Shown here one piece after another: positions 1-64,000 of a DNA stretch of 64,000 nt. This stretch comes from a virus. The stretch is from UHGV virus genome UHGV-0175639. One strand, written 5' to 3'. Positions within the stretch are counted from its first letter, which is position 1. Every line of letters begins with the position of its first letter. The position numbers and the translations under genes are program-made. The notes under the pieces were generated by a model. That model did not search any database. It was not told where the DNA came from and was given only the letters and a program-made list of their open reading frames with translations.

Positions 1-94
1 CCTGGATGTGCTCCAGCATATGGCCGAGGTGGATTGAGCCGTTAGCGTACGGCAGCGCGCACGTCACCAGAATTTTCTTCGCGACTTGGGTCAT
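1..94 (-). CDS. metG: methionyl-tRNA synthetase, N-terminal fragment running off the window start
   Basis: Reverse complement of 1-94 reads [31 protein letters not shown], the MetG N-terminus with its HIGH-type motif; divergent from mrp as in Enterobacteriaceae. Confidence 0.85.
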
Positions 95-251
95 AGTAGG
101 CATTACTTCTTTGTAGTGAAAAGGGGCTTGATAGTAACAAAATGGCCTTATGTCTGCCATGTGATAACAGCATTTCTCATAAATGATTAAATGTCGTAGC
201 TGGAGTACACTACAAGGCGACAATTGCGCAAATTAAAATAAAGGAGACGGG

Positions 252-1352
252 ATGAGCGAGTCCAAATCGCCGGATGCCCTGAGAGCAATGGTAGCCGGTA
301 CGCTGGCTAATTTTCAGCACCCAACCCTGAAACACAACCTGACTACGCTTAAAGCGTTACACCATGTTGCGTTGATGGATGACACACTGCATGTCGAACT
401 AATCATGCCTTTCGTGTGGAATAAGCCTTTTGAAGACCTGAAAGAGCAATGTAGTGGTGATCTGCTCCGTATCACTGGCGCAAAGGCTATTGACTGGAAG
501 CTGTCGTACAACATTGCCACGCTTAAGCGTGTCAAAAACCAACCAGGCATTAATGGCGTTAAGAACATTATCGCCGTCAGCTCAGGCAAGGGCGGCGTGG
601 GTAAATCCTCCACGGCGGTAAACCTGGCACTGGCGTTGGCTGCTGAAGGTGCGAAAGTTGGTATTTTGGATGCCGATATCTATGGTCCATCAATTCCAAC
701 CATGCTGGGCGCGGAAAACCAACGTCCAACCTCACCTGACGGTACTCACATGGCACCTATCATGTCTCATGGCCTGGCAACCAACTCTATTGGTTATCTG
801 GTCACCGACGACAATGCAATGGTGTGGCGTGGACCGATGGCCAGCAAGGCGCTGATGCAGATGTTGCAGGAAACTCTATGGCCTGATCTGGACTATCTTG
901 TTCTCGATATGCCGCCGGGCACTGGTGATATTCAGTTGACGCTGGCGCAGAACATTCCTGTAACTGGTGCTGTTGTGGTAACTACGCCGCAAGACATCGC
1001 GCTGATCGATGCGAAGAAAGGCATTGTGATGTTCGAAAAAGTCGAAGTGCCGGTACTGGGTATCGTCGAAAACATGAGTGTGCATATTTGCAGTAACTGC
1101 GGTCATCACGAGCCAATTTTCGGCACCGGTGGCGCAGAGAAACTGGCCGAGAAATACAACACGCAGTTGTTAGGCCAAATGCCACTTCATATCTCACTTC
1201 GTGAAGATCTGGATAACGGAACACCAACCGTTATTAGTCGTCCAGATAGCGAATTTACGGCTATTTATCGTGACCTCGCAGATCGCGTTGCTGCCCAAAT
1301 GTATTGGCAAGGTGAAGTAATACCTGGCGAAATCGCATTCCGCGCAGTGTGA
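252..1352 (+). CDS. apbC: Fe-S cluster carrier ATPase Mrp/ApbC
   Basis: 366 aa; Walker A GKGGVGKSS, ParA/MinD fold, CxxC near C-terminus; matches enterobacterial Mrp from memory. Confidence 0.95.
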   Translation: MSESKSPDALRAMVAGTLANFQHPTLKHNLTTLKALHHVALMDDTLHVELIMPFVWNKPFEDLKEQCSGDLLRITGAKAIDWKLSYNIATLKRVKNQPGINGVKNIIAVSSGKGGVGKSSTAVNLALALAAEGAKVGILDADIYGPSIPTMLGAENQRPTSPDGTHMAPIMSHGLATNSIGYLVTDDNAMVWRGPMASKALMQMLQETLWPDLDYLVLDMPPGTGDIQLTLAQNIPVTGAVVVTTPQDIALIDAKKGIVMFEKVEVPVLGIVENMSVHICSNCGHHEPIFGTGGAEKLAEKYNTQLLGQMPLHISLREDLDNGTPTVISRPDSEFTAIYRDLADRVAAQMYWQGEVIPGEIAFRAV

Positions 1353-1360
1353 TAAAAAGG

Positions 1361-1379
1361 CGGTGCATTGCACCGCCTA
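1361..1379. terminator. hairpin GGCGGTGCATTGCACCGCC between convergent mrp and the UmuD-like gene
   Basis: Perfect inverted repeat directly after the mrp stop codon; could terminate in both directions. Confidence 0.5.
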
Positions 1380-1389
1380 ATCAGTTCTC

Positions 1390-1779
1390 CTACATCACGG
1401 GACAATCATCAAACTCGCCACTTCTTGCGTCGTTGATAATGTGAGTGATCACACCAAACACGGCATTGCTGCCCGTGCATCCATCGTCATCCTTTGGCAA
1501 TGCTTCCTTCTTACCGGTTCTTAAATCCTCCAGATGCTGACGTGGATACTTCCGGTATCTTTTTACGCGATATTCCCCATCCAGAGCGCATACAAGCAGA
1601 GAACCATCAACCGGGGTAAGTGAGGAATCGACCACCAGCAATGCACCCTGTAATATTCCCTCACGATGATGACTATCAGCTGCCCTCATGAAGTAGGTCG
1701 CTGAAGGATGTCTAATTATCTGCTGATCAAGAGAAATACGGCTCTCAGCATAATCCGCCGCAGGAGAAGGGAAGCCCAT
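1390..1779 (-). CDS. UmuD-prime-like S24 peptidase-fold protein (HumD-like; lacks the UmuD N-terminal arm)
   Basis: Starts MGFPSPAADY, matching UmuD just after its self-cleavage site; Ser and Lys of the catalytic dyad context present. Confidence 0.75.
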   Translation of the reverse strand: MGFPSPAADYAESRISLDQQIIRHPSATYFMRAADSHHREGILQGALLVVDSSLTPVDGSLLVCALDGEYRVKRYRKYPRQHLEDLRTGKKEALPKDDDGCTGSNAVFGVITHIINDARSGEFDDCPVM

Positions 1780-1795
1780 AATACTCGCCTCTTAA

Positions 1796-1815
1796 TACTG
1801 TATACACATACAGTG
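1796..1815. promoter_or_regulatory. LexA (SOS) box TACTGTATACACATACAGTG
   Basis: CTG-N10-CAG with AT-rich core, 17 bp upstream of the UmuD-like start. Confidence 0.7.
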
Positions 1816-2441
1816 TATATTGAAGCTATATATTTTTGAACTCTATCTCTTAAAAAAGATGTTAATAAGATGCTAACTATTGAAAGGCATAAATATATAC
1901 AATTCAAACAAACGTTATTTTTAACAAATTTTTTCTTCCCATTGACTTTTTCGAACGCCTTGTCCGGTCTAAAGTGCGCAGAAGTCACTTTTTCCTTCCT
2001 GAGTTATCCACAGGCTTATGCACTTGCATGAAAAATCTATTCACACTATCTTAATTCGCAAGACACTGATGTTGCAGTATTGAGGGTATGTTGGGTTAAA
2101 AATAGACATTAAAAAGCCCAGTTGACTAGGCTGGGCTTTTTAAAAGGAAACAGAGTTTGCGGCTCTGTTCCTGAGCCATAAGTATCTGGCGACTGAATTA
2201 AGATTAACCGAATGTACTGGATTCATCAAGAAACGTTGAGTGGTCATACTAGGTAATAATGACCATTTACTAAACATCGTTGTTCTCAAAGAAGATTTAA
2301 GTCCAGGTTTTTGGTGACTCTAAAACCTTACCTTAACTCGAAATCGTGCCGTAAGTATCTGGCGACTACAGATATTGCAACTGCAAAGGCAAGCCCAAAG
2401 GTATTTGCAGCTAGGCGCGATAAAACTAAGTGAGGCCTGTT

Positions 2442-2525
2442 ATGGTTAACTTACTGTTCAAAATCGTGCCGCCGATGTTCGCGATTATCAAAGCGATCAT
2501 TGAGTACGTAAACCAGCGTCCATAA
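2442..2525 (+). CDS. 27-aa hydrophobic mini-protein MVNLLFKIVPPMFAIIKAIIEYVNQRP (candidate type I toxin-like peptide)
   Basis: ATG preceded by GTGAGG 7 nt upstream; followed by hairpin terminator; short ORF so coding status is uncertain. Confidence 0.3.
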   Translation: MVNLLFKIVPPMFAIIKAIIEYVNQRP

Positions 2526-2539
2526 CGCTAGTTGCTACA

Positions 2540-2562
2540 GGCCCCATCAAGAGCATGGGGCC
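2540..2562. terminator. hairpin GGCCCCAT...ATGGGGCC followed by T-rich tract
   Basis: Inverted repeat between the mini-ORF and the convergent 208-aa gene. Confidence 0.5.
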
Positions 2563-2580
2563 TCTTTATCGTACTATTGC

Positions 2581-3207
2581 TTATTTTTTACGGACTGAGT
2601 TGTTCACTGCTCTGGCAATTTTCTCCCGCAATTGCTGCGCTCCGTGGTACTGAACCGCAATATCCCGCAACTCGTTCACCAGTTCTCTAATCTGGTGATC
2701 TTTAAGCTCATTATTTGGGTGATGGGTAACAACTCTGGTTAATTCACCCTTGTCTTTTGCTCTTACGTATGCAGCTCTTGTGCATTCGACCCATGTATTA
2801 CCGCCTACATTAACTTCGTAGATTAGGCTGGACTTATCTGTCAATTCGGAACAAATACGGGCCGTGGTCTGGCAACTAGAGCATTCGCAGTTATCGCGGA
2901 AACCGTGATCTACCGGTCGAGAAAGAGGTTTAACTTTTTCATCCAACTTCATCACAGCATCGTGATAAGCGTTCCAGCCGTCATCTTTACCAAGTTGATA
3001 AATCTCTGAAGGCTCCATGTAGTCTATATCGCAACCTTCTTCATCCGATCTATCTGGTCGCTTCCCTGGTAATCGCTCATAAAAACGATTTCTGTCTCGA
3101 CGTTCGGCTCTCAGTGCTAACGCAAGAAGTTGCTCAAGCGAGGTATTTGCACCAGCAATAATTTCATTGAGAATATCTTCTGTGAGATCTTTCGCTACCG
3201 TGCTCAT
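2581..3207 (-). CDS. hypothetical protein, 208 aa, with CxC...CxxC cysteine cluster
   Basis: Long ORF, first of the continuous minus-strand gene array. Confidence 0.5.
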   Translation of the reverse strand: MSTVAKDLTEDILNEIIAGANTSLEQLLALALRAERRDRNRFYERLPGKRPDRSDEEGCDIDYMEPSEIYQLGKDDGWNAYHDAVMKLDEKVKPLSRPVDHGFRDNCECSSCQTTARICSELTDKSSLIYEVNVGGNTWVECTRAAYVRAKDKGELTRVVTHHPNNELKDHQIRELVNELRDIAVQYHGAQQLREKIARAVNNSVRKK

Positions 3208-3587
3208 TTATCTCTCTCAGTATGTTGCGATGGCGTAAATTTGACGACATCAAATATTTTGGATGGCATCAACTTTATCCGCGAGCTTAGTTCGGCTCTT
3301 CTCTGTAATGCGGTTAATAATGTTTTCGTTCTGACGCCTTCGTGTATCCTCATCCCTGGCACAAGAACTACATCGCAGGGGAGATGCTCAGGTGACAAAT
3401 CATTTTGGGCATCGCTAATCAGTCGTGTAATCTCTCTTTCAAGCCGACCGCCTAGCTCTGTTTTAGTGCAATGTTCTGACCAATCGCCAGCCTCAAGCAG
3501 CGCGAGAATGCTTAAAATATCGTCCAATAGATCAGTGGTATTATCGACTTCCTTCTGAAACTCACCGGCTACTGATTTATGCATCAT
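3204..3587 (-). CDS. hypothetical protein, 127 aa
   Basis: ORF overlapping neighbours by 4 nt, typical translational coupling. Confidence 0.45.
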   Translation of the reverse strand: MMHKSVAGEFQKEVDNTTDLLDDILSILALLEAGDWSEHCTKTELGGRLEREITRLISDAQNDLSPEHLPCDVVLVPGMRIHEGVRTKTLLTALQRRAELSSRIKLMPSKIFDVVKFTPSQHTERDK

Positions 3588-3997
3588 TCGTCATCCTCAT
3601 CCGAGTCATCCTCATCACAGGATGAGAGTAGTGGGTTAGTCATTCGCCCTACTTGAGTGGCGTAGCCACGCCGACAGAGATTGCGCAGCACACTGTATAT
3701 TTCGAACATCTCGGTTCGTTCATCGCCAACATCAAGCTCAGATGCTATAGCGTGGCATTCAGTCGCGAGAGCCGATATTTTCTGAAATAACTCTGCATTA
3801 TTCACTGTTCGACTCCTGCGGCGTTCTGGTAGTGGCATCCAGTGTGTGACATTGCTAATCAGACCATATTCATTAGTTTGAGGATGGTTGCCGTTATCGT
3901 CTCCGTATTTAAGACTCTCCATAAAGCCATAATGCCTATCACCATTAACGCTCACAAAGCCGTAATAAGCAGGTATAACTGAATCGCCACGGATAAT

Positions 3998-4810
3998 CTA
4001 GACACTTCCGAGCCGTTGATAATACTGGTTTTCATATTCTGTCGGTGACATCTGTTCGCTAGAACCATGCCGACGCTTACTGTTATAAAACATTTCGATG
4101 TAATCAAAAATATCACTGCGGGCTTCTTCCCGCGTTCCGTAGATCTTTTTCTTTATCCGTTCACGTTTCAACAACTGGAAAAAACTTTCTGCAACCGCAT
4201 TATCATGGCAGTTACCGCGACGGCTCATGCTACCCTCCAGGCCGTGTGATTTCAGGAACGACTGCCACTCATGGCTTGTGTACTGACTGCCCTGATCCGA
4301 ATGAACCAGCACCTGTTTTTCGGGATTACGCCGCCATACAGCCATCAGCAGTGCGTTCAGGACAATGTCCTTTGTCATCCGGGATTGCATGGACCAGCCG
4401 ATAATTTTGCGTGAGAACAGATCAACAACAACGGCAAGATACAGCCAGCCTTCGTGGGTCCTGATGTAGGTTATGTCCGTTACCCAACGCTCATCAGGAG
4501 CATCCGGATTGAACTGTCGCTGGAGCCTGTTGGGTGACACGATACTGGCCTCGCCTTTACGTGCCCGCGGGCTTCGGTATCCGACCTGAGCCTTTATTCC
4601 GACACGTTTCATCAGTCTCCAGACTCTGTTTACTCCGCACTGTTGCCCGCTGTCACGCAAATCCAGATGGATTTTGCGATAACCATAGACGCATCCCGAT
4701 TCCAGCCAGAACTGTTTAATCTGTCCTGTCAGTCTCAGGTCTGCCTGATGGCGTTGTGAATGCGGCTGCTGAAGCCAGGCGTAAAAACCACTGGGATGAA
4801 CATCCAGCAC
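3998..4810 (-). CDS. IS3-family transposase OrfB (DDE integrase core)
   Basis: 270 aa; WVTDITYIRT...VHSDQGSQYTS...CHDNAVAESFF signature of IS3 OrfB. Confidence 0.85.
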   Translation of the reverse strand: MLDVHPSGFYAWLQQPHSQRHQADLRLTGQIKQFWLESGCVYGYRKIHLDLRDSGQQCGVNRVWRLMKRVGIKAQVGYRSPRARKGEASIVSPNRLQRQFNPDAPDERWVTDITYIRTHEGWLYLAVVVDLFSRKIIGWSMQSRMTKDIVLNALLMAVWRRNPEKQVLVHSDQGSQYTSHEWQSFLKSHGLEGSMSRRGNCHDNAVAESFFQLLKRERIKKKIYGTREEARSDIFDYIEMFYNSKRRHGSSEQMSPTEYENQYYQRLGSV

Positions 4811-4866
4811 CCGACAGAGCAGGCGAACAGGCCAGCAACAGGAGTTGTCACGGATAAAGGCGTACC

Positions 4867-5151
4867 TCAGTCGGACAGCTTTGCGAAGTACGCCGCGGCT
4901 TTTTTTAATATGTCCCGTTCGTCGGTAACCCGTTTCAGCTCTTTCTGGAGACGGCGGATCTCGGCCTGAGCATCTGACTGTTCTTTATTAGTGGAAGAAT
5001 CCGGACCGTACTTCTTTATCCAGGCATAAAGGCTGTGGGTGGTGATATCGAGACGTGTTGCAACGCTGGCAACAGAATAACCGCGATCAACAACCTGTTT
5101 GACTGCTTCAGTTTTAAACTCTTCGGGATAACGCTTACCGCTCATGGGCAC
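4867..5151 (-). CDS. IS3-family transposase OrfA (HTH, leucine-zipper region)
   Basis: 94 aa; EEFKTEAVKQV...HSLYAWIKKY pattern typical of IS3 OrfA. Confidence 0.85.
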   Translation of the reverse strand: MPMSGKRYPEEFKTEAVKQVVDRGYSVASVATRLDITTHSLYAWIKKYGPDSSTNKEQSDAQAEIRRLQKELKRVTDERDILKKAAAYFAKLSD

Positions 5152-5468
5152 CTCTCTTTAAGCCATCTTAAATGACACTGAGGTGTCTGTTAAACCCGTG
5201 GCGATTCAAACGCCGATCTCACACATAACCAGTAAAGGAAAACTAGTTCTCCAATTTAGCTCGCCAATTACAGGCATTCGCTCACTACAGCTTATCCAAC
5301 CATCCTTAGATGCGGCTGTATTGGCATAGGCCTTACGGTGCTTCTGTAGCTCTGCTGCAATCGCTCTCACGACTTCAACTGGTGCCCTTGCAGCAAACTC
5401 AATGTTGGTGATCAGCTCATTAAGATATTTCTCGCTTGGGTAGCATTTCTTATTGTTAACGGTGGTCA

Positions 5469-5654
5469 TTAGGCAGCTCTCTCAACAACAAGCAATTCGT
5501 CGTAGTCATAATCAGTTTCGGAACCATCCGTACCGAACAGAGTCACTTTGTCATTTTCCATCCAAAAAGATTTAACCGCACATTGTTGACCTTTAGATGT
5601 TATGAGCACATCACCAGGGATTACGTCTTCAGCGCGAACCTCTAGTGTTCTCAT
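5469..5654 (-). CDS. hypothetical protein, 61 aa
   Basis: Small ORF coupled to neighbours. Confidence 0.35.
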   Translation of the reverse strand: MRTLEVRAEDVIPGDVLITSKGQQCAVKSFWMENDKVTLFGTDGSETDYDYDELLVVERAA

Positions 5655-6181
5655 CGTGCTGCCCCCTCTTTGGTGAAAATGCCTGCTGCAATGCTGTTTA
5701 TGATGCTGTCAGTGCATGGAGTAGAAAGCTGGGCATCTCCAGCAATTTTCATGACCTCAACATCCGCATATCGAATACCGAGGTGTATCAGACCGGCTAT
5801 ACCTGACTTAAGTCGAACATTTTCCATAAACAGATCTTTTTCCCGCTGTTTAGCGGCTTCCAACTCCATCGACAATTTTTCCAACTGCTCTTTATGCTTC
5901 TTGTATTCCTGATACGCGTGCCAAGACTGACCTTTGCGCACACTATCAGTGATATCAGCAACCTGCTCTGGTGTTAGCGTGGTCAGTGGCTGTGCTGGAA
6001 AAATCATCACTTGCCCGGCATCCCAATCAAAACCCGCCTGAATTGACTGAACCTCAACTGATGGTGTTGAACCGATGCGACCAGGCGAATGAACAACGAT
6101 CGTTACATCCATATCGCGACGATGGCTGTGGTTGTTGGACAAAATACGATTCACCAACTCAGAAAATTTGGAAAATTTCAT
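5651..6181 (-). CDS. hypothetical protein, about 176 aa (start moved to MKFSKFSE)
   Basis: ATGA overlap with the upstream gene stop at 6178-6181; the longer N-terminal extension in the ORF track lies inside the upstream gene. Confidence 0.45.
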
Positions 6182-6501
6182 GCTGATCCCTCTTTCTCTC
6201 CCCGGATAATTCTGTTGCACACATCCACACACTCGTCGCAGATGAAAACGGCGTCCCCAGCAATTAACTTTTTGACGGCGTACTGGGATTTGTTGCAGAA
6301 GCTGCAACAAAGTGTTCGCCTGACTGATAAGGATGGAGCGCCAGATGTCAGCCGCTCCATATCGTTCTTGCGACGCAATATCACACGGCTGAACTCAACC
6401 AGTTTCTCCGGGGATATATCCTCCTCCGTAGCGAGCGTCTCTAGTCGTTCGAGTATGTTGAAGGCTTTTTCTTGGGTAATAGCAGAGTGCGATGTGGTCA
6501 T
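6178..6501 (-). CDS. ClpX-type C4 zinc-finger domain protein
   Basis: C-terminus [35 protein letters not shown] closely matches the ClpX N-terminal zinc-binding domain; no AAA+ module. Confidence 0.6.
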
Positions 6502-6965
6502 TTTCTTTCACCTTCAATGTTCGTGGCGCTGGCAAGATTGTCCTTGCGAAGAAGAGCGGCTATGCGCTTACTTCCATCCGAGATAACGCCCTCGTAATAC
6601 TCACGCTGCTCGTTGAGTTTTGATTTTGCCAACTCCAGTTGTTTTGTTAGTTCCGCAATACGGCAAACATCGTTGATACGCGTTTCCTCTAATGCGTTGA
6701 TCTCATCCAGTAGTGCCAGCACGGTAGCTGGACTGGCTGCGGCGATGAATTCAGCATTGGCCTGCTGTTCCATCTGGAAATCTTCATCGAAACCGCTTTC
6801 AGGATGCGCTCCTTCAATTCTGCAAATAGGAATATATCCAGCAACTTCACGATGAATTAGCGCATCATCACCATCTAATCGGCTCTCTCCATATTCGAGC
6901 GACCACTCACCACACGTTGCTTTCTCTGCCTTTTCACGCAGTGCCTGATAGTCAATCTTGCTCAC
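6498..6965 (-). CDS. Ead/Ea22-like prophage protein
   Basis: N-terminus [21 protein letters not shown] typical of Ea22-like proteins, from memory. Confidence 0.55.
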
Positions 6966-7462
6966 TGGATGACTCCTTTACGAAGCTGTTCAGCAATACT
7001 TACGCATATCTCTGCGCCTCTAATCAGCCCCGGAACGTTCTTGTTTGGCCCAACTTCACCATCAACAAAATCAATCATCGCGTTACGAGCCATATCCACG
7101 CCCTGCGCACGTACTTCAGCCAGAAAAGTATCGGTGGCTGGAGTCTCCGTTAATTCGCTAACCCAATTATCTCCGTGTTCCTCGGCACACATCGCATCGA
7201 ATGCTCGCTCAGATTCTTTCAGGGCTGCATTCTCCGCCGCTAATGCGTCTCTTTGCGCCCGCAACTTCTCAATTTCGGCAGCCATGTAGTAACCAACCAT
7301 AGCGAAGACGGCAAAAGAGTTGTCTGCCTCATCAGGCGACACTGAGGCCATTAGCAGGCCATCGTAAAAATCGTGACTCCCATTGGTGATCGCCACCGCA
7401 TAGGAGTCGTGGTTCTCGCGCTTGTGAATGAGAACTACGGGATTTTCGATTTTGTTACTCAT
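6962..7462 (-). CDS. hypothetical protein, 166 aa
   Basis: ORF preceded by the conserved GGAAAAACAC-ATG leader. Confidence 0.5.
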   Translation of the reverse strand: MSNKIENPVVLIHKRENHDSYAVAITNGSHDFYDGLLMASVSPDEADNSFAVFAMVGYYMAAEIEKLRAQRDALAAENAALKESERAFDAMCAEEHGDNWVSELTETPATDTFLAEVRAQGVDMARNAMIDFVDGEVGPNKNVPGLIRGAEICVSIAEQLRKGVIQ

Positions 7463-7600
7463 GTGTTTTTCTCTTCTTTGCTGTTACATAAGCACTACCA
7501 AGTGCTGGTTTATTTTCACAAATAAGAAAAGGTAGAAAACAATTTATTTAAGGCCATAACTTATGGCCTTTATTTATTCATGCAGAAGGATTTGTAGCGC

Positions 7601-7981
7601 CTAATTGTCGGATAAAATGGGTTGAGGTGCTTGCCAGTAAGCTCCACCGTCCCATGTGAACCCCATGCGAATAAGAGTGTTTATTGCGGCTTTGGTAGAC
7701 TCTGATTCGACGCTGACTTTTCGAAACTCTTGAACCTCTTTCGCCAACTTGTATGTAATTGTGCAGGGGACGATTGCAGCCCAGCCTTTCTCATGACTGT
7801 TAATGACCATCTGGATGTGACCATCCAGAATAGGTTGATCAGGCATGTTATTGAAAACGTCTGCCTGTTTTTGAATGTGAAGAAAAAGCCTTGCCAGCGC
7901 CATTTGCTCACTACGAGACAAGGGATTATCAAGAGGACTTTTTGCAAAAGCTGCTATACGCTGTGCATCAATGCCAAACAT
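7601..7981 (-). CDS. hypothetical protein, 126 aa
   Basis: ORF in the minus-strand array. Confidence 0.45.
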   Translation of the reverse strand: MFGIDAQRIAAFAKSPLDNPLSRSEQMALARLFLHIQKQADVFNNMPDQPILDGHIQMVINSHEKGWAAIVPCTITYKLAKEVQEFRKVSVESESTKAAINTLIRMGFTWDGGAYWQAPQPILSDN

Positions 7982-8685
7982 CAGCGCACCTCACCATCTT
8001 TATGGCTGGAGTTAACTTCCGCCATTAAATGTCTGACGTAATCGACAAGAGAGCCACCTGGTGGAATCTGGCATTCCTCAACTAACTGGAAGTAGATATC
8101 CGCTGCATTACGTGTATTACTACCCGCGCATATTCTTTCTTCCCGAAGTGCATGAAGCTCGTTGATCAAACGGTCACACTCTCCGTTACGCTGATCCACA
8201 ACGGCCTCAAGCTCTGCGACGCGTTCACCTGGCGTCTTACCTTCTTTGCGTTGGATGGTAACGACGAAATCGCCAATTGCAGGGACGTTGTAATCCAGCT
8301 CAAGGTAGTTTTTGGCACCGCTGCGGACGAACTCACCCGCGAACATGGTGGCGAACATCGCAGAGGCCACTTCGCCGTTGAAAAGTGACTCCAGATCTAA
8401 CGGAGTCCCGGCAGCAAGAGCCTCTTTTGCTGTATCCATTGCATCCATGAACCGATCAAACTCACTAGCGCGCTTTTCCAGGTCTTTCCATTGCTCGCTC
8501 CAACGTTTGGCAACGAAGTCTATGAATGTTTTCGCGGATTCATCAAAATTCCCCTCAAACTTAACGATGCCTTTATCAATAATGATCTGGCCTACCGCAT
8601 CCTCTGCATAACCTTTCAATGTAAACTTGAAAGGAAAATCGGAATGGCCTGTGACGTTAAAATGCTCTAACTGGAGGTTGCTCAT
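7981..8685 (-). CDS. hypothetical protein, 234 aa
   Basis: ORF preceded by the conserved leader. Confidence 0.5.
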   Translation of the reverse strand: MSNLQLEHFNVTGHSDFPFKFTLKGYAEDAVGQIIIDKGIVKFEGNFDESAKTFIDFVAKRWSEQWKDLEKRASEFDRFMDAMDTAKEALAAGTPLDLESLFNGEVASAMFATMFAGEFVRSGAKNYLELDYNVPAIGDFVVTIQRKEGKTPGERVAELEAVVDQRNGECDRLINELHALREERICAGSNTRNAADIYFQLVEECQIPPGGSLVDYVRHLMAEVNSSHKDGEVR

Positions 8686-8746
8686 GTGTTTTTCTCTTAT
8701 CGTTTAGTAACTACATTCTTACATAAATTAAGTAAGTATTTACCTA

Positions 8747-10432
8747 TCATTTAACGCGTTTGAAAACGTATACGCTGACTGTGATCCCTGTGTCTTCAAA
8801 CTCGTTGGTAAACGACTTCCCTCTGGCATAAACGTAATTATCCATCGTCATCCAGTCCAGTATTGGCGCAGTGCCCGGCAATACTGCTACAAGACGCCCG
8901 CCGACTTTCAGATGCCCCAGCGCAGCCAGCGTGTGCTCTCTATGACGACCAAGCGAGTACGGCGGGTTCATAACGATTTTGTCGAACTGATAACCTGCGT
9001 TGTCCTCAGACCACTTTATGAAGTCGCAGCAAATCGTGTTCGTATACCCTTTTCCACGCAGGATATCAGCGAAGAGAGGTGCGATTTCTATGCAGGTAAC
9101 ATCTTCCAGATCGGCGTTTATATAGGCCAGAAGATCCCCACGTCCGGCTTGAGGCTCCAACAGCTTCTCACCAGGCTTCAATTCAGTGGCTCTTGCAACG
9201 TACTCAGCAATCAAGCGTGGGGTAGGGTAGAACTGGTGTGATTTTGTATCCGGTATTAAACCGGTAGCCACAATCGTATTTAGCGTATGGCCGATGTCAT
9301 ACGGGAACTGCCAGTGCTTTTTCTCCTGCACGCCGCCAATGAAGCTCAGTGTGCGCTCAAGCTCTTCCACCTGCGACTTCTGGAGAGCTGAATCAGAGAA
9401 GTACCATACGCCTTTGTCTTTGCTCAATCGCCCGTCACGAAGCGCAGTGCGAACCGGCACGGAGATCGTCTTCTGGATTAACCCGAACTGCTTTGGTGCC
9501 CGTGTTTTTGGCGCAGTTCGGCATGGCGCGGGGATTGCAGCAGGCATACTGTAAGCCAGCACCTCATTCAACTTCCAGGCCACGTCAGGATGTATTTCAA
9601 AGTGAACGTTGCCGTTCTTGAACATCTTCACGCGCATCAGATTTCCATCGACGTTCATCCAGTCACCGGTCTGGCAGTCGTTTGCCCGATACGCAGCTGA
9701 TAGCACCTCAGCAGTGCGGTTGATGGTAATAAATTCTTTGTGCGCGAAGAAATGAAGCAAGACACGCAGATCGTCGATGTAGTCCTCTTTGCGATAGTTC
9801 ACGCTAACGCTGTCCCGCCAGAAATCAGAAATGCAGTCAGCGATTATCAGACGCTCGCTGAAACCGTTTGTCTTATTTGTCTTGTGCGCAGGACTCAGCG
9901 CCTTAAACAAGCCATACACGCGCTCAGAGAGATATTTGTGCCTGTCATTCAGCAAATTAAGCATCGTGGGTATGACCGTTTCTGCTTTGAACTCCGGTAC
10001 ACCAACGAACTCTTTAACCTTCATCTGGTAGCCGGTTCTGTCAGTTTTGATGACTTCCTGTTTGCCCTCTATAAACTGCTCGCGCCACTCATCTCGACGG
10101 GAAGCTGGCATGATCAGCAAAACGTTAGTCATGTCCGTGACCTTCCTCCAGTACTCGGCCCAAATATTCTGTTTCACCCATTCCAGATCGACTTTATCCA
10201 ACCAACCTCGATTTAAACGCGAGCGATCTTCATCTGGTCGATGGTTTAGTCTCAGCAGGCGATTAATCATGTTGTGGCGTTCGTCGCCATAAACGAAGTC
10301 GTGTACCTGATACATGAAGGCGATCTCTTTCTCGCACTCGGCCACGATTTCGTGGATGACATTCATTTCCTGACGATAGTCGATAGCCGTGTTTGAGCTG
10401 GCATCGTCGATGATGGAAAGGGCTGTATTCAT
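8747..10432 (-). CDS. 561-aa protein with a C-terminal SAM-dependent N6-adenine methyltransferase-like domain
   Basis: C-terminal about 170 aa contain FYPTP, EPQAGRGDL and NPPYS motifs; N-terminal about 380 aa unassigned. Confidence 0.6.
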   Translation of the reverse strand: MNTALSIIDDASSNTAIDYRQEMNVIHEIVAECEKEIAFMYQVHDFVYGDERHNMINRLLRLNHRPDEDRSRLNRGWLDKVDLEWVKQNIWAEYWRKVTDMTNVLLIMPASRRDEWREQFIEGKQEVIKTDRTGYQMKVKEFVGVPEFKAETVIPTMLNLLNDRHKYLSERVYGLFKALSPAHKTNKTNGFSERLIIADCISDFWRDSVSVNYRKEDYIDDLRVLLHFFAHKEFITINRTAEVLSAAYRANDCQTGDWMNVDGNLMRVKMFKNGNVHFEIHPDVAWKLNEVLAYSMPAAIPAPCRTAPKTRAPKQFGLIQKTISVPVRTALRDGRLSKDKGVWYFSDSALQKSQVEELERTLSFIGGVQEKKHWQFPYDIGHTLNTIVATGLIPDTKSHQFYPTPRLIAEYVARATELKPGEKLLEPQAGRGDLLAYINADLEDVTCIEIAPLFADILRGKGYTNTICCDFIKWSEDNAGYQFDKIVMNPPYSLGRHREHTLAALGHLKVGGRLVAVLPGTAPILDWMTMDNYVYARGKSFTNEFEDTGITVSVYVFKRVK

Positions 10433-10573
10433 AATTACACCATTAAATAATTTGTTTTCTGATTGGTGTAATTATCGCAAACTTGAAAAGGCATAAAAGC
10501 TGCATTCATAGGCGTTACAGCAGATTTAAGGCGTAAAAATGGGGGCTTTCGCCCCCTGTCGACTGGTGCAGTA

Positions 10574-11140
10574 TTAGAGTGCGTATTGCGTTTTGTGCGG
10601 TTGCTTATTCAAGTCGTGGCGATGCGTAAGCTCCCGCATCATGTCTTCAAGCCGACTTTTCGTATCATCAAGCTGGTCGGCCATTGCTCCCAAAAGCTGG
10701 CGAACGGCCATTGGATCGTCACTGTTTAGTGATGGCATTTTATATCCCGCTTTAGAAGACATAAGATTGATTGCAGACATCAACATCGTTAGAGAAGACT
10801 TAAGTCCGGCAATTTCACGATCTTTGCTGGCAATAATCGTCTCACTATTGTTACCGTCATGGGTTCCTTGAGTCTCGCTCACCATATCCAAAGTCGCCTG
10901 CAACTTATTAGCGCGCTCTTTTTCGGCAAGATAATGAACACCGAAATGGTGTGCCAAAGCTACAACCTGAGTTGGCTCTTCAAAGGTGGAATTAAAATTA
11001 AGTACTGTAAACAGTCTCTCAAATATAGAAACGTCTTCTGTTCCCCGAACAATGCCTAACATTTTGACAAGTTCATTAGCATCCATTTCTTCGAATAGGG
11101 CGTTTTGTTCATCAGCTATTGCTTTGCATTTCTCGCACAT
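10574..11140 (-). CDS. hypothetical protein, 188 aa
   Basis: ORF with conserved leader and upstream AAACAAnTTGTTT motif. Confidence 0.5.
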   Translation of the reverse strand: MCEKCKAIADEQNALFEEMDANELVKMLGIVRGTEDVSIFERLFTVLNFNSTFEEPTQVVALAHHFGVHYLAEKERANKLQATLDMVSETQGTHDGNNSETIIASKDREIAGLKSSLTMLMSAINLMSSKAGYKMPSLNSDDPMAVRQLLGAMADQLDDTKSRLEDMMRELTHRHDLNKQPHKTQYAL

Positions 11141-11437
11141 GTGTTTTCCTTAATGCTTAAACAAGTTGTTTTCTTATTGGCTTTATTGTGATGTGGCATA
11201 AAAGGGGAGCAAGCTAAACGTAAAGGTGCAAACTCTCTATTTCGGTCAACGAAACACAAGGGCCAAATGGCCCTTGTCATTAACACTTTGCTTTACGAAC
11301 TAACGGATAAGCGAAGTAGATCGCCAAACCAATGAGGACGCCATCAGAAATGACAGACATCATCTTTCCCGTAAAATCCACCAACACCGCCATCACCAGA
11401 AGAGCAATGACGATCACAAGCCGGAATCTCTCAAGCA

Positions 11438-11863
11438 TTAGAGATAAGCATCCAGTGACAACTGAAGCGCCTGGGCGATCTTTTTCAGTGCCTGCTCTTC
11501 TTGTTCACCAATGCCGTCCTGATCGGCAATATCAAGGCACAGACACAGAACATCGACCGCCTCTGGAGTACCCGCAATATCAGACAGCTCACGAATAGCC
11601 TGTGCATTAGCAGAACGAGGGGACGCTTCGTAACGAGCACGGATATTGGCGCTCATTTGGGCAATTTCACCAGCAAACGGAGAAAACGCAGGCAGAGCTG
11701 CAATTGTCTTCTCAAGAATGGCAATTTCTTTTGCGTCACATGTGCCGTCGGCATAGGAGATCATGTACGCGCCCCACACGGTGGCCTCAACCGCATCACG
11801 GTTCTCCATTTTTTTGACTTCGATAACAGCTTTACGAGTTTTCTTTTTGAAGAAACCTAACAT
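11438..11863 (-). CDS. TerB-like domain protein
   Basis: 141 aa; acidic helical pattern resembling the TerB fold, from memory; weak. Confidence 0.4.
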   Translation of the reverse strand: MLGFFKKKTRKAVIEVKKMENRDAVEATVWGAYMISYADGTCDAKEIAILEKTIAALPAFSPFAGEIAQMSANIRARYEASPRSANAQAIRELSDIAGTPEAVDVLCLCLDIADQDGIGEQEEQALKKIAQALQLSLDAYL

Positions 11864-11956
11864 GTGTTTTCCTTTTATTATTTGTCAAAACAAGTTGTTT
11901 TCTAATTACATAAATTGCTTACGCAAAGATGGTCAATGCATATGCACTAACAGCCG

Positions 11957-12145
11957 TCAGAAATAACCAAGTACCGAACCGACTGGAAAAACAAAAATCC
12001 CAACTACACGAGCCAAGGTCATGCCAGCCTGAAACTGGAGATCGCCAGAGCAAACAAGTTTTATAATGTTCGATACCCAACCGGCGGCCATGAGGGCAAG
12101 AATTGCCAGCCAAATTTTTCCAAAGTGATTTGAAAACCAGTTCAT
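11957..12145 (-). CDS. small membrane protein, 62 aa
   Basis: Two hydrophobic segments. Confidence 0.35.
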   Translation of the reverse strand: MNWFSNHFGKIWLAILALMAAGWVSNIIKLVCSGDLQFQAGMTLARVVGIFVFPVGSVLGYF

Positions 12146-12154
12146 ACAACCGCC

Positions 12155-12649
12155 TTAGTCACAGCATGATCCTGAGTAACCGGATGAACTTGAGGTATCG
12201 CATCCACCGTCATCCCATCCAGAGTGACAGGACGCTCTACTGGAGTGGTGGTAATTGTCGTCGACGGAGGTGTGGTGATGGATGAACCCGGCATCAAAAG
12301 GCTCTGGCCGGCTGGAACGGCTACCGTCGCCAGTGAAACTATAATGAGAACGTAGGCCATTGGTTTCAGCCTCTTTCTTTGAAAATTTTCCATTCGAACT
12401 GTCCTTGTTGTTTTTCTCCTTCACTAAAGGCCGTGTACTTTTCGCTTCGCGTGAAGAACCAGAGGCAACAATCGCCCCCACGTTCGCAACAACTGACGCT
12501 TGATTATCTAAACGTTCATTCAGCAACCGAACGGTAGTCTCTAGTTCATCAAGACGTGACATAACACGACCGCTAAATAATTCGGCCAAAATTTGACGTA
12601 AAGAACGAGGACGTTTAGTTACAGAAGTGAAATAGGTTTGACGTGCCAT
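12155..12649 (-). CDS. hypothetical protein; frame ambiguous with overlapping signal-peptide ORF 12142-12393
   Basis: N-terminal 85 aa look protein-like (coiled coil), C-terminal part is low complexity; an alternative frame encodes a signal peptide MAYVLIIVSLATVAVPAGQ. Confidence 0.3.
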   Translation of the reverse strand: MARQTYFTSVTKRPRSLRQILAELFSGRVMSRLDELETTVRLLNERLDNQASVVANVGAIVASGSSREAKSTRPLVKEKNNKDSSNGKFSKKEAETNGLRSHYSFTGDGSRSSRPEPFDAGFIHHHTSVDDNYHHSSRASCHSGWDDGGCDTSSSSGYSGSCCD

Positions 12650-12797
12650 GTGGACTCCATCCAGTGTCAGAAAGAGTTGCGGCTGGCGATTGCCAGCCGC
12701 CTTTCTCGTTCCATCCTGGAACTGTGTCTTACCGACACATTGTCATCCTGACGCCGATAAGATACATGATTTAAAATGATAGGTAAACACTTACTTA

Positions 12798-13388
12798 CTA
12801 TTTGTTATAAACAAAACCAATATCTTTCTTGTGAGGCATATCTGCTGCTGAAAAAGCTGCGATCTTCGCGAGTCGATCACATATTTCATTTTCACGATGC
12901 CCGGCGTGACCTTTAACCCACTTCCAGCGAACATTATGTCGACTTGCGGCCTCATCCAGACGCTTCCACAGATCAACATTCTTTACCGGTTTTTTGTCAG
13001 AAGTCATCCATCCATTGCGTTTCCACCATTTCATCCACTGTGTCATGCCGTTTTTCAGATACTGGCTATCAGAGTGCAAAATAACGTTGCATGGATATTT
13101 CAAACGCTCCAGCCCGATAAGTGCCCCCATCATCTCCATGCGGTTATTGGTGGTGCTATGAAAACCATCTGAGAACTCGCGTTCCTCACCACGATACTGG
13201 AGAACGATACCGTAACCGCCCGGGCCACCCGGATTTTTAAGGCAAGAGCCATCACTAAAGATTTTCACGGTTTTAAGCTGGGGATTGAACTCTACGACAG
13301 GCGTTGTGGGATTGGTGCGGGGAGAATTTTTGTTTTTGTCTTTTTTGCGAGTTTTTGCTTGCGATCGGGCTGGTGTCTTCGTCGTCAT
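12798..13388 (-). CDS. rnhA: ribonuclease H
   Basis: [17 protein letters not shown]...[10 protein letters not shown]...HSDSQY...KGHAGH matches RNase HI; start set at MTTKT with a GGAG RBS. Confidence 0.85.
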
Positions 13389-13970
13389 ATAAACTCCTGA
13401 ATCAAGCGCCGCGCCGATTTTTCCTCGCGCGTGCGCACACGCGTGCGTGTTAATAATTATTAAAATAAACAAATTACTTCCCAGAACAGGTTTTTATAAA
13501 CCTGAACTGAACGAACGAAGTGAGTGAAGTTCACCTCGAACGAAGTGAGAGGTTGTCTTTTCAGGTAATACTCTCCCAGGGAGGTGAGTATAAAAATCTC
13601 TCACCAACCTGGTCGTTTCATAACCTGAAAAGTTATGGTCTAAGTCTACTGCCAGCTTAGACTTGGGAAGTTATGGATGACAGCACCCCAGAACCGAGAT
13701 CTTCCCACACTTTATGAAGGGGAGTACTGGATTCAACCTCTCGAAACACCCCAGACTCGACAATCATAAAGTGACCCTTGTCTCTGCTCACTTTGGTTCC
13801 CCCTTCCCCGACACCTAAACGGCACCAGTTCTACGCTGGTAGTGAGCTTTTTTAAACCTGACGCCAGTGACGCTTACCCCCACCCATCAGGTCGAGTCTC
13901 CAGTCTACGACTGGAAACTATCAGATCTTAGCACTTACAATTCACTTTATGAATAGTTTGTACTTATCTA

Positions 13971-14225
13971 TCATTGTGATTGATTATTTTCTCTACCATG
14001 TAGTTGAACATTCAAGGCAAACACCTCATTGATCAACTCACCTAAAAGCTGTTCAACAAGTTCGCGATGCTCGCCAAGATGCAAGCACTTAATTGCCCAT
14101 TCGTACAAGTTGAAAGCCTGCTCACGATCTTTCATCATTTCACGAGCCTGGGCCAGAAAATCGCTCTCTACGAGCGCAACGACATTAGTCGGGTATGACA
14201 TGTTGGTTTCCTTAAAGTGGTTCAT
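13971..14225 (-). CDS. hypothetical protein, 84 aa
   Basis: ORF only. Confidence 0.4.
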   Translation of the reverse strand: MNHFKETNMSYPTNVVALVESDFLAQAREMMKDREQAFNLYEWAIKCLHLGEHRELVEQLLGELINEVFALNVQLHGRENNQSQ

Positions 14226-14308
14226 AAAATCGATTTTAAAGCGTCTGGGAAGGGGTTCTAGTGGATTCTGTAGTGATGTTCAGGTCTGGAGTCTCTGATA
14301 CAAAACAG

Positions 14309-14367
14309 CCTGCTTCCGTATATTAATAATTAATATGTGGTTATTTATATATACAGAAGCAGGCTAA
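14309..14367. terminator. large AT-rich hairpin CCTGCTTCCGTATA...TATACAGAAGCAGG downstream of the Dam-like gene
   Basis: 8-bp GC stem with AT-rich interior, U-rich tract on the transcribed strand; a near-copy is at 60705-60768. Confidence 0.5.
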
Positions 14368-14386
14368 TTACAGACGCCAGAACAAA

Positions 14387-14980
14387 CTAAGCAGCCTTCT
14401 TTGATGGTCTTTTTTTCCTGATCACATTCGCATGATCATACCCTCCCAGACTTTTCATGACGTCCAAAGGGATCTTGCTTATAGAGTGCCCAGCGTCCTG
14501 ACAGAATCCTCGAAAAACAACGAGCATACTGCCACCTGGGTTGATGTTTACTTCTACCTGACCCAGATTTACGTCAGGTTCGACAAACGCTACGCGGCCA
14601 CCAGACAGAATAATCGTCTCATTCGCACACTCTGTTGCACGCTCATACCACTTTGTATCTAGGGATTGAGGAATTAGCATCACTGTTGTAACTCCGCGAG
14701 CCTGCTCACGTATAGCCGCATCAATCCAGGGGTAGATTTTGGAGTAGGGTGGATTGAGGAAGGCAATTGTACCTGGCTGTCCCCATTCAGATTTCAAAGC
14801 ATCACGCTCAACGCCTATGAAATTAGGCAGCTTTGCATTGTCCTTGTTGCAGGCAACGTCAACATCAAATGTCACTCCAAGATAACGTTGAATGGCAGAA
14901 AACAGCCAGTCAGGTGTTCTCCAGAGGTCACGAAGAGAGTTGTCGCGCTTTCGCTGTTTGATTTTTTCGGCTGCAATCAT
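14387..14980 (-). CDS. phage-type DNA N6-adenine methyltransferase (Dam family)
   Basis: WRTPDWLF...FDVDVACN...FLNPPYS motifs of the phage Dam family. Confidence 0.75.
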   Translation of the reverse strand: MIAAEKIKQRKRDNSLRDLWRTPDWLFSAIQRYLGVTFDVDVACNKDNAKLPNFIGVERDALKSEWGQPGTIAFLNPPYSKIYPWIDAAIREQARGVTTVMLIPQSLDTKWYERATECANETIILSGGRVAFVEPDVNLGQVEVNINPGGSMLVVFRGFCQDAGHSISKIPLDVMKSLGGYDHANVIRKKRPSKKAA

Positions 14981-15163
14981 CTTCTTTCTCGATAGGTAAG
15001 TATATACCTATTTTTGCATTTGATTTTATGTCTGGCAATCAAATAAAACGCGCCAGAAATGCAAACGAGAAGCTCTCTGGCGCGTTTTTGTGGTGCTGGG
15101 TATGTGATTGGCTTACCCAGTACTATAAAGCTCTCTATGGGCTTTATTTTAAGTAGGGGAACG

Positions 15164-15973
15164 TCATCCAATAGTGTACTCCGCGACAAACTTCTTAACG
15201 ATCGGTGATTCTTCGTTCAATGTTAGATTTCCACCGTCTCTAACGGCAATTCCTGTCGCTGGAAATACAGCCATCATTTGCCCAGCCTGAGTTGACGCAG
15301 TGTTAAGCGGATACGGTTTTTCTGGATTGCTCATTAAAGCAATCTTAATACTATTACTTGTAGCCTTCTTTTCTGTGAGAAGGTGTCTCATGGAAATTAC
15401 CGTGTAAACACTAATATCTGGACCTCCGCTAAACCAATTAAGAAGGTTTAATATCTTATCCTTTGCTTTGACAGGCGCGTTATCGTAAGCGTCTAAGAAA
15501 ATATCTTTTTCTAAGCCCGCTTTATTGAAAAACGAATCATCTTTATCACTTAAAGTAAAACGAGGACCTCTTGCAGTACGAGCTTTTTTATTTGTATTGC
15601 TATCATTTGACTGTTGAACTTTTAATTCATCATTAACCTCAACACACTCTTCAACCTCAATAAATCCCAATTGTTCTGGCTCGTTTTCGGCAGCTTCAAC
15701 ACTTTCAGCGTTAATTACGTTTATAGGCTCATGCGCTAACTCCAACTCATTTAAAGTAGAGCTGAAATCACCTGCTTTTTCTTCATTGAACAGTTCTTCG
15801 GCAACATCATCAGAACTCATGGCTACGCCAGCATCTAGGCCGAGCAGCAGATCGTCAATATCATCAGTATTTTCAACCTGTGCAGCTTTTTTTACTGGTT
15901 CATCAAGTGATTGCAACATGGCTGTCAGCTCGTCCAGATCATCATTTGTCATTACATTTTCAACCGAACTCAT
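15164..15973 (-). CDS. acidic protein, 269 aa (strongly D/E-rich N-terminal half)
   Basis: Long runs of D/E in the first 130 aa. Confidence 0.5.
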   Translation of the reverse strand: MSSVENVMTNDDLDELTAMLQSLDEPVKKAAQVENTDDIDDLLLGLDAGVAMSSDDVAEELFNEEKAGDFSSTLNELELAHEPINVINAESVEAAENEPEQLGFIEVEECVEVNDELKVQQSNDSNTNKKARTARGPRFTLSDKDDSFFNKAGLEKDIFLDAYDNAPVKAKDKILNLLNWFSGGPDISVYTVISMRHLLTEKKATSNSIKIALMSNPEKPYPLNTASTQAGQMMAVFPATGIAVRDGGNLTLNEESPIVKKFVAEYTIG

Positions 15974-16133
15974 GTAAGTCTCCTTCTGTTTGGTTACATT
16001 TGCGTTTCGATGGCTGCATTTTGACTAAACCTATCAGGCGGAAAAGTATTAAATACAGGCAGGAAATGATTGAAAGGCGACTGTTCTTTAAAAGAAAGCC
16101 TGCTTCAAACTCTCTTTAAAGCAGGCTTTTGTT

Positions 16134-16691
16134 TTACACAATTTCAGAGGGTAATTTAAAAAATCCGTACTTATTACGTGCCTTAAAGAAGCATTGCATC
16201 ATTAAGTTTGTGTCATATAAGGCACTATGTGCTTTGGCATGATCGTATATAAAGCCAAGAGAGAAGGCCAACTCTTCAAGGCGGGGACGTTTACCGTCTT
16301 CTGTGGCCCACAATCCCGATAACATAGTATCTATAACAGGAACTTCTGGCAGTCTTACTCCATACCCTGAAAACTCGTGTCGAATAAATGGTATATCAAA
16401 TGCTTCGCCGTTATGAGCAACCCACACACTACATGCCCCCATATAAGCGCCAATTTCGCTGGCATGATTTGACAACAAAGGTTCAGCTGCGAGCTGTTCC
16501 AATGAAATGCCATGAACGGCTTGAGCTTTCGGATCTATGTTTCTGCGAGGGTTAAAACGCATCTCCAGACTATCAATATGTCTCTGTGTCTCCAGTTCAT
16601 AGCGGGTAATTGCGATTTCAATAATTTTATGACCAGCAAGGAAATCCAGTCCCGTAGACTCGATATCGATGCCTGCAACAATCGTTGTCAT
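16134..16691 (-). CDS. DnaQ-like DEDDh 3'-5' exonuclease
   Basis: GIDIESTG, HNGEAFDIPF and HSALYDT motifs. Confidence 0.75.
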   Translation of the reverse strand: MTTIVAGIDIESTGLDFLAGHKIIEIAITRYELETQRHIDSLEMRFNPRRNIDPKAQAVHGISLEQLAAEPLLSNHASEIGAYMGACSVWVAHNGEAFDIPFIRHEFSGYGVRLPEVPVIDTMLSGLWATEDGKRPRLEELAFSLGFIYDHAKAHSALYDTNLMMQCFFKARNKYGFFKLPSEIV

Positions 16692-16700
16692 CAGAACTCC

Positions 16701-17120
16701 TTACAACTTCTTAGCGCCCTTAAGTAGTGCGCTACGTACAAATTGAGCCGCTTTTTTCAAAGTTTCTTCACTGGTTTCACAGACAATCGGATCTTTCCAC
16801 TTACCTGACACAGTGTTGAGAATATTGATTTGGTTGCTATCCAGACAAACAGAGATATAAAGCACCGTGCCACCAGCCAGCATCAAATGCATAGGAAACA
16901 GAGGCTTTTTACTGCCTTCACTGAACTGAGACATGGCGATGTTAATGGCTTCACCCACTTGTGTACCAACAAGCCCCTGCGCAGTTTCGAATATGGCACG
17001 AATAGCCAGACGAGCCTCTCGATCGCTCATAAGCGACCGGGAATGTTCGTCCGCTACACGAATCAAAGCCTCTGTTGTTTTCCGATCCAGTTCATCTTCA
17101 AGCAACAGTTCACTAAACAT
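16701..17120 (-). CDS. hypothetical protein, 139 aa
   Basis: ORF only. Confidence 0.5.
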   Translation of the reverse strand: MFSELLLEDELDRKTTEALIRVADEHSRSLMSDREARLAIRAIFETAQGLVGTQVGEAINIAMSQFSEGSKKPLFPMHLMLAGGTVLYISVCLDSNQINILNTVSGKWKDPIVCETSEETLKKAAQFVRSALLKGAKKL

Positions 17121-17181
17121 TTTTTATCCTTAACCCATTTTGAGAGTTTTATTGTCGCAATGTCGAAGAGGCGAACAATTT

Positions 17182-17826
17182 CTAATGAACGGTTACTCGG
17201 CCACAGAAGCGGTTTTCTATCTTTTCTACCGCGTTATCGAGCATTCTCATTACTGATCTGGCTCTTGCTTCAACTGTGCGATACCGGTTGGAAACGACGA
17301 AGGTTTGCAGATCTCCCCTTTGCGGATGCAGGTGAATTTTTGTCAGTTCCCCGCACATCAACGCATCAATACGAGCGACATACAGACGGTCTAATGATGC
17401 TCGTTGTGACCGCAAGTAATCTCGCTCTGAGAGAGCGACCCCCGGGCGTAGGCCAGCAATGGCGTTAAAATTTGAAATAGCAGTTTTGTGGCAAAACTTT
17501 TCGATATCGAGGGCTAACTCAATACATCGATCTTCATTGGTATGGCCGACCAAATCCAACGTGTAGGCCATAACATCAGCAGGTGTGCGATCGATAACAA
17601 AGCCTTCAACACCACGCGTAAGTAGCTCTATATGCTTTGCTATTTCCATTTGAATCTGAAGCCGCTCATATAGAGGCATAGACTCACCTACTCGAACACC
17701 GAGTCGGCTCATCAAACTTCCGACCCCAGCATCCACGTAAGGGATTCCGTAATGTTTGTCGATATATTTTGCCAGGGTTGTTTTCCCACTGCCCTGAGCA
17801 CCAGTGATCCCAATCCGGTAATCCAT
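17182..17826 (-). CDS. P-loop nucleotide kinase (putative dNMP kinase)
   Basis: GITGAQGSGKTT Walker A near the N-terminus; sits among nucleotide-metabolism genes. Confidence 0.55.
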   Translation of the reverse strand: MDYRIGITGAQGSGKTTLAKYIDKHYGIPYVDAGVGSLMSRLGVRVGESMPLYERLQIQMEIAKHIELLTRGVEGFVIDRTPADVMAYTLDLVGHTNEDRCIELALDIEKFCHKTAISNFNAIAGLRPGVALSERDYLRSQRASLDRLYVARIDALMCGELTKIHLHPQRGDLQTFVVSNRYRTVEARARSVMRMLDNAVEKIENRFCGRVTVH

Positions 17827-18302
17827 TACGACCTTCTGTATACGATCTGCGAAAAGCCAGGCTCTTCCTCGCTGGCTCGTTGGGTAAAAACTGTTTCAAC
17901 AGGCACAAAGCCTAAGTTACGCATCATGCTTGTCGGGAAGAATGCATCGGCGTTTGGTACATCAACGCCGATGTGAGAGAGCCAAATCTCTTCAACATGC
18001 GGCATGAATAGCGAGTAAATTTGTTCCCCGCCAATCACCCACACAGGCTCTGGTAATCGTAGCACATCATCCACACCAGCAGGGTAGAATCCATTTGGTA
18101 CAAAGCCATGCGAGCGCGTCAAAACGAGGTTATGACGCTCTGGAAGAGGGCGTTTGAGACTTTCCATCGTTTTACGCCCCATAACGACAGTGGCGTTTTT
18201 GGTGAGTCTCTTAAATAGCTTCAGATCGGTAGAACAACGCCAGGGCAGTTCGTTCGCTATGCCGATCTCATAGTTACGGCCAACAGCAGCTATCATCTTC
18301 AT
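17826..18302 (-). CDS. folA: dihydrofolate reductase
   Basis: IAAVGRNYEIG...LPW...VVMGRKT...GGEQIY pattern matches FolA. Confidence 0.85.
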   Translation of the reverse strand: MKMIAAVGRNYEIGIANELPWRCSTDLKLFKRLTKNATVVMGRKTMESLKRPLPERHNLVLTRSHGFVPNGFYPAGVDDVLRLPEPVWVIGGEQIYSLFMPHVEEIWLSHIGVDVPNADAFFPTSMMRNLGFVPVETVFTQRASEEEPGFSQIVYRRS

Positions 18303-18712
18303 ATGCTCACCTCATAGATGACCGGTCTATGATGAGAGTCAGCTAAAGCGGCACGGAGTCGAGGATCGTGCACCAGCGCAGCGATAAGCAGATCGCCTTT
18401 ATGCTCCGCTAATGTGCGCTTAATATGCTTCTCATAACTAGTGCTATTCGGTACGAGATGAAGCCAGTCGTAATCAACACCAAAATCTTTCAGCCATCGT
18501 TTAGTGGGCGCTTCAAGAGTTTCAGAGCGGCTACTGATAAGCACCACTTCAGCCCCTGAGCGAGCAAAACCACGCAACATACGGCTGGTGGGGAAAATGA
18601 GTTCATCACCGGCAATGAATTGGCCTGCATCCGAGTCAGATACAGATTTACGATGGCTGGTATTTGCCAGCACACCTTCAATTTCGCATAAGACATACAT
18701 ACCTCTTGCCAT
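18299..18712 (-). CDS. HAD-like hydrolase-fold protein with atypical motif I (possible nucleotidase)
   Basis: Start set at MARGMYVLCEIEG; HAD-like spacing of motifs but first Asp replaced; weak. Confidence 0.35.
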   Translation of the reverse strand: MARGMYVLCEIEGVLANTSHRKSVSDSDAGQFIAGDELIFPTSRMLRGFARSGAEVVLISSRSETLEAPTKRWLKDFGVDYDWLHLVPNSTSYEKHIKRTLAEHKGDLLIAALVHDPRLRAALADSHHRPVIYEVSI

Positions 18713-18713
18713 A

Positions 18714-19844
18714 TCACACCGCCACTGGAACCTTGATCCACGGTAGAGGGGCATAGCCAAGAATAAGAATCTCGTCCCATTTGAAATCATCCAGCTCAGA
18801 CCATTCATTAGGGAATATAACGACCGGATCTGAATGCTCTGGAGCCTGTCGTTGCATTAGCTCACACACACCTTCCATGTGGTTGTTGTACAAATGCACG
18901 TCAAAGCCAAAATGCACAAATGCACCGGCCATGTGACCCGTAATCTTCGCGAGAAAATGAGTGAGAATGCCATAGCCAGCAATATTGAATGGCATACCAA
19001 CAAAAGTGTCTACGCTACGCTGTACGAGGCAGGAGTTGAGGATGCGTTTGGGGATTCCAAGTTCATCCAGTTCAGTTTCAGTAACACTGCCGTCCATCTC
19101 CAGATCGTATAGCATCTTGGTGTAGATAGACTCATAACCGAGGCGACTGTGTTGAAGACCAATGTCAGTTGCCATCGTTAAACGGGTTTCAAAATCAAGC
19201 TCACGACTCCACAAAGAGAAGACAAAGTGGCAAGGTGGCAGTTTCATATCCTCAAGCTCGCCTACGTTCCATGCGTTAAGCATGATGCGACGATCGGTAG
19301 GGTTCGTGCGCAGTGTATCGACAATACGCTGTAGCTGATCGATTTCACGGGACAGCACTACGCGATCTTCACTGATACCCAGGTATCCCTCGACTTTGTA
19401 CCCGCGTTCACGGAAAGTATCGATCTTGCTCAGATATTCACTATGGCTCACGATGCGGGTATCTTCCCATCGACGCCACTGCTTACCGTAAACCGGCCCC
19501 AAATCGCCATTCTCATCGGCCCATGCATCCCAAATCTTAACGCCGTTATCCTTGAGAAATTGGATGTTGCCCGTGCCTTTCAGATACCACTCAAGTTCGA
19601 CAAGTAGTGGCTTAAGATTTACCGCCTTTCCAGAAATAAGCGGCACAGTCCCACCAGTAAGCATGTAGTAAGAGGGAACGTAGCAGGTGCTTAAAGTACC
19701 AGTGCCTGTGCGATCATCAGCCTGCACGCCGCTTTTAAGCACCGTCTCAATAACTTTTGCATACGATGCGTTTGTTACCTGACCGTTCGTATGCTCACGA
19801 TTCAAAAGGAGTGACACAAAAACCTCACAAAGATAAGTAATCAC
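18714..19844 (-). CDS. thyA: thymidylate synthase
   Basis: DRTGTGTLS, DRRIMLNAWN and LPPCH motifs; contiguous ORF. Confidence 0.85.
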   Translation of the reverse strand: MITYLCEVFVSLLLNREHTNGQVTNASYAKVIETVLKSGVQADDRTGTGTLSTCYVPSYYMLTGGTVPLISGKAVNLKPLLVELEWYLKGTGNIQFLKDNGVKIWDAWADENGDLGPVYGKQWRRWEDTRIVSHSEYLSKIDTFRERGYKVEGYLGISEDRVVLSREIDQLQRIVDTLRTNPTDRRIMLNAWNVGELEDMKLPPCHFVFSLWSRELDFETRLTMATDIGLQHSRLGYESIYTKMLYDLEMDGSVTETELDELGIPKRILNSCLVQRSVDTFVGMPFNIAGYGILTHFLAKITGHMAGAFVHFGFDVHLYNNHMEGVCELMQRQAPEHSDPVVIFPNEWSELDDFKWDEILILGYAPLPWIKVPVAV

Positions 19845-19988
19845 TTATTCATTGTGTGAGTTTACATTTATTGAGAGAACAAGACCAGATAGATAAAAAA
19901 ATGGTGGCCACAGGCCACCAAAAACGAATAGTTGTTTCAGAAATTTAACGCGCCAACGCAATATACACAGATAGATAACTACCTACAA

Positions 19989-20858
19989 TTATTTTTTGAT
20001 CATTCCGTACATTGCTGAGGCTTTAGCTTGCTCAACAAAGGAGGATAAATCGACATCACTATAGGTTGGAGACTTCAGAATCTTTCCATCGGAAATTCGA
20101 AAACCGATCATCTTATCGGTGCCATCAGCATGGCGAAATCCCAGGTCAGAAGAGTCGTATTTGCAGTTGGCCACAGCATGGCGACGCTCTTTGGCATCTG
20201 CAGGCCATAATTTTGTCATGTTGGACCGATGAATTTCGCCAACCAGCTCGACGACATTGATACCGAGGAAATCAGCCAGTCGATAGGTCATCATGCACGC
20301 CACATAGATTTTGTTCATTACACGGCGCAGTTCCTGAATCAGCTCAGAATCCTTAACAGTCTTGTTCTCAAGTTTATCTGCCAGCTCTTCGAGCATACAT
20401 GACGCCTCACGAGCTTCCTGAAATGGCATTGCCATATCATCGAAAACAGTGTTACCAGGCACAAAAATTGTCTGCATAAAGCGATCAATGCTCTGTTCCT
20501 GCGTGTAATAAGTCATGCCGGTAGAAATACCACCTTTGATGGCGACCATCGTACCAACACCAACGTATAAAAAGTCGGCCATTGCATCCAGCAGTTGCTC
20601 AATATCCCCATTCATTGCGGCTGGAATACCTTCCACTACAGCTTCTTCATGAATCAGGCTTGCACGGAGACGAAGCAGCTCTGGTGTCGGCATAACGCGT
20701 CTCGGATGCTGGAAGAGTTCATGAAACTGATCGACCATCTTGTAAATACTTTCAGTGGCTACACCATGGCCTTCATGCAACTCATATGGTTCTGGCTTAA
20801 ATCCAATGAGTCGATCGGTGGCAAGTTTCAGGTGGTCAGTCAGTTTGGTAAAGTTCAT
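19989..20858 (-). CDS. hypothetical protein, 289 aa (possible all-alpha nucleotide pyrophosphohydrolase; weak)
   Basis: Position between nrdB and thyA; no firm motif. Confidence 0.45.
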   Translation of the reverse strand: MNFTKLTDHLKLATDRLIGFKPEPYELHEGHGVATESIYKMVDQFHELFQHPRRVMPTPELLRLRASLIHEEAVVEGIPAAMNGDIEQLLDAMADFLYVGVGTMVAIKGGISTGMTYYTQEQSIDRFMQTIFVPGNTVFDDMAMPFQEAREASCMLEELADKLENKTVKDSELIQELRRVMNKIYVACMMTYRLADFLGINVVELVGEIHRSNMTKLWPADAKERRHAVANCKYDSSDLGFRHADGTDKMIGFRISDGKILKSPTYSDVDLSSFVEQAKASAMYGMIKK

Positions 20859-20935
20859 GCTAGTTTTGTTCCTTCTTAATTCTTGTGATCCATTGTGGCC
20901 CAGCGTTGCCAGGCCACATAATGCTTTGTATCGGT

Positions 20936-22078
20936 TTACAGGTCTGCAAACTGGCTTAGAGAAGCCTTATCCACGGTAGAATCGATCTGACCTACCAGAT
21001 ATGTGCTTTGCTCTGCCTCTTGTGGTGCAATTTGCAGTGTGTCGGTTAACAACCACTTGTTCATCCAGACCAGCGGATCAGTGGTAACTTCTGGAAATAA
21101 AGCCTTCAGGCCAAGACGATTCATAGCCAGATTGGTGCGGTATTTTACATACGTTTTGAGAATATCCGCGTTTAAACCAATCATCGAACCATCTTTGAAG
21201 AGATAGTCTGCCCAGTTCATTTCTTGTTCGGCGACTGATTTCATGGTGTCGTAAATGACGTTTTCTTCATCAGCAGCAATCTCTTTCCACAATAAACCTT
21301 CGCGACCGGTACGCATGAAGCGGATCATGCGTTCAGTTCCTTCGCAATGCAGAGCTTCATCACGGGCAATAAAGCGCATAATTTTGGTGTTACCCTCAAG
21401 CAACTTCCGTTCGCCAAAGGCAAAAGTACATGCAAAACTTACATAGAAACGGATCGCCTCAAGTGCATTAATGGACACCAATGTGCGGAAAAGCTGACGG
21501 TGCAAAGGGTATGGCTCCCAGCCATATTCATTTACGTACAGACGCTCAAATTCCTTCTCACCTAACGACTGGCGCTCGCAGGTCATCCCATAAAGCCTGT
21601 CATATTCAGCAGAGATACTGATCGCTCGGTTGATGATTTCTTCATCCGTAACAATACCGTCAAAAACAATGCTCGGATCGTCCACCATGCCACGAATAAT
21701 GTGGGTGTAGCTGCGGCTATGGATAGTCTCAGAGAAAGACCACGTTTCAACCCACGTTTCCAGTTCAGGAATAGAGATAAGCGGCAGCAGCGTTGCATTT
21801 GGGCTACGTCCCTGAACTGAATCGAGTAACGTTTGATAACGGAGATTGCTCAGAAAAATGTGACGTTCGTGGTCCCGCAGCTTCGTGTTGAAGTCGATAC
21901 GATCGCTCGAAATATCAACTTCTTCCGGCCGCCAGAAGAAAGACAATTGACGTTCAATCAACTTTTCAAAATCACGGTATTTTTGCTGATCGTAACGTGC
22001 CACGTTGACAGATTGTCCGAGGAACATAGGCTCTTTGGTTGCATCATTAGCACCCAAACGGAACGTTGAATATGACAT
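20936..22078 (-). CDS. nrdB: ribonucleotide reductase class Ia beta subunit
   Basis: Near-colinear with E. coli NrdB from memory ([25 protein letters not shown], tyrosyl radical region). Confidence 0.95.
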
Positions 22079-22184
22079 GTGTTTTTCCTTTTTCTTTTTT
22101 GGTGCGTTTAAACAAGTTGTTATCTTATGTGTTTAAACAAGGCTTACAAATCAAAGAGAAGGTGGGGATATCCCCCACCATATG

Positions 22185-24500
22185 TCAGATTTTGCAGGCT
22201 CCGTCGCACTCATCTTCTGGCTCGACGGCTACAGCTTGCGCCAGTGGATTCTGCGGTTCGTCGTCATCACGCTTTCCTGCACCATCTCTGGTGTTGTGGT
22301 AGTAAAGCGTTTTAACTCCCATCTTGTAGGCGAGAAGCAAATCTGACAGTAGCGTCATCATTGGGACTTTATCGCCTTCAAAGCGAGAAGGGTCATAGTT
22401 GGTATTGGCCGAAATAGCCTGGTCAAAGAACTTCTGGATGATCGCCACCTTTGTCAGATAGCCGCGGTTGTCCGGCATATCCCACAGGTATTCATACTGT
22501 TCCTTCAGTTTTTCAAACTCAGGCACGACCATCTTGACGATGCCGTCCTTAGAAGATTTCACTGACACCGGGCCACGAGGCGGTTCGATGCCGTTGGTGG
22601 AATTAGTGATCTGGCTGGAAGTCTCGCATGGCATTTGTGCCGTCAGTGTGGAGTTGCGAAGGCCGTATTTTGCAATACGTTCACGCAGTTCTTCCCACGG
22701 CATCTTTAACTCAAAGTTTGTTTCGCCACTTTCGTCTAATGAAGAACGGTAATGGTCGATCGGCAACTGACCAATTGCGTATTTGGTCTGCTCAAACCAG
22801 TCACACTCACCTTTTGCTTCGGCAAGTCGGCAGCTGGCATCAAGAAGGTAATACTGGATAGCTTCGAACGTTTCATGCACCAGTTTATTGCCAGCGGTAT
22901 CAGAATAACGAACGCCATTCTTTGCCAGGTAATAAGCAAAGTTGGTTACACCAATTCCCAAGCTACGACGAGCTTTGGCAGGCACTTCGGCTGCCTCCAT
23001 CGGATAGTCTTGATAATCCAGTAACGAATCCAGTGCAGCAACGGCATAGAACGCCACCTCTTTAAGAGACTCCAGTGAACGGATGGCTCCGAGGTTAAAA
23101 GCGGATAAAGTGCATAGCGCGATCTCACCGTTCGGGTCGTCGGTAAATGCCAGTGGACGGGTGGGTAGGGTGATCTCCATACACAGGTTTGACTGGCGGA
23201 CAGGTGCAAGAGCAGGAATGAAAGCGCCATGCTCATTAATATGATCGACGTTCGCAATATAAATTCGGCCCGTGGACGCTCGTTCCTGCATCAGAGATGA
23301 GAACAGCTCAATGGCAGGTACTGACTTCTTGCGAATTGAATCATCGGCTTCGTATTTATGGTACAGCTTTTCAAACAGCTCCTGGTCTGTGAAGAAGGCT
23401 TCGTACATATCAGGCACATCATGCGGGCTGAACAGAGTGATGTTCTCGCTTCTGACGAGTCGACGGTACATTAGACGGTTACTCATGACGCCGTAATCAA
23501 GATGGCGAACGCGGTTTTCATCAATACCACGGTTATTTTTCACCACCAGCAGACTTTCAACTTCAAGATGCCAGATCGGGTAAAACGCTGTTGCTGCGCC
23601 ACCACGAACACCACCTTGCGAACAAGATTTAACAGCCGTCTGGAAATGCTTCAGGAATGGAATAACTCCGGTATGGGTGGCTTCACCATTGCGGATCTCG
23701 CTGCCCAGCGCACGGATACGGCCAAAACCAATACCAATTCCAGCACGACGTGAAACGTAGTCGATAATTGCGGCTGAAGCTGCACTAATCCCTTTCAGAC
23801 TATCGCCAGACTCAATCAGCACACAACTGGAGAACTGACGGGTTGGAGTACGGACGCCGGCCATGATTGGTGTGGGCAGAGACAGTTTGAACGTACTTGT
23901 AACGTCATAGAAACCTTTGACCATCTCCATACGTGTTTTGCCAGCGCAGTCGTCTTCCCAATTCTGGAACAGACACATGCCTACCAGCATATAGATATGT
24001 TGCGGCCCCTCATGAATCTCACCAGTAACACGGTTTTGAACGAGGTATTTGCTTTGCAACTGCACCGTAGCTGCATAGCCAAAAAGATCGTCACGTTTCG
24101 GCTTAATGTAATTGCCGAGTTCTTCGATCTCTTCAAACGAATAATGTGTCAGCAAATCCTTGTCATAAACGCCCTTGTTAACGTTCTTGACAATGTGTTG
24201 GTAGAAGTTCGGATAGTCGTAACGACCGAAGGCATCTTTGCGGATTTTAAAAATGTTCAGGCGGGCAGCCACCTGTGAGTAATTTGGTGCTTCTGGTGAG
24301 ATCAAATCAGCGGCAGATTTAACCAAAGCCTCATGCAACTGGCTGGTGGTAATCCCATCAAAAATGCTGGCCGCAGCTCCCATTGCTACAGCGGATGCGC
24401 TTACACCACGAATGCCTTCTACGCCATACATTACGACGCGGTTGTATTTTTCTTCGGATAACGGCTCTGTTTGGCCGTTACGTTTTACGATGCTTATCAT
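22185..24500 (-). CDS. nrdA: ribonucleotide reductase class Ia alpha subunit
   Basis: 771 aa, colinear with E. coli NrdA including the C-terminal CxxxxC tail. Confidence 0.95.
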   Translation of the reverse strand: MISIVKRNGQTEPLSEEKYNRVVMYGVEGIRGVSASAVAMGAAASIFDGITTSQLHEALVKSAADLISPEAPNYSQVAARLNIFKIRKDAFGRYDYPNFYQHIVKNVNKGVYDKDLLTHYSFEEIEELGNYIKPKRDDLFGYAATVQLQSKYLVQNRVTGEIHEGPQHIYMLVGMCLFQNWEDDCAGKTRMEMVKGFYDVTSTFKLSLPTPIMAGVRTPTRQFSSCVLIESGDSLKGISAASAAIIDYVSRRAGIGIGFGRIRALGSEIRNGEATHTGVIPFLKHFQTAVKSCSQGGVRGGAATAFYPIWHLEVESLLVVKNNRGIDENRVRHLDYGVMSNRLMYRRLVRSENITLFSPHDVPDMYEAFFTDQELFEKLYHKYEADDSIRKKSVPAIELFSSLMQERASTGRIYIANVDHINEHGAFIPALAPVRQSNLCMEITLPTRPLAFTDDPNGEIALCTLSAFNLGAIRSLESLKEVAFYAVAALDSLLDYQDYPMEAAEVPAKARRSLGIGVTNFAYYLAKNGVRYSDTAGNKLVHETFEAIQYYLLDASCRLAEAKGECDWFEQTKYAIGQLPIDHYRSSLDESGETNFELKMPWEELRERIAKYGLRNSTLTAQMPCETSSQITNSTNGIEPPRGPVSVKSSKDGIVKMVVPEFEKLKEQYEYLWDMPDNRGYLTKVAIIQKFFDQAISANTNYDPSRFEGDKVPMMTLLSDLLLAYKMGVKTLYYHNTRDGAGKRDDDEPQNPLAQAVAVEPEDECDGACKI

Positions 24501-24573
24501 GTATCACCAAATAAAGAGGGCCACTAAATATAGTGGCCCATGTTAATAGATAAGCACTTACCTATCAATGAAA

Positions 24574-25143
24574 TCAAATGAGAGACTTAAGAACATCGCG
24601 CACCTGGCGGAACTGATCTGTTTGCATACCGGTATGGATGGCAGCCACCGCATCAGCCAAATGTTCGTTTTTGTTCACGAGAACATCCTGTCCAGATTGC
24701 TTACGACGCAGCCACGGTGCTTTAGGGTGTTTTTTCGTAGCCCACTGGATAATCTCTTCTTTCGATGTAGTAAGTTTATTGCCGACAAAATGCTTGATTT
24801 CGTTTGGAGTAACCTGGATCAATGGCTTATCCACACACGCAAGTACACCGATACAAATACCGTAAGACGTCTGCGAACGAGAGTTTTGGCTCCCAACCGG
24901 TAGCTCACAAAAAACCATATTTGCCTTATCAATGATTGGCTTCGCAACACGCCATATTTCACTGGCTCGGCGCAGATCGTCACTGTTCACACGAACGGTC
25001 TTTTTGTTACTCCCCGCTTTAGTCTCAACAAGAGTAAGGCCGTGAATCTCAAGTTCGTCCGTCTCAAGGTCTAAAGTGCCCACAGCAAGCCCAAAGTTGC
25101 TCATTGAGGGATCAACACCAACTACGCTGATTTTTTTACTCAT
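24574..25143 (-). CDS. RuvC-like Holliday junction resolvase (putative)
   Basis: VVGVDPS...NFGLAV at N-terminus and EHLADAVAAIH near C-terminus resemble the RuvC fold. Confidence 0.5.
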   Translation of the reverse strand: MSKKISVVGVDPSMSNFGLAVGTLDLETDELEIHGLTLVETKAGSNKKTVRVNSDDLRRASEIWRVAKPIIDKANMVFCELPVGSQNSRSQTSYGICIGVLACVDKPLIQVTPNEIKHFVGNKLTTSKEEIIQWATKKHPKAPWLRRKQSGQDVLVNKNEHLADAVAAIHTGMQTDQFRQVRDVLKSLI

Positions 25144-25152
25144 ATAGTCTCC

Positions 25153-25896
25153 TTACCATGTTCCCCATATAGGGTTTTCCAATAATCTCGCCTCCAACGA
25201 ATTGGCTACTATTGCCGTTTGCAACGTTGGTTGGGGATAGTTTGCAAAGTCTGAATACTCATTTTCCTGCGTGACACGTTTATCTGCGGCATGTTTAACA
25301 CCACTTGCTATGAAATGACGCATGATGCCCAACAGCCTCCGACTGTCTGCACTATCGTTTGCTAAAACATGAGGGAGCTGAAGTTCGATTTCTACCATTT
25401 CTCCATACTTACCAACAAACTGTAGTTTGTCCGCACTGTACTTTTTATCCCTCCTTTGGATAAGGAAACCAGTAAAAGCATCACCTGGCGATGCCAAACT
25501 ATCCACCCGCTTATTGGCAAGTCGAATAAGGTTCGTGAAAGCCATACAGTGATGCGCACCCATTCCCCCAAAGAACCCTTCGCTATTAATGTTAAGATCT
25601 TCAGTTTCATGGGATGCAATAAACCCAGGCCCGACGTTGGGAAGATATCCCCCCTCAACAAAAGGATTAATCAGGATCGGCGCAATACATCCAGGTGGTA
25701 GTGATTTCAAACTTTGCATCAATGGCGTCTCGGATATTAGACCAAGCAACGCGGCGAATTGTACTCCGTCAATATTGTTGCTGCCCCACAGAATACGTGG
25801 AGCCGCACCATTGGAAGTATGCCCATTGATCAGTTTTATCGACTGCATCACTGCAAATACCTGCAAAAACTGCGAGCGACTTAATTTAAACGACAT
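25153..25896 (-). CDS. hypothetical protein, 247 aa
   Basis: ORF only. Confidence 0.5.
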   Translation of the reverse strand: MSFKLSRSQFLQVFAVMQSIKLINGHTSNGAAPRILWGSNNIDGVQFAALLGLISETPLMQSLKSLPPGCIAPILINPFVEGGYLPNVGPGFIASHETEDLNINSEGFFGGMGAHHCMAFTNLIRLANKRVDSLASPGDAFTGFLIQRRDKKYSADKLQFVGKYGEMVEIELQLPHVLANDSADSRRLLGIMRHFIASGVKHAADKRVTQENEYSDFANYPQPTLQTAIVANSLEARLLENPIWGTW

Positions 25897-27802
25897 AGCT
25901 GCGCCCCTCTTTAACTTCCAGCGTAATAGTTTCCCGGAACCATGACTTCATCTCTTTATGGGAGATAATCAGCACAGTACCTCGCTCGCGAGCTTTGGAC
26001 TCCAGAATACCCATGAGGCGTTCAAGACCGGCTGTATCGAGTGCATCGTCAATTTCGTCGCCGATAAACAAATCGATGTTTTTACTCGCCCGGTTGCTAA
26101 CCAGATCCTGCAATGCCAAAGAACACGCAATGCGAACCTTCCGCTTCTCACCACCAGAGAGGGTCTGGAACGACTTACTTGAACCTTTCTTCTGCACACT
26201 AATGTTGAATTTGTCGCGATACTCACCTTTTTTAGTGACATCCATCGTCGACCACTCAGCAGTAATATTCCCGTCAGACAACGTATTGAGATACTCGGCA
26301 GTGCGTGTATTCAGGAAAGGCGTAACAGACGTCAAAATATGAGAACGCACCCCGGCAGGAGAGTAGACCTGACGAGCTTTTTCCAATAGCAACGTTTGTT
26401 CCTGAATAGCCTTCAACTCATCTTTTAAGGACTTGAAGGTAGACTTACTGGATACCAGGTTATCTTCGTGTCTGGCGATAAGAGCAATAAACGGATTAAT
26501 CTCTTTTGATATACGATCGACCTCAGTACGAGCACGAGTCACAAGAGACTCAATAGCAACAACCTCCTTCTCACGATGACGCAAAGATGAGAGTTGTTTC
26601 GTAAGCTCTTCAATCCGGGCAATGATAGCCGTTACATCAGGTGTCGTTTTAACAAGGGCAGACTCAATGCTTAACGCTTTCTCAAGATTCGTTTTGTGTT
26701 TAGCCATTGCCTCTGCAAGTGTCTTCGCCTGACCAATTTCCTGACGTGCTTGTTCAATGAAATTCTCCTTCACCGTTGATAGATCTTCTTCGCAGTAGGC
26801 TTTGCCACAAGTAGGGCATGGTGATCCCACTTTAGTACCAACCTCTTCTGCTTTGGTCTTAAAATTACGCGCGCGGTTCATTGCATCAGCCTGACTATTT
26901 TCTGTAGCTTTGATGCTTGCCCGAATATCAGTTATCGCACCACGAACTTTGAGCAACTTGGCGTCATGTTCTTCTTTTGAGGCTAACTTTTTGCGCTCAC
27001 TTTCGATTGCCTTCTCGGTATCACGGATCTGTTCGGGAAGAGTGCGGATCTCAAGTTCAACTTCCGTTAACTCAACTTCGGCACTGGCCAGCCCAGCCAG
27101 GGCATCGTCATAACGTTTAGAACGCTCTTGCTCCCATGATTCAGAGGAGGCTTTCGCTGACTCAATTTCTGACTGTGTTGCCTCAATGGTCGAGATTGTC
27201 GACTCCAATTTGGTTTTAACCACATCCATACGTGCGGCAGCTGCATTAGCTCGCTCACGAGCAATAGCGTAGGCGCGTGTCAGTCTGTCAACGCCAGCGG
27301 CTTCTTCTACGATGGTTTTGAGGTTTTTGTCGGACATTCCAGGTAAATCTGGCATAGCTTCTTGGCTCGCATAGATGGAAGCCATGAAAACCTCTTTAGA
27401 TGCACCGATCAGACGCTCGACGAACTCTTGCGTCAGCGCATCTTTGCCTTTCGTCATATCGCCGTCTTCACCACGAACGATAAGCCGATTTTTGAACTCT
27501 TTGTGTTTACGGTGACGAATGATCGCATATCTCTTGCCTTCATCCTCGATGGTTACTGCAACACGACAGTTCTTTTCATGGTCGGTAGACAACACATCGT
27601 CACCCTTCACACCATGAGCTGTTTCGCCATAAAGACACCACATCAGGCTATTCATTAGCGTTGACTTTCCAGAGCCATTACTTGATGCGGAACTATCATC
27701 ACTATTAACACCCTGAATGAGCACTAAACCACGCTGATCTAACTCGACCTCCGCGCTGGCGATAGCCATAAAATTCTCAACCTGGAGCTTTAAAAACTTC
27801 AT
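25886..27802 (-). CDS. SbcC/Rad50-like recombination ATPase
   Basis: Walker A GSGKST, long coiled coil with CPTCGK zinc hook, LSGGE signature, Walker B DEIDD. Confidence 0.85.
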   Translation of the reverse strand: MKFLKLQVENFMAIASAEVELDQRGLVLIQGVNSDDSSASSNGSGKSTLMNSLMWCLYGETAHGVKGDDVLSTDHEKNCRVAVTIEDEGKRYAIIRHRKHKEFKNRLIVRGEDGDMTKGKDALTQEFVERLIGASKEVFMASIYASQEAMPDLPGMSDKNLKTIVEEAAGVDRLTRAYAIARERANAAAARMDVVKTKLESTISTIEATQSEIESAKASSESWEQERSKRYDDALAGLASAEVELTEVELEIRTLPEQIRDTEKAIESERKKLASKEEHDAKLLKVRGAITDIRASIKATENSQADAMNRARNFKTKAEEVGTKVGSPCPTCGKAYCEEDLSTVKENFIEQARQEIGQAKTLAEAMAKHKTNLEKALSIESALVKTTPDVTAIIARIEELTKQLSSLRHREKEVVAIESLVTRARTEVDRISKEINPFIALIARHEDNLVSSKSTFKSLKDELKAIQEQTLLLEKARQVYSPAGVRSHILTSVTPFLNTRTAEYLNTLSDGNITAEWSTMDVTKKGEYRDKFNISVQKKGSSKSFQTLSGGEKRKVRIACSLALQDLVSNRASKNIDLFIGDEIDDALDTAGLERLMGILESKARERGTVLIISHKEMKSWFRETITLEVKEGRSYVV

Positions 27803-28031
27803 ATAACACCTTTGATACCGTGTGTTAGCTTTTGACCTTCTTTCAATCTGAACTCCGTATGCGCCGGGAAGGATCTGCGCCTCAATACGCCTTTTCTGGT
27901 TAACCTTCCAAGATAAAACGCTACGGGATTTCCTTGTGGCGGGTAGGGCTTGTGAAACATCACCGTCTGGCCTCGTTCAAGTCTTTTCATCGTGATGGCA
28001 AAGTCTCGAAAGCTCCCATAACGACTTTGCC

Positions 28032-29147
28032 TCACACAGCCTCCGAACTCTCCGCTTCGGTGAGGATTTCCTGACACAAAATATCCAACTTGCTTAGATC
28101 AAATCCGCCGTCAGTATCGTGGACAATCTTGCAATAAGCAGATACCGACTCTCCCAGGCTATCGATTTTGCTGGTTTCCGTTGTGCTTGCTGTCCCTTCC
28201 ATCATTGATGACTTACGGATGAAGTTGCACACGACACCTTTTGCACCCATTGTTTTGAGGATGTTCTGGTACTTAATGCCTTCTTCATCGTTCTCAATTA
28301 CGGCGCGGAAACGCACGTAGTTGCCGCGAATTTGGTCATCGGCAACATAATCTTCCAGGTTAATGAATTTAGGCGCACTGGTTTCGTAGTGACTGAAACT
28401 GCCGTCCGGGTTTACGATCATGTAACCAGCCAGAGATCCAACATCTCCCCAATTTTGATGGGTCAGCGCACCGACACTGATAACTCCAGGAATGACCTCT
28501 TTATGGTTGTGGTAATGCCCACTAAGCACGAGACGAAAGCCGATATCCTTTAACTCCTGCGCATCGATACCGACGTCAGGCATTGTTGGAATGGCTTTGT
28601 TAATGGATGTATGGATAACAACATCATGATTATCACCTTCTACGCTCTTACGTAATGCTTTCAGATCGCTGATAAGCTCTGCATGATTGTTACGCCAGCT
28701 AATCAGGTGGACAGTCACATCACCAATTTTTATTGAGTGTGGGCGCTTGCCACATACGATTACCACGCCGATAGAACTCAGCGATGCTGCTGCGTTGGCG
28801 CTATATAATGAATCGTTGGTTTCAAGATCGTGATTACCGGCCAGCATTACTACTGTCAGATCAAGCTCGTTGATAATCCACTTGTACGTTTCAGTTACGT
28901 AATGCAAAACAGAAGGGGACACAGTTCCTCGGACGTGAAATGTATCACCGGCAACCAACATGTACTTACAACCGGCCTTCTTCATGGCGATGGCTGCTTC
29001 TTTCGTTGCTTCCAACTGTATTTCAAGTCTGGAGTTAAGCCCCTCAGCGTTCGTCGTGGAGAACGCATCCCATTTGTGGTAGTGGCAGTCAGAAATGACG
29101 CCGTATGGCAAAGTCATGTGTTTTTCCTTTGTGGTTATTTGATACAA
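28032..29147 (-). CDS. SbcD/Mre11-like nuclease
   Basis: Calcineurin-like phosphoesterase motifs (DCHYH, AGDTFH, GNHD). Confidence 0.85.
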   Translation of the reverse strand: MYQITTKEKHMTLPYGVISDCHYHKWDAFSTTNAEGLNSRLEIQLEATKEAAIAMKKAGCKYMLVAGDTFHVRGTVSPSVLHYVTETYKWIINELDLTVVMLAGNHDLETNDSLYSANAAASLSSIGVVIVCGKRPHSIKIGDVTVHLISWRNNHAELISDLKALRKSVEGDNHDVVIHTSINKAIPTMPDVGIDAQELKDIGFRLVLSGHYHNHKEVIPGVISVGALTHQNWGDVGSLAGYMIVNPDGSFSHYETSAPKFINLEDYVADDQIRGNYVRFRAVIENDEEGIKYQNILKTMGAKGVVCNFIRKSSMMEGTASTTETSKIDSLGESVSAYCKIVHDTDGGFDLSKLDILCQEILTEAESSEAV

Positions 29148-29438
29148 ATCTTAAGCTTGCTCGAGAGGTGAGCAACCAACACAGCACGGCACAGAAGAAC
29201 ATCAACAGGCATAGTATTACAAAATAAATAGGTAAGTGAATACCTACCAAAATTGTTGAATGGATTGCTTACAAGGCGGCTAGAGTTTCATTGAAGTGCT
29301 TAGATGTATATGGTAGGCAAAAGTCTCATCGTTACATATGAATGAACTATCTCATGGGTCATGTATCATTTGATATTTTTATTATCAACAATTACCGTAT
29401 AAGAGGAATTTTCCAAATTGAAAAAGGATTGATTATCA

Positions 29439-29696
29439 ATGGCTATTGATGAAAGAAATATTGTTGTTGGTGGATTGTACAAGACCCATACGAATCAAGA
29501 ACGGGTCGTTCTAGAAATAAAAGATGATGAAGTGAAATACGCTCCTCGAGGTGGAAATGTAGAAAATAAATTTGACCATATGCAAAAAGCCAAATTGATC
29601 ACATTTGCAGGAGCATGTTCAGAAAAAATTAAAGATTTACCCTCCGATGAATTTAATAAAATTCGACAACTATTTGTGGATAGAAAACTTATTTAA
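29439..29696 (+). CDS. hypothetical protein, 85 aa; orphan plus-strand gene
   Basis: AAGGA RBS, own downstream terminator, AT-rich by eye. Confidence 0.45.
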   Translation: MAIDERNIVVGGLYKTHTNQERVVLEIKDDEVKYAPRGGNVENKFDHMQKAKLITFAGACSEKIKDLPSDEFNKIRQLFVDRKLI

Positions 29697-29787
29697 ATAG
29701 TTGTATTAGTTTTGAGGGTTTGTCTCTTAAAGGATTACCATTACTTGGATGAGTAAATTTTAAACAGGAAAAGTTCTAAAAGCCAAT

Positions 29788-29818
29788 GAGCGCCTATGTA
29801 ACGAGCGCTCTTTTTTTG
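29788..29818. terminator. hairpin GAGCG...CGCTC followed by T7
   Basis: Inverted repeat plus T-run after the 85-aa gene. Confidence 0.6.
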
Positions 29819-29843
29819 TTTGTGGATGGGCCTACTAAACCAT

Positions 29844-30497
29844 TTAAATCGTGTCGGAGGGCTTTTTACGCGCGTTACGCGCTGCGTTTATGCTTATGAC
29901 GCCAGCTTTTGGACGTGGGTCAACAAGGTTAAGCTCTTCTTCACTGTGGTATTCGAGGTCGAACTCACGTTTTACATGTCTGATGTAGATTGCGGTGAGC
30001 AGGCTATCTTTGGTTAGGAAGTGTCCGTAGGATTTGCGGATCACTTCTTCTACCTTCTCGATTTTCTCACCCCCCATACAGAGATGATTAAACCGGCTGT
30101 GTTTTCGCAACATTTCGTCTACTGGACCTGAGTAAACCTTGTCTACTTTCCCAAAACGGATGATTTTCCCTGTGTCTGCGGATACAAGGCAAATCAGCTT
30201 GTCTGGTGATAAACGATCTCGCCACGTCACACCTGAACGGAGTGTGTTGAAGTAGGGGGCATCCAATCCGATGATCGGTTTACGAAATGCGAGCAATGGA
30301 ACGTACCTGATGCAACTGTTTAAATGAAAATTCACACCAGCCTTATCAAGTTTAATTCTGGTTTCGTAGATCGGGCACTTCGCCGCTATACCGCAGATGT
30401 CACAAAGCAACTTCTGCTTATTCAGGTTGGAATTTGATTCGATAGTGTAGGAGCCGTCTTCAAGACGACGAACCCAGCGCGTGCGTTTTAGATCCAT
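29844..30497 (-). CDS. hypothetical protein, 217 aa
   Basis: ORF only. Confidence 0.5.
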   Translation of the reverse strand: MDLKRTRWVRRLEDGSYTIESNSNLNKQKLLCDICGIAAKCPIYETRIKLDKAGVNFHLNSCIRYVPLLAFRKPIIGLDAPYFNTLRSGVTWRDRLSPDKLICLVSADTGKIIRFGKVDKVYSGPVDEMLRKHSRFNHLCMGGEKIEKVEEVIRKSYGHFLTKDSLLTAIYIRHVKREFDLEYHSEEELNLVDPRPKAGVISINAARNARKKPSDTI

Positions 30498-30584
30498 ATG
30501 TCATTTTTCTGTGATTGTTAGCCGAGGCAACGATAACCCACCAGGTGCGCCGAAGGTAGTAAATGCCTGTTTTAATTATTCACA

Positions 30585-30660
30585 TATCCACAGGATAGAT
30601 CCTAATAAAGAGATCCATAGATAGATCCTTGTATAGATCAAATAAGATCCCCGATCGCTG
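30585..30660. promoter_or_regulatory. origin-like region: DnaA-box-like TATCCACAG plus a dense GATC cluster
   Basis: At least six GATC within about 70 bp just upstream of the repA iterons. Confidence 0.4.
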
Positions 30661-30697
30661 TAAGCCGCGCCACGACTGGTCTGAAGCCATGTTCATG

Positions 30698-30798
30698 TAT
30701 GCTACCAGCGGTAATTGATAGTCTGTCAACGGTTCGCCGTATGCTGCCAACTGTTTTTGGTATGCTGCCAGCGGCAAATCAAGTATGCTGTCAGCGGT
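30698..30798. repeat. iteron array upstream of repA (four copies, consensus TATGCTNNCAGCGGT)
   Basis: Copies at 30698, 30740 (degenerate), 30761, 30784. Confidence 0.8.
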
Positions 30799-30817
30799 TG
30801 AATGACAAAGGTGTCCA

Positions 30818-31913
30818 CATGTCCACAAAAAATAAAAAAGGTAAAAATAACAAAGAAGTAGAAGATAATCTCGACAACTTTGAAGAAGGTTCCCTTGAAT
30901 TGTACACAGGGGAACTTGTCCCTAATAGCAACAATACAGTCCAACCAATTGCGTTGATGCGGCTGGGGTTGTTCGTGCCCACGCTCAAGGGGACAAAATA
31001 CAGCAAGCGTAATAAGCCAAATGAGATCGATGCTTCAAAGGAGCTTGTTCAGCTCGAAGTAGCCCGTTCTGAAGGTTATTCCGATATCAAGATAACCGGT
31101 CCTCGTCTCGACATGGATCATGATTTCAAAACGTGGGTGGGCGTTGTGCGTTCGCTGGCAGAATACGGCGAACCTAACGGTCGTGTCGAGTTAAGCATCA
31201 CGAAATTTGCGAAGTTTTGTGGCTATCCATCGTCACAGATCCGCAAAACACTCCGCGACCGGCTTACAAACAGTCTTTTGAAGATCATGCGTACAACTCT
31301 GTCTTTTCAGAGAACGTATGAAGAAAAGAATGTCGACGGCTCTAACAAGATCTCGCTTCTGATGGTGCACCTCATCAATAGCGTGGACTACAACGAGCAG
31401 AAAGATACGGTGGTGTTCTATGCAGAACCGAAGCTGGCCGAACTATATCGCTTTGACCATAAGGTTCTTTTGCAGTTAAAGGTTATCAATAAGCTACCAC
31501 GCAAAGAAACAGCACAGGCTCTGTACACCTTCATCGAAAGTCTTCCAACCAAGCCTGCGCCGGTATCGCTTGCTCGATTACGTGCGCGACTCAATTTGAG
31601 TAGCAGGAATGTCAGCTCGCAGAATCAGACTATACGTAACGGCTTAAAAGCTCTCCAAGATTTGGGCTATCTCGAATACAGCGAGATTAAGCGAGGGCGG
31701 TCGATCTATATCCAGATTCACAGCCGCAATCCAAAACTCAAAGTCGCACCGCCAAAACCTGAAGACATCGAACCCAAAAAACCAGATGAGAAAGCTGGGG
31801 AAATTGATGCCAAACAGAACATTATCAACAAGATAACCGAACTTTCGCAGAATTTGACGCCTGAAAATATCAAGATGATTGAGATCCTTTCCAATAGTCT
31901 CAAACTGCTTTGA
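30818..31913 (+). CDS. repA: RepA-like replication initiator (iteron-binding)
   Basis: 365 aa from MSTKNKKGK; flanked on both sides by iterons; start of the longer tracked ORF rejected because it overlaps the iterons. Confidence 0.7.
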
Positions 31914-32445
31914 TATGCTGTCAGCGGTGAAATGTATGCTATCAGCGGCTATTTTTCTGAAAAGTATGCTGTGAACGGTTAAAGATATGCTACCAGCGGT
32001 ATAGTGAGATAAACGTATGCTGTGAGCGGTAAATCATCTATCACCACTCAATGCTCTGTCATACCTCCCCAGTGGTTACTAACCTCGAAGAGTGCATTCC
32101 ATATAGGTTTGCGCTCACTAACATTCTATTGCTATTGCGCTGATTGCTTGTAGTGAAAGGCATTTATTGCCTGCTGCTCCCTGATAGAACGTATGCTGTC
32201 AGCGGTGTTTTATTGAGGAATTTTTGTTTGGATATGCTATCAGCGGTAATTAATGGTATATGTCAGACCTTCGTATGCTGCCAGCGGTAATTTTGTTCTG
32301 GTTATACCCATACCGGTACACATTATTCATGCAATGTCTTAAGTATGCTGCCAGCGGTAAAAAATCGAGTAAAGTATGCTGTGAGCGGTGATATAGACTC
32401 TCGATATGCTATCAGCGGTAGTTGATTGTGTATGCTGTCAGCGGT
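31914..32445. repeat. iteron array downstream of repA (about 12 copies of the same 15-mer, irregular spacing)
   Basis: Copies at 31914, 31935, 31965, 31986, 32016, 32192, 32233, 32274, 32344, 32374, 32405, 32431. Confidence 0.8.
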
Positions 32446-32492
32446 GACGACTATGAAATATGACTGCGGAACGAGCCGCAGTCAGTTTGCAT

Positions 32493-32705
32493 TTAGTGTA
32501 TTTTCTTTAACAGACCCCAAAGTGTTCCGGCTTTTGTAGTCAGTTTTCCTGTTTCTGGATCGTACATACGCCATTCACGCCGCTGGTGGACGATATACCC
32601 ATCTTCACGTTCCAGACGCTCAAGAATGCCAGGCTGCTTGAAACCCTTAGCACGCCAGTAGCCGCTTGTTTTCTCGATTTCCAGACCTGCCAGTGTTAAT
32701 GCCAT
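32493..32705 (-). CDS. hypothetical protein, 70 aa
   Basis: ORF followed by hairpin GACTGCGG...CCGCAGTC. Confidence 0.4.
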   Translation of the reverse strand: MALTLAGLEIEKTSGYWRAKGFKQPGILERLEREDGYIVHQRREWRMYDPETGKLTTKAGTLWGLLKKIH

Positions 32706-33040
32706 TACCCAACCTCCTTGCAGTCATCGAAAAGGTAGCTTTGCTGAGAAGCGTGAACGCCATAAAAGCCCTTGTATTTGTTGTATACGAAGTGGTCTTC
32801 TCCGACGCCGGTTAATTTGCCATTACGATTTGTGAGATATGGGGATGACAACACTCGATCGTCACGCACAATATAGAACTGGTCGCCGCTGTCTACGACC
32901 ATCGCTCCATATGGTGCTTTTATGACGTCGGTAAGAGCGCCATTCTTAACGTCGGCTACAGACATTTCACACTGATAAACAGTGGTGTCGGCCACAACGA
33001 TCGAAGAAAGAAACAACAGCGCGAATGGGATGGTCTTCAT
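32705..33040 (-). CDS. secreted protein, 111 aa
   Basis: N-terminal signal peptide MKTIPFALLFLSSIVVA. Confidence 0.5.
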   Translation of the reverse strand: MKTIPFALLFLSSIVVADTTVYQCEMSVADVKNGALTDVIKAPYGAMVVDSGDQFYIVRDDRVLSSPYLTNRNGKLTGVGEDHFVYNKYKGFYGVHASQQSYLFDDCKEVG

Positions 33041-33216
33041 GCTGCCACCTCTTTGATTACATCAAATGCTGAATTAAATACGAGCACGATAGCCAAAGCG
33101 TTTATGACTACGTCGTGCACCGGGGAAAAGACTTTACGAATGACACCAGTGAAAATGCAGTCGATGACAAAAGCTATTGAAACGATGAGTAACAAGTATT
33201 CAATAAAAATCTTCAT
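33037..33216 (-). CDS. small membrane protein, 59 aa
   Basis: MKIFIEYLLLIVSIAFVIDCIF...; ATGA overlap with the downstream gene. Confidence 0.35.
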   Translation of the reverse strand: MKIFIEYLLLIVSIAFVIDCIFTGVIRKVFSPVHDVVINALAIVLVFNSAFDVIKEVAA

Positions 33217-33255
33217 GATAGGTAGATACTAACTTATATAAACTTTACTGTAAAC

Positions 33256-33531
33256 TCACTCAAAAGTGCTGATGCTTAAAATACGCTCAAGATGTTCAGC
33301 ATCTTCATTACTGATTTGTTGAGTCTCTTCTACGTACCAACAGTTGCCGTTATGCCAACAAACACCATCATCATCAACCATCACTGAATCAGCGTCATGA
33401 CCTGTATATTCAACAAGAGTACGCTGGATCAGCGCGTCAGTTTCTTCATCGTTAAGGCCATCGACTTTGACCATAAAAAGCGGAAACACGTCATAGACAG
33501 TGCTGGTAACGATTCGAACTAAAACTCTCAT
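33256..33531 (-). CDS. hypothetical protein, 91 aa
   Basis: ORF with conserved leader. Confidence 0.5.
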   Translation of the reverse strand: MRVLVRIVTSTVYDVFPLFMVKVDGLNDEETDALIQRTLVEYTGHDADSVMVDDDGVCWHNGNCWYVEETQQISNEDAEHLERILSISTFE

Positions 33532-33586
33532 GTGTTTTTCCTTTTGTGGTTAGTGTTTACTTATTTTGTTAGTTATGAATAGGCGA

Positions 33587-34012
33587 TCAATCTTCTTGGT
33601 TAGGGAAAAACTGTTCAATAACTCTGTCAACGGCTGTGTCTATATGGAGTAGATGCCACACAACCATATCTTTGCTTCCCATGCCTTGTGTGAATATCAC
33701 GTCATACTTACGCCATGCGCAGTGGAACCAATATGCTGAGTCATCAATTGGTAAATCCTCTCCCGCCTCTTTGAAGTATTTCAGCAGCATTGCCTGCTCT
33801 GCCGTTGGCGTTGGACCTATTTCCTGAGCGTACATACGGATGAATCGCTGCCAGTCTGTCTCGTCGGGGGTTGGATCTGGTGGGGTCATTTCTGCGATAG
33901 CGTTTCGTAGCTGATGCGCCCAATCAGGTTCAGGAAAGCCTTTTGCTACTTCATCATCAATAACATCCAGAGCCACGTTTGCGGCATCGTAGAGTTTCTT
34001 AATAACTGTCAT
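33587..34012 (-). CDS. hypothetical protein, 141 aa
   Basis: ORF with upstream AAACAAATTGTTT motif. Confidence 0.5.
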   Translation of the reverse strand: MTVIKKLYDAANVALDVIDDEVAKGFPEPDWAHQLRNAIAEMTPPDPTPDETDWQRFIRMYAQEIGPTPTAEQAMLLKYFKEAGEDLPIDDSAYWFHCAWRKYDVIFTQGMGSKDMVVWHLLHIDTAVDRVIEQFFPNQED

Positions 34013-34103
34013 GTTTTCTTATCCTTTTAAACAAATTGTTTTCTTAATAAGATAATTGCGATAAAAAAGGCGTCCAACTGGACGCCTGAACTTTTAAGGG
34101 GAG

Positions 34104-34934
34104 TTATTTCACTGTAATGAAAGGAGTGTTAGCCCCTTGAGTCATGTACTGCGGTAACTGGCCATTCCATTTATTGATGGCTTCCAGCTCCATAACGTTC
34201 GGGTTTTGACGCAGAGCTTCACCGCGCAGACGAATGGCGTCTGCTTCTGCTTGCGCACGAGCACGGATAGCATCAGCTTCACCATTAGCCTGTTCACGTA
34301 GCATATTCGCCTCAGCTTTACGCTGTTCAACTTCCTGCTGGCGTTGCAGAGTACGCTGGTTAGCCGTTACTTTGGCGTTGATAGATTCAATGACGGTTTT
34401 TGGGTAATCAGGCTTTCCAACCCATGACAGGCTCAGTACCTCAATACCAACCGGAGACATCTCTTTCTGAATGTCTTTCAGTGCGTTGTCCAGCAATTGC
34501 GCCTTACCACCGTCGATAAATGAGTCAGTGGTCATACGGCTGGCCAAACGGTTTAGAGAGTCGGCAATTTTCTGACGCAGATCTGATTCGGTGATATCGT
34601 CTACGCCTTTGCGATAGGTCTGGAACACCGTCGTTACCTTGTCACGATTAACCAGATACGCAACGCCAATTTTGTGACCAATAGCAGTACCGTCACTCAT
34701 CTGGAATGTGAACGGCTCGTCGTAGGTCTTCATTTGTTTGAAGGTCGGGAATACGTAAAGTTCGGTGTTAAGACCTGTCCATTGGCGACCAACGCCAACC
34801 ACTTCACCGATCCCTTTGTCTTCACCTAATTTGTTTACTTTGATGCCAACGTATCCAGGCTCCACGCGATCACAGCCAGTAAGACCCATTGTGCAAATAG
34901 CCGCCAGAGCAACTGCAAGTAAACCTTTCTTCAT
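34104..34934 (-). CDS. SPFH/band-7 domain lipoprotein
   Basis: Lipobox LTGC after signal peptide; SPFH-like core; C-terminal coiled coil rich in A/E/R/Q. Confidence 0.7.
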   Translation of the reverse strand: MKKGLLAVALAAICTMGLTGCDRVEPGYVGIKVNKLGEDKGIGEVVGVGRQWTGLNTELYVFPTFKQMKTYDEPFTFQMSDGTAIGHKIGVAYLVNRDKVTTVFQTYRKGVDDITESDLRQKIADSLNRLASRMTTDSFIDGGKAQLLDNALKDIQKEMSPVGIEVLSLSWVGKPDYPKTVIESINAKVTANQRTLQRQQEVEQRKAEANMLREQANGEADAIRARAQAEADAIRLRGEALRQNPNVMELEAINKWNGQLPQYMTQGANTPFITVK

Positions 34935-34937
34935 TAC

Positions 34938-35138
34938 TTATTTCCCCTTTGCTTTGATTAATGAGTTGATAAACTTACGACCAGCAATAAGACCGATTAC
35001 AGGAGCACCAAAACCAACGATAACTCCAAACATGACGGCTAAATCACTCTTGGTAGAAATCAGCGACGGAACCAGTAAACCGTAGATGAGAGCCACTGAA
35101 ACGCCTGTGGCTACTGCCAATAGATAGATTTTGATCAT
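34938..35138 (-). CDS. small membrane protein, 66 aa, partner of the SPFH gene
   Basis: Two TM helices; 4-nt spacing to the SPFH gene. Confidence 0.5.
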   Translation of the reverse strand: MIKIYLLAVATGVSVALIYGLLVPSLISTKSDLAVMFGVIVGFGAPVIGLIAGRKFINSLIKAKGK

Positions 35139-35230
35139 GTGTTTTCCTATGTGGTTGTTATGCGAAAATAATAAGTAAGTACTTATATATTTTCAAGAGA
35201 TAAAAAAGGCGTCCTGTGGACGCCTTGTGT

Positions 35231-36304
35231 TTACTCTTCTACTGACTCGGTGGGGTTGTCTTTTGCTCTTCGGTCGTCGATTGCCTGCAAAGCCGCAATG
35301 ATTTCAGCCAGTGGCTTCTCCCGATACATCTCGACGATCTGCGATTTGGTGTATTTCTTGTCACCAATTTCAACTCGCCCGCTGGCGTTCTTTGGCAGGT
35401 ATCCTTCTTCCAGCATGTACTCGACGAGCGATTCGATAACGTCGAGGCCACGAGTAGGATCGAAGTAGAATTTCCAGGTGCATTTGCCATACGGTGGTGC
35501 AACTTTGTTTTTGATGCATTCTGCGCCTACGTCCTGGCCGATCTTCTCTTTACCATCCTTCATCACCGATGCACCAAGACGGATACGTACAGAAGCGTAG
35601 AACTTCGGTGAATCTCCACCTGGCGACGTAGTAGGGTCGCCAAACATTACACCGATTTTTGTGCGAACCTGATTCAAGAAGATGATGCAGGCGTTGTATT
35701 TGCGTGCCCACAAAGCCAGAGTAGGGAAGTTCGCACTTGTCGCACGAGCCAGTGCCGTATTGTCGTTCATGTTTAGCTGATCTTTGTCTTTGGCAGTGCC
35801 TTCAGCCATCTTTTCGAACTTCTCGGCTTTGGAGTTCGGAACCATAGACGCAAGTGAGTCAGCCACGATACAGATAGGTGCTGATTCAGGGATAAGCTCT
35901 TCATCACGTACCAATTTAAGTATTGTGCCGATCAACTCTACAGAGTCTTCGAAGGTGTCAGGCTGCTTGTATACCCACTGACCGTCATCCTCATCTGCGT
36001 TCAGGCCATTGGCTACAGCCAGGCCAACGTCAAAACTGTTTTCATGATCGAGGAATACCGCCAGACCATCTTGTTTTTGAGCGGAGATCATCGCTGCTGT
36101 TGCAAGGAACGTTTTCCCTGCACTTGGAGGACCGAATACTTCGACGATACGACCACATGGGAAGCCGCCATCGTAACGACCAGAAATAGCTTTGTTTAAC
36201 GGTGGAAAGCCTGTATCAATCCAATGAGTTACTTTCTGAATTTCGTCGTTGCTACCGATTTTCTTTTTCAGAGCAAGTGCCAGTGCGGATTTTCCTTTTG
36301 CCAT
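35231..36304 (-). CDS. RecA/UvsX-family recombinase
   Basis: GRIVEVFGPPSAGKT Walker A in RecA-like context. Confidence 0.8.
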   Translation of the reverse strand: MAKGKSALALALKKKIGSNDEIQKVTHWIDTGFPPLNKAISGRYDGGFPCGRIVEVFGPPSAGKTFLATAAMISAQKQDGLAVFLDHENSFDVGLAVANGLNADEDDGQWVYKQPDTFEDSVELIGTILKLVRDEELIPESAPICIVADSLASMVPNSKAEKFEKMAEGTAKDKDQLNMNDNTALARATSANFPTLALWARKYNACIIFLNQVRTKIGVMFGDPTTSPGGDSPKFYASVRIRLGASVMKDGKEKIGQDVGAECIKNKVAPPYGKCTWKFYFDPTRGLDVIESLVEYMLEEGYLPKNASGRVEIGDKKYTKSQIVEMYREKPLAEIIAALQAIDDRRAKDNPTESVEE

Positions 36305-36306
36305 GA

Positions 36307-36579
36307 TCAGGCTCCTTTTGTTTCGTTGATTCGTTTTAAAGCGGCGGATTCATCGAATACAATCGCATCGTGGTTAAGGAGTCTGGATACACGAGCGAGG
36401 ATTTTTACGACCTGCTCGCTGACTAATCCAAACTCGCGATCTGTCGCTTTCATTCCGGCAGCGCCTAGAATTGACGGCAGTGCGATGACAGCGTACTCAC
36501 CGTGATAAAAGACAATCTCTTTTGCCAGTTGGGCAGGGGTGGTTGTAGCGCCATTGATAATCGATTTAAGCATTAGCAA
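36307..36579 (-). CDS. hypothetical protein, 90 aa
   Basis: ORF only. Confidence 0.4.
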   Translation of the reverse strand: MLMLKSIINGATTTPAQLAKEIVFYHGEYAVIALPSILGAAGMKATDREFGLVSEQVVKILARVSRLLNHDAIVFDESAALKRINETKGA

Positions 36580-37568
36580 TACCTTTCGAATGGAAGAACA
36601 AACACTTCAAGGTCTTCAAGGAACGAACGGAAATTCAGCTCGTAGCACAGTTGCTCGAATGCTTTCACGTCACGATTGCCTTTGATTGTTTCGATTTCGG
36701 TAGGCGGAAACTTCGTCTCAATCAGGTTCATTAGCGTGATGTTTCTCTTGAACGCTTCGAGCATTCGACAGCCTGTTTTCTCGTTGAAGGCATTCTTCGC
36801 TAGTTTGTTGAAGGCGGTCTTATGGCGTCCTTTGTCAACCACGATTGAGCCGTCGTTGATGCCGCGTACCATCGTTGCGACACTTCCCCATTCATGCAGC
36901 AGCTCTTTCGCACCGCCAGCACCAATGCCACCAACACCGCTAATGTTGTCCGATTTATCGCCTTGTAATGCTTTTGCTTCCAAAAATGCGCGAGGAGTAG
37001 CGAATCCTGTCAGCTCCGCAAATTGCTCAAAATTAACCTGCTTGTTTTTGGCGTCTTCGCGCAGGCTTACCCAGCTTACGTTTTCGCGAACTAACTGAAG
37101 CCAGTCGCTATCGCCTGTTAACAGATAGATGTGTTCAACGATTGGCTGCGGTGCAATGCTGGCTACCAGCAGCCCGGCCAGATCATCCGCTTCTGCATCT
37201 TTTGCAATGAGTTGGGTAACTCCAAGCGCGGTCATCATTTTGAGGATGTATGGCTTCTGGATAGCAAAGCCTTCCTTCATCTTTTTCATATCAGGATCGT
37301 CGTCGCGATTTGCTTTGTAGTCCGGGTAAAAGTCGCGACGCTTGTCACTAAATCCATCCCAAAGAATCATAGGTCGGGCATGGAGGATGGAGGCATAACG
37401 ACGGACGTTCTTAACAAAGCCGAAAGCAGCCTGTACTTCCATTTCGCCGTTGTGCAATTTGTCAGATTGTTGGTGGTAATAACCCAGGCTATTGCCATCT
37501 ACGAAGAGATAATTCACCGGTACATTCCTTCCAAAAAGTAAGGCGTCCGTAGACGCCTTACTGGTCAC
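36573..37568 (-). CDS. 5'-3' exonuclease / flap endonuclease
   Basis: PIN-like N-terminus (VDGNSL, EADD) and H3TH motif GDKSDNISGVGGIG. Confidence 0.8.
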   Translation of the reverse strand: MTSKASTDALLFGRNVPVNYLFVDGNSLGYYHQQSDKLHNGEMEVQAAFGFVKNVRRYASILHARPMILWDGFSDKRRDFYPDYKANRDDDPDMKKMKEGFAIQKPYILKMMTALGVTQLIAKDAEADDLAGLLVASIAPQPIVEHIYLLTGDSDWLQLVRENVSWVSLREDAKNKQVNFEQFAELTGFATPRAFLEAKALQGDKSDNISGVGGIGAGGAKELLHEWGSVATMVRGINDGSIVVDKGRHKTAFNKLAKNAFNEKTGCRMLEAFKRNITLMNLIETKFPPTEIETIKGNRDVKAFEQLCYELNFRSFLEDLEVFVLPFERYC

Positions 37569-37577
37569 GTAATGGGA

Positions 37578-38606
37578 TTACAGAGAGTCCAGCTCTCTCA
37601 GTAGGTCATCCAGACCTTCATCTTCCGTCGCAGATGCGGTTGCTACAGATGTCGCTGCGACTGCTTCAGACTCTTTGACTGATACGGCAACGGCAGCGGA
37701 ACTTGCCTCTGGTTTAAATTCAGTTTCAACGGCACGGAGGATTTCTTCATCAACCAGACTGGTTGGTTCAGAAGCTGGGGTGTGAGCGGTTGCTACAGCA
37801 GTCGCTCCTTCTGTATGACCAGTGACAGAGCCAAATCCAGGTAGTGCCGCAGCCGATGTTTTCGCGGTTGAGGAAATTGCTGGTGCAGATGCTGCGGCAG
37901 TTGGTGCAGCGATGCCAATCAGACGACCCATAGTGCGAACTGTCGACAGAAGACGAGTTTCATCAGCCTGATTTGCGTATGCGATCAGATCATGCTGGGT
38001 GTTCCAGAATTTATCTTCGATATCGCCTTTGTAGACTTTACGCTTAGGCGAGACGTCATATTTGGTATCGCGACCAGAGCCAGTACGTTTAATCAGGAAT
38101 GCGTAGCCTTCCTCTTTGCTCAGTGGATTGCCGATATCATCAGCGATGTCTTCGGTGATTGCTTTGCAGATATCATCGAATACAGTAGACGGCAGCTCGA
38201 TTAACTGGCATTTCTCAGCATCTGCGAAATCCTCACGAGCAGAAAGAATGCCGTTGACCAGGTAGCGAGGAGTGGCACGCATTTGACCGATGCGTTCTTC
38301 CATTGCTTTGTTACCCTTGTGACGAGCGCGACCTTCCATCACCATTTCGCATAGCTGACAAGCGCGACCGTGAGTATGTTGCTCACAAATATAAGCGTTG
38401 GTTGCTTCTTTACCTTCCTCGTTCTGATACTTAACGTAGTGCATACCGAAAGTCTGGAAGAACTTACCGTTTGGGTCGTCTTTATTCGGGAAGATGCGGA
38501 TATAGTTGACGCCGTCTTTTAAGCGAGTCAGATCAACGTTGTTACCACGTTTGGCGGCAATGTCTTCACGAGTTTTGTTAAGCAAATCAAGTAATGTCTT
38601 AGACAT
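37578..38606 (-). CDS. putative ssDNA-binding protein (gp32-like?)
   Basis: Zinc-binding cluster CEQHTHGRACQLCE, A/S-rich linker and acidic C-terminal tail; position beside recombination genes. Confidence 0.5.
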   Translation of the reverse strand: MSKTLLDLLNKTREDIAAKRGNNVDLTRLKDGVNYIRIFPNKDDPNGKFFQTFGMHYVKYQNEEGKEATNAYICEQHTHGRACQLCEMVMEGRARHKGNKAMEERIGQMRATPRYLVNGILSAREDFADAEKCQLIELPSTVFDDICKAITEDIADDIGNPLSKEEGYAFLIKRTGSGRDTKYDVSPKRKVYKGDIEDKFWNTQHDLIAYANQADETRLLSTVRTMGRLIGIAAPTAAASAPAISSTAKTSAAALPGFGSVTGHTEGATAVATAHTPASEPTSLVDEEILRAVETEFKPEASSAAVAVSVKESEAVAATSVATASATEDEGLDDLLRELDSL

Positions 38607-38723
38607 GTGTTTCTCCTTGTTGTGATTTGGCCGATGGCGCTATGCGCGTTGGGCTTTCGTTCATTCGTGGCTCTTTCGAGCTGTTAAATAATAGATCAGT
38701 ACATACTTATTATCTATCAAAAA

Positions 38724-39155
38724 TCAACGGGGAGTAATAAAGCGTTCAGAGCCTAATCGCTCTAATTCAACGATGGCCATCTTTGACGCCTGAACGATCA
38801 TGTCTCGGCGATGCGAAAAGGCGGCGACAGCATGTTTGTATATGTCTGCGATGTGCCGTGCTTCATCCAACTTCTGCCGTTTAGACAGATACTGTGGGTT
38901 TGTTTTAACCTTAGCGTCCAGTACAGATTCGTTGAACTTAATGCCGTTCATACTCAAGTTCTTACGCTCTGTGTCGTATAGCTTTGCTTCAACAGCTTCA
39001 AGGTTAAGTTTTGCCTCTGCGACACTTCTTTCTGCATGAGCGAGTTTTGAGCCATACTCCATTAAAAGGCGGGGTTGTCTACGCCAGACTTCCTCCAGAT
39101 TGTCTCGGTCAAACTCGAGATCAGACATTATTTTCTCGTAAATATCGGTGATCAT
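38724..39155 (-). CDS. hypothetical coiled-coil protein, 143 aa (possible recombination mediator)
   Basis: Size and position resemble UvsY-like mediators; no firm motif. Confidence 0.4.
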   Translation of the reverse strand: MITDIYEKIMSDLEFDRDNLEEVWRRQPRLLMEYGSKLAHAERSVAEAKLNLEAVEAKLYDTERKNLSMNGIKFNESVLDAKVKTNPQYLSKRQKLDEARHIADIYKHAVAAFSHRRDMIVQASKMAIVELERLGSERFITPR

Positions 39156-39280
39156 GTGCTTTCCTTTTTACTTATCATCTTATATTGATTATATCATTGT
39201 GATGATAAGGCAAGGAGTTCGAGGATAGGGGATATGAGGGGATAAGAGAAAACATGGCCATAGAGGCCATGTTTATGGGA

Positions 39281-42200
39281 TCACGTCTTAATGGTTTCTG
39301 CTACGTCGGCTAATATCGCTTCTAGTCGTTCTCCCTCTTCAGGTCTGAAGTAAAGAATGTTGGGGTTAAACCCGTAAAAGACAGTAACGTCAAGGTCTGG
39401 AAGATACTCCTTCCTGCCGACCAAATCGGATGGCTTGTTTTTGTTGTTAAACAATGAAGTTGCCCGGCTGCCACACGTCAGCACATAGGTCGGACGCACC
39501 AGATTGATCTCTTCACGCATAAAGTCGGTGAACTGGCCGATCTCGTCTTTGGTGTAGTCTTTTTCTTTGTCTTTAACCTTCTTGCAAACACCTGTGACAT
39601 AGAGATCGCCCATGCGTAAATCTCCAGCCGTCAATAGCTTGGCCTTAAAGTCGTCGTATCCGTTCTCCATAAAGTAACCGGTTCGAGCATCATTGCCGTT
39701 CGCATTGTCCAGAATGATCATGATTTTCGGCTTAATACCAATGCTGGGGCGGATTAGTTCATCACCTAAGCCCATTTCAGCCGCCATCCGCGTCATGAGT
39801 ACGTTAATTTCAGCCGAACGTTTGGGGTTCATCTCAAACGGACGTGAGGCTTTAACTGCGTCTATGACAAGGTTTCCCATCAATTCAGCCTGGTCGCGTA
39901 GGCGCTCTGGATCAGTTGCTGGCAGACTGCCTGGCTCGATGGATGCAAACGCCCCTACTTTTTGCAGCGATTCGCGCACTCGACTATTACAGGCACGTTT
40001 CTCGACAGCTTCTTCGAATTGCGCCAGTGACTCGAATTTGCCGCCAACTTTTTCTCGCGCTCTCATGATGGCTTGGCAGCCATTCTCAGAACACCCTTTC
40101 ACAGCAGAGAAGGGCGCATACAGCACCTGGCTGCCATCTTCAAGCGTGCGGATCTCGATTCGGTTAGATGACACGTTAACGTCTGGTGGCAATACGCGAA
40201 TACCATAGGTCAGCGCATCTTTAACCAGCCCCTGGTGTTTATCTTCGCCAAGAATAGTGAGAGCAGCAGCGAAGAACTCCGCGGGATAATGAGTTTTCAA
40301 CCACATAGATTGATAACTGATTAAGGAGTAAGCAACAGAGTGTGATTTGTTGAACTGGTAGGCACCATTCTTTTCGAATGCGGTCCAGATCTCCTTCGCT
40401 TTCATCTCTGATAGCCCTGGATGTGACGCTGTAACGCGTACTGCGTTTATAGGTAGTTTTGCGCCGTACTCAAGTGCCTCTTCGACAGTTTTCAGAGTTC
40501 CGTCTTCGCATTTAAAATGTTCCGCACGGTGAATGCGCTGTGTAGTGCCATCTTCCAGCTCAACGTCTATCCAGCCAGCTTGAGCCTGAACGATGAACTT
40601 CTCGCCCATGCTCTTCATTTTTTCCATGTCTTTTTTACCGATCGCTTTACGAACGCCGTCAGCTTCAGCCATTGTGAAGCCAGCAAGCAATCGAGTCGCG
40701 TTCATCGTCTGTTCCTGATAGAGAATCACGCCATTTGTTTCTGCGGTAAGTTCATCAAGAACGGGGTGTAATGATTCCGGCGTCATAAAGCCTTTGGCTA
40801 CAGAAACATAGTCATCCAACATGCCTGACTGAATTGGCCCCGGCCGGAAGAGCGCAGTCGTAGCAACAACCGTTTTAAAGCTCATTGGCTCAATTCCACC
40901 ACCTAAATCTTTAAGCAGCTTGCGCATTGGGCCTGATTCAAGCTGGAAAACACCTTGAGTGTACCCAGCAGCAAAACCATCCAGCACCTTGCGATCTTCA
41001 AGAGAAATGGCATCAAGATTGATATCTTCACCTGTGTTCTCTTTTATGTAGCGTTTTGCACTATCGAGCAAATCGAGAGTTGCCAGACCAAGTACGTCCA
41101 GCTTAATTAGGCCCATAGCCTCGCAGTAACGCTTGTCAAATGCGATACAACGCGCGTCACCACGGCGCTCAACCGGTGTACGTTCTGTTAGAGGAACACC
41201 TGCTACGATCATCCCTGCCGCATGTCTACCAAAGCCACGCATAAGGCTTTGTAACTTGCAGGCTGCATTGAATGCATCAGGATATTTTGTTGCGTATTTG
41301 TCGAGACTTGCCAGTTGTTCGCGCAGCTCTTCCAATGGAAGGCTATCATCCTCGACGTTCTTCAGTTCTTTTGATACCGCCATATCTGCGGACTCCACAC
41401 CATAAATACGAGCGGTGTCACGTAGTGCAGAGGCTGCGCCCAGGTAGGTGAAGTTCGGAATGCCTGCAACGTAATCTTCGCCGTAGCGTTCATTCAGATA
41501 CTCGATCACCTCATGGCGACGTGCCTGGCTGAAGTCCAAGTCCGCATCCGGCAAGTCGAGACGCTCAGGGTTGATGAAACGCTCAAACAGAAGACCGTGA
41601 CGGATTGGGTCGACGTTGGTTATGCCTATGCACCACGCCTCCAGAGAACCGGCAGAGGAACCACGACCAGGCCCGACAGGAATGCCAGTTTCACGGCTGT
41701 GATTCATCAGATCGCGTACCATCAGGAAGTAACCACAGAATCCCAGGCGAGTCAGCGTGTCCATTTCGTACTTTAGCCGCTCAACATAAACCCTGTTCTC
41801 AGAAGCAGGTGGTGTGTATCCAAACTCTTTTGTGGTAAGACGTTTACGCAGCCCTGCAACAGCCAGTTTCATCAGCGTTGCAGGTTCGTCGTCTGCCATC
41901 TTGGGCAGTGCTGGTGGCAATTCATGCCAGCGCCATGTGCAGGCATCGATAATGGAGTCCTGCGTTGTTGAGGCCATTGCAGCTGTTACCGGCACATCCA
42001 TGCGAACGGAGAAGGCTTTAAGCGCCTCAAGGAGATGGCGACGACCATTGATGGCGTTATCTCGCTGGTGGGGGATACGCAGACGATGCGGCTGGTCGAT
42101 TTTTATGTTGTTCGTAACCATGTGCGCAATGTCTTTAATGTCTGCATCGTCGATCGATTCGTAATAAGCGGGATAGAACGCTACTGGCTCTATTTTCAGT

Positions 42201-42799
42201 GCGCTGGCGACTTTCATCGCTCGGACGTTAATCTGGTCGTAGAATGGGGTAGGGTGCGGATAAACCACACTATAGAAGTTGTCTTTCCCGCCCGCTGTAA
42301 TCAGTGAGCTTATGATTTTTGCAAAATCGTTGCGTTGGAACACGCTACCGATGTCGGAAGTGAGCAGGATGATGTTGCCTTTGGCATATGTAGAAACCAA
42401 CTTTTCGAGCGAGAGACGCGGTACAAAGTAGAACTGTTCTCGTGTGTTGGCCACCGTCATTAGTTCGCAGATGTCGCGATATCCTTGCTCATTTTTAATT
42501 AGAGCGGTAAACGAGTAGTTACGTCCCCGCTCTAATGATTCCATACATCTCATAGATTCTTTAGCAAGTTTAGCCCGGTGCTCGTATGTGGGATCATCAA
42601 CAATGTTTAGTTTCACACCACAAATAACCGCCATGTCGTCACCAGCGGCACGTTGTAGTGGAATAACGCTCGCAATATTCATGCTATCTGCTGAAATTAC
42701 AGCGGTGTAGCCAGCTTCTCTGGCAATCTTCACCGCGTTTTCTGCTTTTAGAGCCGACTCCCCAAGTGAGAAGTCAGTTCGAACCATCAGTGCCTTCAT
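39281..42799 (-). CDS. dnaE: DNA polymerase III alpha subunit
   Basis: 1172 aa; N-terminal PHP domain, polymerase core and fingers colinear with DnaE. Confidence 0.9.
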   Translation of the reverse strand: MKALMVRTDFSLGESALKAENAVKIAREAGYTAVISADSMNIASVIPLQRAAGDDMAVICGVKLNIVDDPTYEHRAKLAKESMRCMESLERGRNYSFTALIKNEQGYRDICELMTVANTREQFYFVPRLSLEKLVSTYAKGNIILLTSDIGSVFQRNDFAKIISSLITAGGKDNFYSVVYPHPTPFYDQINVRAMKVASALKIEPVAFYPAYYESIDDADIKDIAHMVTNNIKIDQPHRLRIPHQRDNAINGRRHLLEALKAFSVRMDVPVTAAMASTTQDSIIDACTWRWHELPPALPKMADDEPATLMKLAVAGLRKRLTTKEFGYTPPASENRVYVERLKYEMDTLTRLGFCGYFLMVRDLMNHSRETGIPVGPGRGSSAGSLEAWCIGITNVDPIRHGLLFERFINPERLDLPDADLDFSQARRHEVIEYLNERYGEDYVAGIPNFTYLGAASALRDTARIYGVESADMAVSKELKNVEDDSLPLEELREQLASLDKYATKYPDAFNAACKLQSLMRGFGRHAAGMIVAGVPLTERTPVERRGDARCIAFDKRYCEAMGLIKLDVLGLATLDLLDSAKRYIKENTGEDINLDAISLEDRKVLDGFAAGYTQGVFQLESGPMRKLLKDLGGGIEPMSFKTVVATTALFRPGPIQSGMLDDYVSVAKGFMTPESLHPVLDELTAETNGVILYQEQTMNATRLLAGFTMAEADGVRKAIGKKDMEKMKSMGEKFIVQAQAGWIDVELEDGTTQRIHRAEHFKCEDGTLKTVEEALEYGAKLPINAVRVTASHPGLSEMKAKEIWTAFEKNGAYQFNKSHSVAYSLISYQSMWLKTHYPAEFFAAALTILGEDKHQGLVKDALTYGIRVLPPDVNVSSNRIEIRTLEDGSQVLYAPFSAVKGCSENGCQAIMRAREKVGGKFESLAQFEEAVEKRACNSRVRESLQKVGAFASIEPGSLPATDPERLRDQAELMGNLVIDAVKASRPFEMNPKRSAEINVLMTRMAAEMGLGDELIRPSIGIKPKIMIILDNANGNDARTGYFMENGYDDFKAKLLTAGDLRMGDLYVTGVCKKVKDKEKDYTKDEIGQFTDFMREEINLVRPTYVLTCGSRATSLFNNKNKPSDLVGRKEYLPDLDVTVFYGFNPNILYFRPEEGERLEAILADVAETIKT

Positions 42800-42977
42800 G
42801 TGTTTTTACCTTTCTGGTTTTTTTGATTTTGTCATTGGGGAAGCCTACGAACTTCCCATGCATCGAAATCGCAACTTCTTTTGCTGATTGGTGACAATCG
42901 GGCTTGTCTGGACACACCAGACAAGCCTTACCAGTTTCAGAAGCAGCGATAAGAGAGCCGAAACATCCTTTACGCAC
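42774..42977 (-). CDS. small Cys-rich protein, 67 aa
   Basis: CxxxxC...CxC pattern; overlaps the dnaE start. Confidence 0.3.
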   Translation of the reverse strand: MRKGCFGSLIAASETGKACLVCPDKPDCHQSAKEVAISMHGKFVGFPNDKIKKTRKVKTHEGTDGSN

Positions 42978-42979
42978 GA

Positions 42980-44215
42980 TTAACCAAATATTTTTTGAAC
43001 AACTTCACGAGCCGCTTGTGCAGAAGCTGAAGGGAGTTTGTTAATGAAAGAACGCTCAATACCTGTCACAAAGTCGCCTCGCATCATTCCAATCTTGGCC
43101 GACAACAAAAGTTCACGAGGGCCAATTGGCTGACTAATGAGGTGTTCTTCGTATCCATCGCGAACGATACCGGCAAACTTAACCATCTTTTCAGCGTATT
43201 CATCCACGATGCCTGCATTTGTCAACATGTTGATCTCTGCGTCTTTGCTCATGTATTTCACATTCGAAACGATGCCAAAACGCGAAAAGTTCGCGGCGTT
43301 CTGGATGTTTGTACCCTGGTACAAGCCGGTTTCATCACCAGATCCGTTCGTGTTGCCAGTGCCAATGAAAGCAAACCGTTCATGCGGAGTAATGCGACGC
43401 CATTCTGGAGTTGCCTCTTTGATGACCAACGCTTCACCTTCCAGCACTGGCTGATACACGCCAAGAATTTGTGGAAACGCAAAGTCGTATTCATCCGCGA
43501 GGTAAACCCAGCCATGCTTCATTGCGAGCGCAAGCAAGCCAGGTTCGAAATACGTAGAGCCATCACGCGCCAGAATTTGCCCCGTAACATGTGCCTCTTC
43601 CATTGATGCTGTATGTTGGGCACGGATCAACGGACGATTGAGCAAAGCACATAGCTGTGTAGGCAATGACGATTTGCCTGTTCCTGCATGACCCCACAAA
43701 TAGCCAGGTATGCCAAGTTCAAGCATCATGAAAATATCTTTGATCAGTTCGAAGTCGCCATATACGTAGCCTTTCTTCACTTCGGGAACGAACTCTGGAT
43801 ACGGCGTATTGACGTTGACGCTAACCATGAGCGGCGTCCCACGTTTTGTTCCGAGTTCTTCCACCGTTACGTTTAGCAGTTCGTGAGCTGCGACCAGATC
43901 TGTCTTGTACTCAACTGTGCCTGTGTAGCCAGGGCTACTGGTCAAGCCAGAAGATTTGGCCATTTCGCTTTTTTGCTCGGCACGTTTAGCTTGAATTGCA
44001 TCAAGTGCCTTTTTCGATAGCGTTGGTTCATCTGGAAACTGCGTTGTGTACATTTTCAGTACGGTGTCAGGATCGGCATCTTTTACTGACTCAGGAATGC
44101 CCTCGCAATTACCATTGGCTACATGGGACTTAAAATAGTGAAATGATTTGCCGCACCACTTGCAAACAAGGTAATCAGAAGGATTTTTTTCATTTTGCAG
44201 TGCAGTAGTCGTCAT
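42980..44215 (-). CDS. CobS-like MoxR-type AAA+ ATPase
   Basis: Walker A GHAGTGKS, N-terminal zinc ribbon; CobS/CobT-like pairs are remembered as typical of SSU5-like phage-plasmids. Confidence 0.7.
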   Translation of the reverse strand: MTTTALQNEKNPSDYLVCKWCGKSFHYFKSHVANGNCEGIPESVKDADPDTVLKMYTTQFPDEPTLSKKALDAIQAKRAEQKSEMAKSSGLTSSPGYTGTVEYKTDLVAAHELLNVTVEELGTKRGTPLMVSVNVNTPYPEFVPEVKKGYVYGDFELIKDIFMMLELGIPGYLWGHAGTGKSSLPTQLCALLNRPLIRAQHTASMEEAHVTGQILARDGSTYFEPGLLALAMKHGWVYLADEYDFAFPQILGVYQPVLEGEALVIKEATPEWRRITPHERFAFIGTGNTNGSGDETGLYQGTNIQNAANFSRFGIVSNVKYMSKDAEINMLTNAGIVDEYAEKMVKFAGIVRDGYEEHLISQPIGPRELLLSAKIGMMRGDFVTGIERSFINKLPSASAQAAREVVQKIFG

Positions 44216-44310
44216 GCGTTTTTCCTTTGTTCTCTAATGAGCGTTCAACTTCTTATATAAATATATCATTATATATCGTAAGTGGTTACTTATCGTTAAG
44301 GCTGTTTTGT

Positions 44311-46419
44311 TCACTTTAAAATGATACGAGATAGTTCAGTAACTACAGATGAACCAAGACTATCAACGCTCGTTACCAGGGCATGATTTGAGTAAAATCT
44401 CTCCGGTGCGTCAGTCATGATGCCAATTGCCATCAAATCAATATCAGTCTGCGTTTCAATTTGCTTCGCAACTGAACGCAAATGAGCGTCAAAACCTCTC
44501 CCAACAGCCCACGGCGCGCCATCACTCAGAACAAGCATGATCTTCCTGTCCTCCATGCGACCGGAAAATAACGATGCAAGGCTGGCTATGCTTTCACCAT
44601 CCACGTTATTAAGAAGTGGGAATGTGTAGCCTACGCACCCCATACGTGAGCGAACTTCGCGAGAATTTACCTTTTCATTCCAATTTTTGATGATAGGTAG
44701 CATTAAAGATTCAAAGCGAGAGAACTCATACTTGACAGCCTTAAGTTCTCCTGCCGCCATATGACTACCAAATGTAGTGAAGCCGGTGATAATGTTGGGA
44801 ACATTTATTCGATCAAGGGCATCGGCGATGGTATATGCACTTGCAAGAGCCAGTTTAATCGTTATACCACTCATTGAACCTGATAAATCAATCACTTGTT
44901 GAACACAGGCGTTAACGGCTTTAGATTCTTCTTTTTTACGAAACACGCGAGCATCATTCATTGCTAATCTGTAGATACTAGAACCATGAATGCGCCCCCG
45001 ACGCTGGCCCGGTATAAACTGAACTCTGTTTCTGCTTGCTATTGCTCGCTCCAGGTCTTTTGCCAGCGTCGACGAAACACCTGACGAAAGATGCTTTTCA
45101 ATATATTTGTCGAAGAGCTGGTTGCCTTCAGGAACGATGCGATAGCGGCTGATTGGATATCCTCCCAAATCAATATCGGAGAATGTTTTAATAAGCCGTT
45201 TGATATGGGCTTCTGCCTGATCAATCGAGCCGATGAAGTCGTATGAGCGATTGTATGGCCTGTATTCGCTTTTCGAGCTTTCTGTTAACTCGCTTTTAAT
45301 CGTTTCGGATAGCGCATCTTCTGTCATGCCTCCGACTTCATCTTCCATGCTATCCAACTCCTCTAAAGCCTCTTCCAGACTCATTTTTGACGGAGTTGGG
45401 ATATCTGAAGAGCCGTCTTCTGTCGTTTTTCTTTTTTCGTGGTCAGCGGTTAATGATTCTGACGCCGCGTTATCAGAAGCATCAGAATCTGATACCTCTT
45501 TATCATTTTCTGTATCATCGAATATTGTTTCTGATGATTCAGAATTATCTGAATCATCACTGTCGTTATTATCATGTTTGTACTTACTATGTGATTCTGA
45601 TTTGATAGATTTGTAATTATCTAACACTGAGGGAGTCTCATGATCTTCGTTGTCTTCATTGTTTTCTCCAGAGGCATCCGTCTGGTCAGCGTCTGAAGGA
45701 TCGGAAGTTTTTCCCGGAGCTGACTCCTTACCTTTGCTTTCACTTTCAGTGTCTTTGAGGATCTTAGCTATGGTCGCAGCCACCTTTACACAATCCTCGG
45801 TGCAAGACATGTTACGCACGGCCACATCGATACCATGTTCTTTTAATAATGAAATTGGTTTCTCAATGACAGGCCAATGTTCATCCATGAAATCTACGAA
45901 CGGTGCTTGGCCATCCCAGGCTCTTACAACCGGACAGAGAAAGAAGTTTAGAAAAAGCGCGCGCTGATCTTTGCCACAATAAGCAATAGCCTCTGAAGCC
46001 TTTGGTTTAAAGACTTTTTCGATTATAAGGCGCTGAGTTGCCATCAGATTACGTCTTGTTCCGTTAAAGACCTGACCCATTTTTCGCTCGATGAACACGT
46101 CTTCTAAGGCATTCCATAGCGACCAGGAAGGAACGCGTCCTTTTTCTCTCATTTTGTTGGACACACGAATATCGGTAAACAAAATGTGAGCAACCTCATG
46201 ATCGAGAAATCCGCGCACAGCATTCATCAATGCCGGTGTTGCGTTATCCGGGATTGATGGGATGTTTACGAGAATTGGCTCTCCATCATCGTTATAGCGT
46301 ACATAAGCGTCGTCCCCTCGTTCTGCAACAGGGATGTTTTTACCTGAAAGGAGAGCGACTACTCGTTTTACACTGTCACGGAAGTCCTGAACCTCTTTGA
46401 TGGAACGTTTTTTAGACAT
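44311..46419 (-). CDS. CobT-like protein with C-terminal VWA domain
   Basis: MIDAS-like DLSGSM motif; long acidic D/E/S linker. Confidence 0.7.
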   Translation of the reverse strand: MSKKRSIKEVQDFRDSVKRVVALLSGKNIPVAERGDDAYVRYNDDGEPILVNIPSIPDNATPALMNAVRGFLDHEVAHILFTDIRVSNKMREKGRVPSWSLWNALEDVFIERKMGQVFNGTRRNLMATQRLIIEKVFKPKASEAIAYCGKDQRALFLNFFLCPVVRAWDGQAPFVDFMDEHWPVIEKPISLLKEHGIDVAVRNMSCTEDCVKVAATIAKILKDTESESKGKESAPGKTSDPSDADQTDASGENNEDNEDHETPSVLDNYKSIKSESHSKYKHDNNDSDDSDNSESSETIFDDTENDKEVSDSDASDNAASESLTADHEKRKTTEDGSSDIPTPSKMSLEEALEELDSMEDEVGGMTEDALSETIKSELTESSKSEYRPYNRSYDFIGSIDQAEAHIKRLIKTFSDIDLGGYPISRYRIVPEGNQLFDKYIEKHLSSGVSSTLAKDLERAIASRNRVQFIPGQRRGRIHGSSIYRLAMNDARVFRKKEESKAVNACVQQVIDLSGSMSGITIKLALASAYTIADALDRINVPNIITGFTTFGSHMAAGELKAVKYEFSRFESLMLPIIKNWNEKVNSREVRSRMGCVGYTFPLLNNVDGESIASLASLFSGRMEDRKIMLVLSDGAPWAVGRGFDAHLRSVAKQIETQTDIDLMAIGIMTDAPERFYSNHALVTSVDSLGSSVVTELSRIILK

Positions 46420-46517
46420 GGCTAATCCTTTGTTATGAAAACAAATTATTTACTAGTGTGTTTAATGTAGCACTGCGCGAACAGGGAACTAAGCCATTCG
46501 CGCAGGGAGAAGAGGGG

Positions 46518-46730
46518 TTAACAGATTCTGACGGCTAAAGACCCGGAGCCGATATTGAGAAGCGTGAAGCGTTTGTTGTTAAGTTCGAATATAAAGCCAG
46601 TTGTGTCATTCACACCAACCTGAATCTGCTCATTCGGTAGATCGGTGAGGATGTCAGCTACACACTCATCAGCTAATTTCTGTACGTGTCCGATCTCAAG
46701 AGCGATTAGGCTGGAAATAGTGGTGTTCAT
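46518..46730 (-). CDS. hypothetical protein, 70 aa
   Basis: ORF only. Confidence 0.35.
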   Translation of the reverse strand: MNTTISSLIALEIGHVQKLADECVADILTDLPNEQIQVGVNDTTGFIFELNNKRFTLLNIGSGSLAVRIC

Positions 46731-46980
46731 TCAATCAATCCATTCTAACTTATACTATGGTAAGGAATACTACTAAAATTTATATCAATACTGAATACAT
46801 TCATATCATATGCAAGTTAATTTTCTTACCTGTTTTGGGCTAATTTTTCTCCGTGCAATGGCCTTTAACCGGTCTTTTAAGTGCCTATCGAAAAAATGAT
46901 AATAGCTTTACAACCCTAACCTTTGATGTAATATCGGTAAGCACTTACCAGAGAGAATTGAACGCGCAAAGGTTGTAACA

Positions 46981-47367
46981 ATGTCTGACAACAAGATTGA
47001 ATTTATAGAAAGTCGCTATGCTGCTTTTATCGCAGGGCTGATTGAATCCTCACCTATGAGTCAGGCCCAAATAGCCAGACTTATTGGTTATAAAAATGCC
47101 AACAACCTTTCTTTAATTAAAAGTGGCAAAATTCCTTTGCCTATCGATAAGGTTCGTCCGTTGGCGCTGGCGCTGGGTATTGAGCCAAGTCGTCTTATGA
47201 TGATGGTGCTGGAAGAACGCCAACCTGAACTCGCAGCATTTTTATACAAAGAAGGCACCGCTCCTCTTAACGAGGACGAAAAACAGGTTCTTGCTGCATA
47301 TAACGAGCGATTCGGTAAAGAGAAAGGCGCATCACAAAAGGTTGTTGAGGCCATAAAGTCTCTATGA
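46981..47367 (+). CDS. HTH (Cro/C1-type) transcriptional regulator
   Basis: SQAQIARLIGYKNANNLSLIKSG helix-turn-helix; convergent with the recombinase. Confidence 0.6.
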   Translation: MSDNKIEFIESRYAAFIAGLIESSPMSQAQIARLIGYKNANNLSLIKSGKIPLPIDKVRPLALALGIEPSRLMMMVLEERQPELAAFLYKEGTAPLNEDEKQVLAAYNERFGKEKGASQKVVEAIKSL

Positions 47368-48465
47368 AAAATTTACACGAATAAGCTCTGTTGATAGACG
47401 ATCTCCCTTGAATTTGTGGTCAATTTCGTCTAAATCCGGTTGCTCTACGATTGATGCGATGTACGTCGAGAAACTTTCTAAGGCGTCTCGCATCTCGTCC
47501 ATATAATCGTGCCGGTCGTAGACTCGATCTATCCCCTCAAGACTGTGGTTCATGATTTTGCGTGATACCTCCTGGCTTATGCCTAATGCTGGGAAGTAAC
47601 TACGCGCAGTACGGCGCAAGTCTCGGGGTGTAAATGGCTCAAGCTCCATCAGTTCTGGTCGTTCCAGGATACGACGTAATGCCTGGGCTATTGCCACTTT
47701 AGACATAGGAAGGTCTTTCCCGATTTTTTTATTCGAAGGCACGAGCCACTGGCTGCCTTTACCGTATTCGAACAACTCTTCAATACATGTGCGCATTAAT
47801 GTGCTTAAAGGCAGCGAATGCTCACGGGCAGATTTGTTCCTCTTGCCTTGATTCCAAACCCCACGCTTAAGATTGAACTCACTTTTTTTAGCCCGCAGTA
47901 CTTCGTCAGGTCGTCTTGCGGATACAAGACACAGCCTGGCCGCCCATTTTGTACCAGCGCACACATTGAAGTAGTCCCATATATTCCAGAACACCCATAC
48001 CTCTGCGTCGGTCAGCTTCCGCTCGCGAGGTGTGGGCTTTGCGCCACCGGCAACTTTGTTTAGTGACATATCGTTTAACGGTGACACGTCTATCATCCCC
48101 TGGAAGGCGCACCAGCTAAGGAACTGCTTCATCAGAGAGAAAACGCGGCGGCCCATAACAATTTTGCCATCCAGTATTAGTGGGTTGACCAGTTGGTTCA
48201 CCATGAACCTATTAATGTCACTTACTTTTACATCGGCAATGTGCGGCAAAACATGTATCAAAATACAATGAACAGCGATCTCTGGCCGACGTCTTGTTAT
48301 CAGCAGAGATAAGCGAGTGAATAACATGAATGCGTCCGAGAATCTCATGTCATTGCTGACCTGCGAGATCATAACGGCCTGCATTTGAGATGCTCTTTCG
48401 AGATACTCAATCGCCTCTTTTGAGGTGTTCTCCGCAGCGCGTGCTCTGTCAAAGCTATTTTTCAT
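47362..48465 (-). CDS. tyrosine site-specific recombinase
   Basis: Conserved Arg and LRRT box and C-terminal VYDRHDY tyrosine region. Confidence 0.8.
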   Translation of the reverse strand: MKNSFDRARAAENTSKEAIEYLERASQMQAVMISQVSNDMRFSDAFMLFTRLSLLITRRRPEIAVHCILIHVLPHIADVKVSDINRFMVNQLVNPLILDGKIVMGRRVFSLMKQFLSWCAFQGMIDVSPLNDMSLNKVAGGAKPTPRERKLTDAEVWVFWNIWDYFNVCAGTKWAARLCLVSARRPDEVLRAKKSEFNLKRGVWNQGKRNKSAREHSLPLSTLMRTCIEELFEYGKGSQWLVPSNKKIGKDLPMSKVAIAQALRRILERPELMELEPFTPRDLRRTARSYFPALGISQEVSRKIMNHSLEGIDRVYDRHDYMDEMRDALESFSTYIASIVEQPDLDEIDHKFKGDRLSTELIRVNFS

Positions 48466-48563
48466 ATGACAATCACCGAGTTACGCCGATTCACTGTATA
48501 AGTAAACAGTATATTAGGCATAGATTCTTATAGGATCAAGAGTAAAAGTAACTCATTTTCAGT

Positions 48564-48596
48564 AATGATTCCATACATAGTAGGTATGGAATCATT
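48564..48596. repeat. candidate recombination core site AATGATTCCATAC-ATAGTAG-GTATGGAATCATT
   Basis: Perfect 13-bp inverted repeats around a 7-bp spacer, about 100 bp upstream of the recombinase start; half-site copies at 51259-51271 and 52281-52293. Confidence 0.6.
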
Positions 48597-48675
48597 TTGA
48601 CGTTGTTTTTTGAATTTTAAGGGAAATGGGAGTGAGTTTGGTGGGAATAAAAACGGCTCCTGTGAGCCGTTAAAA

Positions 48676-48921
48676 TCAGAGGGTGCTGACGTATGCAGCC
48701 AGTTCTGTGTATCCGCCAATCGGCTGGCCATCGATCAGCACCTGGGGGATAGTCTCTACCGGTTTACCAACAATTTCACTTAGTTTTTCCTTGTTGATAC
48801 CGGCAGTGGTGATGTCGATGTACTCATAATCACCGTAGCCATGTCCCTTTAGTTGCTTCGCCAGCTCGACCGCACGTTTGCAGTATGAGCAGTTATCTCG
48901 TCCGTAGATAGTGATCGTCAT
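48676..48921 (-). CDS. glutaredoxin-like protein (NrdH/Grx)
   Basis: 81 aa from MTITIYGRDNCSYCKRA; CxxC thioredoxin-fold motif; GAGG RBS. Confidence 0.7.
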   Translation of the reverse strand: MTITIYGRDNCSYCKRAVELAKQLKGHGYGDYEYIDITTAGINKEKLSEIVGKPVETIPQVLIDGQPIGGYTELAAYVSTL

Positions 48922-49095
48922 TGTTACCTCATAGAATTGATATGCAACTTTACTTACAAAGAAGATAGGTATGTGCATACTTATCTTTGCAGTCTGCATT
49001 ATAAAGCTATTAAAGCCTCGATCAATCTATTAATTAAGGCATTGTTTGGTTAACATTAGCCTAATAATTTATAGTTAGTAGAGTGAAATACATAC

Positions 49096-50358
49096 ATGCC
49101 TTTTTTAATTTTCATTATTATACTACTGCTCACCGTTATTTTTTGGGATTGGGTTGTTTTAAATGGTCAAACTGTTGGAACATTGGCTACAGCATTTGCT
49201 TTTATAGCAACAGCATGGAATGCCTACGAAGCGAGAAAAAGTGCAAAAGCAGCTTTTTCAGCCCTTCAATTAACAACTGAATCATTGTTCGAAATGCGAA
49301 AGAGTGCATTTAAACAATGGTTTGATTCCTTATTAAATCAACATGATGCGTTATGTCTTCTTGCAAAACAAATTATCGATAAACACAAAATTAATTTAAA
49401 CAGCGATGAGTTACATAGACTCTATTACCCATTGGTAAAACAGCATGAGGTAATACAGTATGTGAAGCATATTATTAATATATTTGAGTATGTGGATAGT
49501 TCATTTTATATTGATGGGGAATGTCTCAAGGAAAAAAGAGCGTATGTATCACAATTAATTTTTAAAATCCCACCTCAGATGAAGTTGATCATTGCTATCT
49601 TTGGATTAAAAATCGATTATTGTGAACATATTAATTCGGAAAAACTGTGTTGTTTATTGAATAAATATGATTTTTTCAATGATGAAATATTTTTTGATGA
49701 TGCTTATTCAAATATGCCTTATCTGGATACATTCATAAACCTTAGATTCAATAAAATATTCAAATCTCGAATGATAAATTATTTTGATAATATCATTAAA
49801 AGTTATTATGTTCCATCGGACGTTAAAAGGGACTGGATGTTTCGACGCCCACAGCTCGTACCGTCGGTTCTTATGAATTATAAAACTCCTTGTTCTCCTA
49901 TAATTAATGATTACTTTGAGAAGTTGCCTTTACATGTAAGAAACTACTTTGAGGAACAACTTAAAACCGCGAATGATAGAGTTACTCATTTTGACGTTTA
50001 CATCCCACGCCTTATTGGTTGTTCAATCGTGCAACATTACGAAGATGTGCCTTCCGAAAAAAACAGGTTAAATGACAGGAATGATGTAATAGCTATGGCT
50101 GAAGATTACATCGAGAAAAGAAAATCTAATCAACTAGATTACATACTTGAAGATATATACTTCAAGAGTGACGAAGATATAATCCCAGGCCACCATTTGA
50201 TTGTGGCATTTGATGACTATGAATTTAAATTATCACTCATTAAGATAAATGAGAATAAAGATAGCGATAATCTTTTAAATCGAATTTATACTGAATCCAG
50301 TAGCATGGTTAAAGAATATAAGCGCGAAATATTAAAACTGGGCGACTATGTAAAGTAA
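49096..50358 (+). CDS. membrane-anchored protein, 420 aa, unknown function
   Basis: Two N-terminal TM helices then a long soluble domain; conspicuously AT-rich by eye; own terminator. Confidence 0.6.
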   Translation: MPFLIFIIILLLTVIFWDWVVLNGQTVGTLATAFAFIATAWNAYEARKSAKAAFSALQLTTESLFEMRKSAFKQWFDSLLNQHDALCLLAKQIIDKHKINLNSDELHRLYYPLVKQHEVIQYVKHIINIFEYVDSSFYIDGECLKEKRAYVSQLIFKIPPQMKLIIAIFGLKIDYCEHINSEKLCCLLNKYDFFNDEIFFDDAYSNMPYLDTFINLRFNKIFKSRMINYFDNIIKSYYVPSDVKRDWMFRRPQLVPSVLMNYKTPCSPIINDYFEKLPLHVRNYFEEQLKTANDRVTHFDVYIPRLIGCSIVQHYEDVPSEKNRLNDRNDVIAMAEDYIEKRKSNQLDYILEDIYFKSDEDIIPGHHLIVAFDDYEFKLSLIKINENKDSDNLLNRIYTESSSMVKEYKREILKLGDYVK

Positions 50359-50376
50359 ATTGCACTGTTCAACAAA

Positions 50377-50397
50377 AAAGGGGCCGAAGCCCCTTTG
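50377..50397. terminator. hairpin AAAGGGGC-CGAA-GCCCCTTTG with flanking A and T runs
   Basis: Textbook intrinsic terminator, usable in both directions. Confidence 0.65.
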
Positions 50398-50470
50398 AAT
50401 TTTGCGCTGAAAAAAGTGTTGCTAAGATGTTAGCAAGCTATGGTTAAGAACGTCTGCCGTAATTATCTAT

Positions 50471-50548
50471 CACAGCGTTGAGCGGTCTGGTTTATGTTAG
50501 CGGAGTCTTAATCGAGTTGATTAAAAGGCCAAACCGCTCAACGCTGTG
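50471..50548. other. long inverted repeat (about 20-bp stem CACAGCGTTGAGCGGTCTGG, 38-nt loop) abutting the tRNA-Ser 3' end
   Basis: Arms at 50471-50490 and 50529-50548; related stem at 51341-51464 on the other side of the tRNA cluster. Confidence 0.45.
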
Positions 50549-50549
50549 T

Positions 50550-50636
50550 CTGGCGGAGAGTAATGGAATCGAACCATCATCGTTTGCACAATGGAACGGT
50601 TTTCAAGACCGCTTGAGCACCATGCTCCCTACTCTC
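50550..50636 (-). tRNA. tRNA-Ser (anticodon UGA), long variable arm, CCA encoded
   Basis: Manual fold: acceptor GGAGAGU/ACUCUCC, anticodon loop CUUGAAA, T-loop GGTTCGATTCC. Confidence 0.65.
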
Positions 50637-50827
50637 CAGCTATTGTGATGGTCGGTACTGAACTCCGACACAGGGTTGTAGCAAGCCCCGCAAAGCGCGC
50701 ACTACTGTAGTTGCGGCACATCAGCCTGTGCATTCATCACAACGGTAAGAGCACTGGTCTGACTCTATCGATTTACGGCCTTGTGGGTCAGTATCGCCGA
50801 TTCGCCCAATGCTCTTACCTGTTGTGT

Positions 50828-50903
50828 TGGTGCCGGTTAACGGACTTGAACCGCTGGCCATTCGCTTACAAAGCGACTGCTCTACCAACTGAGCTAAACC
50901 GGC
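50828..50903 (-). tRNA. tRNA-Thr (anticodon UGU), CCA encoded
   Basis: Manual fold: acceptor GCCGGUU/AACCGGC, D-arm AGCTCAGTTGGTAGAGC, anticodon loop UUUGUAA. Confidence 0.6.
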
Positions 50904-50907
50904 AATT

Positions 50908-50994
50908 TGGTGGGGAGTGATGGAGTCGAACCACCCGAGTCGCCATGACAGTAGATTTACAGTCTACACCGCTACCTCTACGGACTAACTCCCC
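50908..50994 (-). tRNA. tRNA-Tyr (anticodon GUA), long variable arm, CCA encoded
   Basis: Manual fold: acceptor GGGGAGU/ACUCCCC, anticodon stem-loop GUAGA-CUGUAAA-UCUAC. Confidence 0.6.
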
Positions 50995-50999
50995 TAAAT

Positions 51000-51074
51000 T
51001 GGCGATGGTGGGTGGATTCGAACCACCGACCAGTTGGTTAACAGCCAACTGCTCTACCGCTGAGCTACACCATC
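51000..51074 (-). tRNA. tRNA-Asn (anticodon GUU), CCA encoded
   Basis: Manual fold: acceptor GAUGGUG/CACCAUC, anticodon stem-loop GUUGG-CUGUUAA-CCAAC, T-loop GGTTCGAATCC. Confidence 0.65.
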
Positions 51075-51852
51075 AATTCAGCACTGCCAGTATTTATTAC
51101 TCAACAGTGCCAATCGCGACGGTTTAGTTTCTGCCAGGAAACGCACCGCTACTTGCACTTTTCGTTAGTGCCAGACGCTTTCGACTTCGCTCAATAGTAG
51201 AAGGCAAAATCTTTAAGTAGATGATGTTTCTGAGGACAGCACCTACTTTGTAATTTATACTATGTGATGTATGGAATCATTTGTTGTGAAAACAGGCACC
51301 AATGGCAACAGTGGTTAAACCTACACAACAATCCCGTCTTCACAACGTTGAGGCCACTACTCCGATTGAATGTTTGCCCAACATGTTACATATCAACGTT
51401 CGCCGGTATCTCTGTGAATAGAACCTTAGAATTGATAAAAATGTAATGGCCTCAACGTTGTGTGCTGGCTAACCATACCAGCCGGGCTACGTCGCCGCTT
51501 TTTAACCCAGTATAAACGACATAATTGAACAAAATGACGTAACAGGATGGGCGGTCAGTGGCTAAGAATCCGGGAGTCATATGGAGTTGAAAATATACCA
51601 ACCGCCCATTCTGTTACTTCATCGGAGGGAACATGAATGTTCCCTCCTGCGTTCTGCAATCACACTCGCTCAGTGTGTCCCATTTCGGTAACGAGGCTGG
51701 AAACTGACCTCGCTGGTGTTTGGCTTATTAGGCTACTGCCAGATAGACTTCTTCGTTTGCACTTGTATTTAAGTTCAAACAGTCGCGTCTCAACGAAAAC
51801 AAAGTCATCTTATACACAAAAGATAAGTAAGTAAATACTTATCAATATGTTT

Positions 51853-52143
51853 TTATTCGGTTGTGACTTTTTTGATCAAGGCCACTCTACGACTAGGTGT
51901 TCTTGTAATGGTGGCAGTGAATCGTTTCGCTTGGATAGTAATGGTTTCGTTCTCCTTAAGTTGCCCGTAGCGAATTTCCACCAGGGTGCCAAGACGCCAC
52001 AGACCATCATCGATACGTTTATGACTAGCAAATTTAATCAGCAACAGTTTTACGACTAACTGACCTACGTAAAAGGCGAATGCGACTCCGGCCGCTAAGA
52101 AATAGGTGGCCAACCACCAGTTCCAAGAAGTCAAATTGATCAT
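51853..52143 (-). CDS. small membrane protein, 96 aa
   Basis: N-terminal TM helix; ATGA coupling with the upstream mini-gene. Confidence 0.45.
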   Translation of the reverse strand: MINLTSWNWWLATYFLAAGVAFAFYVGQLVVKLLLIKFASHKRIDDGLWRLGTLVEIRYGQLKENETITIQAKRFTATITRTPSRRVALIKKVTTE

Positions 52144-52292
52144 TTTTTCACCTTTGTTTCATGAACTACCCGATACACACGCTTTCCGATGCACAGTGTT
52201 TTGGTTTTAAGTTCCTGCTTAATTAAATCACGACAGATGCCGAAGCCGATAAGGAAGCCACCCATAAAAGCTAATGAGATGTATGGAATCAT
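52140..52292 (-). CDS. small membrane protein, 50 aa
   Basis: MIPYISLAFMGGFLIGFGIC...; translationally coupled on both sides. Confidence 0.35.
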   Translation of the reverse strand: MIPYISLAFMGGFLIGFGICRDLIKQELKTKTLCIGKRVYRVVHETKVKK

Positions 52293-52504
52293 TTTAACAC
52301 TCCTGATTCTACTAATTGCTGTAGCAATACTTTCCCTTTATCAGTTAACTGGTAGTTGGCCGAACACCACGTTTCAGAAACGTTTGCAACCAACCCTAAA
52401 CGCTCTAACTTAGCTCGCGTTTTAGGCTTCCAGTACTCAGGGAACTCCGGCCACTTACTGATTTCATGAAGCGTTTCCTTCTCCCGTTTACTTAATACGA
52501 TCAT
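52289..52504 (-). CDS. hypothetical protein, 71 aa
   Basis: ORF coupled to neighbours. Confidence 0.45.
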   Translation of the reverse strand: MIVLSKREKETLHEISKWPEFPEYWKPKTRAKLERLGLVANVSETWCSANYQLTDKGKVLLQQLVESGVLK

Positions 52505-52667
52505 CCTTAATCTCCTTCACGGTGTTGGTTATTTCTACAATGCGATAAATACGACCGCGTCTTTCTATAACACCGCTTTTAATGTAGTCATTGATGCAAC
52601 TGGACATCACCACAATACCTATGAAAAAACCAACTGCTAAAAATGCAATCATCCAACCGAGCATCAT
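52488..52667 (-). CDS. small membrane protein, 59 aa
   Basis: MMLGWMIAFLAVGFFIGIVV...; start overlaps the ligase stop. Confidence 0.35.
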   Translation of the reverse strand: MMLGWMIAFLAVGFFIGIVVMSSCINDYIKSGVIERRGRIYRIVEITNTVKEIKDDRIK

Positions 52668-53985
52668 TCTTTATCTCCGATTCGATCTTCTGTATCGCGT
52701 AAGCAACGCGGCCATTTCAGTCGTGGGTGGCGTAAGCTGCCATCCGGCGTTTTCTCGTGACAATGAACCTCGACAATACGACCACGGTACTTCTCTTTGT
52801 TGTTCCAGATCTCGTCCAGATATTTATGCTTAATGCCGCTCGCACGAACAATCACACCGTTTTCAAGGCGAATAACAATTTTTCCAAGCGTGTTGGCAAA
52901 ACCAGAGTCCGGATCGCCCGGCTCAAAGTCGATAATTTCACCATCTTCTGAATCTTCGTCTTTTAACTTCCACCAGCTGCGGGTACGTTTAAACTCGTAA
53001 ACAGAGTTCGGATCTTTGCCCATCTCCCCTTCTTCGTTATCGTCCAGGCGTTTCATGAAGCGTTCGATGAAGTCTTCGTGGCTATGGATGATATAGAACG
53101 GATGCAGGTGAATGTCTTGTGTGTAGCCTTCACTGCGATCGTTTTTGAACAACGCCACCAGCATAGCCAGGCGCTCTTTCAGCTTCATACCTGTCTTTGC
53201 ATACTCTTTGGATTTAGCCTGTGCTCGCCATTCCGGTAGGAAGAAGTCGAAAATATGATAAATAGCGCCAATTGCCTGCACGTTCTTTTTGCGCAATGCA
53301 GATACGGACTGGTTAAATGAACCGGCTGTGCCTTCACCATCGAAGAAGATGTGTTTGTGGCCTGAAAGTTTGCCTAATTCGAGCATGGCTGGCTTTAGGT
53401 GATCGAGAGACGTGATTGGATTACCAGTACGAGAAAGGAAGTTAACCTCTTCTTCGTCAACAATAACCTCGCAAATTACTCGCAAACCATCGAGCTTAAG
53501 GCTGCCAATCATCGGCCATTTTGCTTTAGGATTTGGCTTGAAGGGGTATTTGTCGCCTTTTCTTTATACGGTGACGCCAGCTGCACCTCGAATTTCGGAA
53601 TGGGATTTTCAAAAACCTTGTTGCATAGGCTAATCCCAACACCCGCTTTCGGGTCTTTTAAGAGGAAACGACGGAACACGTCCTGCCCATCGGCGCACAT
53701 TGACGCCACGATAGACTCAACAGCAGCTATTGCTGCGTTCCCCGTTAGCTCGCGAGAGGCCAGCTTATTCAGTACATCAATGGCTTTTTCGTCACTTGGG
53801 ATGGACTCACTAAGCGGCTCTGCCACTTTGTATTTCTTTACCCCAAAACGGATGAAAGGGTTGAGCATCAATGAAACCATGCTTTGCTCGAAGTCATCCA
53901 TGTTGGCCAATGCCTCTTTTTTTGCATTGGTTCCCATAGCTTTCATTTCGTCCAGCTTATGCTTAAGTGCGATCAACTTTTTCAT
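52664..53985 (-). pseudogene. ATP-dependent DNA ligase (T4-like), reading frame broken by a 1-nt shift in an A4 run
   Basis: N-terminal ORF aligns to T4 ligase up to YKEK; the KxDGxR adenylation motif (SLKLDGLR) lies in the next ORF in the -1 frame; shift maps to the T4 run at 53558-53561 (plus strand). Confidence 0.7.
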
Positions 53986-54452
53986 TGTTGTTTTACCTCC
54001 ATATGTTGATCGATTTGCTCATGTGTTTCTTTTGTTGTTTCTTCAAGCAACGCCGCATACACGTCAGTGATCGCTGTTTGTGATGTGGTGCTCTTCTTAA
54101 CCATGCTATTAATCGTTACACTGTCACGTTTTCGTTTTAAAGTTCTGGCTTGTTTATTCCGTTCTTCAACCTCCTTAATGAGCGCGGTCATATCTTCGAA
54201 ATACAGAGATTCTCCTTTACGAATCTCTTCAACCATCATTTTTAACGCCTTGCATTTGCCTGCTTTGATAGCGGTTGCGCACGACTGGAATGAAGTTCGA
54301 GGAAGACGGTTTTCTTTGAAGGCAAGAATGGTGTGCTGGCAAACGGAGTAGCTGCAATATGCCGACTCACCGTTTATCTTTACTTCCTCACAACGAAGTG
54401 AATAACCGTTATTTCCTGAAATAGAAGGGATTTTTGACAAATCAGCTTTCAC
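53982..54452 (-). CDS. hypothetical Cys-rich protein, 156 aa
   Basis: ORF only. Confidence 0.5.
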   Translation of the reverse strand: MKADLSKIPSISGNNGYSLRCEEVKINGESAYCSYSVCQHTILAFKENRLPRTSFQSCATAIKAGKCKALKMMVEEIRKGESLYFEDMTALIKEVEERNKQARTLKRKRDSVTINSMVKKSTTSQTAITDVYAALLEETTKETHEQIDQHMEVKQQ

Positions 54453-54519
54453 AATTACCGCCAGAAATAATCTTGTGCTTACCTATCATTGTTTGCGTAA
54501 AAAACGACACACAGAGAGC

Positions 54520-55296
54520 TTACCAACTTCCCCAGCTAATCATCTTGCGCTGATCGCTTTCTAAGCGATAAGGGGCAAGAAGCTCTGTGACATGATTGGT
54601 GGCGTATGATTTAGCCTCTTGTTTAATCATCGGTAATTCGTTAGCAATCCTGACCATCTTCCCAGTAAATTCCGCCATTACGCCATCACAAGCCTTCCCC
54701 GCATCTACAACGATATGCACAAGATCCAACTGGCTTTTGCACATATCCCAAAGAGACGCGTATTCACTCTCTCTGATTACATTTACGGCACTATTAGCCC
54801 CTTTATTAATCAAAACTTCCAACAGATTTTTCGGGGTAACGAAATCTGCTTTCAGAGATAATGTCTTTTCACCACTTATCGAACGCAAGTACTCTTCGTA
54901 GTTATTCTTCATCAAACCGCTGCTGCGCATTGCTAGAACTGCTTCTTGAATGGCCGCTTCAATAGTTTCGTCGTTTGAAAGACAAAAAACGGTATTTGTG
55001 TAGATCACTCTGCCATCAAGCCATGCTCCAACCTGCACTTTAAGACTGAGCGGGTTTTCTTTGCTAATAAAAACAACTAATGCAGAACGCCGTGCACAAG
55101 AAGGTTCGCCCCATACGTGTAACTCAACTTTCAGATAAGGCAACCCTGGTAGCGGGATCTCGTCCATACGAGCAGCGATATGATTCATTGCTGTATTGAC
55201 GGCCTTTCCAATGATGTCTAGTCGACTGCCCTCGCTGATTTCTAAACCTGTTTTATCAATGATGTCACAGGCCAATTTCTGAATTTCGTCTTTCAT
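54520..55296 (-). CDS. hypothetical protein, 258 aa
   Basis: ORF only. Confidence 0.5.
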   Translation of the reverse strand: MKDEIQKLACDIIDKTGLEISEGSRLDIIGKAVNTAMNHIAARMDEIPLPGLPYLKVELHVWGEPSCARRSALVVFISKENPLSLKVQVGAWLDGRVIYTNTVFCLSNDETIEAAIQEAVLAMRSSGLMKNNYEEYLRSISGEKTLSLKADFVTPKNLLEVLINKGANSAVNVIRESEYASLWDMCKSQLDLVHIVVDAGKACDGVMAEFTGKMVRIANELPMIKQEAKSYATNHVTELLAPYRLESDQRKMISWGSW

Positions 55297-55421
55297 ACCA
55301 ACTCCTAGCTAACAGATGAAAGTATTCTTACAAAAAACTAAGTATGTATCTACTTATCATTTTAGGCGCAATAGTTCCCTATACGAAGATGCCGGGCTTA
55401 TAGTCTGCCCGGCATTCACCA

Positions 55422-55835
55422 TTAATGAGCTACAGCCTCACTGTTGCACATCTTTCTGTAGACCTGCTTATAACGCTGTAAGTCATGAGGATCATTAGGT
55501 GCCAACGACTTCGATAGGATTTTGTATACCACCCCTTTCGAAAACATGCCCTTTGGCTTCATTTCGAGTTCAACAACATATGAGTGATAGCCCACGTATG
55601 CACCAAAGCCATTTTTGGCGTTCAATTCTCCGCACACAAAGCCTGTCACACTCCCATCGTCATGATCAGTCCTGACAAACTTATCTTTCCTAAACATCAC
55701 CGACGTGGGATCTTTCATATCATCCGCAATTGCTTGTTGGCCCAGAGCAATAGCCTTCTCGTCTGTAGGCTTACACCCCACTAAAGCAAACAAAGACAAT
55801 AAAGCTCCTGTTAAAATCAGCTTATTTTTGCTCAT
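55422..55835 (-). CDS. lipoprotein, 137 aa
   Basis: Signal peptide with lipobox LVGC; hairpin terminator downstream at 55391-55413. Confidence 0.55.
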   Translation of the reverse strand: MSKNKLILTGALLSLFALVGCKPTDEKAIALGQQAIADDMKDPTSVMFRKDKFVRTDHDDGSVTGFVCGELNAKNGFGAYVGYHSYVVELEMKPKGMFSKGVVYKILSKSLAPNDPHDLQRYKQVYRKMCNSEAVAH

Positions 55836-56068
55836 GTTGGCTTCCCTTTATTTATATTTATCGCAGGTATTAGTTAATCAAAACACGAGCAGTGCCACAA
55901 TAATTAAATGGCGTACTATTTCTTATGGTTATTAGTTTCCTAGTAACTTTACCGACCATAAACTAAATCAACAAAGCTGACATATTAACTAAATTTAAGT
56001 ACCCTTTTTCGCACACTTGACGCTTGCCGCGTCTAAACTGTTCATCCTATATCAACAGAACAAAAAAT

Positions 56069-57214
56069 ATGAAATACATAAAATCTTCATCGTTGCTGGC
56101 ATTAACTTTGCTTTTTAGCTCTGGATTCGTTAACGCAGACAATAAACAAACGCTGATAGAAGCCGCTACCGCAGGGGATACCGCAGCACAAAGTGAGTTA
56201 GGGACAAATTATTTTGATGGTATCAATGGTTTTGATAAGGATGTAGTTGAGGCCAAGAAGTGGATTGATCTCGCTGCAGAAAAGGGAGACAAAGTAGCAT
56301 ATTATGCACTTGGGGTTATGTACACATTTGGCGAGGGTGTAGATAAAGACCTAAATAAAGCTGTTGAGTACTACAAACTTGCGGGGGATGCTCGTGAAGG
56401 TAGAGCCTACAACAATCTTGGTGCTATTTATCAAAAGGGGTTGCTTGGTAAAGTAGATCATGCACTCGCCATTAAATACTTCAAACTAGCCTCTGATGCC
56501 GGGTATGTTAAAGCAACTTCAGTTCTTGGGGCGTATTACCAATATGGTAAAGGCGTTAAAAAGAATTATAAAAAGGCTTTTACTTATTACAAAAAGGCGG
56601 CAGACCAAGGCAGTTCAGAAGCTATGATAGGATTAGGAATACTATACGATGATGGGTTAGGCGTTAAACGCAATGATGCAGAAGCAGTTAAGTGGTATAA
56701 AAAGGCAGCGGAACTTGGAAACGCCGACGCCATAACCAATCTTGGCATTATGTATGAGAATGGGGAAGGTGTAAAAAAGGACTATAAAAAAGCAGCCGAC
56801 CTTTATCAGACTGCTTGCGATAAAGGAGAAAAAAGAGGCTGCGATTACATTGCAGAACTGAAAGAAAGCGGCAAATATCGAGCGCCGGCTTCCAAAGCCA
56901 AAACAAAATCCGCCACCCAGCGACTTATTGCTAAATCCATTGATAAGGGCGTTAACGCTACATTTACCTGGCAGGGTGATGATGCTACCTTCACCGCTAA
57001 TGATGGCAAAGTTGACTGCACATTCCTGAAGGATTTTTCAGAGAAAGGAGGCAATCTGGCTACCTCGTTTGTTTGCACAGATAACGTTCAAATCATCCTG
57101 AAGCAATTCAGAGATACCAAAAATGCCTACCTCGCGGTAATGACTGACAACTTCAATACTGAAGTTAAATCATTTTCGGTCAATGTGTATGTGACTAATA
57201 CTGGTTCAAACTAA
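56069..57214 (+). CDS. secreted Sel1-like repeat protein
   Basis: Signal peptide MKYIKSSSLLALTLLFSSGFVNA; at least six Sel1-type repeats followed by a C-terminal domain of about 120 aa; AT-rich by eye. Confidence 0.7.
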   Translation: MKYIKSSSLLALTLLFSSGFVNADNKQTLIEAATAGDTAAQSELGTNYFDGINGFDKDVVEAKKWIDLAAEKGDKVAYYALGVMYTFGEGVDKDLNKAVEYYKLAGDAREGRAYNNLGAIYQKGLLGKVDHALAIKYFKLASDAGYVKATSVLGAYYQYGKGVKKNYKKAFTYYKKAADQGSSEAMIGLGILYDDGLGVKRNDAEAVKWYKKAAELGNADAITNLGIMYENGEGVKKDYKKAADLYQTACDKGEKRGCDYIAELKESGKYRAPASKAKTKSATQRLIAKSIDKGVNATFTWQGDDATFTANDGKVDCTFLKDFSEKGGNLATSFVCTDNVQIILKQFRDTKNAYLAVMTDNFNTEVKSFSVNVYVTNTGSN

Positions 57215-58387
57215 TGCAGCTATGCCTTTTACCTTGCTTAAAAGTTCAAGCTGTCGTGAGTAAGGTTTTGCGCAATAGTAGGCTTTGATAATCTGCCCCG
57301 GGGTCGCATCGCCGGGGTCGAGTCCTTCCTCGCCCAAACATGCAATTTTCACATTAAGACCAATACTGCTCAGTCGCCTGGCTGCGGCCATAGTGTTGCG
57401 TATAGCCTGCTTTTCACTATCCCACATCATAATCACATTACGTAGCCCACGCGCCTTGAGCGTCAGGAACGCGCCCAGCTGATCTTCTGCATCCTGAGTG
57501 GTGTTACCAGATAGATGCATCCCGAACGTTCCTATTGGTTCCACGTAATCACGTAATGTTTCTTCGTCAAAAATAGCTCGTTTGACCCCCATAACATCGA
57601 ACGCCCCCTCACAGACAACTACAGTCTGTTTGCCGACTGCATTATGGCCGTTGTAGAGAAACCTACCTGAAGCTGGAAGCTGCATAGGAAAGAGGTAGCG
57701 ACGTTCTGCTGCACCGGTAATGTCACGCCCCTGGAAGGTCTTCATCACGCCATCCAGATCGTAAACCGGTATCAGGATGCGCATATCAAACACCTGCCCT
57801 TTGACCTGGTCTGTGTACGGATCGACGTATGCGTGCTTGCCTTCGACGCAGTAACGCAGATCAAAGTATTTGGCCAGATCCGGGGAGATATGGCGCTCCA
57901 CCAGATAATCAGGAAGACGACCGTCAATGGGGAGTTCGTAATGTCGAGGGAGAGCTACTGGCCCTTCGAGTTCAACCTTGCTGGCCAGCACGACCTCTTC
58001 CTTCTTCGGCGCCCATCCTTGTGAGATCAGCGCGTTCTGCACATATTCCTCGAACTGTCGTCGTGATTTACCGCTGTAGTGCTTGAGGAAGATCAGCTTA
58101 TTGAACTGAATCTCTTCGGGATGATCACCAGCAAAGCATTTGCCGACGCCACTGGTCAGATTGAAATATACCTTCCAGTTGGAGCTGCCACATACCGGAC
58201 ACTCCTTGATATTCACTTCACGACCGCGAGCACTCACGCCTCCACGTCGATAAACGATACCTTCAGTGTCCAACCATTGTTCAAAATCTAATTCGGTAAT
58301 TAGCTCTTTCAGCTCGCTCACGATAATTCCACTTTTAATAGGCAATATTGTGACCAACCTAAATGTTGATATAATATAAAGGTTCAT
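57206..58387 (-). CDS. DNA primase (zinc ribbon plus TOPRIM)
   Basis: CPVCGSS zinc motif and TOPRIM-like VVVCEGAFD; start set at the conserved leader. Confidence 0.7.
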   Translation of the reverse strand: MNLYIISTFRLVTILPIKSGIIVSELKELITELDFEQWLDTEGIVYRRGGVSARGREVNIKECPVCGSSNWKVYFNLTSGVGKCFAGDHPEEIQFNKLIFLKHYSGKSRRQFEEYVQNALISQGWAPKKEEVVLASKVELEGPVALPRHYELPIDGRLPDYLVERHISPDLAKYFDLRYCVEGKHAYVDPYTDQVKGQVFDMRILIPVYDLDGVMKTFQGRDITGAAERRYLFPMQLPASGRFLYNGHNAVGKQTVVVCEGAFDVMGVKRAIFDEETLRDYVEPIGTFGMHLSGNTTQDAEDQLGAFLTLKARGLRNVIMMWDSEKQAIRNTMAAARRLSSIGLNVKIACLGEEGLDPGDATPGQIIKAYYCAKPYSRQLELLSKVKGIAALV

Positions 58388-58468
58388 GTGTTTTTCTTTT
58401 GTGGTTTGGCAAAAGAAAAGTTGTTTCACCAATGAATCAAGCGTGGAGGTGTTCTCCACGCTTATTTT

Positions 58469-59809
58469 TTAGGTAACGTCTAAGATTCGCTCAATGAAGC
58501 GCATTTGTTCGAGGTTTTGTTTAACGCGAATGCTGATCCCTCCCTGCTGGTTACGTGAACCAGCAAAGTAGAGACGAGCCTCTCCTTTCGCTTCTTCTTC
58601 TTCGGTTTTGTTGATCGTTATTACCAGGTCAGCAATACGTACTTTTTCGAAGTTGTCGGCAGCCTGCATCATTGTGGCATCTTCTGTCGCGCCACCTTCA
58701 CGGTTTGTCTGCGATGCCGTAATCCCAGCAACGTTATGCTTGTCATAAAGAGCACGTAAATCGGTGTAGATACTACGAATGTTGGCGCGATCATCACGAA
58801 GGTCATAACTGGCACGCATCAAATCTGCGTAGTCGACAACAACCATGTCAGGCACCATGCCGTTGGCTTTCATGCTGTTAAGCATACGGTCCAGATCTGC
58901 CGGTGACATACTTCCTGACGGACGCTCAACCACCCACAAACTACCAATCCCCTTCGTGGCTCCCAACTCTGCCAACTTACGATGAACCTCATCGCGCCGT
59001 TCCACCAGCTTGGACATTTCTGTCTCCGACAATCTTGCATCAAAACGGTCGGATAAAATGGTGGTGTGAACCTCCAGCGAGAGATACAGAACATTGTAGC
59101 CAGCAAGCGTTGCGTTTATGGAAAACTCACCCATTGCGGTCGATTTGCCGGATTTAGCGAACCCCATGAAGAGCACCATTTCACGCTTCGCCCAGCCTTT
59201 TTGGTACAGCAACCTATCGAGCAGAGGGAGTCCAGTTGTAATGCTGTTTGGCACATACTCCTCTGAAGCCTCATATTCACGCGCTTTCAATCGCTCACTT
59301 GCGGAGGTGTAGTAGTCATAGATTCCGGTCGCTTCGTTCGAGCCTATCTGCTGAACCTTGGCCATGATTGCCATCGCCCCCTGAAAGTCGCCCTTCTCTT
59401 TCAGTTCAGCAGCTTTAATCAGAGCATCATCAAACGCTACACTTTTTGCGAATGTGGATACCTGGTCAACCATGTACGTGGTATCAGACAATTTTTCTGC
59501 AAGGATGCGCTTAAACGCAGCAACAACATCCGGGAAGAGTTCCTCACGGATGGTCTTATCGCGTTTCGCGCGCTTAAGCATATCCAGAATCGCAGATGAA
59601 GAAGGCGCGCTCTTGTACATACGGTAATAGCCCGAAACCATATTAACCAATATGGCATTGGCCGCATTGGCAAATTGGCTAGGCACAACCAGATCTCCCG
59701 CACGAGTAAGAAACTCGTGATCACGACAAAAATATGCCGTCAGTCTGTTCTGGAAATCTTCATCAAACTCTTCGGACAGCCCGCGTCCTGTATGGCAAAG
59801 TTCGGTCAT
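58469..59809 (-). CDS. DnaB-like replicative helicase
   Basis: RecA-fold Walker A GFAKSGKST and Walker B VVVDYADL. Confidence 0.8.
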   Translation of the reverse strand: MTELCHTGRGLSEEFDEDFQNRLTAYFCRDHEFLTRAGDLVVPSQFANAANAILVNMVSGYYRMYKSAPSSSAILDMLKRAKRDKTIREELFPDVVAAFKRILAEKLSDTTYMVDQVSTFAKSVAFDDALIKAAELKEKGDFQGAMAIMAKVQQIGSNEATGIYDYYTSASERLKAREYEASEEYVPNSITTGLPLLDRLLYQKGWAKREMVLFMGFAKSGKSTAMGEFSINATLAGYNVLYLSLEVHTTILSDRFDARLSETEMSKLVERRDEVHRKLAELGATKGIGSLWVVERPSGSMSPADLDRMLNSMKANGMVPDMVVVDYADLMRASYDLRDDRANIRSIYTDLRALYDKHNVAGITASQTNREGGATEDATMMQAADNFEKVRIADLVITINKTEEEEAKGEARLYFAGSRNQQGGISIRVKQNLEQMRFIERILDVT

Positions 59810-59852
59810 GTGCTTTCCTTTGTTTTTTAAACAAATTGTTTTCTAGTATTAG

Positions 59853-60602
59853 TTAATTAGATAGGGGATCAATAAACCGCCGTGCTTCTTCCAGTTCTTC
59901 TGGAAAGTGGGCGGAAATAAGGCGCTCTGGAACGATTTCCATTAGCCAGATAGCAGAGAAAATTGCGCGTATGCGCTTGCTGCGGGGGATGATGCGCAAA
60001 CGCTCCAGAATCCACTCAAAATAGCTTTCCTGAATCGGGTTGAACTGCATGTCTCCCATATGCTTAAAGCTAACCAGAGAGTCATCCAGACGGGTTGTTG
60101 CGCGTCTGGATAATTTCTCTTCGAATATCTCAACCAGTTCTGGCTGCCATAAATGCTGTGGGCGCGGCAACTTGTCCCACAGACGCCGTGCAGCTGCGGA
60201 AAGAACCGTGGAGATAAAGTAGTCGTATGAACAGCAATAGCGATCAGCAAACTGGCGTGCTTTCCATAGCGACGTTTTATTGGCAGTCGACAACTCCTGA
60301 TAAGGCAGGCGTTTTAACCCGGTGGTGAACGGAGCTGTTTCAAAGTGTTCGCGACCGTGCGTCAGCATGATATTTGAGTACTGACGTTTGTACGCCTCCG
60401 TAAACAGACAGGTGGCCATGAGAGGATGCATATCGCGGTAATCAAACCACTTCGTCTCGAAGAGTTCAGCCTCGTCTTTGCAGCGCGACAAACCAATGTT
60501 TTCAGCGACCCACTTGTCCATAACAGCGGTATTCCACTCTGTCATGAAGTCGTACTGGTCGTTGTCAATGGTATCAAAAAAGATTTGGCTCATGTGGCTC
60601 AC
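59853..60602 (-). CDS. hypothetical protein, 249 aa
   Basis: ORF upstream of the helicase; helicase-loader role is only a positional guess. Confidence 0.45.
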   Translation of the reverse strand: MSHMSQIFFDTIDNDQYDFMTEWNTAVMDKWVAENIGLSRCKDEAELFETKWFDYRDMHPLMATCLFTEAYKRQYSNIMLTHGREHFETAPFTTGLKRLPYQELSTANKTSLWKARQFADRYCCSYDYFISTVLSAAARRLWDKLPRPQHLWQPELVEIFEEKLSRRATTRLDDSLVSFKHMGDMQFNPIQESYFEWILERLRIIPRSKRIRAIFSAIWLMEIVPERLISAHFPEELEEARRFIDPLSN

Positions 60603-60704
60603 CAGATAGGTAGTTACTTACTTATTGCAATGAGCGGATGATAGCGACTGGTGGCAGTTTTTGGAAGTGGAAACGGAAGGGAATGTGTCTGGGAAGTTGG
60701 CATA

Positions 60705-60768
60705 GAAAAAGACCTGCTTCCGTATAAATAATAATAAGTAACTTAGTATTTATATACAGAAGCAGGTT
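60705..60768. terminator. large AT-rich hairpin CCTGCTTCCGTATA...TATACAGAAGCAGG (second copy)
   Basis: Same stem as 14309-14367; U-rich tract on the transcribed strand. Confidence 0.5.
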
Positions 60769-60790
60769 CCAAATTCAACCAGCAGGATGC

Positions 60791-61987
60791 TTAAACATCT
60801 TTTAGAAAGCCTGGAAACCAATGTTTCATGATATACCTAAAATGTGCTCTAGTTGGTTCAAAAACCTGTCTAGATACCAGCGCTCCATCAGGATGATTCT
60901 GAACAGACTGTTCTTTTTCCATATCGTAAAAATTATGAGTTATCTCTGGGGGGAAGAAAATATTTCTGTCCAGTGGCACTGTCGCAAAAGGATTGTAGTA
61001 AATATGAAGGCCGTCAAAGTGCGTCTCTTCATGAGCAGTGGAATGACAAACTACAATATCCGCACCAGTGACTTCGTTATTTAAAAAATGCCGATATGTA
61101 GTGATGAAATGATCAGGTCCTATCCTTTGTGTGTGCTTTCCCTCGTTTTTCATCCCTTCATTGGCGATGAAATCATTCACATCAATGGCTCGATATCGTG
61201 TTGACCTTACATATCTACCGATACCGCTTTGAACCACGGCTTTTCCAAAAGTGCCGGTGGTGGAGAAAATAACCGCACTTATTTCTTTATATGAGTCGTT
61301 AGTAAATATACCTAATGGAATTTCAACGTCTTCATTCTTTTTGATTGAGGTAACTTTAGTTTGGCTGCCAGTCACCAAATTTCTGGTGGTAGGTTCCTCA
61401 ATGCCAAACAACACTCGATTGATGATTGTGTTATTTTGAGACAATGATAAATCGGAGTCAAAGGGTGCAAGCGCCAGAACAAACGGCTTATTAACTACAT
61501 GAGACATCGTAGAGTACGGGAATTTTTTGCCATTAACTCCTGTAAAAAGATCATGTTTGTCTTTGATTTTTCCGATTAATTTTAGCGTTGATTGATGTTT
61601 GAATTTTGATTCGCTAAAAAGAACACCTGCAGGTGGATTATGTGGCCGATCTGATATCACAGCTTCGACGTTAAACTGGTAGCCTGACGGTGTAGTAACA
61701 CAGAAATCGGGACTGTCTTTTGTGTAGTCGACAGAATAATCGAGACGAATAAACATTTCGTTCAGATACAATTCCCATAAGGCGGAATTGAAGGTTGTCT
61801 GAAACTCTTTAACGAATTTAGTCTGCTCACCGCTACGCTCCAGTAACCCACGCCCCCACGACTGTATCACTTCTCTTACTGGAGCATATGTATTATCTTG
61901 ATAAATCTGTTTAAAAGATTCGTGCAGCTTGTTTTTTGCTATTTTGGTTGAGAACAAATCCATTATTAGCCTCACTAACCAGTTCAA
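60791..61987 (-). CDS. hypothetical protein, 398 aa (island gene 2)
   Basis: No recognised domain; AT-rich by eye; start may be the internal MDLFSTK. Confidence 0.5.
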   Translation of the reverse strand: MNWLVRLIMDLFSTKIAKNKLHESFKQIYQDNTYAPVREVIQSWGRGLLERSGEQTKFVKEFQTTFNSALWELYLNEMFIRLDYSVDYTKDSPDFCVTTPSGYQFNVEAVISDRPHNPPAGVLFSESKFKHQSTLKLIGKIKDKHDLFTGVNGKKFPYSTMSHVVNKPFVLALAPFDSDLSLSQNNTIINRVLFGIEEPTTRNLVTGSQTKVTSIKKNEDVEIPLGIFTNDSYKEISAVIFSTTGTFGKAVVQSGIGRYVRSTRYRAIDVNDFIANEGMKNEGKHTQRIGPDHFITTYRHFLNNEVTGADIVVCHSTAHEETHFDGLHIYYNPFATVPLDRNIFFPPEITHNFYDMEKEQSVQNHPDGALVSRQVFEPTRAHFRYIMKHWFPGFLKDV

Positions 61988-62029
61988 TAAGAAAAGCGCC
62001 CAACATAATCATTTGAGGAAAGTCTGGAG

Positions 62030-62788
62030 CTACTTCAGCTTTTCTTTGACAAGAAGATAACCATCATCAGGTGTACTCATTTTGTAAACCTCGATGCTCG
62101 TGTCTAGCTGTGTCCGGGCATATTCTTCTACTTCAGGAGAAACGTTATGTCCAAGAATGATCTCTCTAATATATTTCTTATCAAATGCCTGAGCGCCTAT
62201 TTTTTTAGTAATAACCCTTTGTTCTTCCTCATATTTCCAGCATTCGTGCTTGTAGAAAAAGAGCTTATCAAAAAGTACCTTAAACTCATCTGTAACTTCA
62301 TCGAACACGGGAACAGAAGGTATATATTTCACATTATCAAAGCTGTGATACCCCTCAATAGAGGTAACAAAATCATCATCAAAGCCTATGCAGAAACCTT
62401 TATGCGACACTGAGTAATGTGACCACATCAAGATGTTATCTTCGTTTGGTGACAAGCACACCACACCAAAAGCCCCTAATGATTCTTTCCGCAAATCCAC
62501 AGCCAACGATTTTGCAGCTTCAGGAGCTACAGCATCCCAGTCTTCAAAGGAAAAATCCTTACATCCATTGTCTTCAAAGTGTTTCCGGTGCTCCACTTCT
62601 GTACCTCCCATCGTTATCGAAACTTTGAACTCTGATGGGTCGTTGAATGAAGAAGGTGCGCTAGCAGAGATAGTGCCGTCCTCTACAAACCGTTTGAGGT
62701 TACGTAACACTTTTTGCGAATCTTCACTTCCAATATATTTGTAGAGCATTAGGGAACCTATAGAAAGAGGTGCCAAGCAGCACCTCAA
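62030..62788 (-). CDS. DUF2971-like protein, 252 aa (island gene 1)
   Basis: LYKY...SSFNDPSEF...MWSHYS...GFCIGFD pattern as remembered for DUF2971; begins 6 nt after the ParG-like stop. Confidence 0.5.
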   Translation of the reverse strand: MRCCLAPLSIGSLMLYKYIGSEDSQKVLRNLKRFVEDGTISASAPSSFNDPSEFKVSITMGGTEVEHRKHFEDNGCKDFSFEDWDAVAPEAAKSLAVDLRKESLGAFGVVCLSPNEDNILMWSHYSVSHKGFCIGFDDDFVTSIEGYHSFDNVKYIPSVPVFDEVTDEFKVLFDKLFFYKHECWKYEEEQRVITKKIGAQAFDKKYIREIILGHNVSPEVEEYARTQLDTSIEVYKMSTPDDGYLLVKEKLK

Positions 62789-62793
62789 TAAAA

Positions 62794-63153
62794 TTAACCT
62801 TTCTTCATCAACTCGCGTTTGATTTCATCGGTACGCATCGTGACATCGGCAGCTGTGATCGCCTCGTTAAGTTTCACGATGTCCTCGATTTCCTGCGGTG
62901 TCTTCTCCGCAAGATGGAAAATAGCAGCACGAATCACGTCAGAACGAGTGAACTTCTCGAAGCGAGGGATGAACTTCATCATCTCCAGCAGTTCGAAGTA
63001 TTCGTCCTCCAGTGACATTGTGCGGCTTTTAATTTTCTCTTTGCCACGAGTCGGGCGTCCCTGTGGTCTGACTGGTTGGCGCAAAGGAGTTGTGTTCTTA
63101 GCCGGTGCATCAGGCTCTTTGCGCTTTGCTAGGTCACCCATTTTCATGGACAT
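62794..63153 (-). CDS. small partition protein (ParG/ParB-like centromere binder, putative)
   Basis: 119 aa, basic N-terminus, directly downstream of parA with overlapping stop and start. Confidence 0.5.
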   Translation of the reverse strand: MSMKMGDLAKRKEPDAPAKNTTPLRQPVRPQGRPTRGKEKIKSRTMSLEDEYFELLEMMKFIPRFEKFTRSDVIRAAIFHLAEKTPQEIEDIVKLNEAITAADVTMRTDEIKRELMKKG

Positions 63154-63821
63154 TATTCTTCTTCCTCCAGACTCAACAGATAATCTACAAATTCTTCAAA
63201 CTCGGCTTCCGCCTTTTTGTCGCGCTCGCTACCGGTCATTTCAAAGATAGAACGACCAGACTCTTCCGCATCATCATAGACGTTGCGGTTATATAGATTG
63301 ACTGGCGCAGACTCGATGCCAAACGTCTCAACAATCTCTTTAGCCGCCAGAATGCGAGACACTTGTGATGGCAAAGCCGGGCACTGGTTCATGACCGCGC
63401 GGACCTTCACTTTATCGTTTACATTGCGAACATTGTCGATAATAGGATCGATGTCACGTAAAGATTTCAAATCACGACGCTTAGGACGCAGCGGGATAAT
63501 GATAACGTCAGCCATCAGCATCGCTTGTCGCTGAATTTCGGAGTCGAAGCCACCAGCATCTACCACTACAAACTCAGCTCTACCCTGAAGCGATTTTAGG
63601 TGCTTAATGATGTCATCCTGAACGTATGCAAAAGGAATCAGCTCAAGGTCTTCGTTCTGTCGACGGTCTTCACACCAGCTCGTTGTCGTGCGCTGAATAT
63701 CTATATCGGTAATATAAACCTTCTTCTTCTTTTTGACTTTCAGGCAAACGGCAATTTGCTGGGCAACGGTGGATTTGCCAGGCCCGCCCTTTGTGCCGCC
63801 AACCACAAAGATCTTGGTCAT
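63153..63821 (-). CDS. parA: ParA-type partition ATPase
   Basis: Deviant Walker A GGTKGGPGKST; 222 aa. Confidence 0.85.
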   Translation of the reverse strand: MTKIFVVGGTKGGPGKSTVAQQIAVCLKVKKKKKVYITDIDIQRTTTSWCEDRRQNEDLELIPFAYVQDDIIKHLKSLQGRAEFVVVDAGGFDSEIQRQAMLMADVIIIPLRPKRRDLKSLRDIDPIIDNVRNVNDKVKVRAVMNQCPALPSQVSRILAAKEIVETFGIESAPVNLYNRNVYDDAEESGRSIFEMTGSERDKKAEAEFEEFVDYLLSLEEEE

Positions 63822-64000
63822 TGGAGAGTTCCCTTTGCGTATATAATTATCGTCTGAAACAACTTGTTTTCTTATATGTGATATAGCCTAAATGCCTACG
63901 GCTGCGGTGTAAAGGTTTAATGATAGGTACATAGGGGGGGCTTAATAACAAAAAACCCGCCGTAGCGGGTTTATTGATTCATAGATCGTTTAGTCAGAAT

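What the first reader, a model, noticed from the sequence alone, without database searches (positions are those of the whole stretch)
47362..48596. Tyrosine recombinase with an adjacent perfect 13-7-13 palindromic site and dispersed half-site copies
A perfect lox/FRT/dif-like architecture lies about 100 bp upstream of the recombinase gene. The 13-mer GTATGGAATCATT recurs at 51259-51271 and 52281-52293, unlikely by chance for three copies within 4 kb. This suggests a resolution or integration system with its cognate site, possibly with accessory sites; the site could alternatively be an operator.
Basis: seen in the sequence. Interest (0 to 1): 0.6.

Follow-up and report, generated by a model that had tools for sequence, protein, structure and literature searches.

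The report
Phage-plasmid recombinase with lox-like site
An SSU5/pHCM2-type phage-plasmid of E. coli carries an uncharacterised tyrosine recombinase next to its own lox/FRT-like 13-7-13 DNA site, a pairing kept across many enterobacterial plasmids, and the system most likely keeps the plasmid as single circles, although no recombination has yet been shown.

Summary
The palindrome AATGATTCCATAC-ATAGTAG-GTATGGAATCATT is at 48564-48596, 98 bp upstream of a 367-aa tyrosine recombinase gene (48465→47362). The window is an SSU5/pHCM2/pMT1-type phage-plasmid.

- **Dispersed copies:** That makes five exact copies against 0.003 expected.
- **Cognate pair:** in about 180 related loci the site always sits beside int. 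The arms never vary, while the 7-bp spacer varies and occurs in both orientations.
- **Co-variation:** recombinases 44-50% identical, including some on non-phage megaplasmids, carry the same architecture with altered arms (TGACTCCAGAC). A Photorhabdus site is intermediate.
- **Not an integrase:** there is one full site per replicon, 0 of 255 E. coli occurrences are chromosomal, and no arm-binding domain is present.
- **Exchange point:** eight unrelated sequences abut the distal arm at the same nucleotide.
- **Regulation:** a conserved LexA box overlaps the int promoter.

Best reading: a Cre/lox-like multimer-resolution and exchange system under SOS control. It is a new member of a known kind. 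The conserved half-sites, which show nucleotide-level selection and point toward the palindrome, remain unexplained.

The parts
47362..48465 (-). int: 367-aa tyrosine recombinase with core-binding and catalytic domains and no arm-binding domain. Inferred catalytic residues are R185, K211, R281 (at the usual His-I position), R284, H307 and Y316.
   Evidence: Pfam PF00589 6.8e-10. PHROG 1, integrase. These residues are invariant in 22 homologues down to 42% identity. AlphaFold model has pLDDT 81.7. Best structural matches are lambda Int 75-356, Tn1549 Int and Xer.
48564..48596 (.). Core site: two perfect inverted 13-bp arms (AATGATTCCATAC) around the asymmetric A/T-rich 7-bp spacer ATAGTAG. This is the presumed Int binding and strand-exchange site.
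   Evidence: Arms are invariant and the spacer variable in 73 + 111 related loci. Arms co-vary with the Int clade.
48597..48625 (.). Semi-conserved distal extension: about 9 variable G/C-rich bp, then a T6-8 tract followed by GAA(T/A). It is found next to the distal arm in most lineages even though the sequence beyond it is unrelated.
   Evidence: Ungapped identity rises slightly, to 0.42, at -11..-30, against 0.26-0.33 in the surrounding sequence. It is absent in Y. pestis pMT1. Function unknown.
48511..48539 (-). Putative int promoter: -35 TTGATC (48539-48534), 17-bp spacer, -10 TAATAT (48516-48511). The -35 lies 24 bp from the proximal arm.
   Evidence: Read. Both hexamers are conserved across E. 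coli, Klebsiella, Kluyvera and Yersinia lineages. Not experimentally mapped.
48492..48511 (-). LexA (SOS) box TACTGTTTACTTATACAGTG, overlapping the -10 and the likely transcription start of int.
   Evidence: CTGT-N8-ACAG found at 48494-48509. Conserved in the class-1 Enterobacteriaceae/Yersinia lineages. Absent in more distant relatives. The only other box in the window precedes a umuD-like gene.
42534..42549 (+). Half-site AATGATTCCATAC+ATC inside dnaE (codons about 84-89, read as ..R-C-M-E-S-L.. on the - strand).
   Evidence: TGTATGGAATCATT is the longest invariant run in a 900-nt codon alignment of 44 unique sequences and includes 3 degenerate third positions, whereas only 18% of third positions are invariant overall.
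51266..51281 (-). Half-site A, in non-coding DNA between the tRNA cluster and a conserved structured element. It lies just downstream of the -10 of a conserved + strand promoter-like site (AGGACA-17-TATACT, 51233-51261), about where that promoter would start transcription.
   Evidence: The motif is conserved while its flanks diverge, and a -35/-10 pair sits at the same distance in other lineages (TTGATG-17-TCTTAT; TTGAGG-16-TCTAAT).
52278..52293 (-). Half-site B, which coincides with the start codon and first codons (M-I-P-Y-I) of a 50-aa membrane-protein ORF (52292→52140).
   Evidence: Conserved at the nucleotide level, synonymous positions included, while neighbouring codons and the RBS vary.
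47848..47859 (+). Degenerate copy TTGATTCCAAAC inside int (codons V-W-N-Q). In other lineages it is a near-perfect half-site, TTGATTCCATACATC.
   Evidence: It is decaying in the E. coli lineage and may be a by-product of conserved amino acids.

Best explanation
The 367-aa protein is an active, 'simple' tyrosine recombinase, and the 13-7-13 palindrome 98 bp upstream of its gene is its core recombination site. One monomer would bind each 13-bp arm, and strand exchange would occur across the 7-bp asymmetric spacer, as in Cre/loxP or FLP/FRT.

The element is always an extrachromosomal, low-copy phage-plasmid with a single full site. The main job of the pair is therefore to interconvert plasmid multimers and monomers. 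That means resolving dimers for stable inheritance, and possibly acting on replication products after SOS induction. The int promoter carries a LexA box, so recombinase supply should rise with DNA damage.

Recombination at the same site between co-resident relatives explains why unrelated DNA abuts the distal arm at a fixed nucleotide.

Shown: the anatomy, the co-occurrence, the co-variation, the plasmid-only distribution and the junction pattern. Inferred: binding, catalysis, the direction of the reaction and LexA control.
For: 1. The architecture and catalytic residues are intact.
2. The site lies at -97 to -131 from the int start in all 72 close loci. Of 111 further palindromes found by pattern scan, 105 have int adjacent. 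Five of the other six lie at cut locus ends, and one has a group-II-intron-like insertion between site and int.
3. The arms are invariant and the spacer takes at least 14 forms. Three spacer forms occur in both orientations, as expected if only the arms are recognised and the orientation of a lone site is irrelevant.
4. Co-variation: Int proteins at 56-100% identity have arms TGATTCCATAC. Int proteins at 44-50% identity (Xenorhabdus, Providencia, Erwinia, Rahnella, Pantoea) have TGACTCCAGAC at the same place. Photorhabdus has a hybrid.
5. In Erwinia, Rahnella and Pantoea replicons, int and the site are the only shared features.
6. There is one full site per replicon. All 255 places in 252 of 5,426 complete E. 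coli genomes are on plasmids.
7. No arm-binding domain is present, whereas more distant homologues have PF13356.
8. Among 8 E. coli-clade flank types, identity is 1.00 in the palindrome and 0.94 on the int side, and drops to 0.33 in the first 10 bp beyond the distal arm.
9. The LexA box is conserved over the -10. Int is not among the genes expressed during lysogeny in Cyrano (PMC9928086).
Against: - No experiment shows binding or recombination, and the papers searched do not describe the site.
- LexA control is unusual for a housekeeping resolvase, and it is absent from distant relatives.
- The His-I position carries Arg; that activity is retained is an inference.
- The sharp homology break could partly reflect selection that simply forbids changes inside the arm.
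- A semi-conserved extension beyond the distal arm and the conserved dispersed half-sites are not features of a minimal lox-like system.
- One class-2 palindrome (L214) has no recognisable int nearby.
Confidence: 0.62

Rival explanations
1. The palindrome is only a regulatory binding site, either an operator or an activator site for the int promoter. It would be bound by Int itself (autoregulation) or by another protein, and no recombination would take place there.
For: The site lies 24 bp upstream of the -35 of the int promoter at a fixed distance. The F-plasmid resolvase is also a repressor at its own site (from memory, not checked here). Half-site A sits at the start of another promoter-like element.
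Against: The site does not overlap the promoter hexamers. Arms of 13 bp with a 7-bp unconstrained spacer fit a recombinase core site better than an HTH operator. The neighbouring HTH gene has its own, unrelated palindromes (GGTAAG-N2-CTTACC) upstream, and that region holds no copy of the motif. The palindrome persists where the HTH gene is absent. All catalytic residues are conserved. Homology breaks fall exactly at the arm edge. Regulation and recombination are not mutually exclusive.
Confidence: 0.13
2. SOS-induced multimer maker. After induction, Int joins monomer circles at the site to build concatemers for headful packaging, or circularises incoming DNA. Dimer resolution during lysogeny would not be its main role.
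For: The LexA box lies over the int promoter. int sits in the early/replication gene block. Cyrano is induced by ciprofloxacin, and int is not among its lysogeny-expressed genes. Simple recombinases are reversible (general knowledge).
Against: Homologues with the same site occur on megaplasmids that have no phage genes, and distant phage-plasmid relatives lack the LexA box. The site is about 50 kb from the terminase genes. The packaging mode of this phage group was not examined.
Confidence: 0.12
3. Integron-like capture: Int inserts circular cargo at the palindrome, which would generate the variable region next to it.
For: A variable cargo region of 1.2-5.6 kb starts at the distal arm. It holds a highly expressed moron in Cyrano, toxin-antitoxin and colicin genes in Xenorhabdus, and the caf1 operon in pMT1. 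Like integron integrases, int appears to be LexA-controlled.
Against: Neither a second full site nor a degenerate one bounds the cargo: there are no copies with 1-2 mismatches and each contig has one palindrome. The resistance genes in this region sit in Tn3-family transposons and a class 1 integron, several kb from the site. The far boundary of the variable region is a tRNA gene, not a site.
Confidence: 0.07
4. Phage integrase with attP: Int integrates the element into a host chromosome.
For: The gene is annotated 'integrase', and its distant homologues are P4/CP4-57-type integrases.
Against: 0 of 255 places in complete E. coli genomes are chromosomal. The literature reports these elements only as plasmids (PMC9600943). 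There is no arm-binding domain. The site is a perfect symmetric palindrome and has no arm-type repeats.
Confidence: 0.03
5. The repeats act at the RNA level: the palindrome is a hairpin, and the dispersed copies are antisense pairing partners. For example, an RNA starting at half-site A would pair with the start of the 50-aa ORF, like a type I toxin-antitoxin pair.
For: A + strand promoter-like site would place GAUGUAUGGAAUCAU at the 5' end of a transcript, and that sequence is complementary to the RBS/start of the 50-aa membrane-protein ORF. The dnaE and int mRNAs carry the same sense of the motif.
Against: The palindrome arms are invariant in sequence rather than showing compensatory changes. 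The palindrome follows int into plasmids that lack these genes. Variants at the dispersed sites are not compensatory. No terminator follows the hairpin. This idea could still apply to the dispersed copies alone.
Confidence: 0.05

Closest known systems
Cre / loxP of phage-plasmid P1
   Same: Both are tyrosine recombinases encoded on a phage-plasmid with a single site. The site has two 13-bp inverted arms around a short asymmetric spacer. No accessory arm sites or arm-binding domain are involved. Cre's role is multimer resolution (PMC7969092).
   Different: There is no detectable sequence relationship, and the structural match is only weak (Foldseek E about 0.3, against 8e-7 for lambda Int). The spacer is 7 bp rather than 8 (the loxP figure is from memory). 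The int promoter has a LexA box. A distal T-tract extension and conserved dispersed half-sites are present.
FLP / FRT of the yeast 2-micron plasmid
   Same: A plasmid-borne system with 13-bp inverted arms around a short spacer. From memory, the FRT arm GAAGTTCCTATAC resembles AATGATTCCATAC (8 of 13, both ending ATAC at the spacer), and FRT has a third arm copy.
   Different: FLP is a eukaryotic plasmid enzyme from a different branch of the superfamily. Its spacer is 8 bp. Its extra arm is adjacent to the core, not kilobases away. The sequence resemblance was not tested and is probably coincidental.
ResD / rfsF of F and Rsd / crs of Salmonella virulence plasmids (plasmid-encoded tyrosine resolvases)
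   Same: These are low-copy enterobacterial plasmids whose recombinase gene lies next to its site. The F protein is reported to be both a resolvase and a repressor (from memory).
   Different: Their sites have a different make-up, for example the direct repeats in crs (from memory).
Lambda Int / Tn1549 Int / Xer recombinases (structural neighbours)
   Same: They share the core-binding plus catalytic two-domain fold (TM about 0.55-0.7 on the target, probability 1.0). The H307-to-Y316 spacing matches that of lambda Int (inference).
   Different: Sequence identity is 11-19%. The arm-binding N-domain of lambda Int and P4-type integrases is missing. Arg replaces His-I. The site is a perfect palindrome, not an attP or dif.
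Integron integrase IntI / attI
   Same: LexA-repressed expression of a tyrosine recombinase (from memory for IntI; a sequence-level inference here). Variable cargo starts at the site.
   Different: There are no attC-like sites or cassette structure. The structural match is weaker than to lambda Int.

Membership tests
Tyrosine recombinase superfamily (PF00589) | Profile match above the curated threshold, and the catalytic-domain fold | tested here: met
   PF00589 scores 39.4 bits against a cut-off of 27.1. Foldseek probability is 1.0 to lambda Int, Tn1549 Int, XerH, XerA and IntI.
Tyrosine recombinase superfamily (PF00589) | Catalytic R-K-H-R-H/W-Y set | tested here: inconclusive
   R185, K211, R284, H307 and Y316 are invariant in 22 homologues. 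The first His position is an invariant Arg (R281). The assignment rests on motif alignment, not on a structural superposition. Topoisomerase IB has Lys at that position (from memory), so activity is plausible.
Simple (Cre/FLP-type) recombinase-site systems | Core site made of two inverted arms of about 13 bp around an asymmetric spacer of 6-8 bp | tested here: met
   13-7-13 at 48564-48596. The same architecture is present in all relatives.
Simple (Cre/FLP-type) recombinase-site systems | No arm-type sites and no arm-binding domain; the core site alone suffices | tested here: inconclusive
   No PF13356 domain is found, and the N-terminus is predicted helical. However, a semi-conserved distal extension exists, and whether the core alone suffices cannot be tested here.
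Simple (Cre/FLP-type) recombinase-site systems | Recombinase-dependent strand exchange within the spacer | not testable with these tools
   Only indirect evidence is available: homology between close relatives breaks exactly at the arm edge.
Cre family proper | Sequence or close structural homology to Cre | tested here: not met
   No PDB sequence hit. Cre chains match only at Foldseek E 0.3-0.7.
Plasmid multimer-resolution systems | A single site per replicon, in cis with the recombinase, on extrachromosomal replicons | tested here: met
   One palindrome per contig and per complete plasmid. All 255 places are on plasmids and none on chromosomes. The pair also occurs on non-phage plasmids of about 0.1-0.5 Mb.
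Plasmid multimer-resolution systems | Loss of the system raises multimer content and lowers stability | not testable with these tools
   This needs genetics. The copy number of the relative Cyrano is about 5.5 (PMC9928086).
Integrative phage Int / attP | Integrated copies with hybrid att sites; arm-binding domain and arm sites | tested here: not met
   No chromosomal copies. No arm-binding domain. NCBIfam PRK09692 scores 33 bits against a cut-off of 434.
Integron | Cassettes bounded by attC-type sites next to attI | tested here: not met
   No second or degenerate site lies in or at the end of the variable region. Cargo arrives on transposons.
LexA regulon member | An SOS box (TACTGT-N8-ACAGTA) overlapping the promoter, and LexA-dependent expression | tested here: inconclusive
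   The box TACTGTTTACTTATACAGTG lies over the -10 and is conserved in the clade. CTGT-N8-ACAG is expected about once per window by chance. Expression was not tested.
Operator of the adjacent HTH repressor | The motif is present at the repressor's own promoter and overlaps regulated promoters; the site co-occurs with the repressor gene | tested here: not met
   The switch region 46731-46980 has different palindromes and no copy of the motif. The site persists without the HTH gene.

The most novel reading that the evidence does not exclude
The exact half-sites (TGATTCCATAC-ATC) are functional monomer-binding sites for the same recombinase. They lie in dnaE, at the start of a promoter-like element and on the start codon of a small membrane protein. 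They are kept by selection at synonymous positions, and all point toward the core site. Together they would form a polar array of single arms around a lox-like core. Through them an SOS-induced recombinase would also act as a regulator, a roadblock for early or replication genes, or a guide for synapsis. No Cre/FLP/Xer-type system is known to have such a layout.
Probability: 0.2. Interest if true: 0.75.

Novelty: new member of a known kind. Interest (0 to 1): 0.5.

Why it matters
**How common the elements are.** These phage-plasmids occur in 252 of 5,426 complete E. coli genomes. The same int-site module was found in 837 PLSDB plasmid records from Klebsiella, Enterobacter, Salmonella and Yersinia, the latter including pMT1 of Y. 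pestis.

**What sits next to the site.** The region beginning at the site is their plastic cargo zone. It carries resistance genes in Enterobacter and the F1 capsule operon in pMT1.

**What the definition makes possible.**
- The 'integrase' annotation becomes testable as a maintenance and exchange function.
- Part of the mosaicism of these elements gains an explanation.
- Stability becomes a possible target.
- A family of natural recombinase/site pairs becomes available, with two arm specificities and many spacer variants. Such pairs could serve as orthogonal genome-engineering tools unrelated to Cre.

Tried and rejected
- **Chance:** rejected.
- **Operator of the adjacent HTH protein:** its own control region has other palindromes and no copy of the motif.
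- **Intrinsic terminator:** the stem is A/T-rich, no T-run directly follows it, and the scan does not call it. The grx terminator lies at 48652-48671.
- **Replication terminus or fork trap centred on the site:** there is no GC-skew inflection at 48.5 kb, and the repB replicon lies only about 19 kb away. This was not pursued further.
- **Cargo capture leaving scar sites:** there are no degenerate copies.
- **Half-sites paired with degenerate partner arms:** inspection of the flanks showed no second arm.
- **Covariation among the dispersed sites:** none. Only single ATC→ACC changes were seen.
- **Record with two int copies (Y. pestis NZ_CP033700):** it is a linear assembly that over-runs the circle and is uninformative.
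- **My reconstruction of the whole plasmid from pTW10722_119:** the ends did not join. The window lacks that plasmid's IS100 insertion in dnaE, so the window comes from a close relative.
- **Structure and family databases:** the PDB sequence search with the single protein found nothing, and the profile gave only marginal hits.
- **Literature:** searches for the site sequence and for a resolution function in SSU5-like elements found nothing relevant. One 2026 preprint on phage-plasmid heteroresistance could not be opened.
- **IHF or other accessory-protein consensus in the distal extension:** none was recognised by eye.
Full report
**What the window is**

The region 46400-49100 is 100% identical to E. 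coli plasmid pTW10722_119 and 98-99.6% identical to about 190 other E. coli plasmids of 105-120 kb. It is 97-99% identical to Escherichia phages CMS-2020a and Cyrano. Cyrano is the SSU5-like phage-plasmid of strain LF82 (PMC9928086).

The gene content matches that family: cobT/cobS-like genes, dnaE, glutaredoxin, ligase, primase, helicase, repB, a parA-like gene and tail genes. The window therefore comes from an SSU5/pHCM2/pMT1-type phage-plasmid.

**The observation**

The perfect palindrome AATGATTCCATAC-ATAGTAG-GTATGGAATCATT lies at 48564-48596. It is 98 bp upstream of the ATG (48465) of a 367-aa ORF on the minus strand.

Exact copies of the 13-mer also lie at three other places:
- 51269-51281.
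- 52281-52293.
- 42534-42546, in opposite orientation inside dnaE.

Five exact copies stand against 0.003 expected. There are no copies with one or two mismatches, and copies with three or four mismatches occur at shuffle level. The set is sharply defined and not a chance occurrence. The remaining ~56 kb of a near-identical plasmid has no further copy.

**The protein**

- It matches Pfam Phage_integrase above threshold and PHROG 1.
- An alignment of 22 homologues down to 42% identity keeps R185, K211, R284, H307 and Y316 invariant. An invariant Arg (R281) sits where most family members have the first His. These assignments come from motif alignment.
- The AlphaFold model (pLDDT 81.7) best matches lambda Int residues 75-356, Tn1549 Int and Xer proteins. 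Cre matches only marginally.
- The N-terminal ~55 residues are helical. The arm-binding domain PF13356 appears only in more distant, longer homologues.
- The protein is thus a two-domain recombinase of the Xer/Cre type in layout, but from a branch with no solved or characterised close relative.

**Is the palindrome its site?**

Four lines of comparison say yes.

*Co-occurrence.* All 72 loci retrieved through the protein (Int 56-100% identical) have the palindrome 97-131 bp upstream of int. A separate pattern scan for the palindrome found 111 sites. Of these, 105 had int adjacent, five were too close to the end of the stored stretch to tell, and one has a group-II-intron-like insertion between the LexA box and int.

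*Pattern of constraint.* The arms never vary. The spacer takes at least 14 forms, all A/T-rich and mostly CTANNNN in one orientation or the other. Three forms are found in both orientations relative to int: CTATTAA/TTAATAG, TCTATAG/CTATAGA and TTATATA/TATATAA. This is what is expected if a protein reads the arms, the spacer need only match its partner, and the orientation of a lone site has no consequence. The flips themselves could arise by template switching at a perfect inverted repeat, so they do not prove recombinase action.

*Co-variation.* Recombinases 44-50% identical to this one carry the same 7-bp-spacer palindrome with 11-13-bp arms 50-136 bp upstream of the gene, but the arms read TGACTCCAGAC. 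These come from Xenorhabdus, Providencia, Erwinia, Rahnella, Pantoea and seven viral contigs. The Photorhabdus site (Int 48%) is an imperfect hybrid, TGACTCCAGAT-TTTATAG-GTCTGGAATCA.

*Independence from context.* In the Erwinia plasmid and the ~0.5-Mb Rahnella and Pantoea replicons, the neighbours are ordinary metabolic, transport or T6SS genes. Only int and the palindrome are shared. One class-2 palindrome (L214) has no recognisable int nearby, in a stretch without long ORFs.

**What the pair does**

- There is one full site per replicon.
- Among 5,426 complete E. coli genomes the module occurs in 252. All 255 places are on plasmids and none on a chromosome. This agrees with the statement that these elements are exclusively extrachromosomal (PMC9600943).
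- A symmetric core, the lack of an arm-binding domain and the lack of chromosomal copies together argue against a phage-integration role. They fit a multimer-resolution role like Cre/loxP in P1 (PMC7969092).
- No other site-specific recombinase is annotated in the close relatives. Cyrano's copy number is about 5.5.

**Evidence for exchange at the site**

Eight different sequence types abut the distal arm among E. coli-clade elements that share the same spacer. Mean ungapped identity between these types is:

| Region | Identity |
|---|---|
| Palindrome | 1.00 |
| Next 100 bp toward int | 0.94 |
| First 10 bp beyond the distal arm | 0.33 |
| -11 to -30 | 0.42 |
| Further out | about 0.26 |

These figures are; the underlying sequences are. 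BLAST alignments to Klebsiella, Enterobacter, Salmonella and Yersinia relatives also end at window 48595-48597.

Illegitimate replacements would be expected to leave variable lengths of old flank. A fixed junction at the arm edge is what recombination through the spacer between site-bearing relatives would produce. The small rise at -11 to -30 reflects a semi-conserved T-tract element (48597-48625). Most incoming flanks also carry it, which suggests they came from other site-bearing molecules. Selection against damage to the arm could contribute to the sharpness, so this evidence is supportive rather than decisive.

**The variable region**

The 1.2-5.6 kb between the palindrome and the tRNA cluster differs between relatives. 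It holds:
- a 420-aa protein of unknown function here;
- a gene expressed 723-fold above background in Cyrano lysogens;
- toxin-antitoxin and colicin genes in Xenorhabdus;
- the caf1 capsule operon in pMT1.

Resistance genes in an Enterobacter relative lie a few kb further out, in Tn3-type transposons and a class 1 integron. No second or degenerate site bounds this region. I therefore reject integron-like cassette capture as the main mechanism.

**Regulation**

Between the palindrome and int lies TTGATC-17-TAATAT. It is followed by TACTGTTTACTTATACAGTG, a close match to the LexA box consensus that overlaps the -10. The hexamers and the CTGT-N8-ACAG core are conserved across the E. coli, Klebsiella, Kluyvera and Yersinia lineages. 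They are absent from the Nissabacter, Xenorhabdus and Providencia relatives.

The only other such box in the window is a textbook one in front of a umuD-like gene. Int is not among the genes expressed in Cyrano lysogens. SOS control is therefore a reasonable inference. It is unusual for a resolvase and leaves room for a role after induction, which is listed as the rival 'multimer maker'.

**The dispersed half-sites**

The three dispersed copies share the longer form (A/G)TGATTCCATAC-ATC. They sit at orthologous positions in every class-1 phage-plasmid lineage examined, down to Serratia (Int 59%) and Nissabacter (Int 60%), although their flanks diverge. Yersinia pMT1 keeps only the dnaE copy.

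- *In dnaE.* The run TGTATGGAATCATT is the longest invariant stretch in a 900-nt codon alignment of 44 unique sequences. It spans three degenerate third positions, whereas only 18% of third positions are invariant overall. The flanking codons change amino acid.
- *Half-site B.* It is the start codon and first four codons of a 50-aa membrane-protein ORF.
- *Half-site A.* It lies just downstream of the -10 of a + strand promoter-like element that is conserved in position across lineages.

All copies left of the palindrome point right and all copies right of it point left, the same polarity as the arms. That is four sites, so about 1 in 8 by chance. A further near-copy inside int is decaying in the E. 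coli lineage.

Class-2 relatives have no dispersed copies of either arm type within 10 kb. Variants at the sites are not compensatory.

The simplest reading is that Int monomers bind these single arms. What that achieves is unknown, and an RNA-pairing role for the dispersed copies cannot be excluded. They are too far from the core (2.7-6 kb) to be classical accessory sites.

**Comparison with known systems**

In mechanism and layout this resembles Cre/loxP, FLP/FRT and the plasmid resolvases of F and the Salmonella virulence plasmids. It is not a member of the Cre family, nor of the P4-type integrases. The papers searchable here do not describe the site or assign the gene a function.

I classify it as a new member of a known kind. 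Its unusual features are apparent SOS control, a distal extension, and conserved polar half-sites. Overall confidence that the palindrome is the recombinase's recombination site is high (about 0.8). Confidence that its main role is multimer resolution or exchange on the plasmid is moderate (about 0.6).

Noticed in passing
window 51456-51845: A non-coding element of about 400 nt between the tRNA cluster and a 96-aa ORF is more conserved than the surrounding genes across lineages that are about 74% identical elsewhere. RNAalifold finds a structure with 8-9 compensatory pairs on either strand, and there are weak sub-threshold Rfam hits to tmRNA models on the - strand. It could be a structured RNA or a lytic origin.
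   Followed up: partly
window 51233-51261 (+): A promoter-like site, AGGACA-17-TATACT, would start transcription at half-site A. Its position is conserved in other lineages (TTGATG-17-TCTTAT; TTGAGG-16-TCTAAT). A transcript from it would run antisense toward the 96-aa and 50-aa ORFs.
   Followed up: partly
window 1796-1815 and ORF 1390-1779 (-): A near-consensus LexA box, TACTGTATGTGTATACAGTA, lies directly upstream of a umuD-like S24 peptidase gene, as with humD in P1.
   Followed up: partly
window 46731-46980: A divergent control region lies between a 70-aa ORF (-) and the 128-aa HTH gene (+), which is called the putative repressor in Cyrano. It holds GGTAAG..CTTACC palindromes, including GGTAAGCACTTACC at about 46937-46950, and is probably the immunity switch. 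The HTH gene and int overlap tail to tail by 6 bp.
   Followed up: partly
L203 (Y. pestis pMT1) 15393-21281; L006: In pMT1 the F1 capsule operon (caf1R/M/A/caf1) occupies the cargo slot next to the palindrome. The caf1 terminator is about 50 bp from the distal arm, and the usual T-tract extension is missing.
   Followed up: no
window 48597-48602 and 48558-48563, compared across E. coli-clade loci: The 2-6 nucleotides immediately outside both arms vary among elements that are otherwise at least 98% identical nearby: AC/GC/AG/CG/GG on the int side, and gtcAA/gtcTA/ggcTA/atcTA on the distal side. In L042 the flanks extend the palindrome to 15-7-15.
   Followed up: no
L153 about 13200-13500: A sequence that begins like a group II intron (GTGCGCC...) is inserted between the LexA box and int in a Klebsiella-type element.
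   Followed up: no
L014, dnaE codons about 82-87: A 9-bp tandem duplication (ATGAGATGT ATGAGATGT) directly abuts the dnaE half-site.
   Followed up: no
window 50551-51074 (-): A cluster of four tRNA genes (Ser-TGA, Thr-TGT, Tyr-GTA, Asn-GTT). Only tRNA-Asn is shared with the Klebsiella relative, and the cluster forms the far edge of the variable region.
   Followed up: no
window 39281-42799 (-) compared with L001, L084, L088, L206: dnaE is intact here (1172 aa). It is interrupted by IS100 in pTW10722_119, and it is split or accompanied by HNH or LAGLIDADG genes in other relatives. Inteins or homing endonucleases also sit in the cobS-like and recA-like genes of relatives.
   Followed up: no
L214 5271-5299: A class-2 palindrome (TGACTCCAGAC-CTCGTGA-GTCTGGAGTCA) has no recognisable recombinase gene within 5 kb, in a stretch with no long ORFs. 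It may be a decayed locus.
   Followed up: partly

Follow-up and report, generated by a model that had tools for sequence, protein, structure and literature searches.

We report that an SSU5-like Escherichia coli phage-plasmid carries, in a discrete polymorphic slot, a gene for an accessory inner-membrane protein of the AbiC/AbiP superfamily, which, in our moderately confident estimation, most likely protects the carrier population by an Abi-type mechanism. The element, of which a stretch of 64,000 nucleotides was analysed (the window), is 99.9% identical to NZ_CP035843.1. The argument runs as follows: the gene is real, its product is a predicted membrane-anchored, divergent relative of AbiC and AbiP, and it occupies a site whose contents can be swapped; hence, an anti-phage role would be the most likely one. 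The original prediction of a membrane-anchored cargo protein, encoded as a single-gene system for abortive infection or superinfection exclusion, thereby gains support as a functional proposal from the family homology and the polymorphic slot, and from having withstood the attempts to refute it. We infer the anti-phage role itself, the division into sensor and effector parts and the mode of action from distant homology and genomic context. The locus comprises the following features:

47362-48465, minus strand: tyrosine recombinase, given for context (PF00589 in orthologous genes)
48676..48921, minus strand: grxA glutaredoxin gene, the conserved left flank of the slot (92-98% nucleotide identity between elements)
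48965..48984: perfect copy of a 20-bp backbone palindrome, ATAGGTA-N6-TACYTAT, 44 bp upstream of the grxA start and at the left edge of the allele-variable segment
48985..49095: AT-rich upstream region (GC 0.30), swapped together with the gene according to the allele alignments
48998..49025, minus strand: sigma-70-like promoter, TTGATC-16-TATAAT (10/12), directed toward grxA and divergent from the gene
49096..50358, plus strand: the AbiC/AbiP-superfamily (putAbiC-like) gene, 420 aa plus stop (predicted from the reading frame, alleles, profile search and hhalign)
50367..50404: backbone GC-rich hairpin, AAAGGGGCCGAAGCCCCTTT, with T-runs on both sides, the right border of the slot (minus-strand score)
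50551..51074, minus strand: tRNA cluster, Ser(UGA), Thr(UGU), Tyr(GUA) and Asn(GUU), the conserved right flank

The 420-aa reading frame, which opens with its first in-frame ATG, is a real gene: a frame of 1263 nucleotides at 31% GC is improbable by chance and, together with the intactness of its alleles and the presence of homologues in 134 plasmids, points to more than chance. The strong AT-richness that had been remarked on earlier is borne out by comparison with the surroundings, the GC content being 0.317 (GC3 0.287) as against 0.44-0.50 in the neighbouring genes and 0.458 in the element background. Four other alleles are similarly displaced, at 0.31-0.33 versus 0.43-0.46 for their replicons. 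Lactococcal abi genes in general have a much lower G+C content than the host replicon, a trait that the window gene shares; a lactococcal AbiC homologue, for example, has a GC content of 0.26 in a replicon of 0.36. Recent import was rejected as the sole cause of the AT-richness, because the deficit in GC relative to the replicon is equal in all the alleles and in the lactococcal AbiC. The five alleles compared are all intact at dS values reaching about 1.6, with dN/dS of 0.20-0.32; regionally, this ratio is 0.3-0.5 in the C-terminal half and about 0.2 in the N-terminal part. A non-functional, hitch-hiking or decaying frame of foreign AT-rich DNA could account for the anomalous GC content, the lack of a direct database family and the failure to find a clear promoter. 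However, the persistence of full-length alleles to such distances under a dN/dS of 0.2-0.3, the confidence of the AF2 model (pLDDT 80.7 overall and about 85-93 for aa 270-410), the invariant columns and motifs in the alignment of the relatives and the homologues in 134 plasmids speak against such decay. The motifs, the plasmid distribution and the dN/dS effectively refute it, and we give it next to no credence.

The original prediction placed the gene between the tyrosine recombinase and the tRNA cluster, which is correct, with grxA also intervening on the recombinase side. It further held it to be the only large plus-strand gene in a 45-kb minus-strand array; this does not stand, as there are other large plus-strand frames of 404 aa (30699-31913) and 396 aa (56024-57214), and it is between these two that 49096..50358 is the only one. 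Universal conservation in related phage-plasmids, which that prediction had counted as evidence against itself, is not what we observed: the gene is present in 39 of the 336 matching complete E. coli genomes, and a tblastn search of 50,697 phage records, including SSU5, Cyrano and CMS-2020a, recovered no match. Thus, the gene is accessory within the related elements. Diverged alleles sit at this one site in phage-plasmids of Escherichia, Klebsiella, Enterobacter, Salmonella and Citrobacter, and in Enterobacterales the family is largely confined to the SSU5-like plasmid type.

The earlier suggestion of a cargo position can be sharpened to a discrete polymorphic slot, defined by conserved flanks, exclusive occupants and presence/absence variation, and fixed between grxA and the backbone hairpin. 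Alleles at this site are 30-55% identical in flanks that are 97-99% identical; in one comparison, flanks of the latter identity enclose genes that are only 32% identical, and grxA itself remains 92-98% identical at the nucleotide level between elements that share 32-55% identity in the slot gene. The slot is occupied, among complete E. coli genomes, by Gp49 (77 genomes), the allele group of the window gene (39), an AT-rich orphan family of 302 aa (30) or other alleles of the family (11 more genomes; 12 matches, one of them shared with the window allele group). Gp49 and the 302-aa family are unrelated, mutually exclusive alternatives to the window gene. The latter drew no annotation from Pfam, PADLOC or a wide protein search, and none of the alternative occupants has a known defence function. 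We also considered whether 184-aa genes found in two different slots might represent one mobile cassette, but their sequences are unrelated and the idea was rejected.

These observations bear on the possibility that the protein instead serves the phage-plasmid lifestyle, either by tethering the neighbouring replication and nucleotide-metabolism module to the membrane or regulating it, or as an accessory of lysis or its timing. Such a role would suit the neighbouring genes (Pol III alpha, CobT/AAA, grxA, ligase, primase and DnaB, with phoH in some relatives), the long-standing presence of the gene at this position across the SSU5 supergroup and its location beside the operator-like backbone palindrome. 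Yet the gene is missing from most close relatives, including the phage genomes just named, is replaced in the slot by unrelated genes, runs opposite to the module and deviates from it in composition, while its homologues belong to an Abi family. Hence, we regard a lifestyle function as improbable.

The borders of the slot are formed by backbone elements. The palindrome on the left is found at 13 intergenic sites of the window (44 strand matches versus 6.3 expected); it is conserved upstream of other cargo types and absent in the Gp49-type arrangement. On the right, the hairpin is identical in 15 of the 19 loci compared, that is, in every locus spanning the junction, whether the occupant is Gp49, the 302-aa gene or a distant allele, and flank identity resumes at 50371. 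Its identity irrespective of the occupant marks it as a backbone element and the right border of the slot. The gene had been credited with its own textbook terminator; this attribution was rejected, as the hairpin is common to all the junction-spanning relatives and scores, at 50377-50396, as a minus-strand terminator. It is probably a bidirectional one. The segment 48985..49095, as predicted from its co-exchange with the gene, must hold the promoter and ribosome-binding site of the latter. No consensus plus-strand sigma-70 site, and hence no clear promoter for the gene, was found in it; the Shine-Dalgarno sequence is weak (AGAG..GA), and CATACATGCC is conserved around the start codon.

The gene constitutes a single-gene unit. 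A membrane-inserting protein with such weak translation signals might conceivably be a plasmid-addiction or otherwise toxic protein that stabilizes the element, held in check by an unrecognized antitoxin such as a small RNA; toxin genes, for example YafO, do occur in the adjacent slot of relatives, and Abi and toxin-antitoxin systems overlap in general. However, a partner gene or RNA antitoxin was sought and rejected, with neither a partner ORF, an Rfam family nor a suitable repeat structure being present in or beside the module, and otherwise similar, stably maintained plasmids often lack the gene. We therefore consider addiction quite improbable.

The relationship to AbiC and AbiP emerged from profile comparisons. 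On its own, the 420-aa protein has no match in Pfam (even at E<=10), PADLOC or NCBIfam, and its sole match in PHROGs is phrog_18168, which is labelled as of unknown function; no homology to a structural or housekeeping phage function, the other finding that had been named as telling against the original prediction, could be assigned. A profile of 7 close relatives, searched against 1.84 billion proteins, recovered 67 representatives, 52 of them full-length. Among the latter, 39 match PF16872 (putAbiC), whereas the PADLOC models for AbiC and AbiP are matched by 8 (at best with 1.3e-6) and 5, respectively. When ten members of the family were tested against the PF16872 gathering cut-off of 22 bits, six scored 32-42 bits; P0007 and P0014, from the clade of about 30% identity, fell below it at 18 and 19.2 bits. 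P0005, P0015 and P0077 gave no match to this model. P0007 occupies the same slot as the window gene. In an hhalign comparison, the alignment of the window clade matched 12 canonical members, six of which are individually above the PF16872 cut-off, with 99.9% probability (E=9.9e-32) over 346 columns. Further, a BLASTP search links the 420-aa protein (E=3e-18) to WP_161569778 of Pantoea, which PGAP names a "putative phage abortive infection protein" and which scores 45.4 bits on PF16872. Taken together, these profile and pairwise matches identify the protein as a very divergent relative of AbiC/AbiP. The Gram-negative papers retrieved under the name "AbiC" concern Abi_C (pfam14355), the HEPN domain that occurs in AbiJ; that family is another one, marked by the Rx4-6H motif and a look-alike in name, and there is no PF14355 match here.

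At the level of the protein, four regions can be delineated:

49096..49164, plus strand: TM1 (aa 1-23), with Kyte-Doolittle values up to 2.83 and a helix in the AF2 model
49174..49305, plus strand: predicted TM2 and basic juxtamembrane helix (aa 27-70), with the invariant ATAWNAYEARKSAKAA (from invariant columns)
49432..49695, plus strand: degenerate putAbiC core (aa 113-200), QHEVIQYVKHIINIFEYVD...EKRAYVSQLIFKIPPQMKLIIAIFGL...LLNKYDFFNDEIFF, aligning to the PF16872 region of the members above the cut-off
49696..50355, plus strand: variable helical C-terminal half (aa 201-420), delimited by its 20% mean pairwise identity, dN/dS and pLDDT

The soluble domain had earlier been described as having no motif; in fact, it contains the putAbiC core, in degenerate form, at aa ~113-200. 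Compared with the canonical polar core (H..SPYMR..YH..K / Y.S.(L)RS.I.ND / FFEHA), the window protein shows the replacements H116Q, S120I, P121Q, R124K, H128N, R155I, S156F, N160P, D161Q, N169F, E195N and H196D, and retains Y122, Y150, I158, A167, L188, F193, F194 and F199. Thus, the clade has kept the hydrophobic positions and replaced most of the polar invariants, and the loss of the latter implies that its mechanism may differ from that of the canonical proteins.

The nearest counterpart is the proteobacterial PF16872 family of proteins of about 420-470 aa, exemplified by the above Pantoea protein (from the Pantoea agglomerans plasmid NZ_CP143523.1), with which the window protein, of the same size, is homologous over almost its whole length. 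Both groups share the N-terminal TM anchor or anchors, an AWxAxEARxSAxAA juxtamembrane motif, the hydrophobic putAbiC core, low GC and a plasmid or mobile location. Unlike this family, the window clade is tied to one slot of SSU5-like phage-plasmids, lies below the Pfam cut-off and the PADLOC thresholds, and has QHEVIQYVKHIINIFE, IFKIPPQ and FFNDE in place of GHxxISPYMRxLYHLLK, RSxIxND and FFEHA. In the literature searched, we came upon no phenotype test of a PF16872 protein from a Gram-negative bacterium.

The characterized relatives are lactococcal. AbiC of Lactococcus lactis (Prf, pTN20; Durmaz 1992, Moineau 1993) has two TM segments and a helical extramembrane domain and reduces the major capsid protein while leaving DNA replication unaffected, whereas AbiP, with a single TM, acts on replication and on the early-transcript switch; the two have been grouped as "AbiC/P" (PMC13064643). 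An AbiC-like lactococcal protein of 38% identity conferred no resistance to the phages tested (PMC11381338). The architecture of this group, namely an N-terminal TM anchor and a helical domain without an assignable fold, is also that of the window protein, which additionally has in common with AbiC the single-gene organization, the TM pair, the plasmid location, a GC content far below that of its replicon and, by way of the family profile, the putAbiC core (PF16872). A lactococcal AbiC homologue passes PF16872 and matches the PADLOC AbiC model at 4e-133. The window clade alone shows no direct similarity to this homologue (hhalign probability 0.2%); the whole-family profile does align with it (E=9.9e-5, 58% probability, 59 core columns), and only through this profile do AbiC residues 192-250 correspond to aa 119-177 of the window protein. 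AbiC, 338 aa long, has the core at aa 190-245, whereas the 420-aa window protein has it at aa 113-200; the two proteins show no relationship in their C-terminal halves. With AbiP the window protein shares a membrane-anchored, single-gene form, and single-TM versions are also found within the present family, five of whose 52 members, as well as the Pantoea homologue, match the PADLOC AbiP model weakly. However, the window protein has no direct match to that model, and AbiP, an RNA- and ssDNA-binding protein, has a single TM, whereas the protein under study has a predicted TM hairpin and a slightly acidic soluble domain (net -5), a charge that does not favour AbiP-like nucleic-acid binding.

The two N-terminal TM helices of the original prediction are upheld with a qualification: TM1 is strong, while TM2 (aa ~27-44) is marginal by Kyte-Doolittle in the window allele (1.45), with the homologous segments passing the threshold in most relatives. 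The lack of positive charge in the N-terminal region argues against TM1 being a Sec signal peptide. Following TM2 the net charge is +3, from which, by the positive-inside rule, we infer that the C-terminal domain is cytoplasmic. TM2 and the juxtamembrane helix form the most conserved part of the protein, with a mean pairwise identity of 65% in the slot clade versus 20% in the C-terminal half; the latter is a candidate specificity or sensor region.

This combination of inner-membrane anchoring and a conserved TM2-juxtamembrane segment would also be expected of a superinfection- or kin-exclusion factor that blocks DNA entry or establishment, especially of competing SSU5-like phage-plasmids, with the allelic diversity representing exclusion specificities rather than abortive infection. 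The strong divergence between alleles that occupy a single fixed site in nearly identical backbones of five genera, and the near-confinement of the family to this plasmid type in Enterobacterales, would agree with it. Against it, most of the protein is predicted to lie in the cytoplasm, whereas many Sie proteins work at the periplasmic face, and the canonical relatives are also found on unrelated plasmids (a Pantoea MOBF plasmid and a ParA/ProQ contig). No homology to the superinfection-exclusion membrane proteins, such as T4 Imm/Sp, P22 SieA and lactococcal Sie2009, was found in Pfam, PHROGs, PADLOC or NCBIfam. Moreover, the only characterized relatives, AbiC and AbiP, act post-injection (PMC13064643). 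Accordingly, we think exclusion rather unlikely.

Under the favoured abortive-infection reading, the protein would be anchored in the inner membrane by its N-terminal TM hairpin and would expose its entire helical domain to the cytoplasm, where the fast-evolving C-terminal half might recognize a component made by the infecting phage. The conserved TM2, basic juxtamembrane helix and putAbiC core would then deliver the effect, conceivably by damaging the membrane or, as has been reported for the lactococcal AbiC, by blocking the production of late phage proteins, such that few or no progeny are released. Given that the canonical polar invariants are mostly replaced in the clade, the effector step is expected to be non-catalytic. 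More speculatively, and in our view unlikely, the slot between grxA and the hairpin could be a hypervariable "allelic immunity locus", in which a new non-catalytic, membrane-proximal mechanism acts via TM2 and the ATAWNAYEARKSAKAA helix, and the C-terminal alleles read different phage triggers or rival phage-plasmids of the same family (kin or incompatibility). Were that so, the AbiC/AbiP mechanism would for the first time have an E. coli model amenable to genetics.

Clinical Escherichia, Klebsiella, Enterobacter and Salmonella commonly harbour SSU5-group phage-plasmids, in which resistance genes lie close to this locus. The accessible part of a DefenseFinder survey of the SSU5 supergroup reports no AbiC-type system (10.1101/2025.09.12.675607). 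The AbiC/AbiP-related clade, present in 134 plasmids, escapes current annotation, with PADLOC, Pfam and NCBIfam all missing the window gene; hence, the defence inventories of SSU5-like elements are likely to be underestimates. If active, the gene would offer an E. coli-based handle on how AbiC and AbiP work, a question that is 30 years old, and its alleles, ranging from 99% down to 30% identity in isogenic backbones, would be a natural series for mapping specificity determinants. Should the gene have no role in defence, the slot remains, next to the tRNA cluster, a well-defined hotspot at which recombination exchanges cargo. Unlike the P2/P4 defence hotspots (PMC13586616), it belongs to an SSU5-like phage-plasmid and its occupants are candidates known from sequence; in organization, though in that respect only, it resembles them in having a fixed site with conserved backbone borders, at which unrelated AT-rich single genes exclude one another and the alleles are strongly diverged.

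The window gene, a plus-strand ORF at 49096-50358 that starts at its first in-frame ATG and encodes 420 aa, is a strongly divergent variant of the AbiC/AbiP or putAbiC superfamily. The protein itself is missed by all the PADLOC, Pfam and NCBIfam models tested, and its sole PHROG match is annotated "unknown function"; the family link was made through its relatives. A profile of seven of these recovered 67 representatives in an exhaustive HMMER search of 1.84 billion proteins. Among the 52 full-length members that we aligned, 39 match the Pfam model PF16872 (putAbiC, "Putative phage abortive infection protein", cut-off 22 bits), eight match PADLOC AbiC and five AbiP; thus, remote homology search recovered the Abi kinship at which the original prediction had guessed. 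Six of the ten members checked individually reach 32-42 bits on PF16872, and a 32%-identical allele from the same genomic slot scores 18 bits, below the cut-off. Comparison by hhalign of the clade around the window protein (the slot clade) with 12 canonical members, six of them individually shown to lie above the PF16872 cut-off, gave 99.9% probability (E=9.9e-32) over 346 columns, from TM2, the second N-terminal transmembrane segment, to near the C-terminus. In BLASTP, the window protein matches at E=3e-18 a Pantoea plasmid protein that scores 45 bits on PF16872 and bears the PGAP name "putative phage abortive infection protein".

As the experimental anchor for the AbiC name we chose the homologue on the Lactococcus lactis plasmid p275A, tabulated as AbiC (PMC6458302), which is a full-length PADLOC AbiC (4e-133) and passes PF16872 with 32 bits. 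It aligns with the wide family profile only over a ~60-residue core, equivalent to aa 119-177 of the window protein (E=1e-4, 58% probability), and no similarity to the narrow slot clade was detected. Since the similarity is confined to this core and to the wide profile, the sequences point to a superfamily-level kinship with lactococcal AbiC via the putAbiC core, not orthology. The effect of AbiC on record is a reduced production of capsid protein (PMC13064643), and a lactococcal AbiC-like protein with 38% identity had no activity against the phages it was challenged with (PMC11381338); our literature search found no Gram-negative PF16872 protein with a reported phenotype test. The similarly named Abi_C (pfam14355) is the HEPN domain at the C-terminus of AbiJ and bears no relation to AbiC (PF16872, lactococcal Prf), and some papers and tables swap the two names (e.g., "AbiC (pfam14355)" in a Tn7 cargo table). 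Several papers surfacing under "AbiC" were set aside because their subject is Abi_C; the name collision carries a risk of misleading annotation transfer.

Of the two N-terminal transmembrane helices originally proposed, TM1 (aa 1-23) stands as strongly hydrophobic, whereas TM2 (aa ~27-44) is marginal in the window allele, though homologous to clear transmembrane segments of its relatives. The AF2 model, built from a more diverse 12-sequence alignment (pLDDT 80.7, pTM 0.69), displays two short helices at the N-terminus, a very long one (aa 24-98) that carries on from TM2 and a remaining domain that is mainly helical with a small beta element. Structure searches of all the fold libraries used gave no significant match, in agreement with a 2026 review in which AbiC and AbiP have no assignable fold (PMC13064643). 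The same review describes two transmembrane helices in AbiC and one in AbiP, with superimposable extramembrane domains; like these, the window family includes both two- and one-helix forms. The segment that follows TM2 carries a net charge of +3, so that by the positive-inside rule the large domain would be cytoplasmic; taken as a whole, the soluble part is slightly acidic.

Canonical members have in common invariant polar residues in the motifs GHxxISPYMRxLYHLLK, RSxIxND and FFEHA, nearly all of which are replaced in the slot clade; the latter keeps the hydrophobic positions (Y122, Y150, I158, A167, L188, F193, F194 and F199) along with the juxtamembrane motif AWxAxEARxSAxAA. The loss of the polar motif makes a non-catalytic effector step probable. 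Mean pairwise identity within the slot clade is 65% in TM2 and the juxtamembrane helix, 41% in the core and 20% in the C-terminal half. From distant homology, architecture and context only, the best-supported and fairly probable reading is an anti-phage protein of the Abi type, anchored in the membrane, encoded by a single gene and carried as exchangeable cargo. Its effect would come from the putAbiC core and the conserved membrane-proximal part at the N-terminus, and its specificity from the variable C-terminal half. That the protein serves instead in superinfection or kin exclusion appears rather unlikely.

To judge from its sequence relationships, the element bearing this putative defense gene is an SSU5-like phage-plasmid: the region is 95-99.7% identical to many non-mobilizable E. 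coli plasmids of ~105-115 kb (top match NZ_CP035843.1 of strain TW10722, 99.9% across gene and flanks), and the element has close relatives in the Escherichia phages CMS-2020a and Cyrano and a more distant one in Salmonella phage SSU5. The gene is flanked by:

47362-48465, minus strand: tyrosine recombinase
48676-48921, minus strand: grxA
50551-51074, minus strand: four tRNA genes

The position between recombinase and tRNA genes agrees with the original prediction, as does the AT-richness (GC 0.317, GC3 0.287); the gene marks the lowest-GC kilobase of the window (0.308 vs ~0.46). In every AbiC-like allele the GC content falls 10-14 points short of the surroundings, as it does in lactococcal AbiC; AT-richness is therefore a family trait. 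Further low-GC kilobases at 29001-30000 (with positive GC skew), 15001-16000 and 61001-62000 (0.38-0.40 vs ~0.46) may be other foreign or cargo segments. Two earlier claims fell: the gene is not the only large plus-strand gene, as further large plus-strand ORFs lie at 30699-31913 and 56024-57214, and its supposed own terminator is a backbone hairpin, which terminator scoring places on the minus strand and which recurs unchanged in 15 of the 19 loci compared, i.e., in every relative whose locus spans the junction, whatever the occupant. No partner ORF, Rfam RNA or repeat was found alongside the gene; that it is an addiction toxin seems very improbable. An inverted repeat directly 3′ of tRNA-Ser on the minus strand (50471-50548; 20-bp arms, 95% complementary, 38-nt loop) could be a processing structure, a terminator structure or a recombination site.

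The slot that holds the gene is polymorphic and sharply bounded, and the phage-plasmids concerned form a clinically common group. Four homologues (P0005, P0007, P0077 and P0015; 55%, 32%, 32% and 30% identical to the window protein) occupy exactly the same site, after grxA (or grxA-phoH), on the opposite strand and abutting the hairpin before the tRNA-ligase block, in near-identical and more distant SSU5-type backbones. The flanks are 98.5% and 97-98.7% identical to those of the P0007 element, with similarity lost just past the grxA start and regained at 50371. One alternative occupant, Gp49 (PF13876), is encoded on the minus strand in translational coupling with grxA; another, unrelated to the AbiC-like gene, occurs in Escherichia phage CMS-2020a (locus L010):

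L010 3683-4591, plus strand: 302-aa orphan, GC 0.29

Its 3′ end lies 4 nt short of the backbone hairpin. Its alleles, on E. coli contigs of ~100-110 kb, form a separate series (99, 59, 56 and 40% identity). The orphan contains an Rx4H (HEPN-like) motif, ELLRHTIVHNSG, has no match in Pfam or PADLOC and is possibly another unrecognised defense gene. Across 5,426 complete E. coli genomes, Gp49 is present in 77, the window allele group in 39, the 302-aa family in 30 and other AbiC-like alleles in 11 additional ones (12 matches, one shared with the window allele group), all matches being plasmid-borne; presence and absence at the locus accord with the cargo status first proposed. A lifestyle function of the phage-plasmid looks quite improbable.

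The gene is real and under constraint: all five alleles compared are intact, with dN/dS of 0.20-0.32 across dS of 0.04 to ~1.6, rising to 0.3-0.5 in the C-terminal half, and a non-functional ORF can be given hardly any credence. A word-indexed search of 5.8 billion clustered proteins found only seven clusters for the window protein, all from Escherichia. By tblastn, homologues occur in 134 PLSDB plasmids (Escherichia 69, Klebsiella 35, Enterobacter 18, Salmonella 6, Pantoea 3, Citrobacter 2) and in none of 50,697 phage records. To specialists, a defense-like moron in such a slot would be no great surprise; with its series of alleles and its E. coli background, the gene would open the long-standing question of the AbiC/AbiP mechanism to experiment.

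The window is strongly enriched in a 20-bp palindrome, ATAGGTA-N6-TACYTAT (approximately ATAGGTAAGTACTTACCTAT): with up to 3 mismatches allowed, the motif has 44 strand matches, where 6.3 +/- 3.2 were expected and shuffles gave 15 at most. Its 13 good copies are:

8728, 12779, 14992, 24546, 29228, 33218, 35171, 38691, 48965, 51823, 55338, 60606, 60734 (20 bp each)

All 13 fall between genes, in most cases 2-130 bp ahead of the start of a minus-strand gene, and a perfect copy sits between grxA and the AbiC-like gene. The palindrome is retained upstream of other plus-strand cargo types, is missing from the Gp49-type arrangement and looks like a backbone operator or promoter motif. A different near-perfect palindrome at 48564-48596, AATGATTCCATAC-ATATTAG-GTATGGAATCATT, with 13-bp inverted arms and a 7-bp spacer in a lox/dif-like layout, is located ~100 bp ahead of the recombinase gene and may serve that enzyme as a core site; similarity to relatives with a YafO insertion breaks there. 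Two more variable positions were seen:

window ~48597-48675; L001 6450-7478; L010 2140-3168; L009 2234-2788: second cargo slot, recombinase to grxA
window 56024-57214, plus strand; L001 15052-16197; L005 8538-9791; L011 11306-12472: variable plus-strand gene between a 137-aa gene and primase

The second slot, empty in the window, holds a YafO-family toxin (PF13957) and a 202-aa protein in relatives, an unrelated 184-aa gene in phage Cyrano, and two YafO copies with a microcin-like ORF in the more distant L011 backbone. Before primase, the window has a 396-aa ORF, the close relative L001 (~98% flank identity) a Sel1-repeat protein, other relatives unrelated proteins of 388-417 aa, and the relative L003 no gene; these unrelated occupants and the one empty relative suggest a further cargo slot. 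The int-to-ligase region is also a hot area for clinically relevant acquisitions, and several carriers of the AbiC-like gene have ISEcp1-blaCTX-M insertions there (~3.1 kb; CTX-M-55, -64, -179 or -199), which from their coordinates appear to lie downstream of it:

equivalent of window ~50400-52500: ISEcp1-blaCTX-M in NZ_CP047004.1, NZ_MT773673.1, NZ_MT773674.1, NZ_OQ029475.1 and NZ_CP104844.1

Insertions close to tRNA loci are likewise commented on in 10.1101/2025.09.12.675607.

What the first reader, a model, noticed from the sequence alone, without database searches (positions are those of the whole stretch)
50400..51850. tRNA cluster bracketed by related long inverted repeats, with an unparsed 190-nt gap and a structured leader
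Four tRNAs (Asn, Tyr, Thr, Ser) fold cleanly by hand. The 50640-50827 gap has room for two more but contains only a 9-bp-stem element that is not a canonical tRNA. Related long inverted repeats flank the cluster at 50471-50548 and 51341-51464 (shared core CGTTGAG). A perfect 10-bp hairpin at 51625-51647 buries a GGAGG-ATG start, and no convincing ORF occupies 51075-51850.
Basis: seen in the sequence. Interest (0 to 1): 0.45.

Follow-up and report, generated by a model that had tools for sequence, protein, structure and literature searches.

The report
Phage stable-RNA operon with tmRNA-like tag
The ORF-free stretch is a phage operon of non-coding RNAs (four tRNAs, a conserved family of long processing hairpins, a tRNA-shaped scaffold RNA and a tmRNA-like tag-coding element with no tRNA-like domain) whose non-tRNA parts are widespread in enterobacterial phages but unannotated and absent from Rfam.

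Summary
ARAGORN and Rfam confirm four minus-strand tRNAs (Asn, Tyr, Thr, Ser) and nothing canonical in the 190-nt gap. The window is an SSU5-like phage-plasmid.

- **Hairpins.** The two flanking inverted repeats and the first half of the gap are three copies of one hairpin family ("module A"). Its roughly 20-bp stem shows compensatory changes and a strong G·U over A·C bias on the tRNA strand. A member in E. coli K-12 prophage Qin lies where RNase III makes the 190-nt DicF precursor.
- **Gap, second half.** This is "module B1", which has conserved tRNA-shaped ends around a hypervariable centre. It is 95% identical to a P1 copy.
- **Leader.** It is not a start-codon-sequestering device. It holds a roughly 150-nt element found in more than 600 phage records, including Felix O1, P1 and CBA120. 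The element has a start-less reading frame GCA…ANEEVYLAVA-UAA-UAA (E. coli tmRNA: ANDENYALAA) followed by two covarying pseudoknots. I found no tRNA-like domain.

Best reading: a stable-RNA operon punctuated by RNase III hairpins. How the tag element works is unresolved. I rate it a new variant of known kinds, of fairly high interest.

The parts
50377..50396 (-). Intrinsic terminator that ends the RNA operon. It also lies just after the convergent plus-strand ORF 49096-50358.
   Evidence: 8-bp stem with 5 G-C pairs (AAAGGGGCTTCGGCCCCTTT) followed by TTTGTT.
50471..50548 (-). Module A hairpin, copy 3 (CACAGCGUUGAGCGGUUUGG...CCAGACCGCUCAACGCUGUG). It starts 2 nt after the CCA of tRNA-Ser.
   Evidence: I2: 20-nt arms, 95% complementary. 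(dG -41.2, z -9.9); model R1 scores 36.0 bits (E 1e-8) on the minus strand against 29.1 on the plus strand.
50551..50637 (-). tRNA-Ser (UGA) with encoded CCA.
50642..50743 (-). Module B1. It has a closing stem (GUUGUGAUG/CAUCACAAU), a 5' hairpin (GCACA-GGCUGA-UGUGC), a variable centre, and a 3' hairpin (GUCGG-AGUUCAGUA-CCGAC) stacked directly on the closing stem. Its 5' strand overlaps the 3' arm of the adjacent module A by 6 nt.
   Evidence: model R2, built without this sequence, scores 69.3 bits (E 1e-14); this is its only hit in the window and the plus strand gives none; 94.8% identical to P1; structure 94.9% paired across 27 homologues.
50738..50826 (-). Module A hairpin, copy 2 (CACAAC-A-GGUAAGAGCAUUGG...CCAGUGCUCUUACC-GUUGUG). 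It begins 1 nt after the CCA of tRNA-Thr.
   Evidence: R1 scores 63.2 bits (E 4e-14) on the minus strand against 40.5 on the plus strand. (z -5.6).
50828..50903 (-). tRNA-Thr (UGU).
50908..50994 (-). tRNA-Tyr (GUA).
51000..51074 (-). tRNA-Asn (GUU).
51075..51340 (-). Spacer of unknown content between module A copy 1 and tRNA-Asn. It includes a weaker hairpin at 51283-51346 (GUUGUGAAGACGGG../..CCUGUUUUCACAAC).
   Evidence: I7; z -2.4. It is conserved in SSU5 at about 74%. I did not resolve it further.
51341..51462 (-). Module A hairpin, copy 1 (CACAACGUUGAGGCCAUUAC...GUAGUGGCCUCAACGUUGUG).
   Evidence: R1 scores 43.0 bits (E 6e-9) on the minus strand against 34.8 on the plus strand. Searches (I3; z -5.4). 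The same position is occupied in SSU5, Cyrano and the Klebsiella relatives.
51534..51622 (-). 22-bp hairpin (GAAGUAACAGAAUGGGCGGU...ACCGCCCAUCCUGUUACGUC). It stands where a module A hairpin follows the tag element in other phages and looks like a divergent module A.
   Evidence: I1: 22-nt arms, 91% complementary. (z -6.9 together with the next hairpin); arms conserved, loop variable, and aligned under module A of KpV2811, pIS4-A and P1. R1 gives only 10 bits.
51624..51647 (-). Perfect 11-bp hairpin. Relatives keep it through compensatory changes.
   Evidence: I18.
51649..51800 (-). tmRNA-like tag element. It comprises a conserved 5' part (GUUUUCGUUGAGACGCGAC..), the tag frame, stem S1 (51742-51739/51716-51713), hairpin H2 (51712-51708/51696-51692), pseudoknot a (51702-51698/51682-51678), pseudoknot b (51677-51673/51665-51661) and stem H4 (51669-51667/51651-51649).
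   Evidence: nearly invariant among SSU5-like phage-plasmids whose flanking ORFs are about 72% identical; homologues in 405 and 648 phage records; helices 10-11 of 11 paired, with compensatory changes; sub-threshold Rfam tmRNA hits at the same place in the window and in six other phage loci.
51725..51760 (-). Tag reading frame GCA AAC GAA GAA GUC UAU CUG GCA GUA GCC UAA UAA = ANEEVYLAVA**. It has no start codon and is preceded by AAAUACAAGU.
   Evidence: 141 loci, where 25 nucleotide versions give 13 peptides in this frame against 21 and 19 in the other two frames. ARAGORN picks the same tags at relaxed thresholds.
51806..51835 (-). Putative weak promoter for the tag element (-35 TTTACT at 51835-51830, 15-nt spacer, -10 TATAAG at 51814-51809).
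   Evidence: Inference from the sequence and from alignment A3. KpV2811 and pIS4-A carry TTGACA-17-TAGATT at the equivalent place. The consensus scan, which requires a 16-18-nt spacer, found nothing here.

Best explanation
Window 50377-51835 is a minus-strand operon of stable RNAs in an SSU5-like phage-plasmid. It runs from the end of the small-ORF/ligase operon, or from a weak promoter near 51810-51835, to the terminator at 50396-50377.

The transcript carries, in order:
1. A tmRNA-like tag element (mRNA-like domain plus two pseudoknots).
2. Two hairpins.
3. Module A hairpin, copy 1.
4. A 265-nt spacer.
5. tRNA-Asn, tRNA-Tyr and tRNA-Thr.
6. Module A hairpin, copy 2, followed by module B1.
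7. tRNA-Ser.
8. Module A hairpin, copy 3.

Module A hairpins are RNA punctuation. Their roughly 20-bp stems are cut by host RNase III, which has been shown only for the Qin prophage member and is inferred here. Cutting separates the functional RNAs and leaves stem remnants that cap the new ends. RNase P, RNase E and exonucleases then finish the tRNAs.

The 3' arm of module A (GUUGUG) is also the 5' strand of module B1's closing stem, so cutting A should allow B1 to fold completely (inferred). B1 is released as a tRNA-shaped scaffold that carries a phage-specific variable insert.

The tag element is a descendant or mimic of the tmRNA coding region. Its ten-codon frame is under protein-level selection, so it is most likely read by ribosomes without ordinary initiation. 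I found no tRNA-like domain, so how it enters the ribosome is unknown.
For: **One strand and one transcription unit.** All tRNAs are on the minus strand. The only terminator-like site within the stretch is at 50396-50377 on the minus strand; the scan's one other hit, 52118-52105, lies upstream in the 96-aa ORF. Models R1 and R2 score higher, or only, on the minus strand.

**Module A is an RNA structure.**
- Across 38 homologues, 95.3% of cells are paired and 9 of 19 pairs show double changes. None of 500 shuffles reaches the observed values, and slid controls give 33-59% paired.
- G·U pairs outnumber A·C mismatches 49 to 6 on the tRNA strand.

**Module A is widespread and brackets the tRNAs.**
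- At least 120 IMG/VR contigs carry the junction motif.
- R1 finds copies flanking the tRNAs in CMS-2020a, Cyrano, SSU5, two Klebsiella phage-plasmids and P1.

**Link to RNase III.**
- R1 hits K-12 Qin at L130 2174-2257 (33 bits, E 1e-6).
- The 190-nt DicF species needs RNase III for its 5' end (PMC10448788).
- Counting 190 nt back from the DicF 3' end (L130 2435) gives about 2246, inside the 3' arm of that hairpin.

**Module B1.**
- R2 scores 69 bits in the gap, and the element is 95% identical to a P1 copy.
- The ends are conserved and 94.9% paired around a hypervariable centre of roughly 10-130 nt (whole modules are 66-185 nt).
- It is also found between dicF and dicB in K-12.

**Tag element.**
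- It is nearly invariant while its flanks diverge, and it occurs in 405-648 phage records.
- Tags ANxxx[YF]LAVA followed by a stop occur in 141 loci. Variation is concentrated at third codon positions: codon 4 is only N, D or E, and codon 6 is only Y or F, with M in P1.
- There is no start codon, and in the consensus form of the element (e.g. KpV2811) an in-frame UAG lies 8 codons upstream of the resume codon, read directly from the sequences.
- H2 and both pseudoknots covary.
- Rfam tmRNA models give consistent sub-threshold hits in the window and in six other phage loci.
- ARAGORN reports the same tags at -ps80 or -ps85.
- tRNAs lie on the same strand within -1.5/+2.5 kb in 17 of 25 distinct-tag loci, and never on the opposite strand.
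Against: - **No expression or cleavage data for this element.** RNase III cutting is shown for only one family member. That site is placed from a gel-estimated length of 190 nt, because the exact nucleotide in the figure could not be read.
- **RNase III has no known sequence requirement.** The near-invariant CACAAC/GUUGUG base and A bulge of module A therefore suggest an additional sequence-specific partner, or homogenisation by recombination.
- **Module B1 covariation is thin.** Only 4 pairs and 6 cells show double changes. The tRNA and tmRNA models do not recognise B1, and it lacks G3·U70.
- **The tag element fails the standard tmRNA tests.**
  - It scores 22.7 bits against a gathering score of 47.
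  - ARAGORN at default settings finds nothing.
  - There is no conserved acceptor strand, T arm or CCA.
- **Promoter.** No consensus sigma-70 promoter was found on the minus strand.
Confidence: 0.6

Rival explanations
1. The hairpins act at the DNA level. They would be the terminal inverted repeats of small mobile or recombining cassettes (MITE- or attC-like) that shuffle tRNA genes and other RNA genes between phages. On this view the RNA hairpin is a by-product.
For: - Cassette content differs between close relatives. The Ser-Thr gap is 8 nt in Cyrano, 190 nt here, 224 nt in one CMS-2020a genome and 490 nt in the other, and tRNA-Tyr is present or absent.
- The B1 here is 95% identical to that of P1, although the two genomes are otherwise unrelated.
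- The terminal CACAAC...GTTGTG is nearly invariant.
- The inner core GTTGAGC/GCTCAAC fits GTTRRRY/RYYYAAC, by reading the sequence.
Against: - G·U outnumbers A·C 49 to 6, and the models score higher on the tRNA strand. A DNA palindrome should be symmetric.
- The A bulge is always in the 5' arm relative to the tRNA direction.
- The attC-like cores are in the wrong order and are not at the ends.
- No integrase or transposase is adjacent.
- The K-12 member coincides with an RNA processing site.

Recombination between these conserved sequences may still explain the mosaicism without being their function.
Confidence: 0.12
2. The hairpins are passive stabilisers, insulators or Rho-blocking structures for an untranslated transcript. 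They would act as 3'-end caps against exonucleases and barriers to Rho loading, and RNase III would not cut them here.
For: - Two copies begin 1-2 nt after a tRNA CCA end.
- The operon is about 1.4 kb of untranslated RNA, which would otherwise be exposed to Rho; this rests on established knowledge of Rho.
- The stems are very stable.
Against: - Perfect 19-22-bp stems are the classical length for E. coli RNase III substrates (established knowledge).
- The Qin member lies at an RNase III-dependent 5' end.
- Simple stabilisers would not need a conserved basal sequence and bulge.
Confidence: 0.12
3. The tag element is the coding piece of a working two-piece tmRNA. A tRNA-like partner, which could be module B1, a module A apical T-arm, a phage tRNA precursor or the host tmRNA, would supply the alanine-charged domain. 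The phage would then run its own trans-translation and add ...YLAVA tags.
For: - The frame is under protein-level constraint and has no start codon.
- Pseudoknots follow the tag, as in tmRNA.
- The best Rfam model is tmRNA_permuted, matched over its full length.
- Module B1 has a 7-bp stem stacked on a 5-bp hairpin. In many copies this is followed by ACCA, for example CACCACA-ACCA in L038 and L039.
- Module A loops often hold canonical T arms.
- Genome announcements report an ARAGORN 'tmRNA' in Felix O1 and Moogle (PMC4319497, PMC4392139).
Against: - No partner is conserved. KpV2811 has the tag element but no tRNA gene, T loop or CCA-ended acceptor strand nearby.
- B1 has U3-A70 rather than G3·U70, and the spacing of its CCA varies.
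- In the window, B1 lies about 900 nt downstream of the tag, beyond three tRNAs.
- ARAGORN's relaxed calls borrow unrelated neighbouring tRNA parts.
Confidence: 0.22
4. The tag element is a non-translated mimic of the host tmRNA coding region. It would titrate a host factor that binds that region (ribosomal protein S1, RNase R, SmpB tail, Hfq), or it would be a decaying remnant of a captured ssrA gene.
For: - The element has no tRNA-like domain.
- It resembles tmRNA most closely around the resume codon and tag.
Against: - A pure RNA mimic would not show third-position variation with D/E, N/D/E and Y/F restricted at the protein level, nor varying stop codons.
- A remnant would not be nearly invariant in 400-650 phage records of unrelated families, nor keep covarying pseudoknots.
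- There is no wider similarity to E. coli ssrA.
Confidence: 0.12
5. One reading: the leader encodes a small plus-strand protein whose GGAGG-ATG start is masked by the 51624-51647 hairpin.
For: GGAGG followed by ATG lies in the hairpin, and a 65-aa plus-strand ORF follows.
Against: - Relatives keep the hairpin but lose both GGAGG and ATG.
- Indels of 1-2 nt break the ORF.
- The conserved features all read on the minus strand.
Confidence: 0.02

Closest known systems
tmRNA (ssrA; Rfam RF00023, and two-piece or permuted forms such as RF04321 and RF01850)
   Same: - A start-less reading frame that begins at GCA after an A-rich stretch.
- It encodes AN(D/E)xx(Y/F)LA(V/A)A and ends in one or two stop codons that sit in a stem-loop.
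- H-type pseudoknots follow directly.
- Rfam tmRNA models are the only families that repeatedly touch the element.
   Different: - No acceptor stem, G3·U70, T arm or CCA was found.
- There are two pseudoknots after the tag rather than three.
- The element is about 150 nt long rather than about 360.
- Scores are below the Rfam gathering threshold and below ARAGORN's default threshold.
- It is embedded in phage tRNA operons and flanked by module A hairpins.
[quoted passage not shown]
   Same: The hairpin upstream of dicF is a member of the module A family (R1 33 bits). The RNase III-dependent 5' end of the 190-nt DicF falls in its 3' arm.
   Different: In the papers I could read, that hairpin is not described as a member of a family. 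Here the family flanks tRNAs rather than an sRNA, and cleavage has not been tested.
RNase III stems of phage T7 early mRNA and of rRNA operons
   Same: Double-stranded stems of about two helical turns, placed between functional units of a polycistronic RNA (established knowledge).
   Different: The T7 sites have internal loops and no shared basal sequence. The rRNA stems form from distant flanks. Module A is a local hairpin with a conserved CACAAC-A-GG base and a hypervariable apex.
Small stable RNAs of the phage T4 tRNA cluster (species 1 and 2, rnaC and rnaD)
   Same: Structured non-tRNA RNAs of unknown function that are co-transcribed and co-processed with phage tRNAs (from my own knowledge).
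   Different: I did not test sequence or structural relatedness. T4 was not among the hits.
tRNA-like non-coding RNAs (bacterial Y-RNA-like YrlA; the RNase P-processed C4 RNA of P1; engineered tRNA scaffolds)
   Same: Module B1 has a closing stem coaxial with a 5-bp hairpin, in the acceptor/T-arm geometry, plus a D-like hairpin. A variable insert sits where the anticodon arm would be. Loop sequences GCUGA and UCAGC could kiss.
   Different: There is no Rfam match to YrlA, tRNA or C4. The T-like loop is 9 nt long. The loop-loop pairing is conserved but shows no covariation.

Membership tests
tmRNA | tRNA-like domain: 5' and 3' ends forming an acceptor stem with G3·U70, a T arm and a 3' CCA. | tested here: not met
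   - No conserved strand lies 5' of GUUUUCG across 10 phages.
- The KpV2811 locus has no T-loop motif and no CCA-ended complementary strand.
- ARAGORN at default settings finds nothing.
tmRNA | Start-less tag reading frame that resumes at an alanine codon after an A-rich upstream sequence and ends in ...(L/V)A(A/V)A plus a stop. | tested here: met
   GCA at 51760 gives ANEEVYLAVA-UAA-UAA. There are 13 tag peptides in 141 loci, with conservative and third-position variation.
tmRNA | Pseudoknots flanking the coding region. | tested here: met
   Two H-type pseudoknots lie 3' of the tag and show compensatory changes (CCGA/UCGG, CCAA/UUGG, CCAG/CUGG; CGCAC/GUGUG, CGUAC/GUAUG, CGCAU/AUGUG). I did not establish a PK1 equivalent 5' of the tag.
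tmRNA | Score at or above the curated thresholds (Rfam gathering score; ARAGORN default). | tested here: not met
   tmRNA_permuted scores 22.7 bits against 47, and beta_tmRNA 17.3 against 84. ARAGORN calls a tmRNA only at -ps80 or -ps85.
tmRNA | Alanylation, SmpB binding and tagging of stalled-ribosome products. | not testable with these tools
   These need biochemistry or proteomics.
RNase III processing hairpin | An uninterrupted or nearly uninterrupted double-stranded RNA stem of about 20 bp or more, on the transcribed strand. | tested here: met
   The arms are 19-20 bp and 95% complementary. The stem is conserved with covariation and a G·U bias on the tRNA strand.
RNase III processing hairpin | RNase III-dependent cleavage within the stem. 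| not testable with these tools
   This is shown in the literature only for the family member in Qin. The site is placed from the 190-nt length, so it is accurate only to a few nucleotides.
tRNA (for the gap) | Cloverleaf recognised by ARAGORN or Rfam RF00005. | tested here: not met
   No call in 50638-50827 at any threshold used.
Intrinsic terminator (for the inverted repeats) | A G+C-rich hairpin directly followed by a U tract. | tested here: not met
   Within the stretch, only 50396-50377 qualifies. The repeats are followed by AUAGAU, AAGACG and AUGAAU.
Integron attC site | R'' (RYYYAAC) at the 5' end and R' (GTTRRRY) at the 3' end of an imperfect palindrome, folded as single-stranded DNA, next to an integrase. 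| tested here: not met
   - The ends read ACACAAC and GTTGTGA, each with mismatches to the consensus.
- The exact GTTGAGC/GCTCAAC cores are internal and in the reverse order.
- The strand bias indicates RNA rather than DNA.
- No integrase is nearby.
Any Rfam 15 family (for modules A and B) | A match at the gathering score. | tested here: not met
   No match in the window, nor in 17 IMG/VR loci totalling 143 kb that carry the modules.

The most novel reading that the evidence does not exclude
Hundreds of enterobacterial phages, including P1, Felix O1-like, CBA120-like and SSU5-like phages and several siphoviruses, carry a tmRNA-derived tag template that has lost its tRNA-like domain yet is still decoded. 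This would imply an undescribed route by which a ribosome starts reading an internal alanine codon. Possibilities are a separate RNA partner, the host tmRNA-SmpB system, or pseudoknot-driven entry. Phage-chosen proteins would then receive a ...YLAVA tag.

Alongside this, modules A and B would be a general phage display scaffold. They would present variable RNA cargo, such as T arms or a 16S rRNA helix-11 mimic, as decoys for host factors or defence nucleases.
Probability: 0.2. Interest if true: 0.92.

Novelty: new variant of a known kind. Interest (0 to 1): 0.7.

Why it matters
- **Unannotated RNA families in well-known phages.** Phage tRNA clusters are usually annotated as tRNAs separated by junk or by dubious small ORFs; P1's plp and upl lie antisense to these modules. 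This analysis shows that the spacers are conserved, structured RNAs shared by temperate and virulent enterobacterial phages. They form three families that are missing from Rfam and from GenBank and RefSeq annotation.
- **A testable explanation for processing.** The hairpin family would explain how such operons are cut up, and it ties that to the long-known but unexplained RNase III site in the dicBF transcript.
- **A link to ribosome rescue.** The tag element is a compact, very widespread relative of tmRNA that lacks the part thought indispensable for tmRNA function. Whether it is translated, and how, can be tested directly. The answer bears on ribosome rescue during infection, on the known dependence of some phages on trans-translation, and on the evolution of tmRNA.
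- **A possible decoy scaffold.** The conserved scaffold with a variable insert in module B, in one case a 16S rRNA helix-11 mimic, suggests a possible RNA-decoy strategy.

Tried and rejected
- **tRNAs or known RNAs in the gap.** ARAGORN and Rfam, at gathering score and at E<=5, found none.
- **Inverted repeats as terminators.** They have no U tract.
- **Integron attC-like sites.** The core order and position are wrong, and the strand bias points to RNA.
- **ORFs in the leader, on either strand.** None is conserved. Indels break the minus-strand 26-aa ORF and the plus-strand 65-aa ORF. The +1 frame of the tag gives unrelated peptides.
- **Recent capture of host ssrA.** BLAST finds only 8-12-nt matches.
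- **Search for a tRNA-like domain.**
  - ARAGORN at relaxed thresholds only borrows neighbouring tRNA or T-arm pieces.
  - A regex search for complementary acceptor strands and T loops in KpV2811, pIS4-A and L043 found nothing usable.
  - The T-loop-like UUCAACUCC in the 51534-51622 loop is not conserved in relatives.
- **Loop-loop kissing in module B1 (GCUGA/UCAGC).** It is 92-98% pairable but shows no covariation, so it is inconclusive.
- **Exact RNase III nucleotide in Qin.** The colour-coded figure cannot be read as text, and the supplements of the RNase III mapping paper are not held.
- **Literature.** Searches for the modules, the tag sequence or phage tmRNA-like elements found only two genome announcements that mention an ARAGORN 'tmRNA' in Felix O1 and Moogle.
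- **Neighbouring proteins.** PHROGs gives only families of unknown function, a DNA ligase and a thioredoxin-fold protein. There is no RNA-processing partner.


Full report
**What the window is.** The 1.6 kb around the finding is 94-98% identical to Escherichia phages CMS-2020a and Cyrano, with more distant matches to Salmonella phage SSU5 and Klebsiella phage-plasmids. The gap region is 100% identical to a 114-kb E. coli plasmid, NZ_AP027904.1. The window is therefore an SSU5-like phage-plasmid.

**Checking the observation.**
- ARAGORN and Rfam agree on four minus-strand tRNAs: Asn 51000-51074, Tyr 50908-50994, Thr 50828-50903 and Ser 50551-50637.
- Nothing canonical lies in the 190-nt gap, even at E<=5.
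- The inverted repeats exist as described. Their 20-nt arms are 95% complementary, and they fold far better than shuffled sequence, with z = -9.9 and -5.4.
- The 11-bp perfect hairpin at 51624-51647 is real.
- No ORF longer than 65 aa lies between 51075 and 51850.
- The only terminator-like site within the stretch is at 50396-50377 on the minus strand.

**The hairpins are one family (module A).**
- Read on the tRNA strand, the first half of the gap is a hairpin: CACAAC-A-GGUAAGAGCAUUGG...CCAGUGCUCUUACC-GUUGUG. It has the same base as the two flanking repeats.
- The motif at its 3' junction, CGTTGTGRTGAATGC, occurs in at least 120 IMG/VR viral contigs.
- I aligned 38 non-redundant hairpins from other phages (A1). 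In the 19-pair stem, 95.3% of cells are paired and 9 pairs show changes on both sides. None of 500 shuffles reaches the observed values, and slid controls fall to 33-59% paired.
- On the tRNA strand there are 49 G·U pairs against 6 A·C mismatches. This points to an RNA helix rather than a DNA palindrome.
- A covariance model built from this alignment, without any window sequence, finds exactly three strong hits in the 64 kb: 50826-50738 (63 bits), 51462-51341 (43 bits) and 50548-50471 (36 bits, filters off). Each scores higher on the minus strand.
- The same model finds copies bracketing the tRNAs in CMS-2020a, Cyrano, SSU5, two Klebsiella phage-plasmids and P1, which has four copies.
- The apex of the hairpin is hypervariable, 25-95 nt long, and often holds a T-arm-like hairpin.

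**Link to RNase III.**
- The model also hits E. coli K-12 prophage Qin at L130 2174-2257 (33 bits, E 1e-6), between ydfC and dicF.
- Two papers show that the 190-nt DicF species depends on RNase III for its 5' end (Faubladier 1990, as cited; PMC10448788). The supplementary figure displays exactly this stretch of sequence.
- Counting 190 nt back from the DicF 3' end (L130 2435) gives about 2246. That is 11-12 nt from the base of the hairpin, in its 3' arm.
- That module A is an RNase III site is therefore shown approximately for one member and inferred for the window.

**Second half of the gap (module B1).**
- Directly after module A come three parts:
  - GUGAUGAAUGC-ACAGGCUGAUGU-GC;
  - a variable centre;
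  - GUCGG-AGUUCAGUA-CCGAC-CAUCACAAU.
- This segment is 94.8% identical to a stretch of P1 downstream of trnA-trnT, under the doubtful antisense ORFs plp and upl.
- Shorter pieces match lambdoid phage HK629 and the siphovirus IME207.
- In 27 diverse copies the ends are highly conserved while the whole module ranges from 66 to 185 nt, because the centre is hypervariable.
- The proposed fold has a 9-bp closing stem, a 5-bp 5' hairpin, and a 5-bp 3' hairpin stacked on the closing stem. It is 94.9% paired but shows few double changes.
- A model built without the window or P1 sequences hits the window once, at 50743-50642 (69 bits, E 1e-14, no plus-strand hit). It also hits the dicF-dicB spacer of K-12 (31 bits).
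- The geometry resembles an acceptor/T-arm stack with a D-like hairpin. However, tRNA models do not recognise it, and it lacks alanine identity.
- The GUUGUG of module A's 3' arm is also the start of B1's closing stem. The two folds therefore compete until A is cut. This last point is an inference.

**The leader.**
- Aligning the leader with SSU5 and the Klebsiella relatives shows a block at about 51800-51649 that is almost invariant, while the neighbouring ORFs are about 72% identical.
- The 51624-51647 hairpin is kept through compensatory changes, but its GGAGG and ATG are not. This removes the masked-start idea.
- The 22-bp hairpin at 51534-51622 has conserved arms and a variable loop.
- The invariant block has homologues in 405-648 phage records. 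These include:
  - Felixounavirus, where it sits inside the tRNA cluster;
  - Ackermannviridae such as CBA120 and SKML-39;
  - P1;
  - Klebsiella and Aeromonas siphoviruses;
  - Erwinia and Hafnia phages.
- In the rows shown by the two searches, the only features annotated under a match were hypothetical proteins and an occasional neighbouring tRNA (loci examined).

**The tag frame.**
- The core of the block reads AAAUACAAGU GCA AAC GAA GAA GUC UAU CUG GCA GUA GCC UAA UAA, which encodes ANEEVYLAVA**. E. coli tmRNA reads AAAAUAGUC GCA AAC GAC GAA AAC UAC GCU UUA GCA GCU UAA UAA, encoding ANDENYALAA**.
- Across 141 loci, 25 nucleotide versions give only 13 peptides in this frame, against 21 and 19 in the other two frames.
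- Codon 3 is always D or E. Codon 4 is only N, D or E, never K. Codon 6 is only Y or F, with M in P1. The stop codon varies among UAA, UAG and UGA.
- No start codon is conserved.
- The upstream frame is broken by indels in the SSU5-like phages. In the consensus form an in-frame UAG lies upstream, read from the sequences.
- Downstream, a hairpin and two H-type pseudoknots are 10-11 of 11 paired, with clear compensatory changes. The window keeps them with its own sequences (UUCCA/UGGGA; CACAC/GUGUG).
- Rfam tmRNA models (tmRNA_permuted, tmRNA, beta_tmRNA) give weak hits at this element in the window and in six other phage loci, at 11-25 bits, all below threshold.
- ARAGORN reports permuted tmRNAs with exactly these tags, but only at -ps80 or -ps85. 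It assembles them from neighbouring tRNA or T-arm pieces.
- Two genome announcements mention an ARAGORN 'tmRNA (ssrA)' in Felix O1 and Moogle. I found no other literature.

**No tRNA-like domain.**
- No strand 5' of the conserved GUUUUCG is shared between phages.
- In KpV2811 a clean promoter (TTGACA-17-TAGATT) sits immediately upstream. No tRNA gene, T loop or CCA-ended partner strand lies nearby.
- There is no wider similarity to E. coli ssrA.
- By the defining features of tmRNA this element is therefore not a member. It is a tmRNA-like coding domain with pseudoknots and no tRNA-like half.

**Architecture shared between phages.**
- In KpV2811, pIS4-A, Carvaje, P1 and several IMG/VR contigs, the tag element is followed directly by a module A hairpin. 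In several it is also preceded by one.
- In the window and SSU5, the 22-bp hairpin occupies the position of the following module A hairpin.
- Modules A and B recur between tRNAs, and before DicF-like sRNAs.
- tRNAs lie on the same strand near 17 of 25 distinct-tag loci, and never on the opposite strand.
- The content between hairpins differs between close relatives. The Ser-Thr gap is 8, 190, 224 or 490 nt. The units therefore behave as exchangeable cassettes.

**Interpretation.**
- The best-supported reading is a stable-RNA operon in which module A hairpins act as punctuation cut by RNase III.
- What is shown: the structures, their conservation, their strand, their distribution, and the coding-type constraint on the tag.
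- What is inferred: RNase III cleavage in this phage, the order of folding of A and B, the promoter, and any function of B1 or of the tag element.
- The invariant base of module A suggests an additional specific partner, or frequent recombination.
- I put the DNA-level cassette rival at about 0.12, because of the strand asymmetry. Recombination at these conserved sequences may still cause the mosaicism.

**Verdict.**
- Each part belongs to or resembles a known kind: a processing hairpin, a tRNA-like scaffold and a tmRNA-like coding region.
- Each is an undescribed family or variant.
- A tmRNA-like tag without a tRNA domain, conserved in hundreds of phages, is the most surprising part.

Noticed in passing
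L103 4600-4646 (also L114, L128, L129): In some phages the variable centre of module B1 is a mimic of 16S rRNA helix 11 (CUUAUCAGCUAGAUGGUGAGGUAAUGGCUCACCAUGGCGACGACGGG). Rfam SSU models match it locally at 33.4 bits, E 9e-8. This suggests the scaffold can carry pieces of cellular RNAs.
   Followed up: partly
L007 (P1) 2250-2265; L128, L017, L042, L025 and L132 apical loops: The variable apex of module A often contains a canonical T-arm-like hairpin, for example GGGUUCGAAUCCC or GCGGUUCGAUUCCGC. It is sometimes directly stacked on the 3' arm. The window copies lack one.
   Followed up: partly
L007 = P1 NC_005856 69.47-70.04 kb: The annotated P1 genes plp ('putative lipoprotein') and upl lie antisense to three module A and three module B copies downstream of trnA-trnT. 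A CRISPRi screen scored both as non-essential. They may be mis-annotations of an RNA region. P1 also carries a tag frame, ANDDLMMVAA, just after its annotated 'dicF-like region'.
   Followed up: partly
L130 = E. coli K-12 NC_000913 1649454-1649581: A module B2-type element fills the dicF-dicB spacer of prophage Qin (R2 31 bits). It is closed by a 13-bp stem that starts about 15 nt after the DicF terminator. Nothing is annotated there.
   Followed up: partly
Many IMG/VR loci, e.g. L010, L020, L103 4721-4770: DicF-like sRNAs (..UUGGCGGUACCAGCUUGUACCCUUGCUUCCGG..) directly follow module B in many prophage-like contigs (Rfam DicF at 19 bits). tRNAs, DicF-like sRNAs and tag elements thus seem to be interchangeable cargo between the same punctuation modules.
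   Followed up: no
L001-L006 compared with window 50638-50994: Close relatives differ by whole units. Cyrano lacks tRNA-Tyr and has an 8-nt Ser-Thr gap, one CMS-2020a genome has a 490-nt gap with two A and two B modules, and SSU5 has only tRNA-Asn.
   Followed up: partly
L140 (Felix O1) 25030-26395 and 27313-27726: HNH homing endonuclease genes are inserted within the Felix O1 tRNA cluster, one right after the tag element. HK629 also has an HNH gene just upstream of its A+B modules. This may be linked to the mosaicism.
   Followed up: no
L133 1408-1436; L134; L009 1765-1795: Unrelated siphoviruses share a near-consensus promoter (TTGACA, 17 nt, TAGATT) placed immediately upstream of the tag element or of the A+B modules.
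   Followed up: no
window 46759-46831 (minus strand): A weak, AT-rich match to the module A model (11.9 bits, E 0.46). It is probably chance.
   Followed up: no
window 51075-51340: The 265-nt spacer between module A copy 1 and tRNA-Asn is conserved in SSU5 at about 74%. It contains a further CACAAC/GUUGUG-type hairpin at 51283-51346 (I7). I did not determine what it contains.
   Followed up: no
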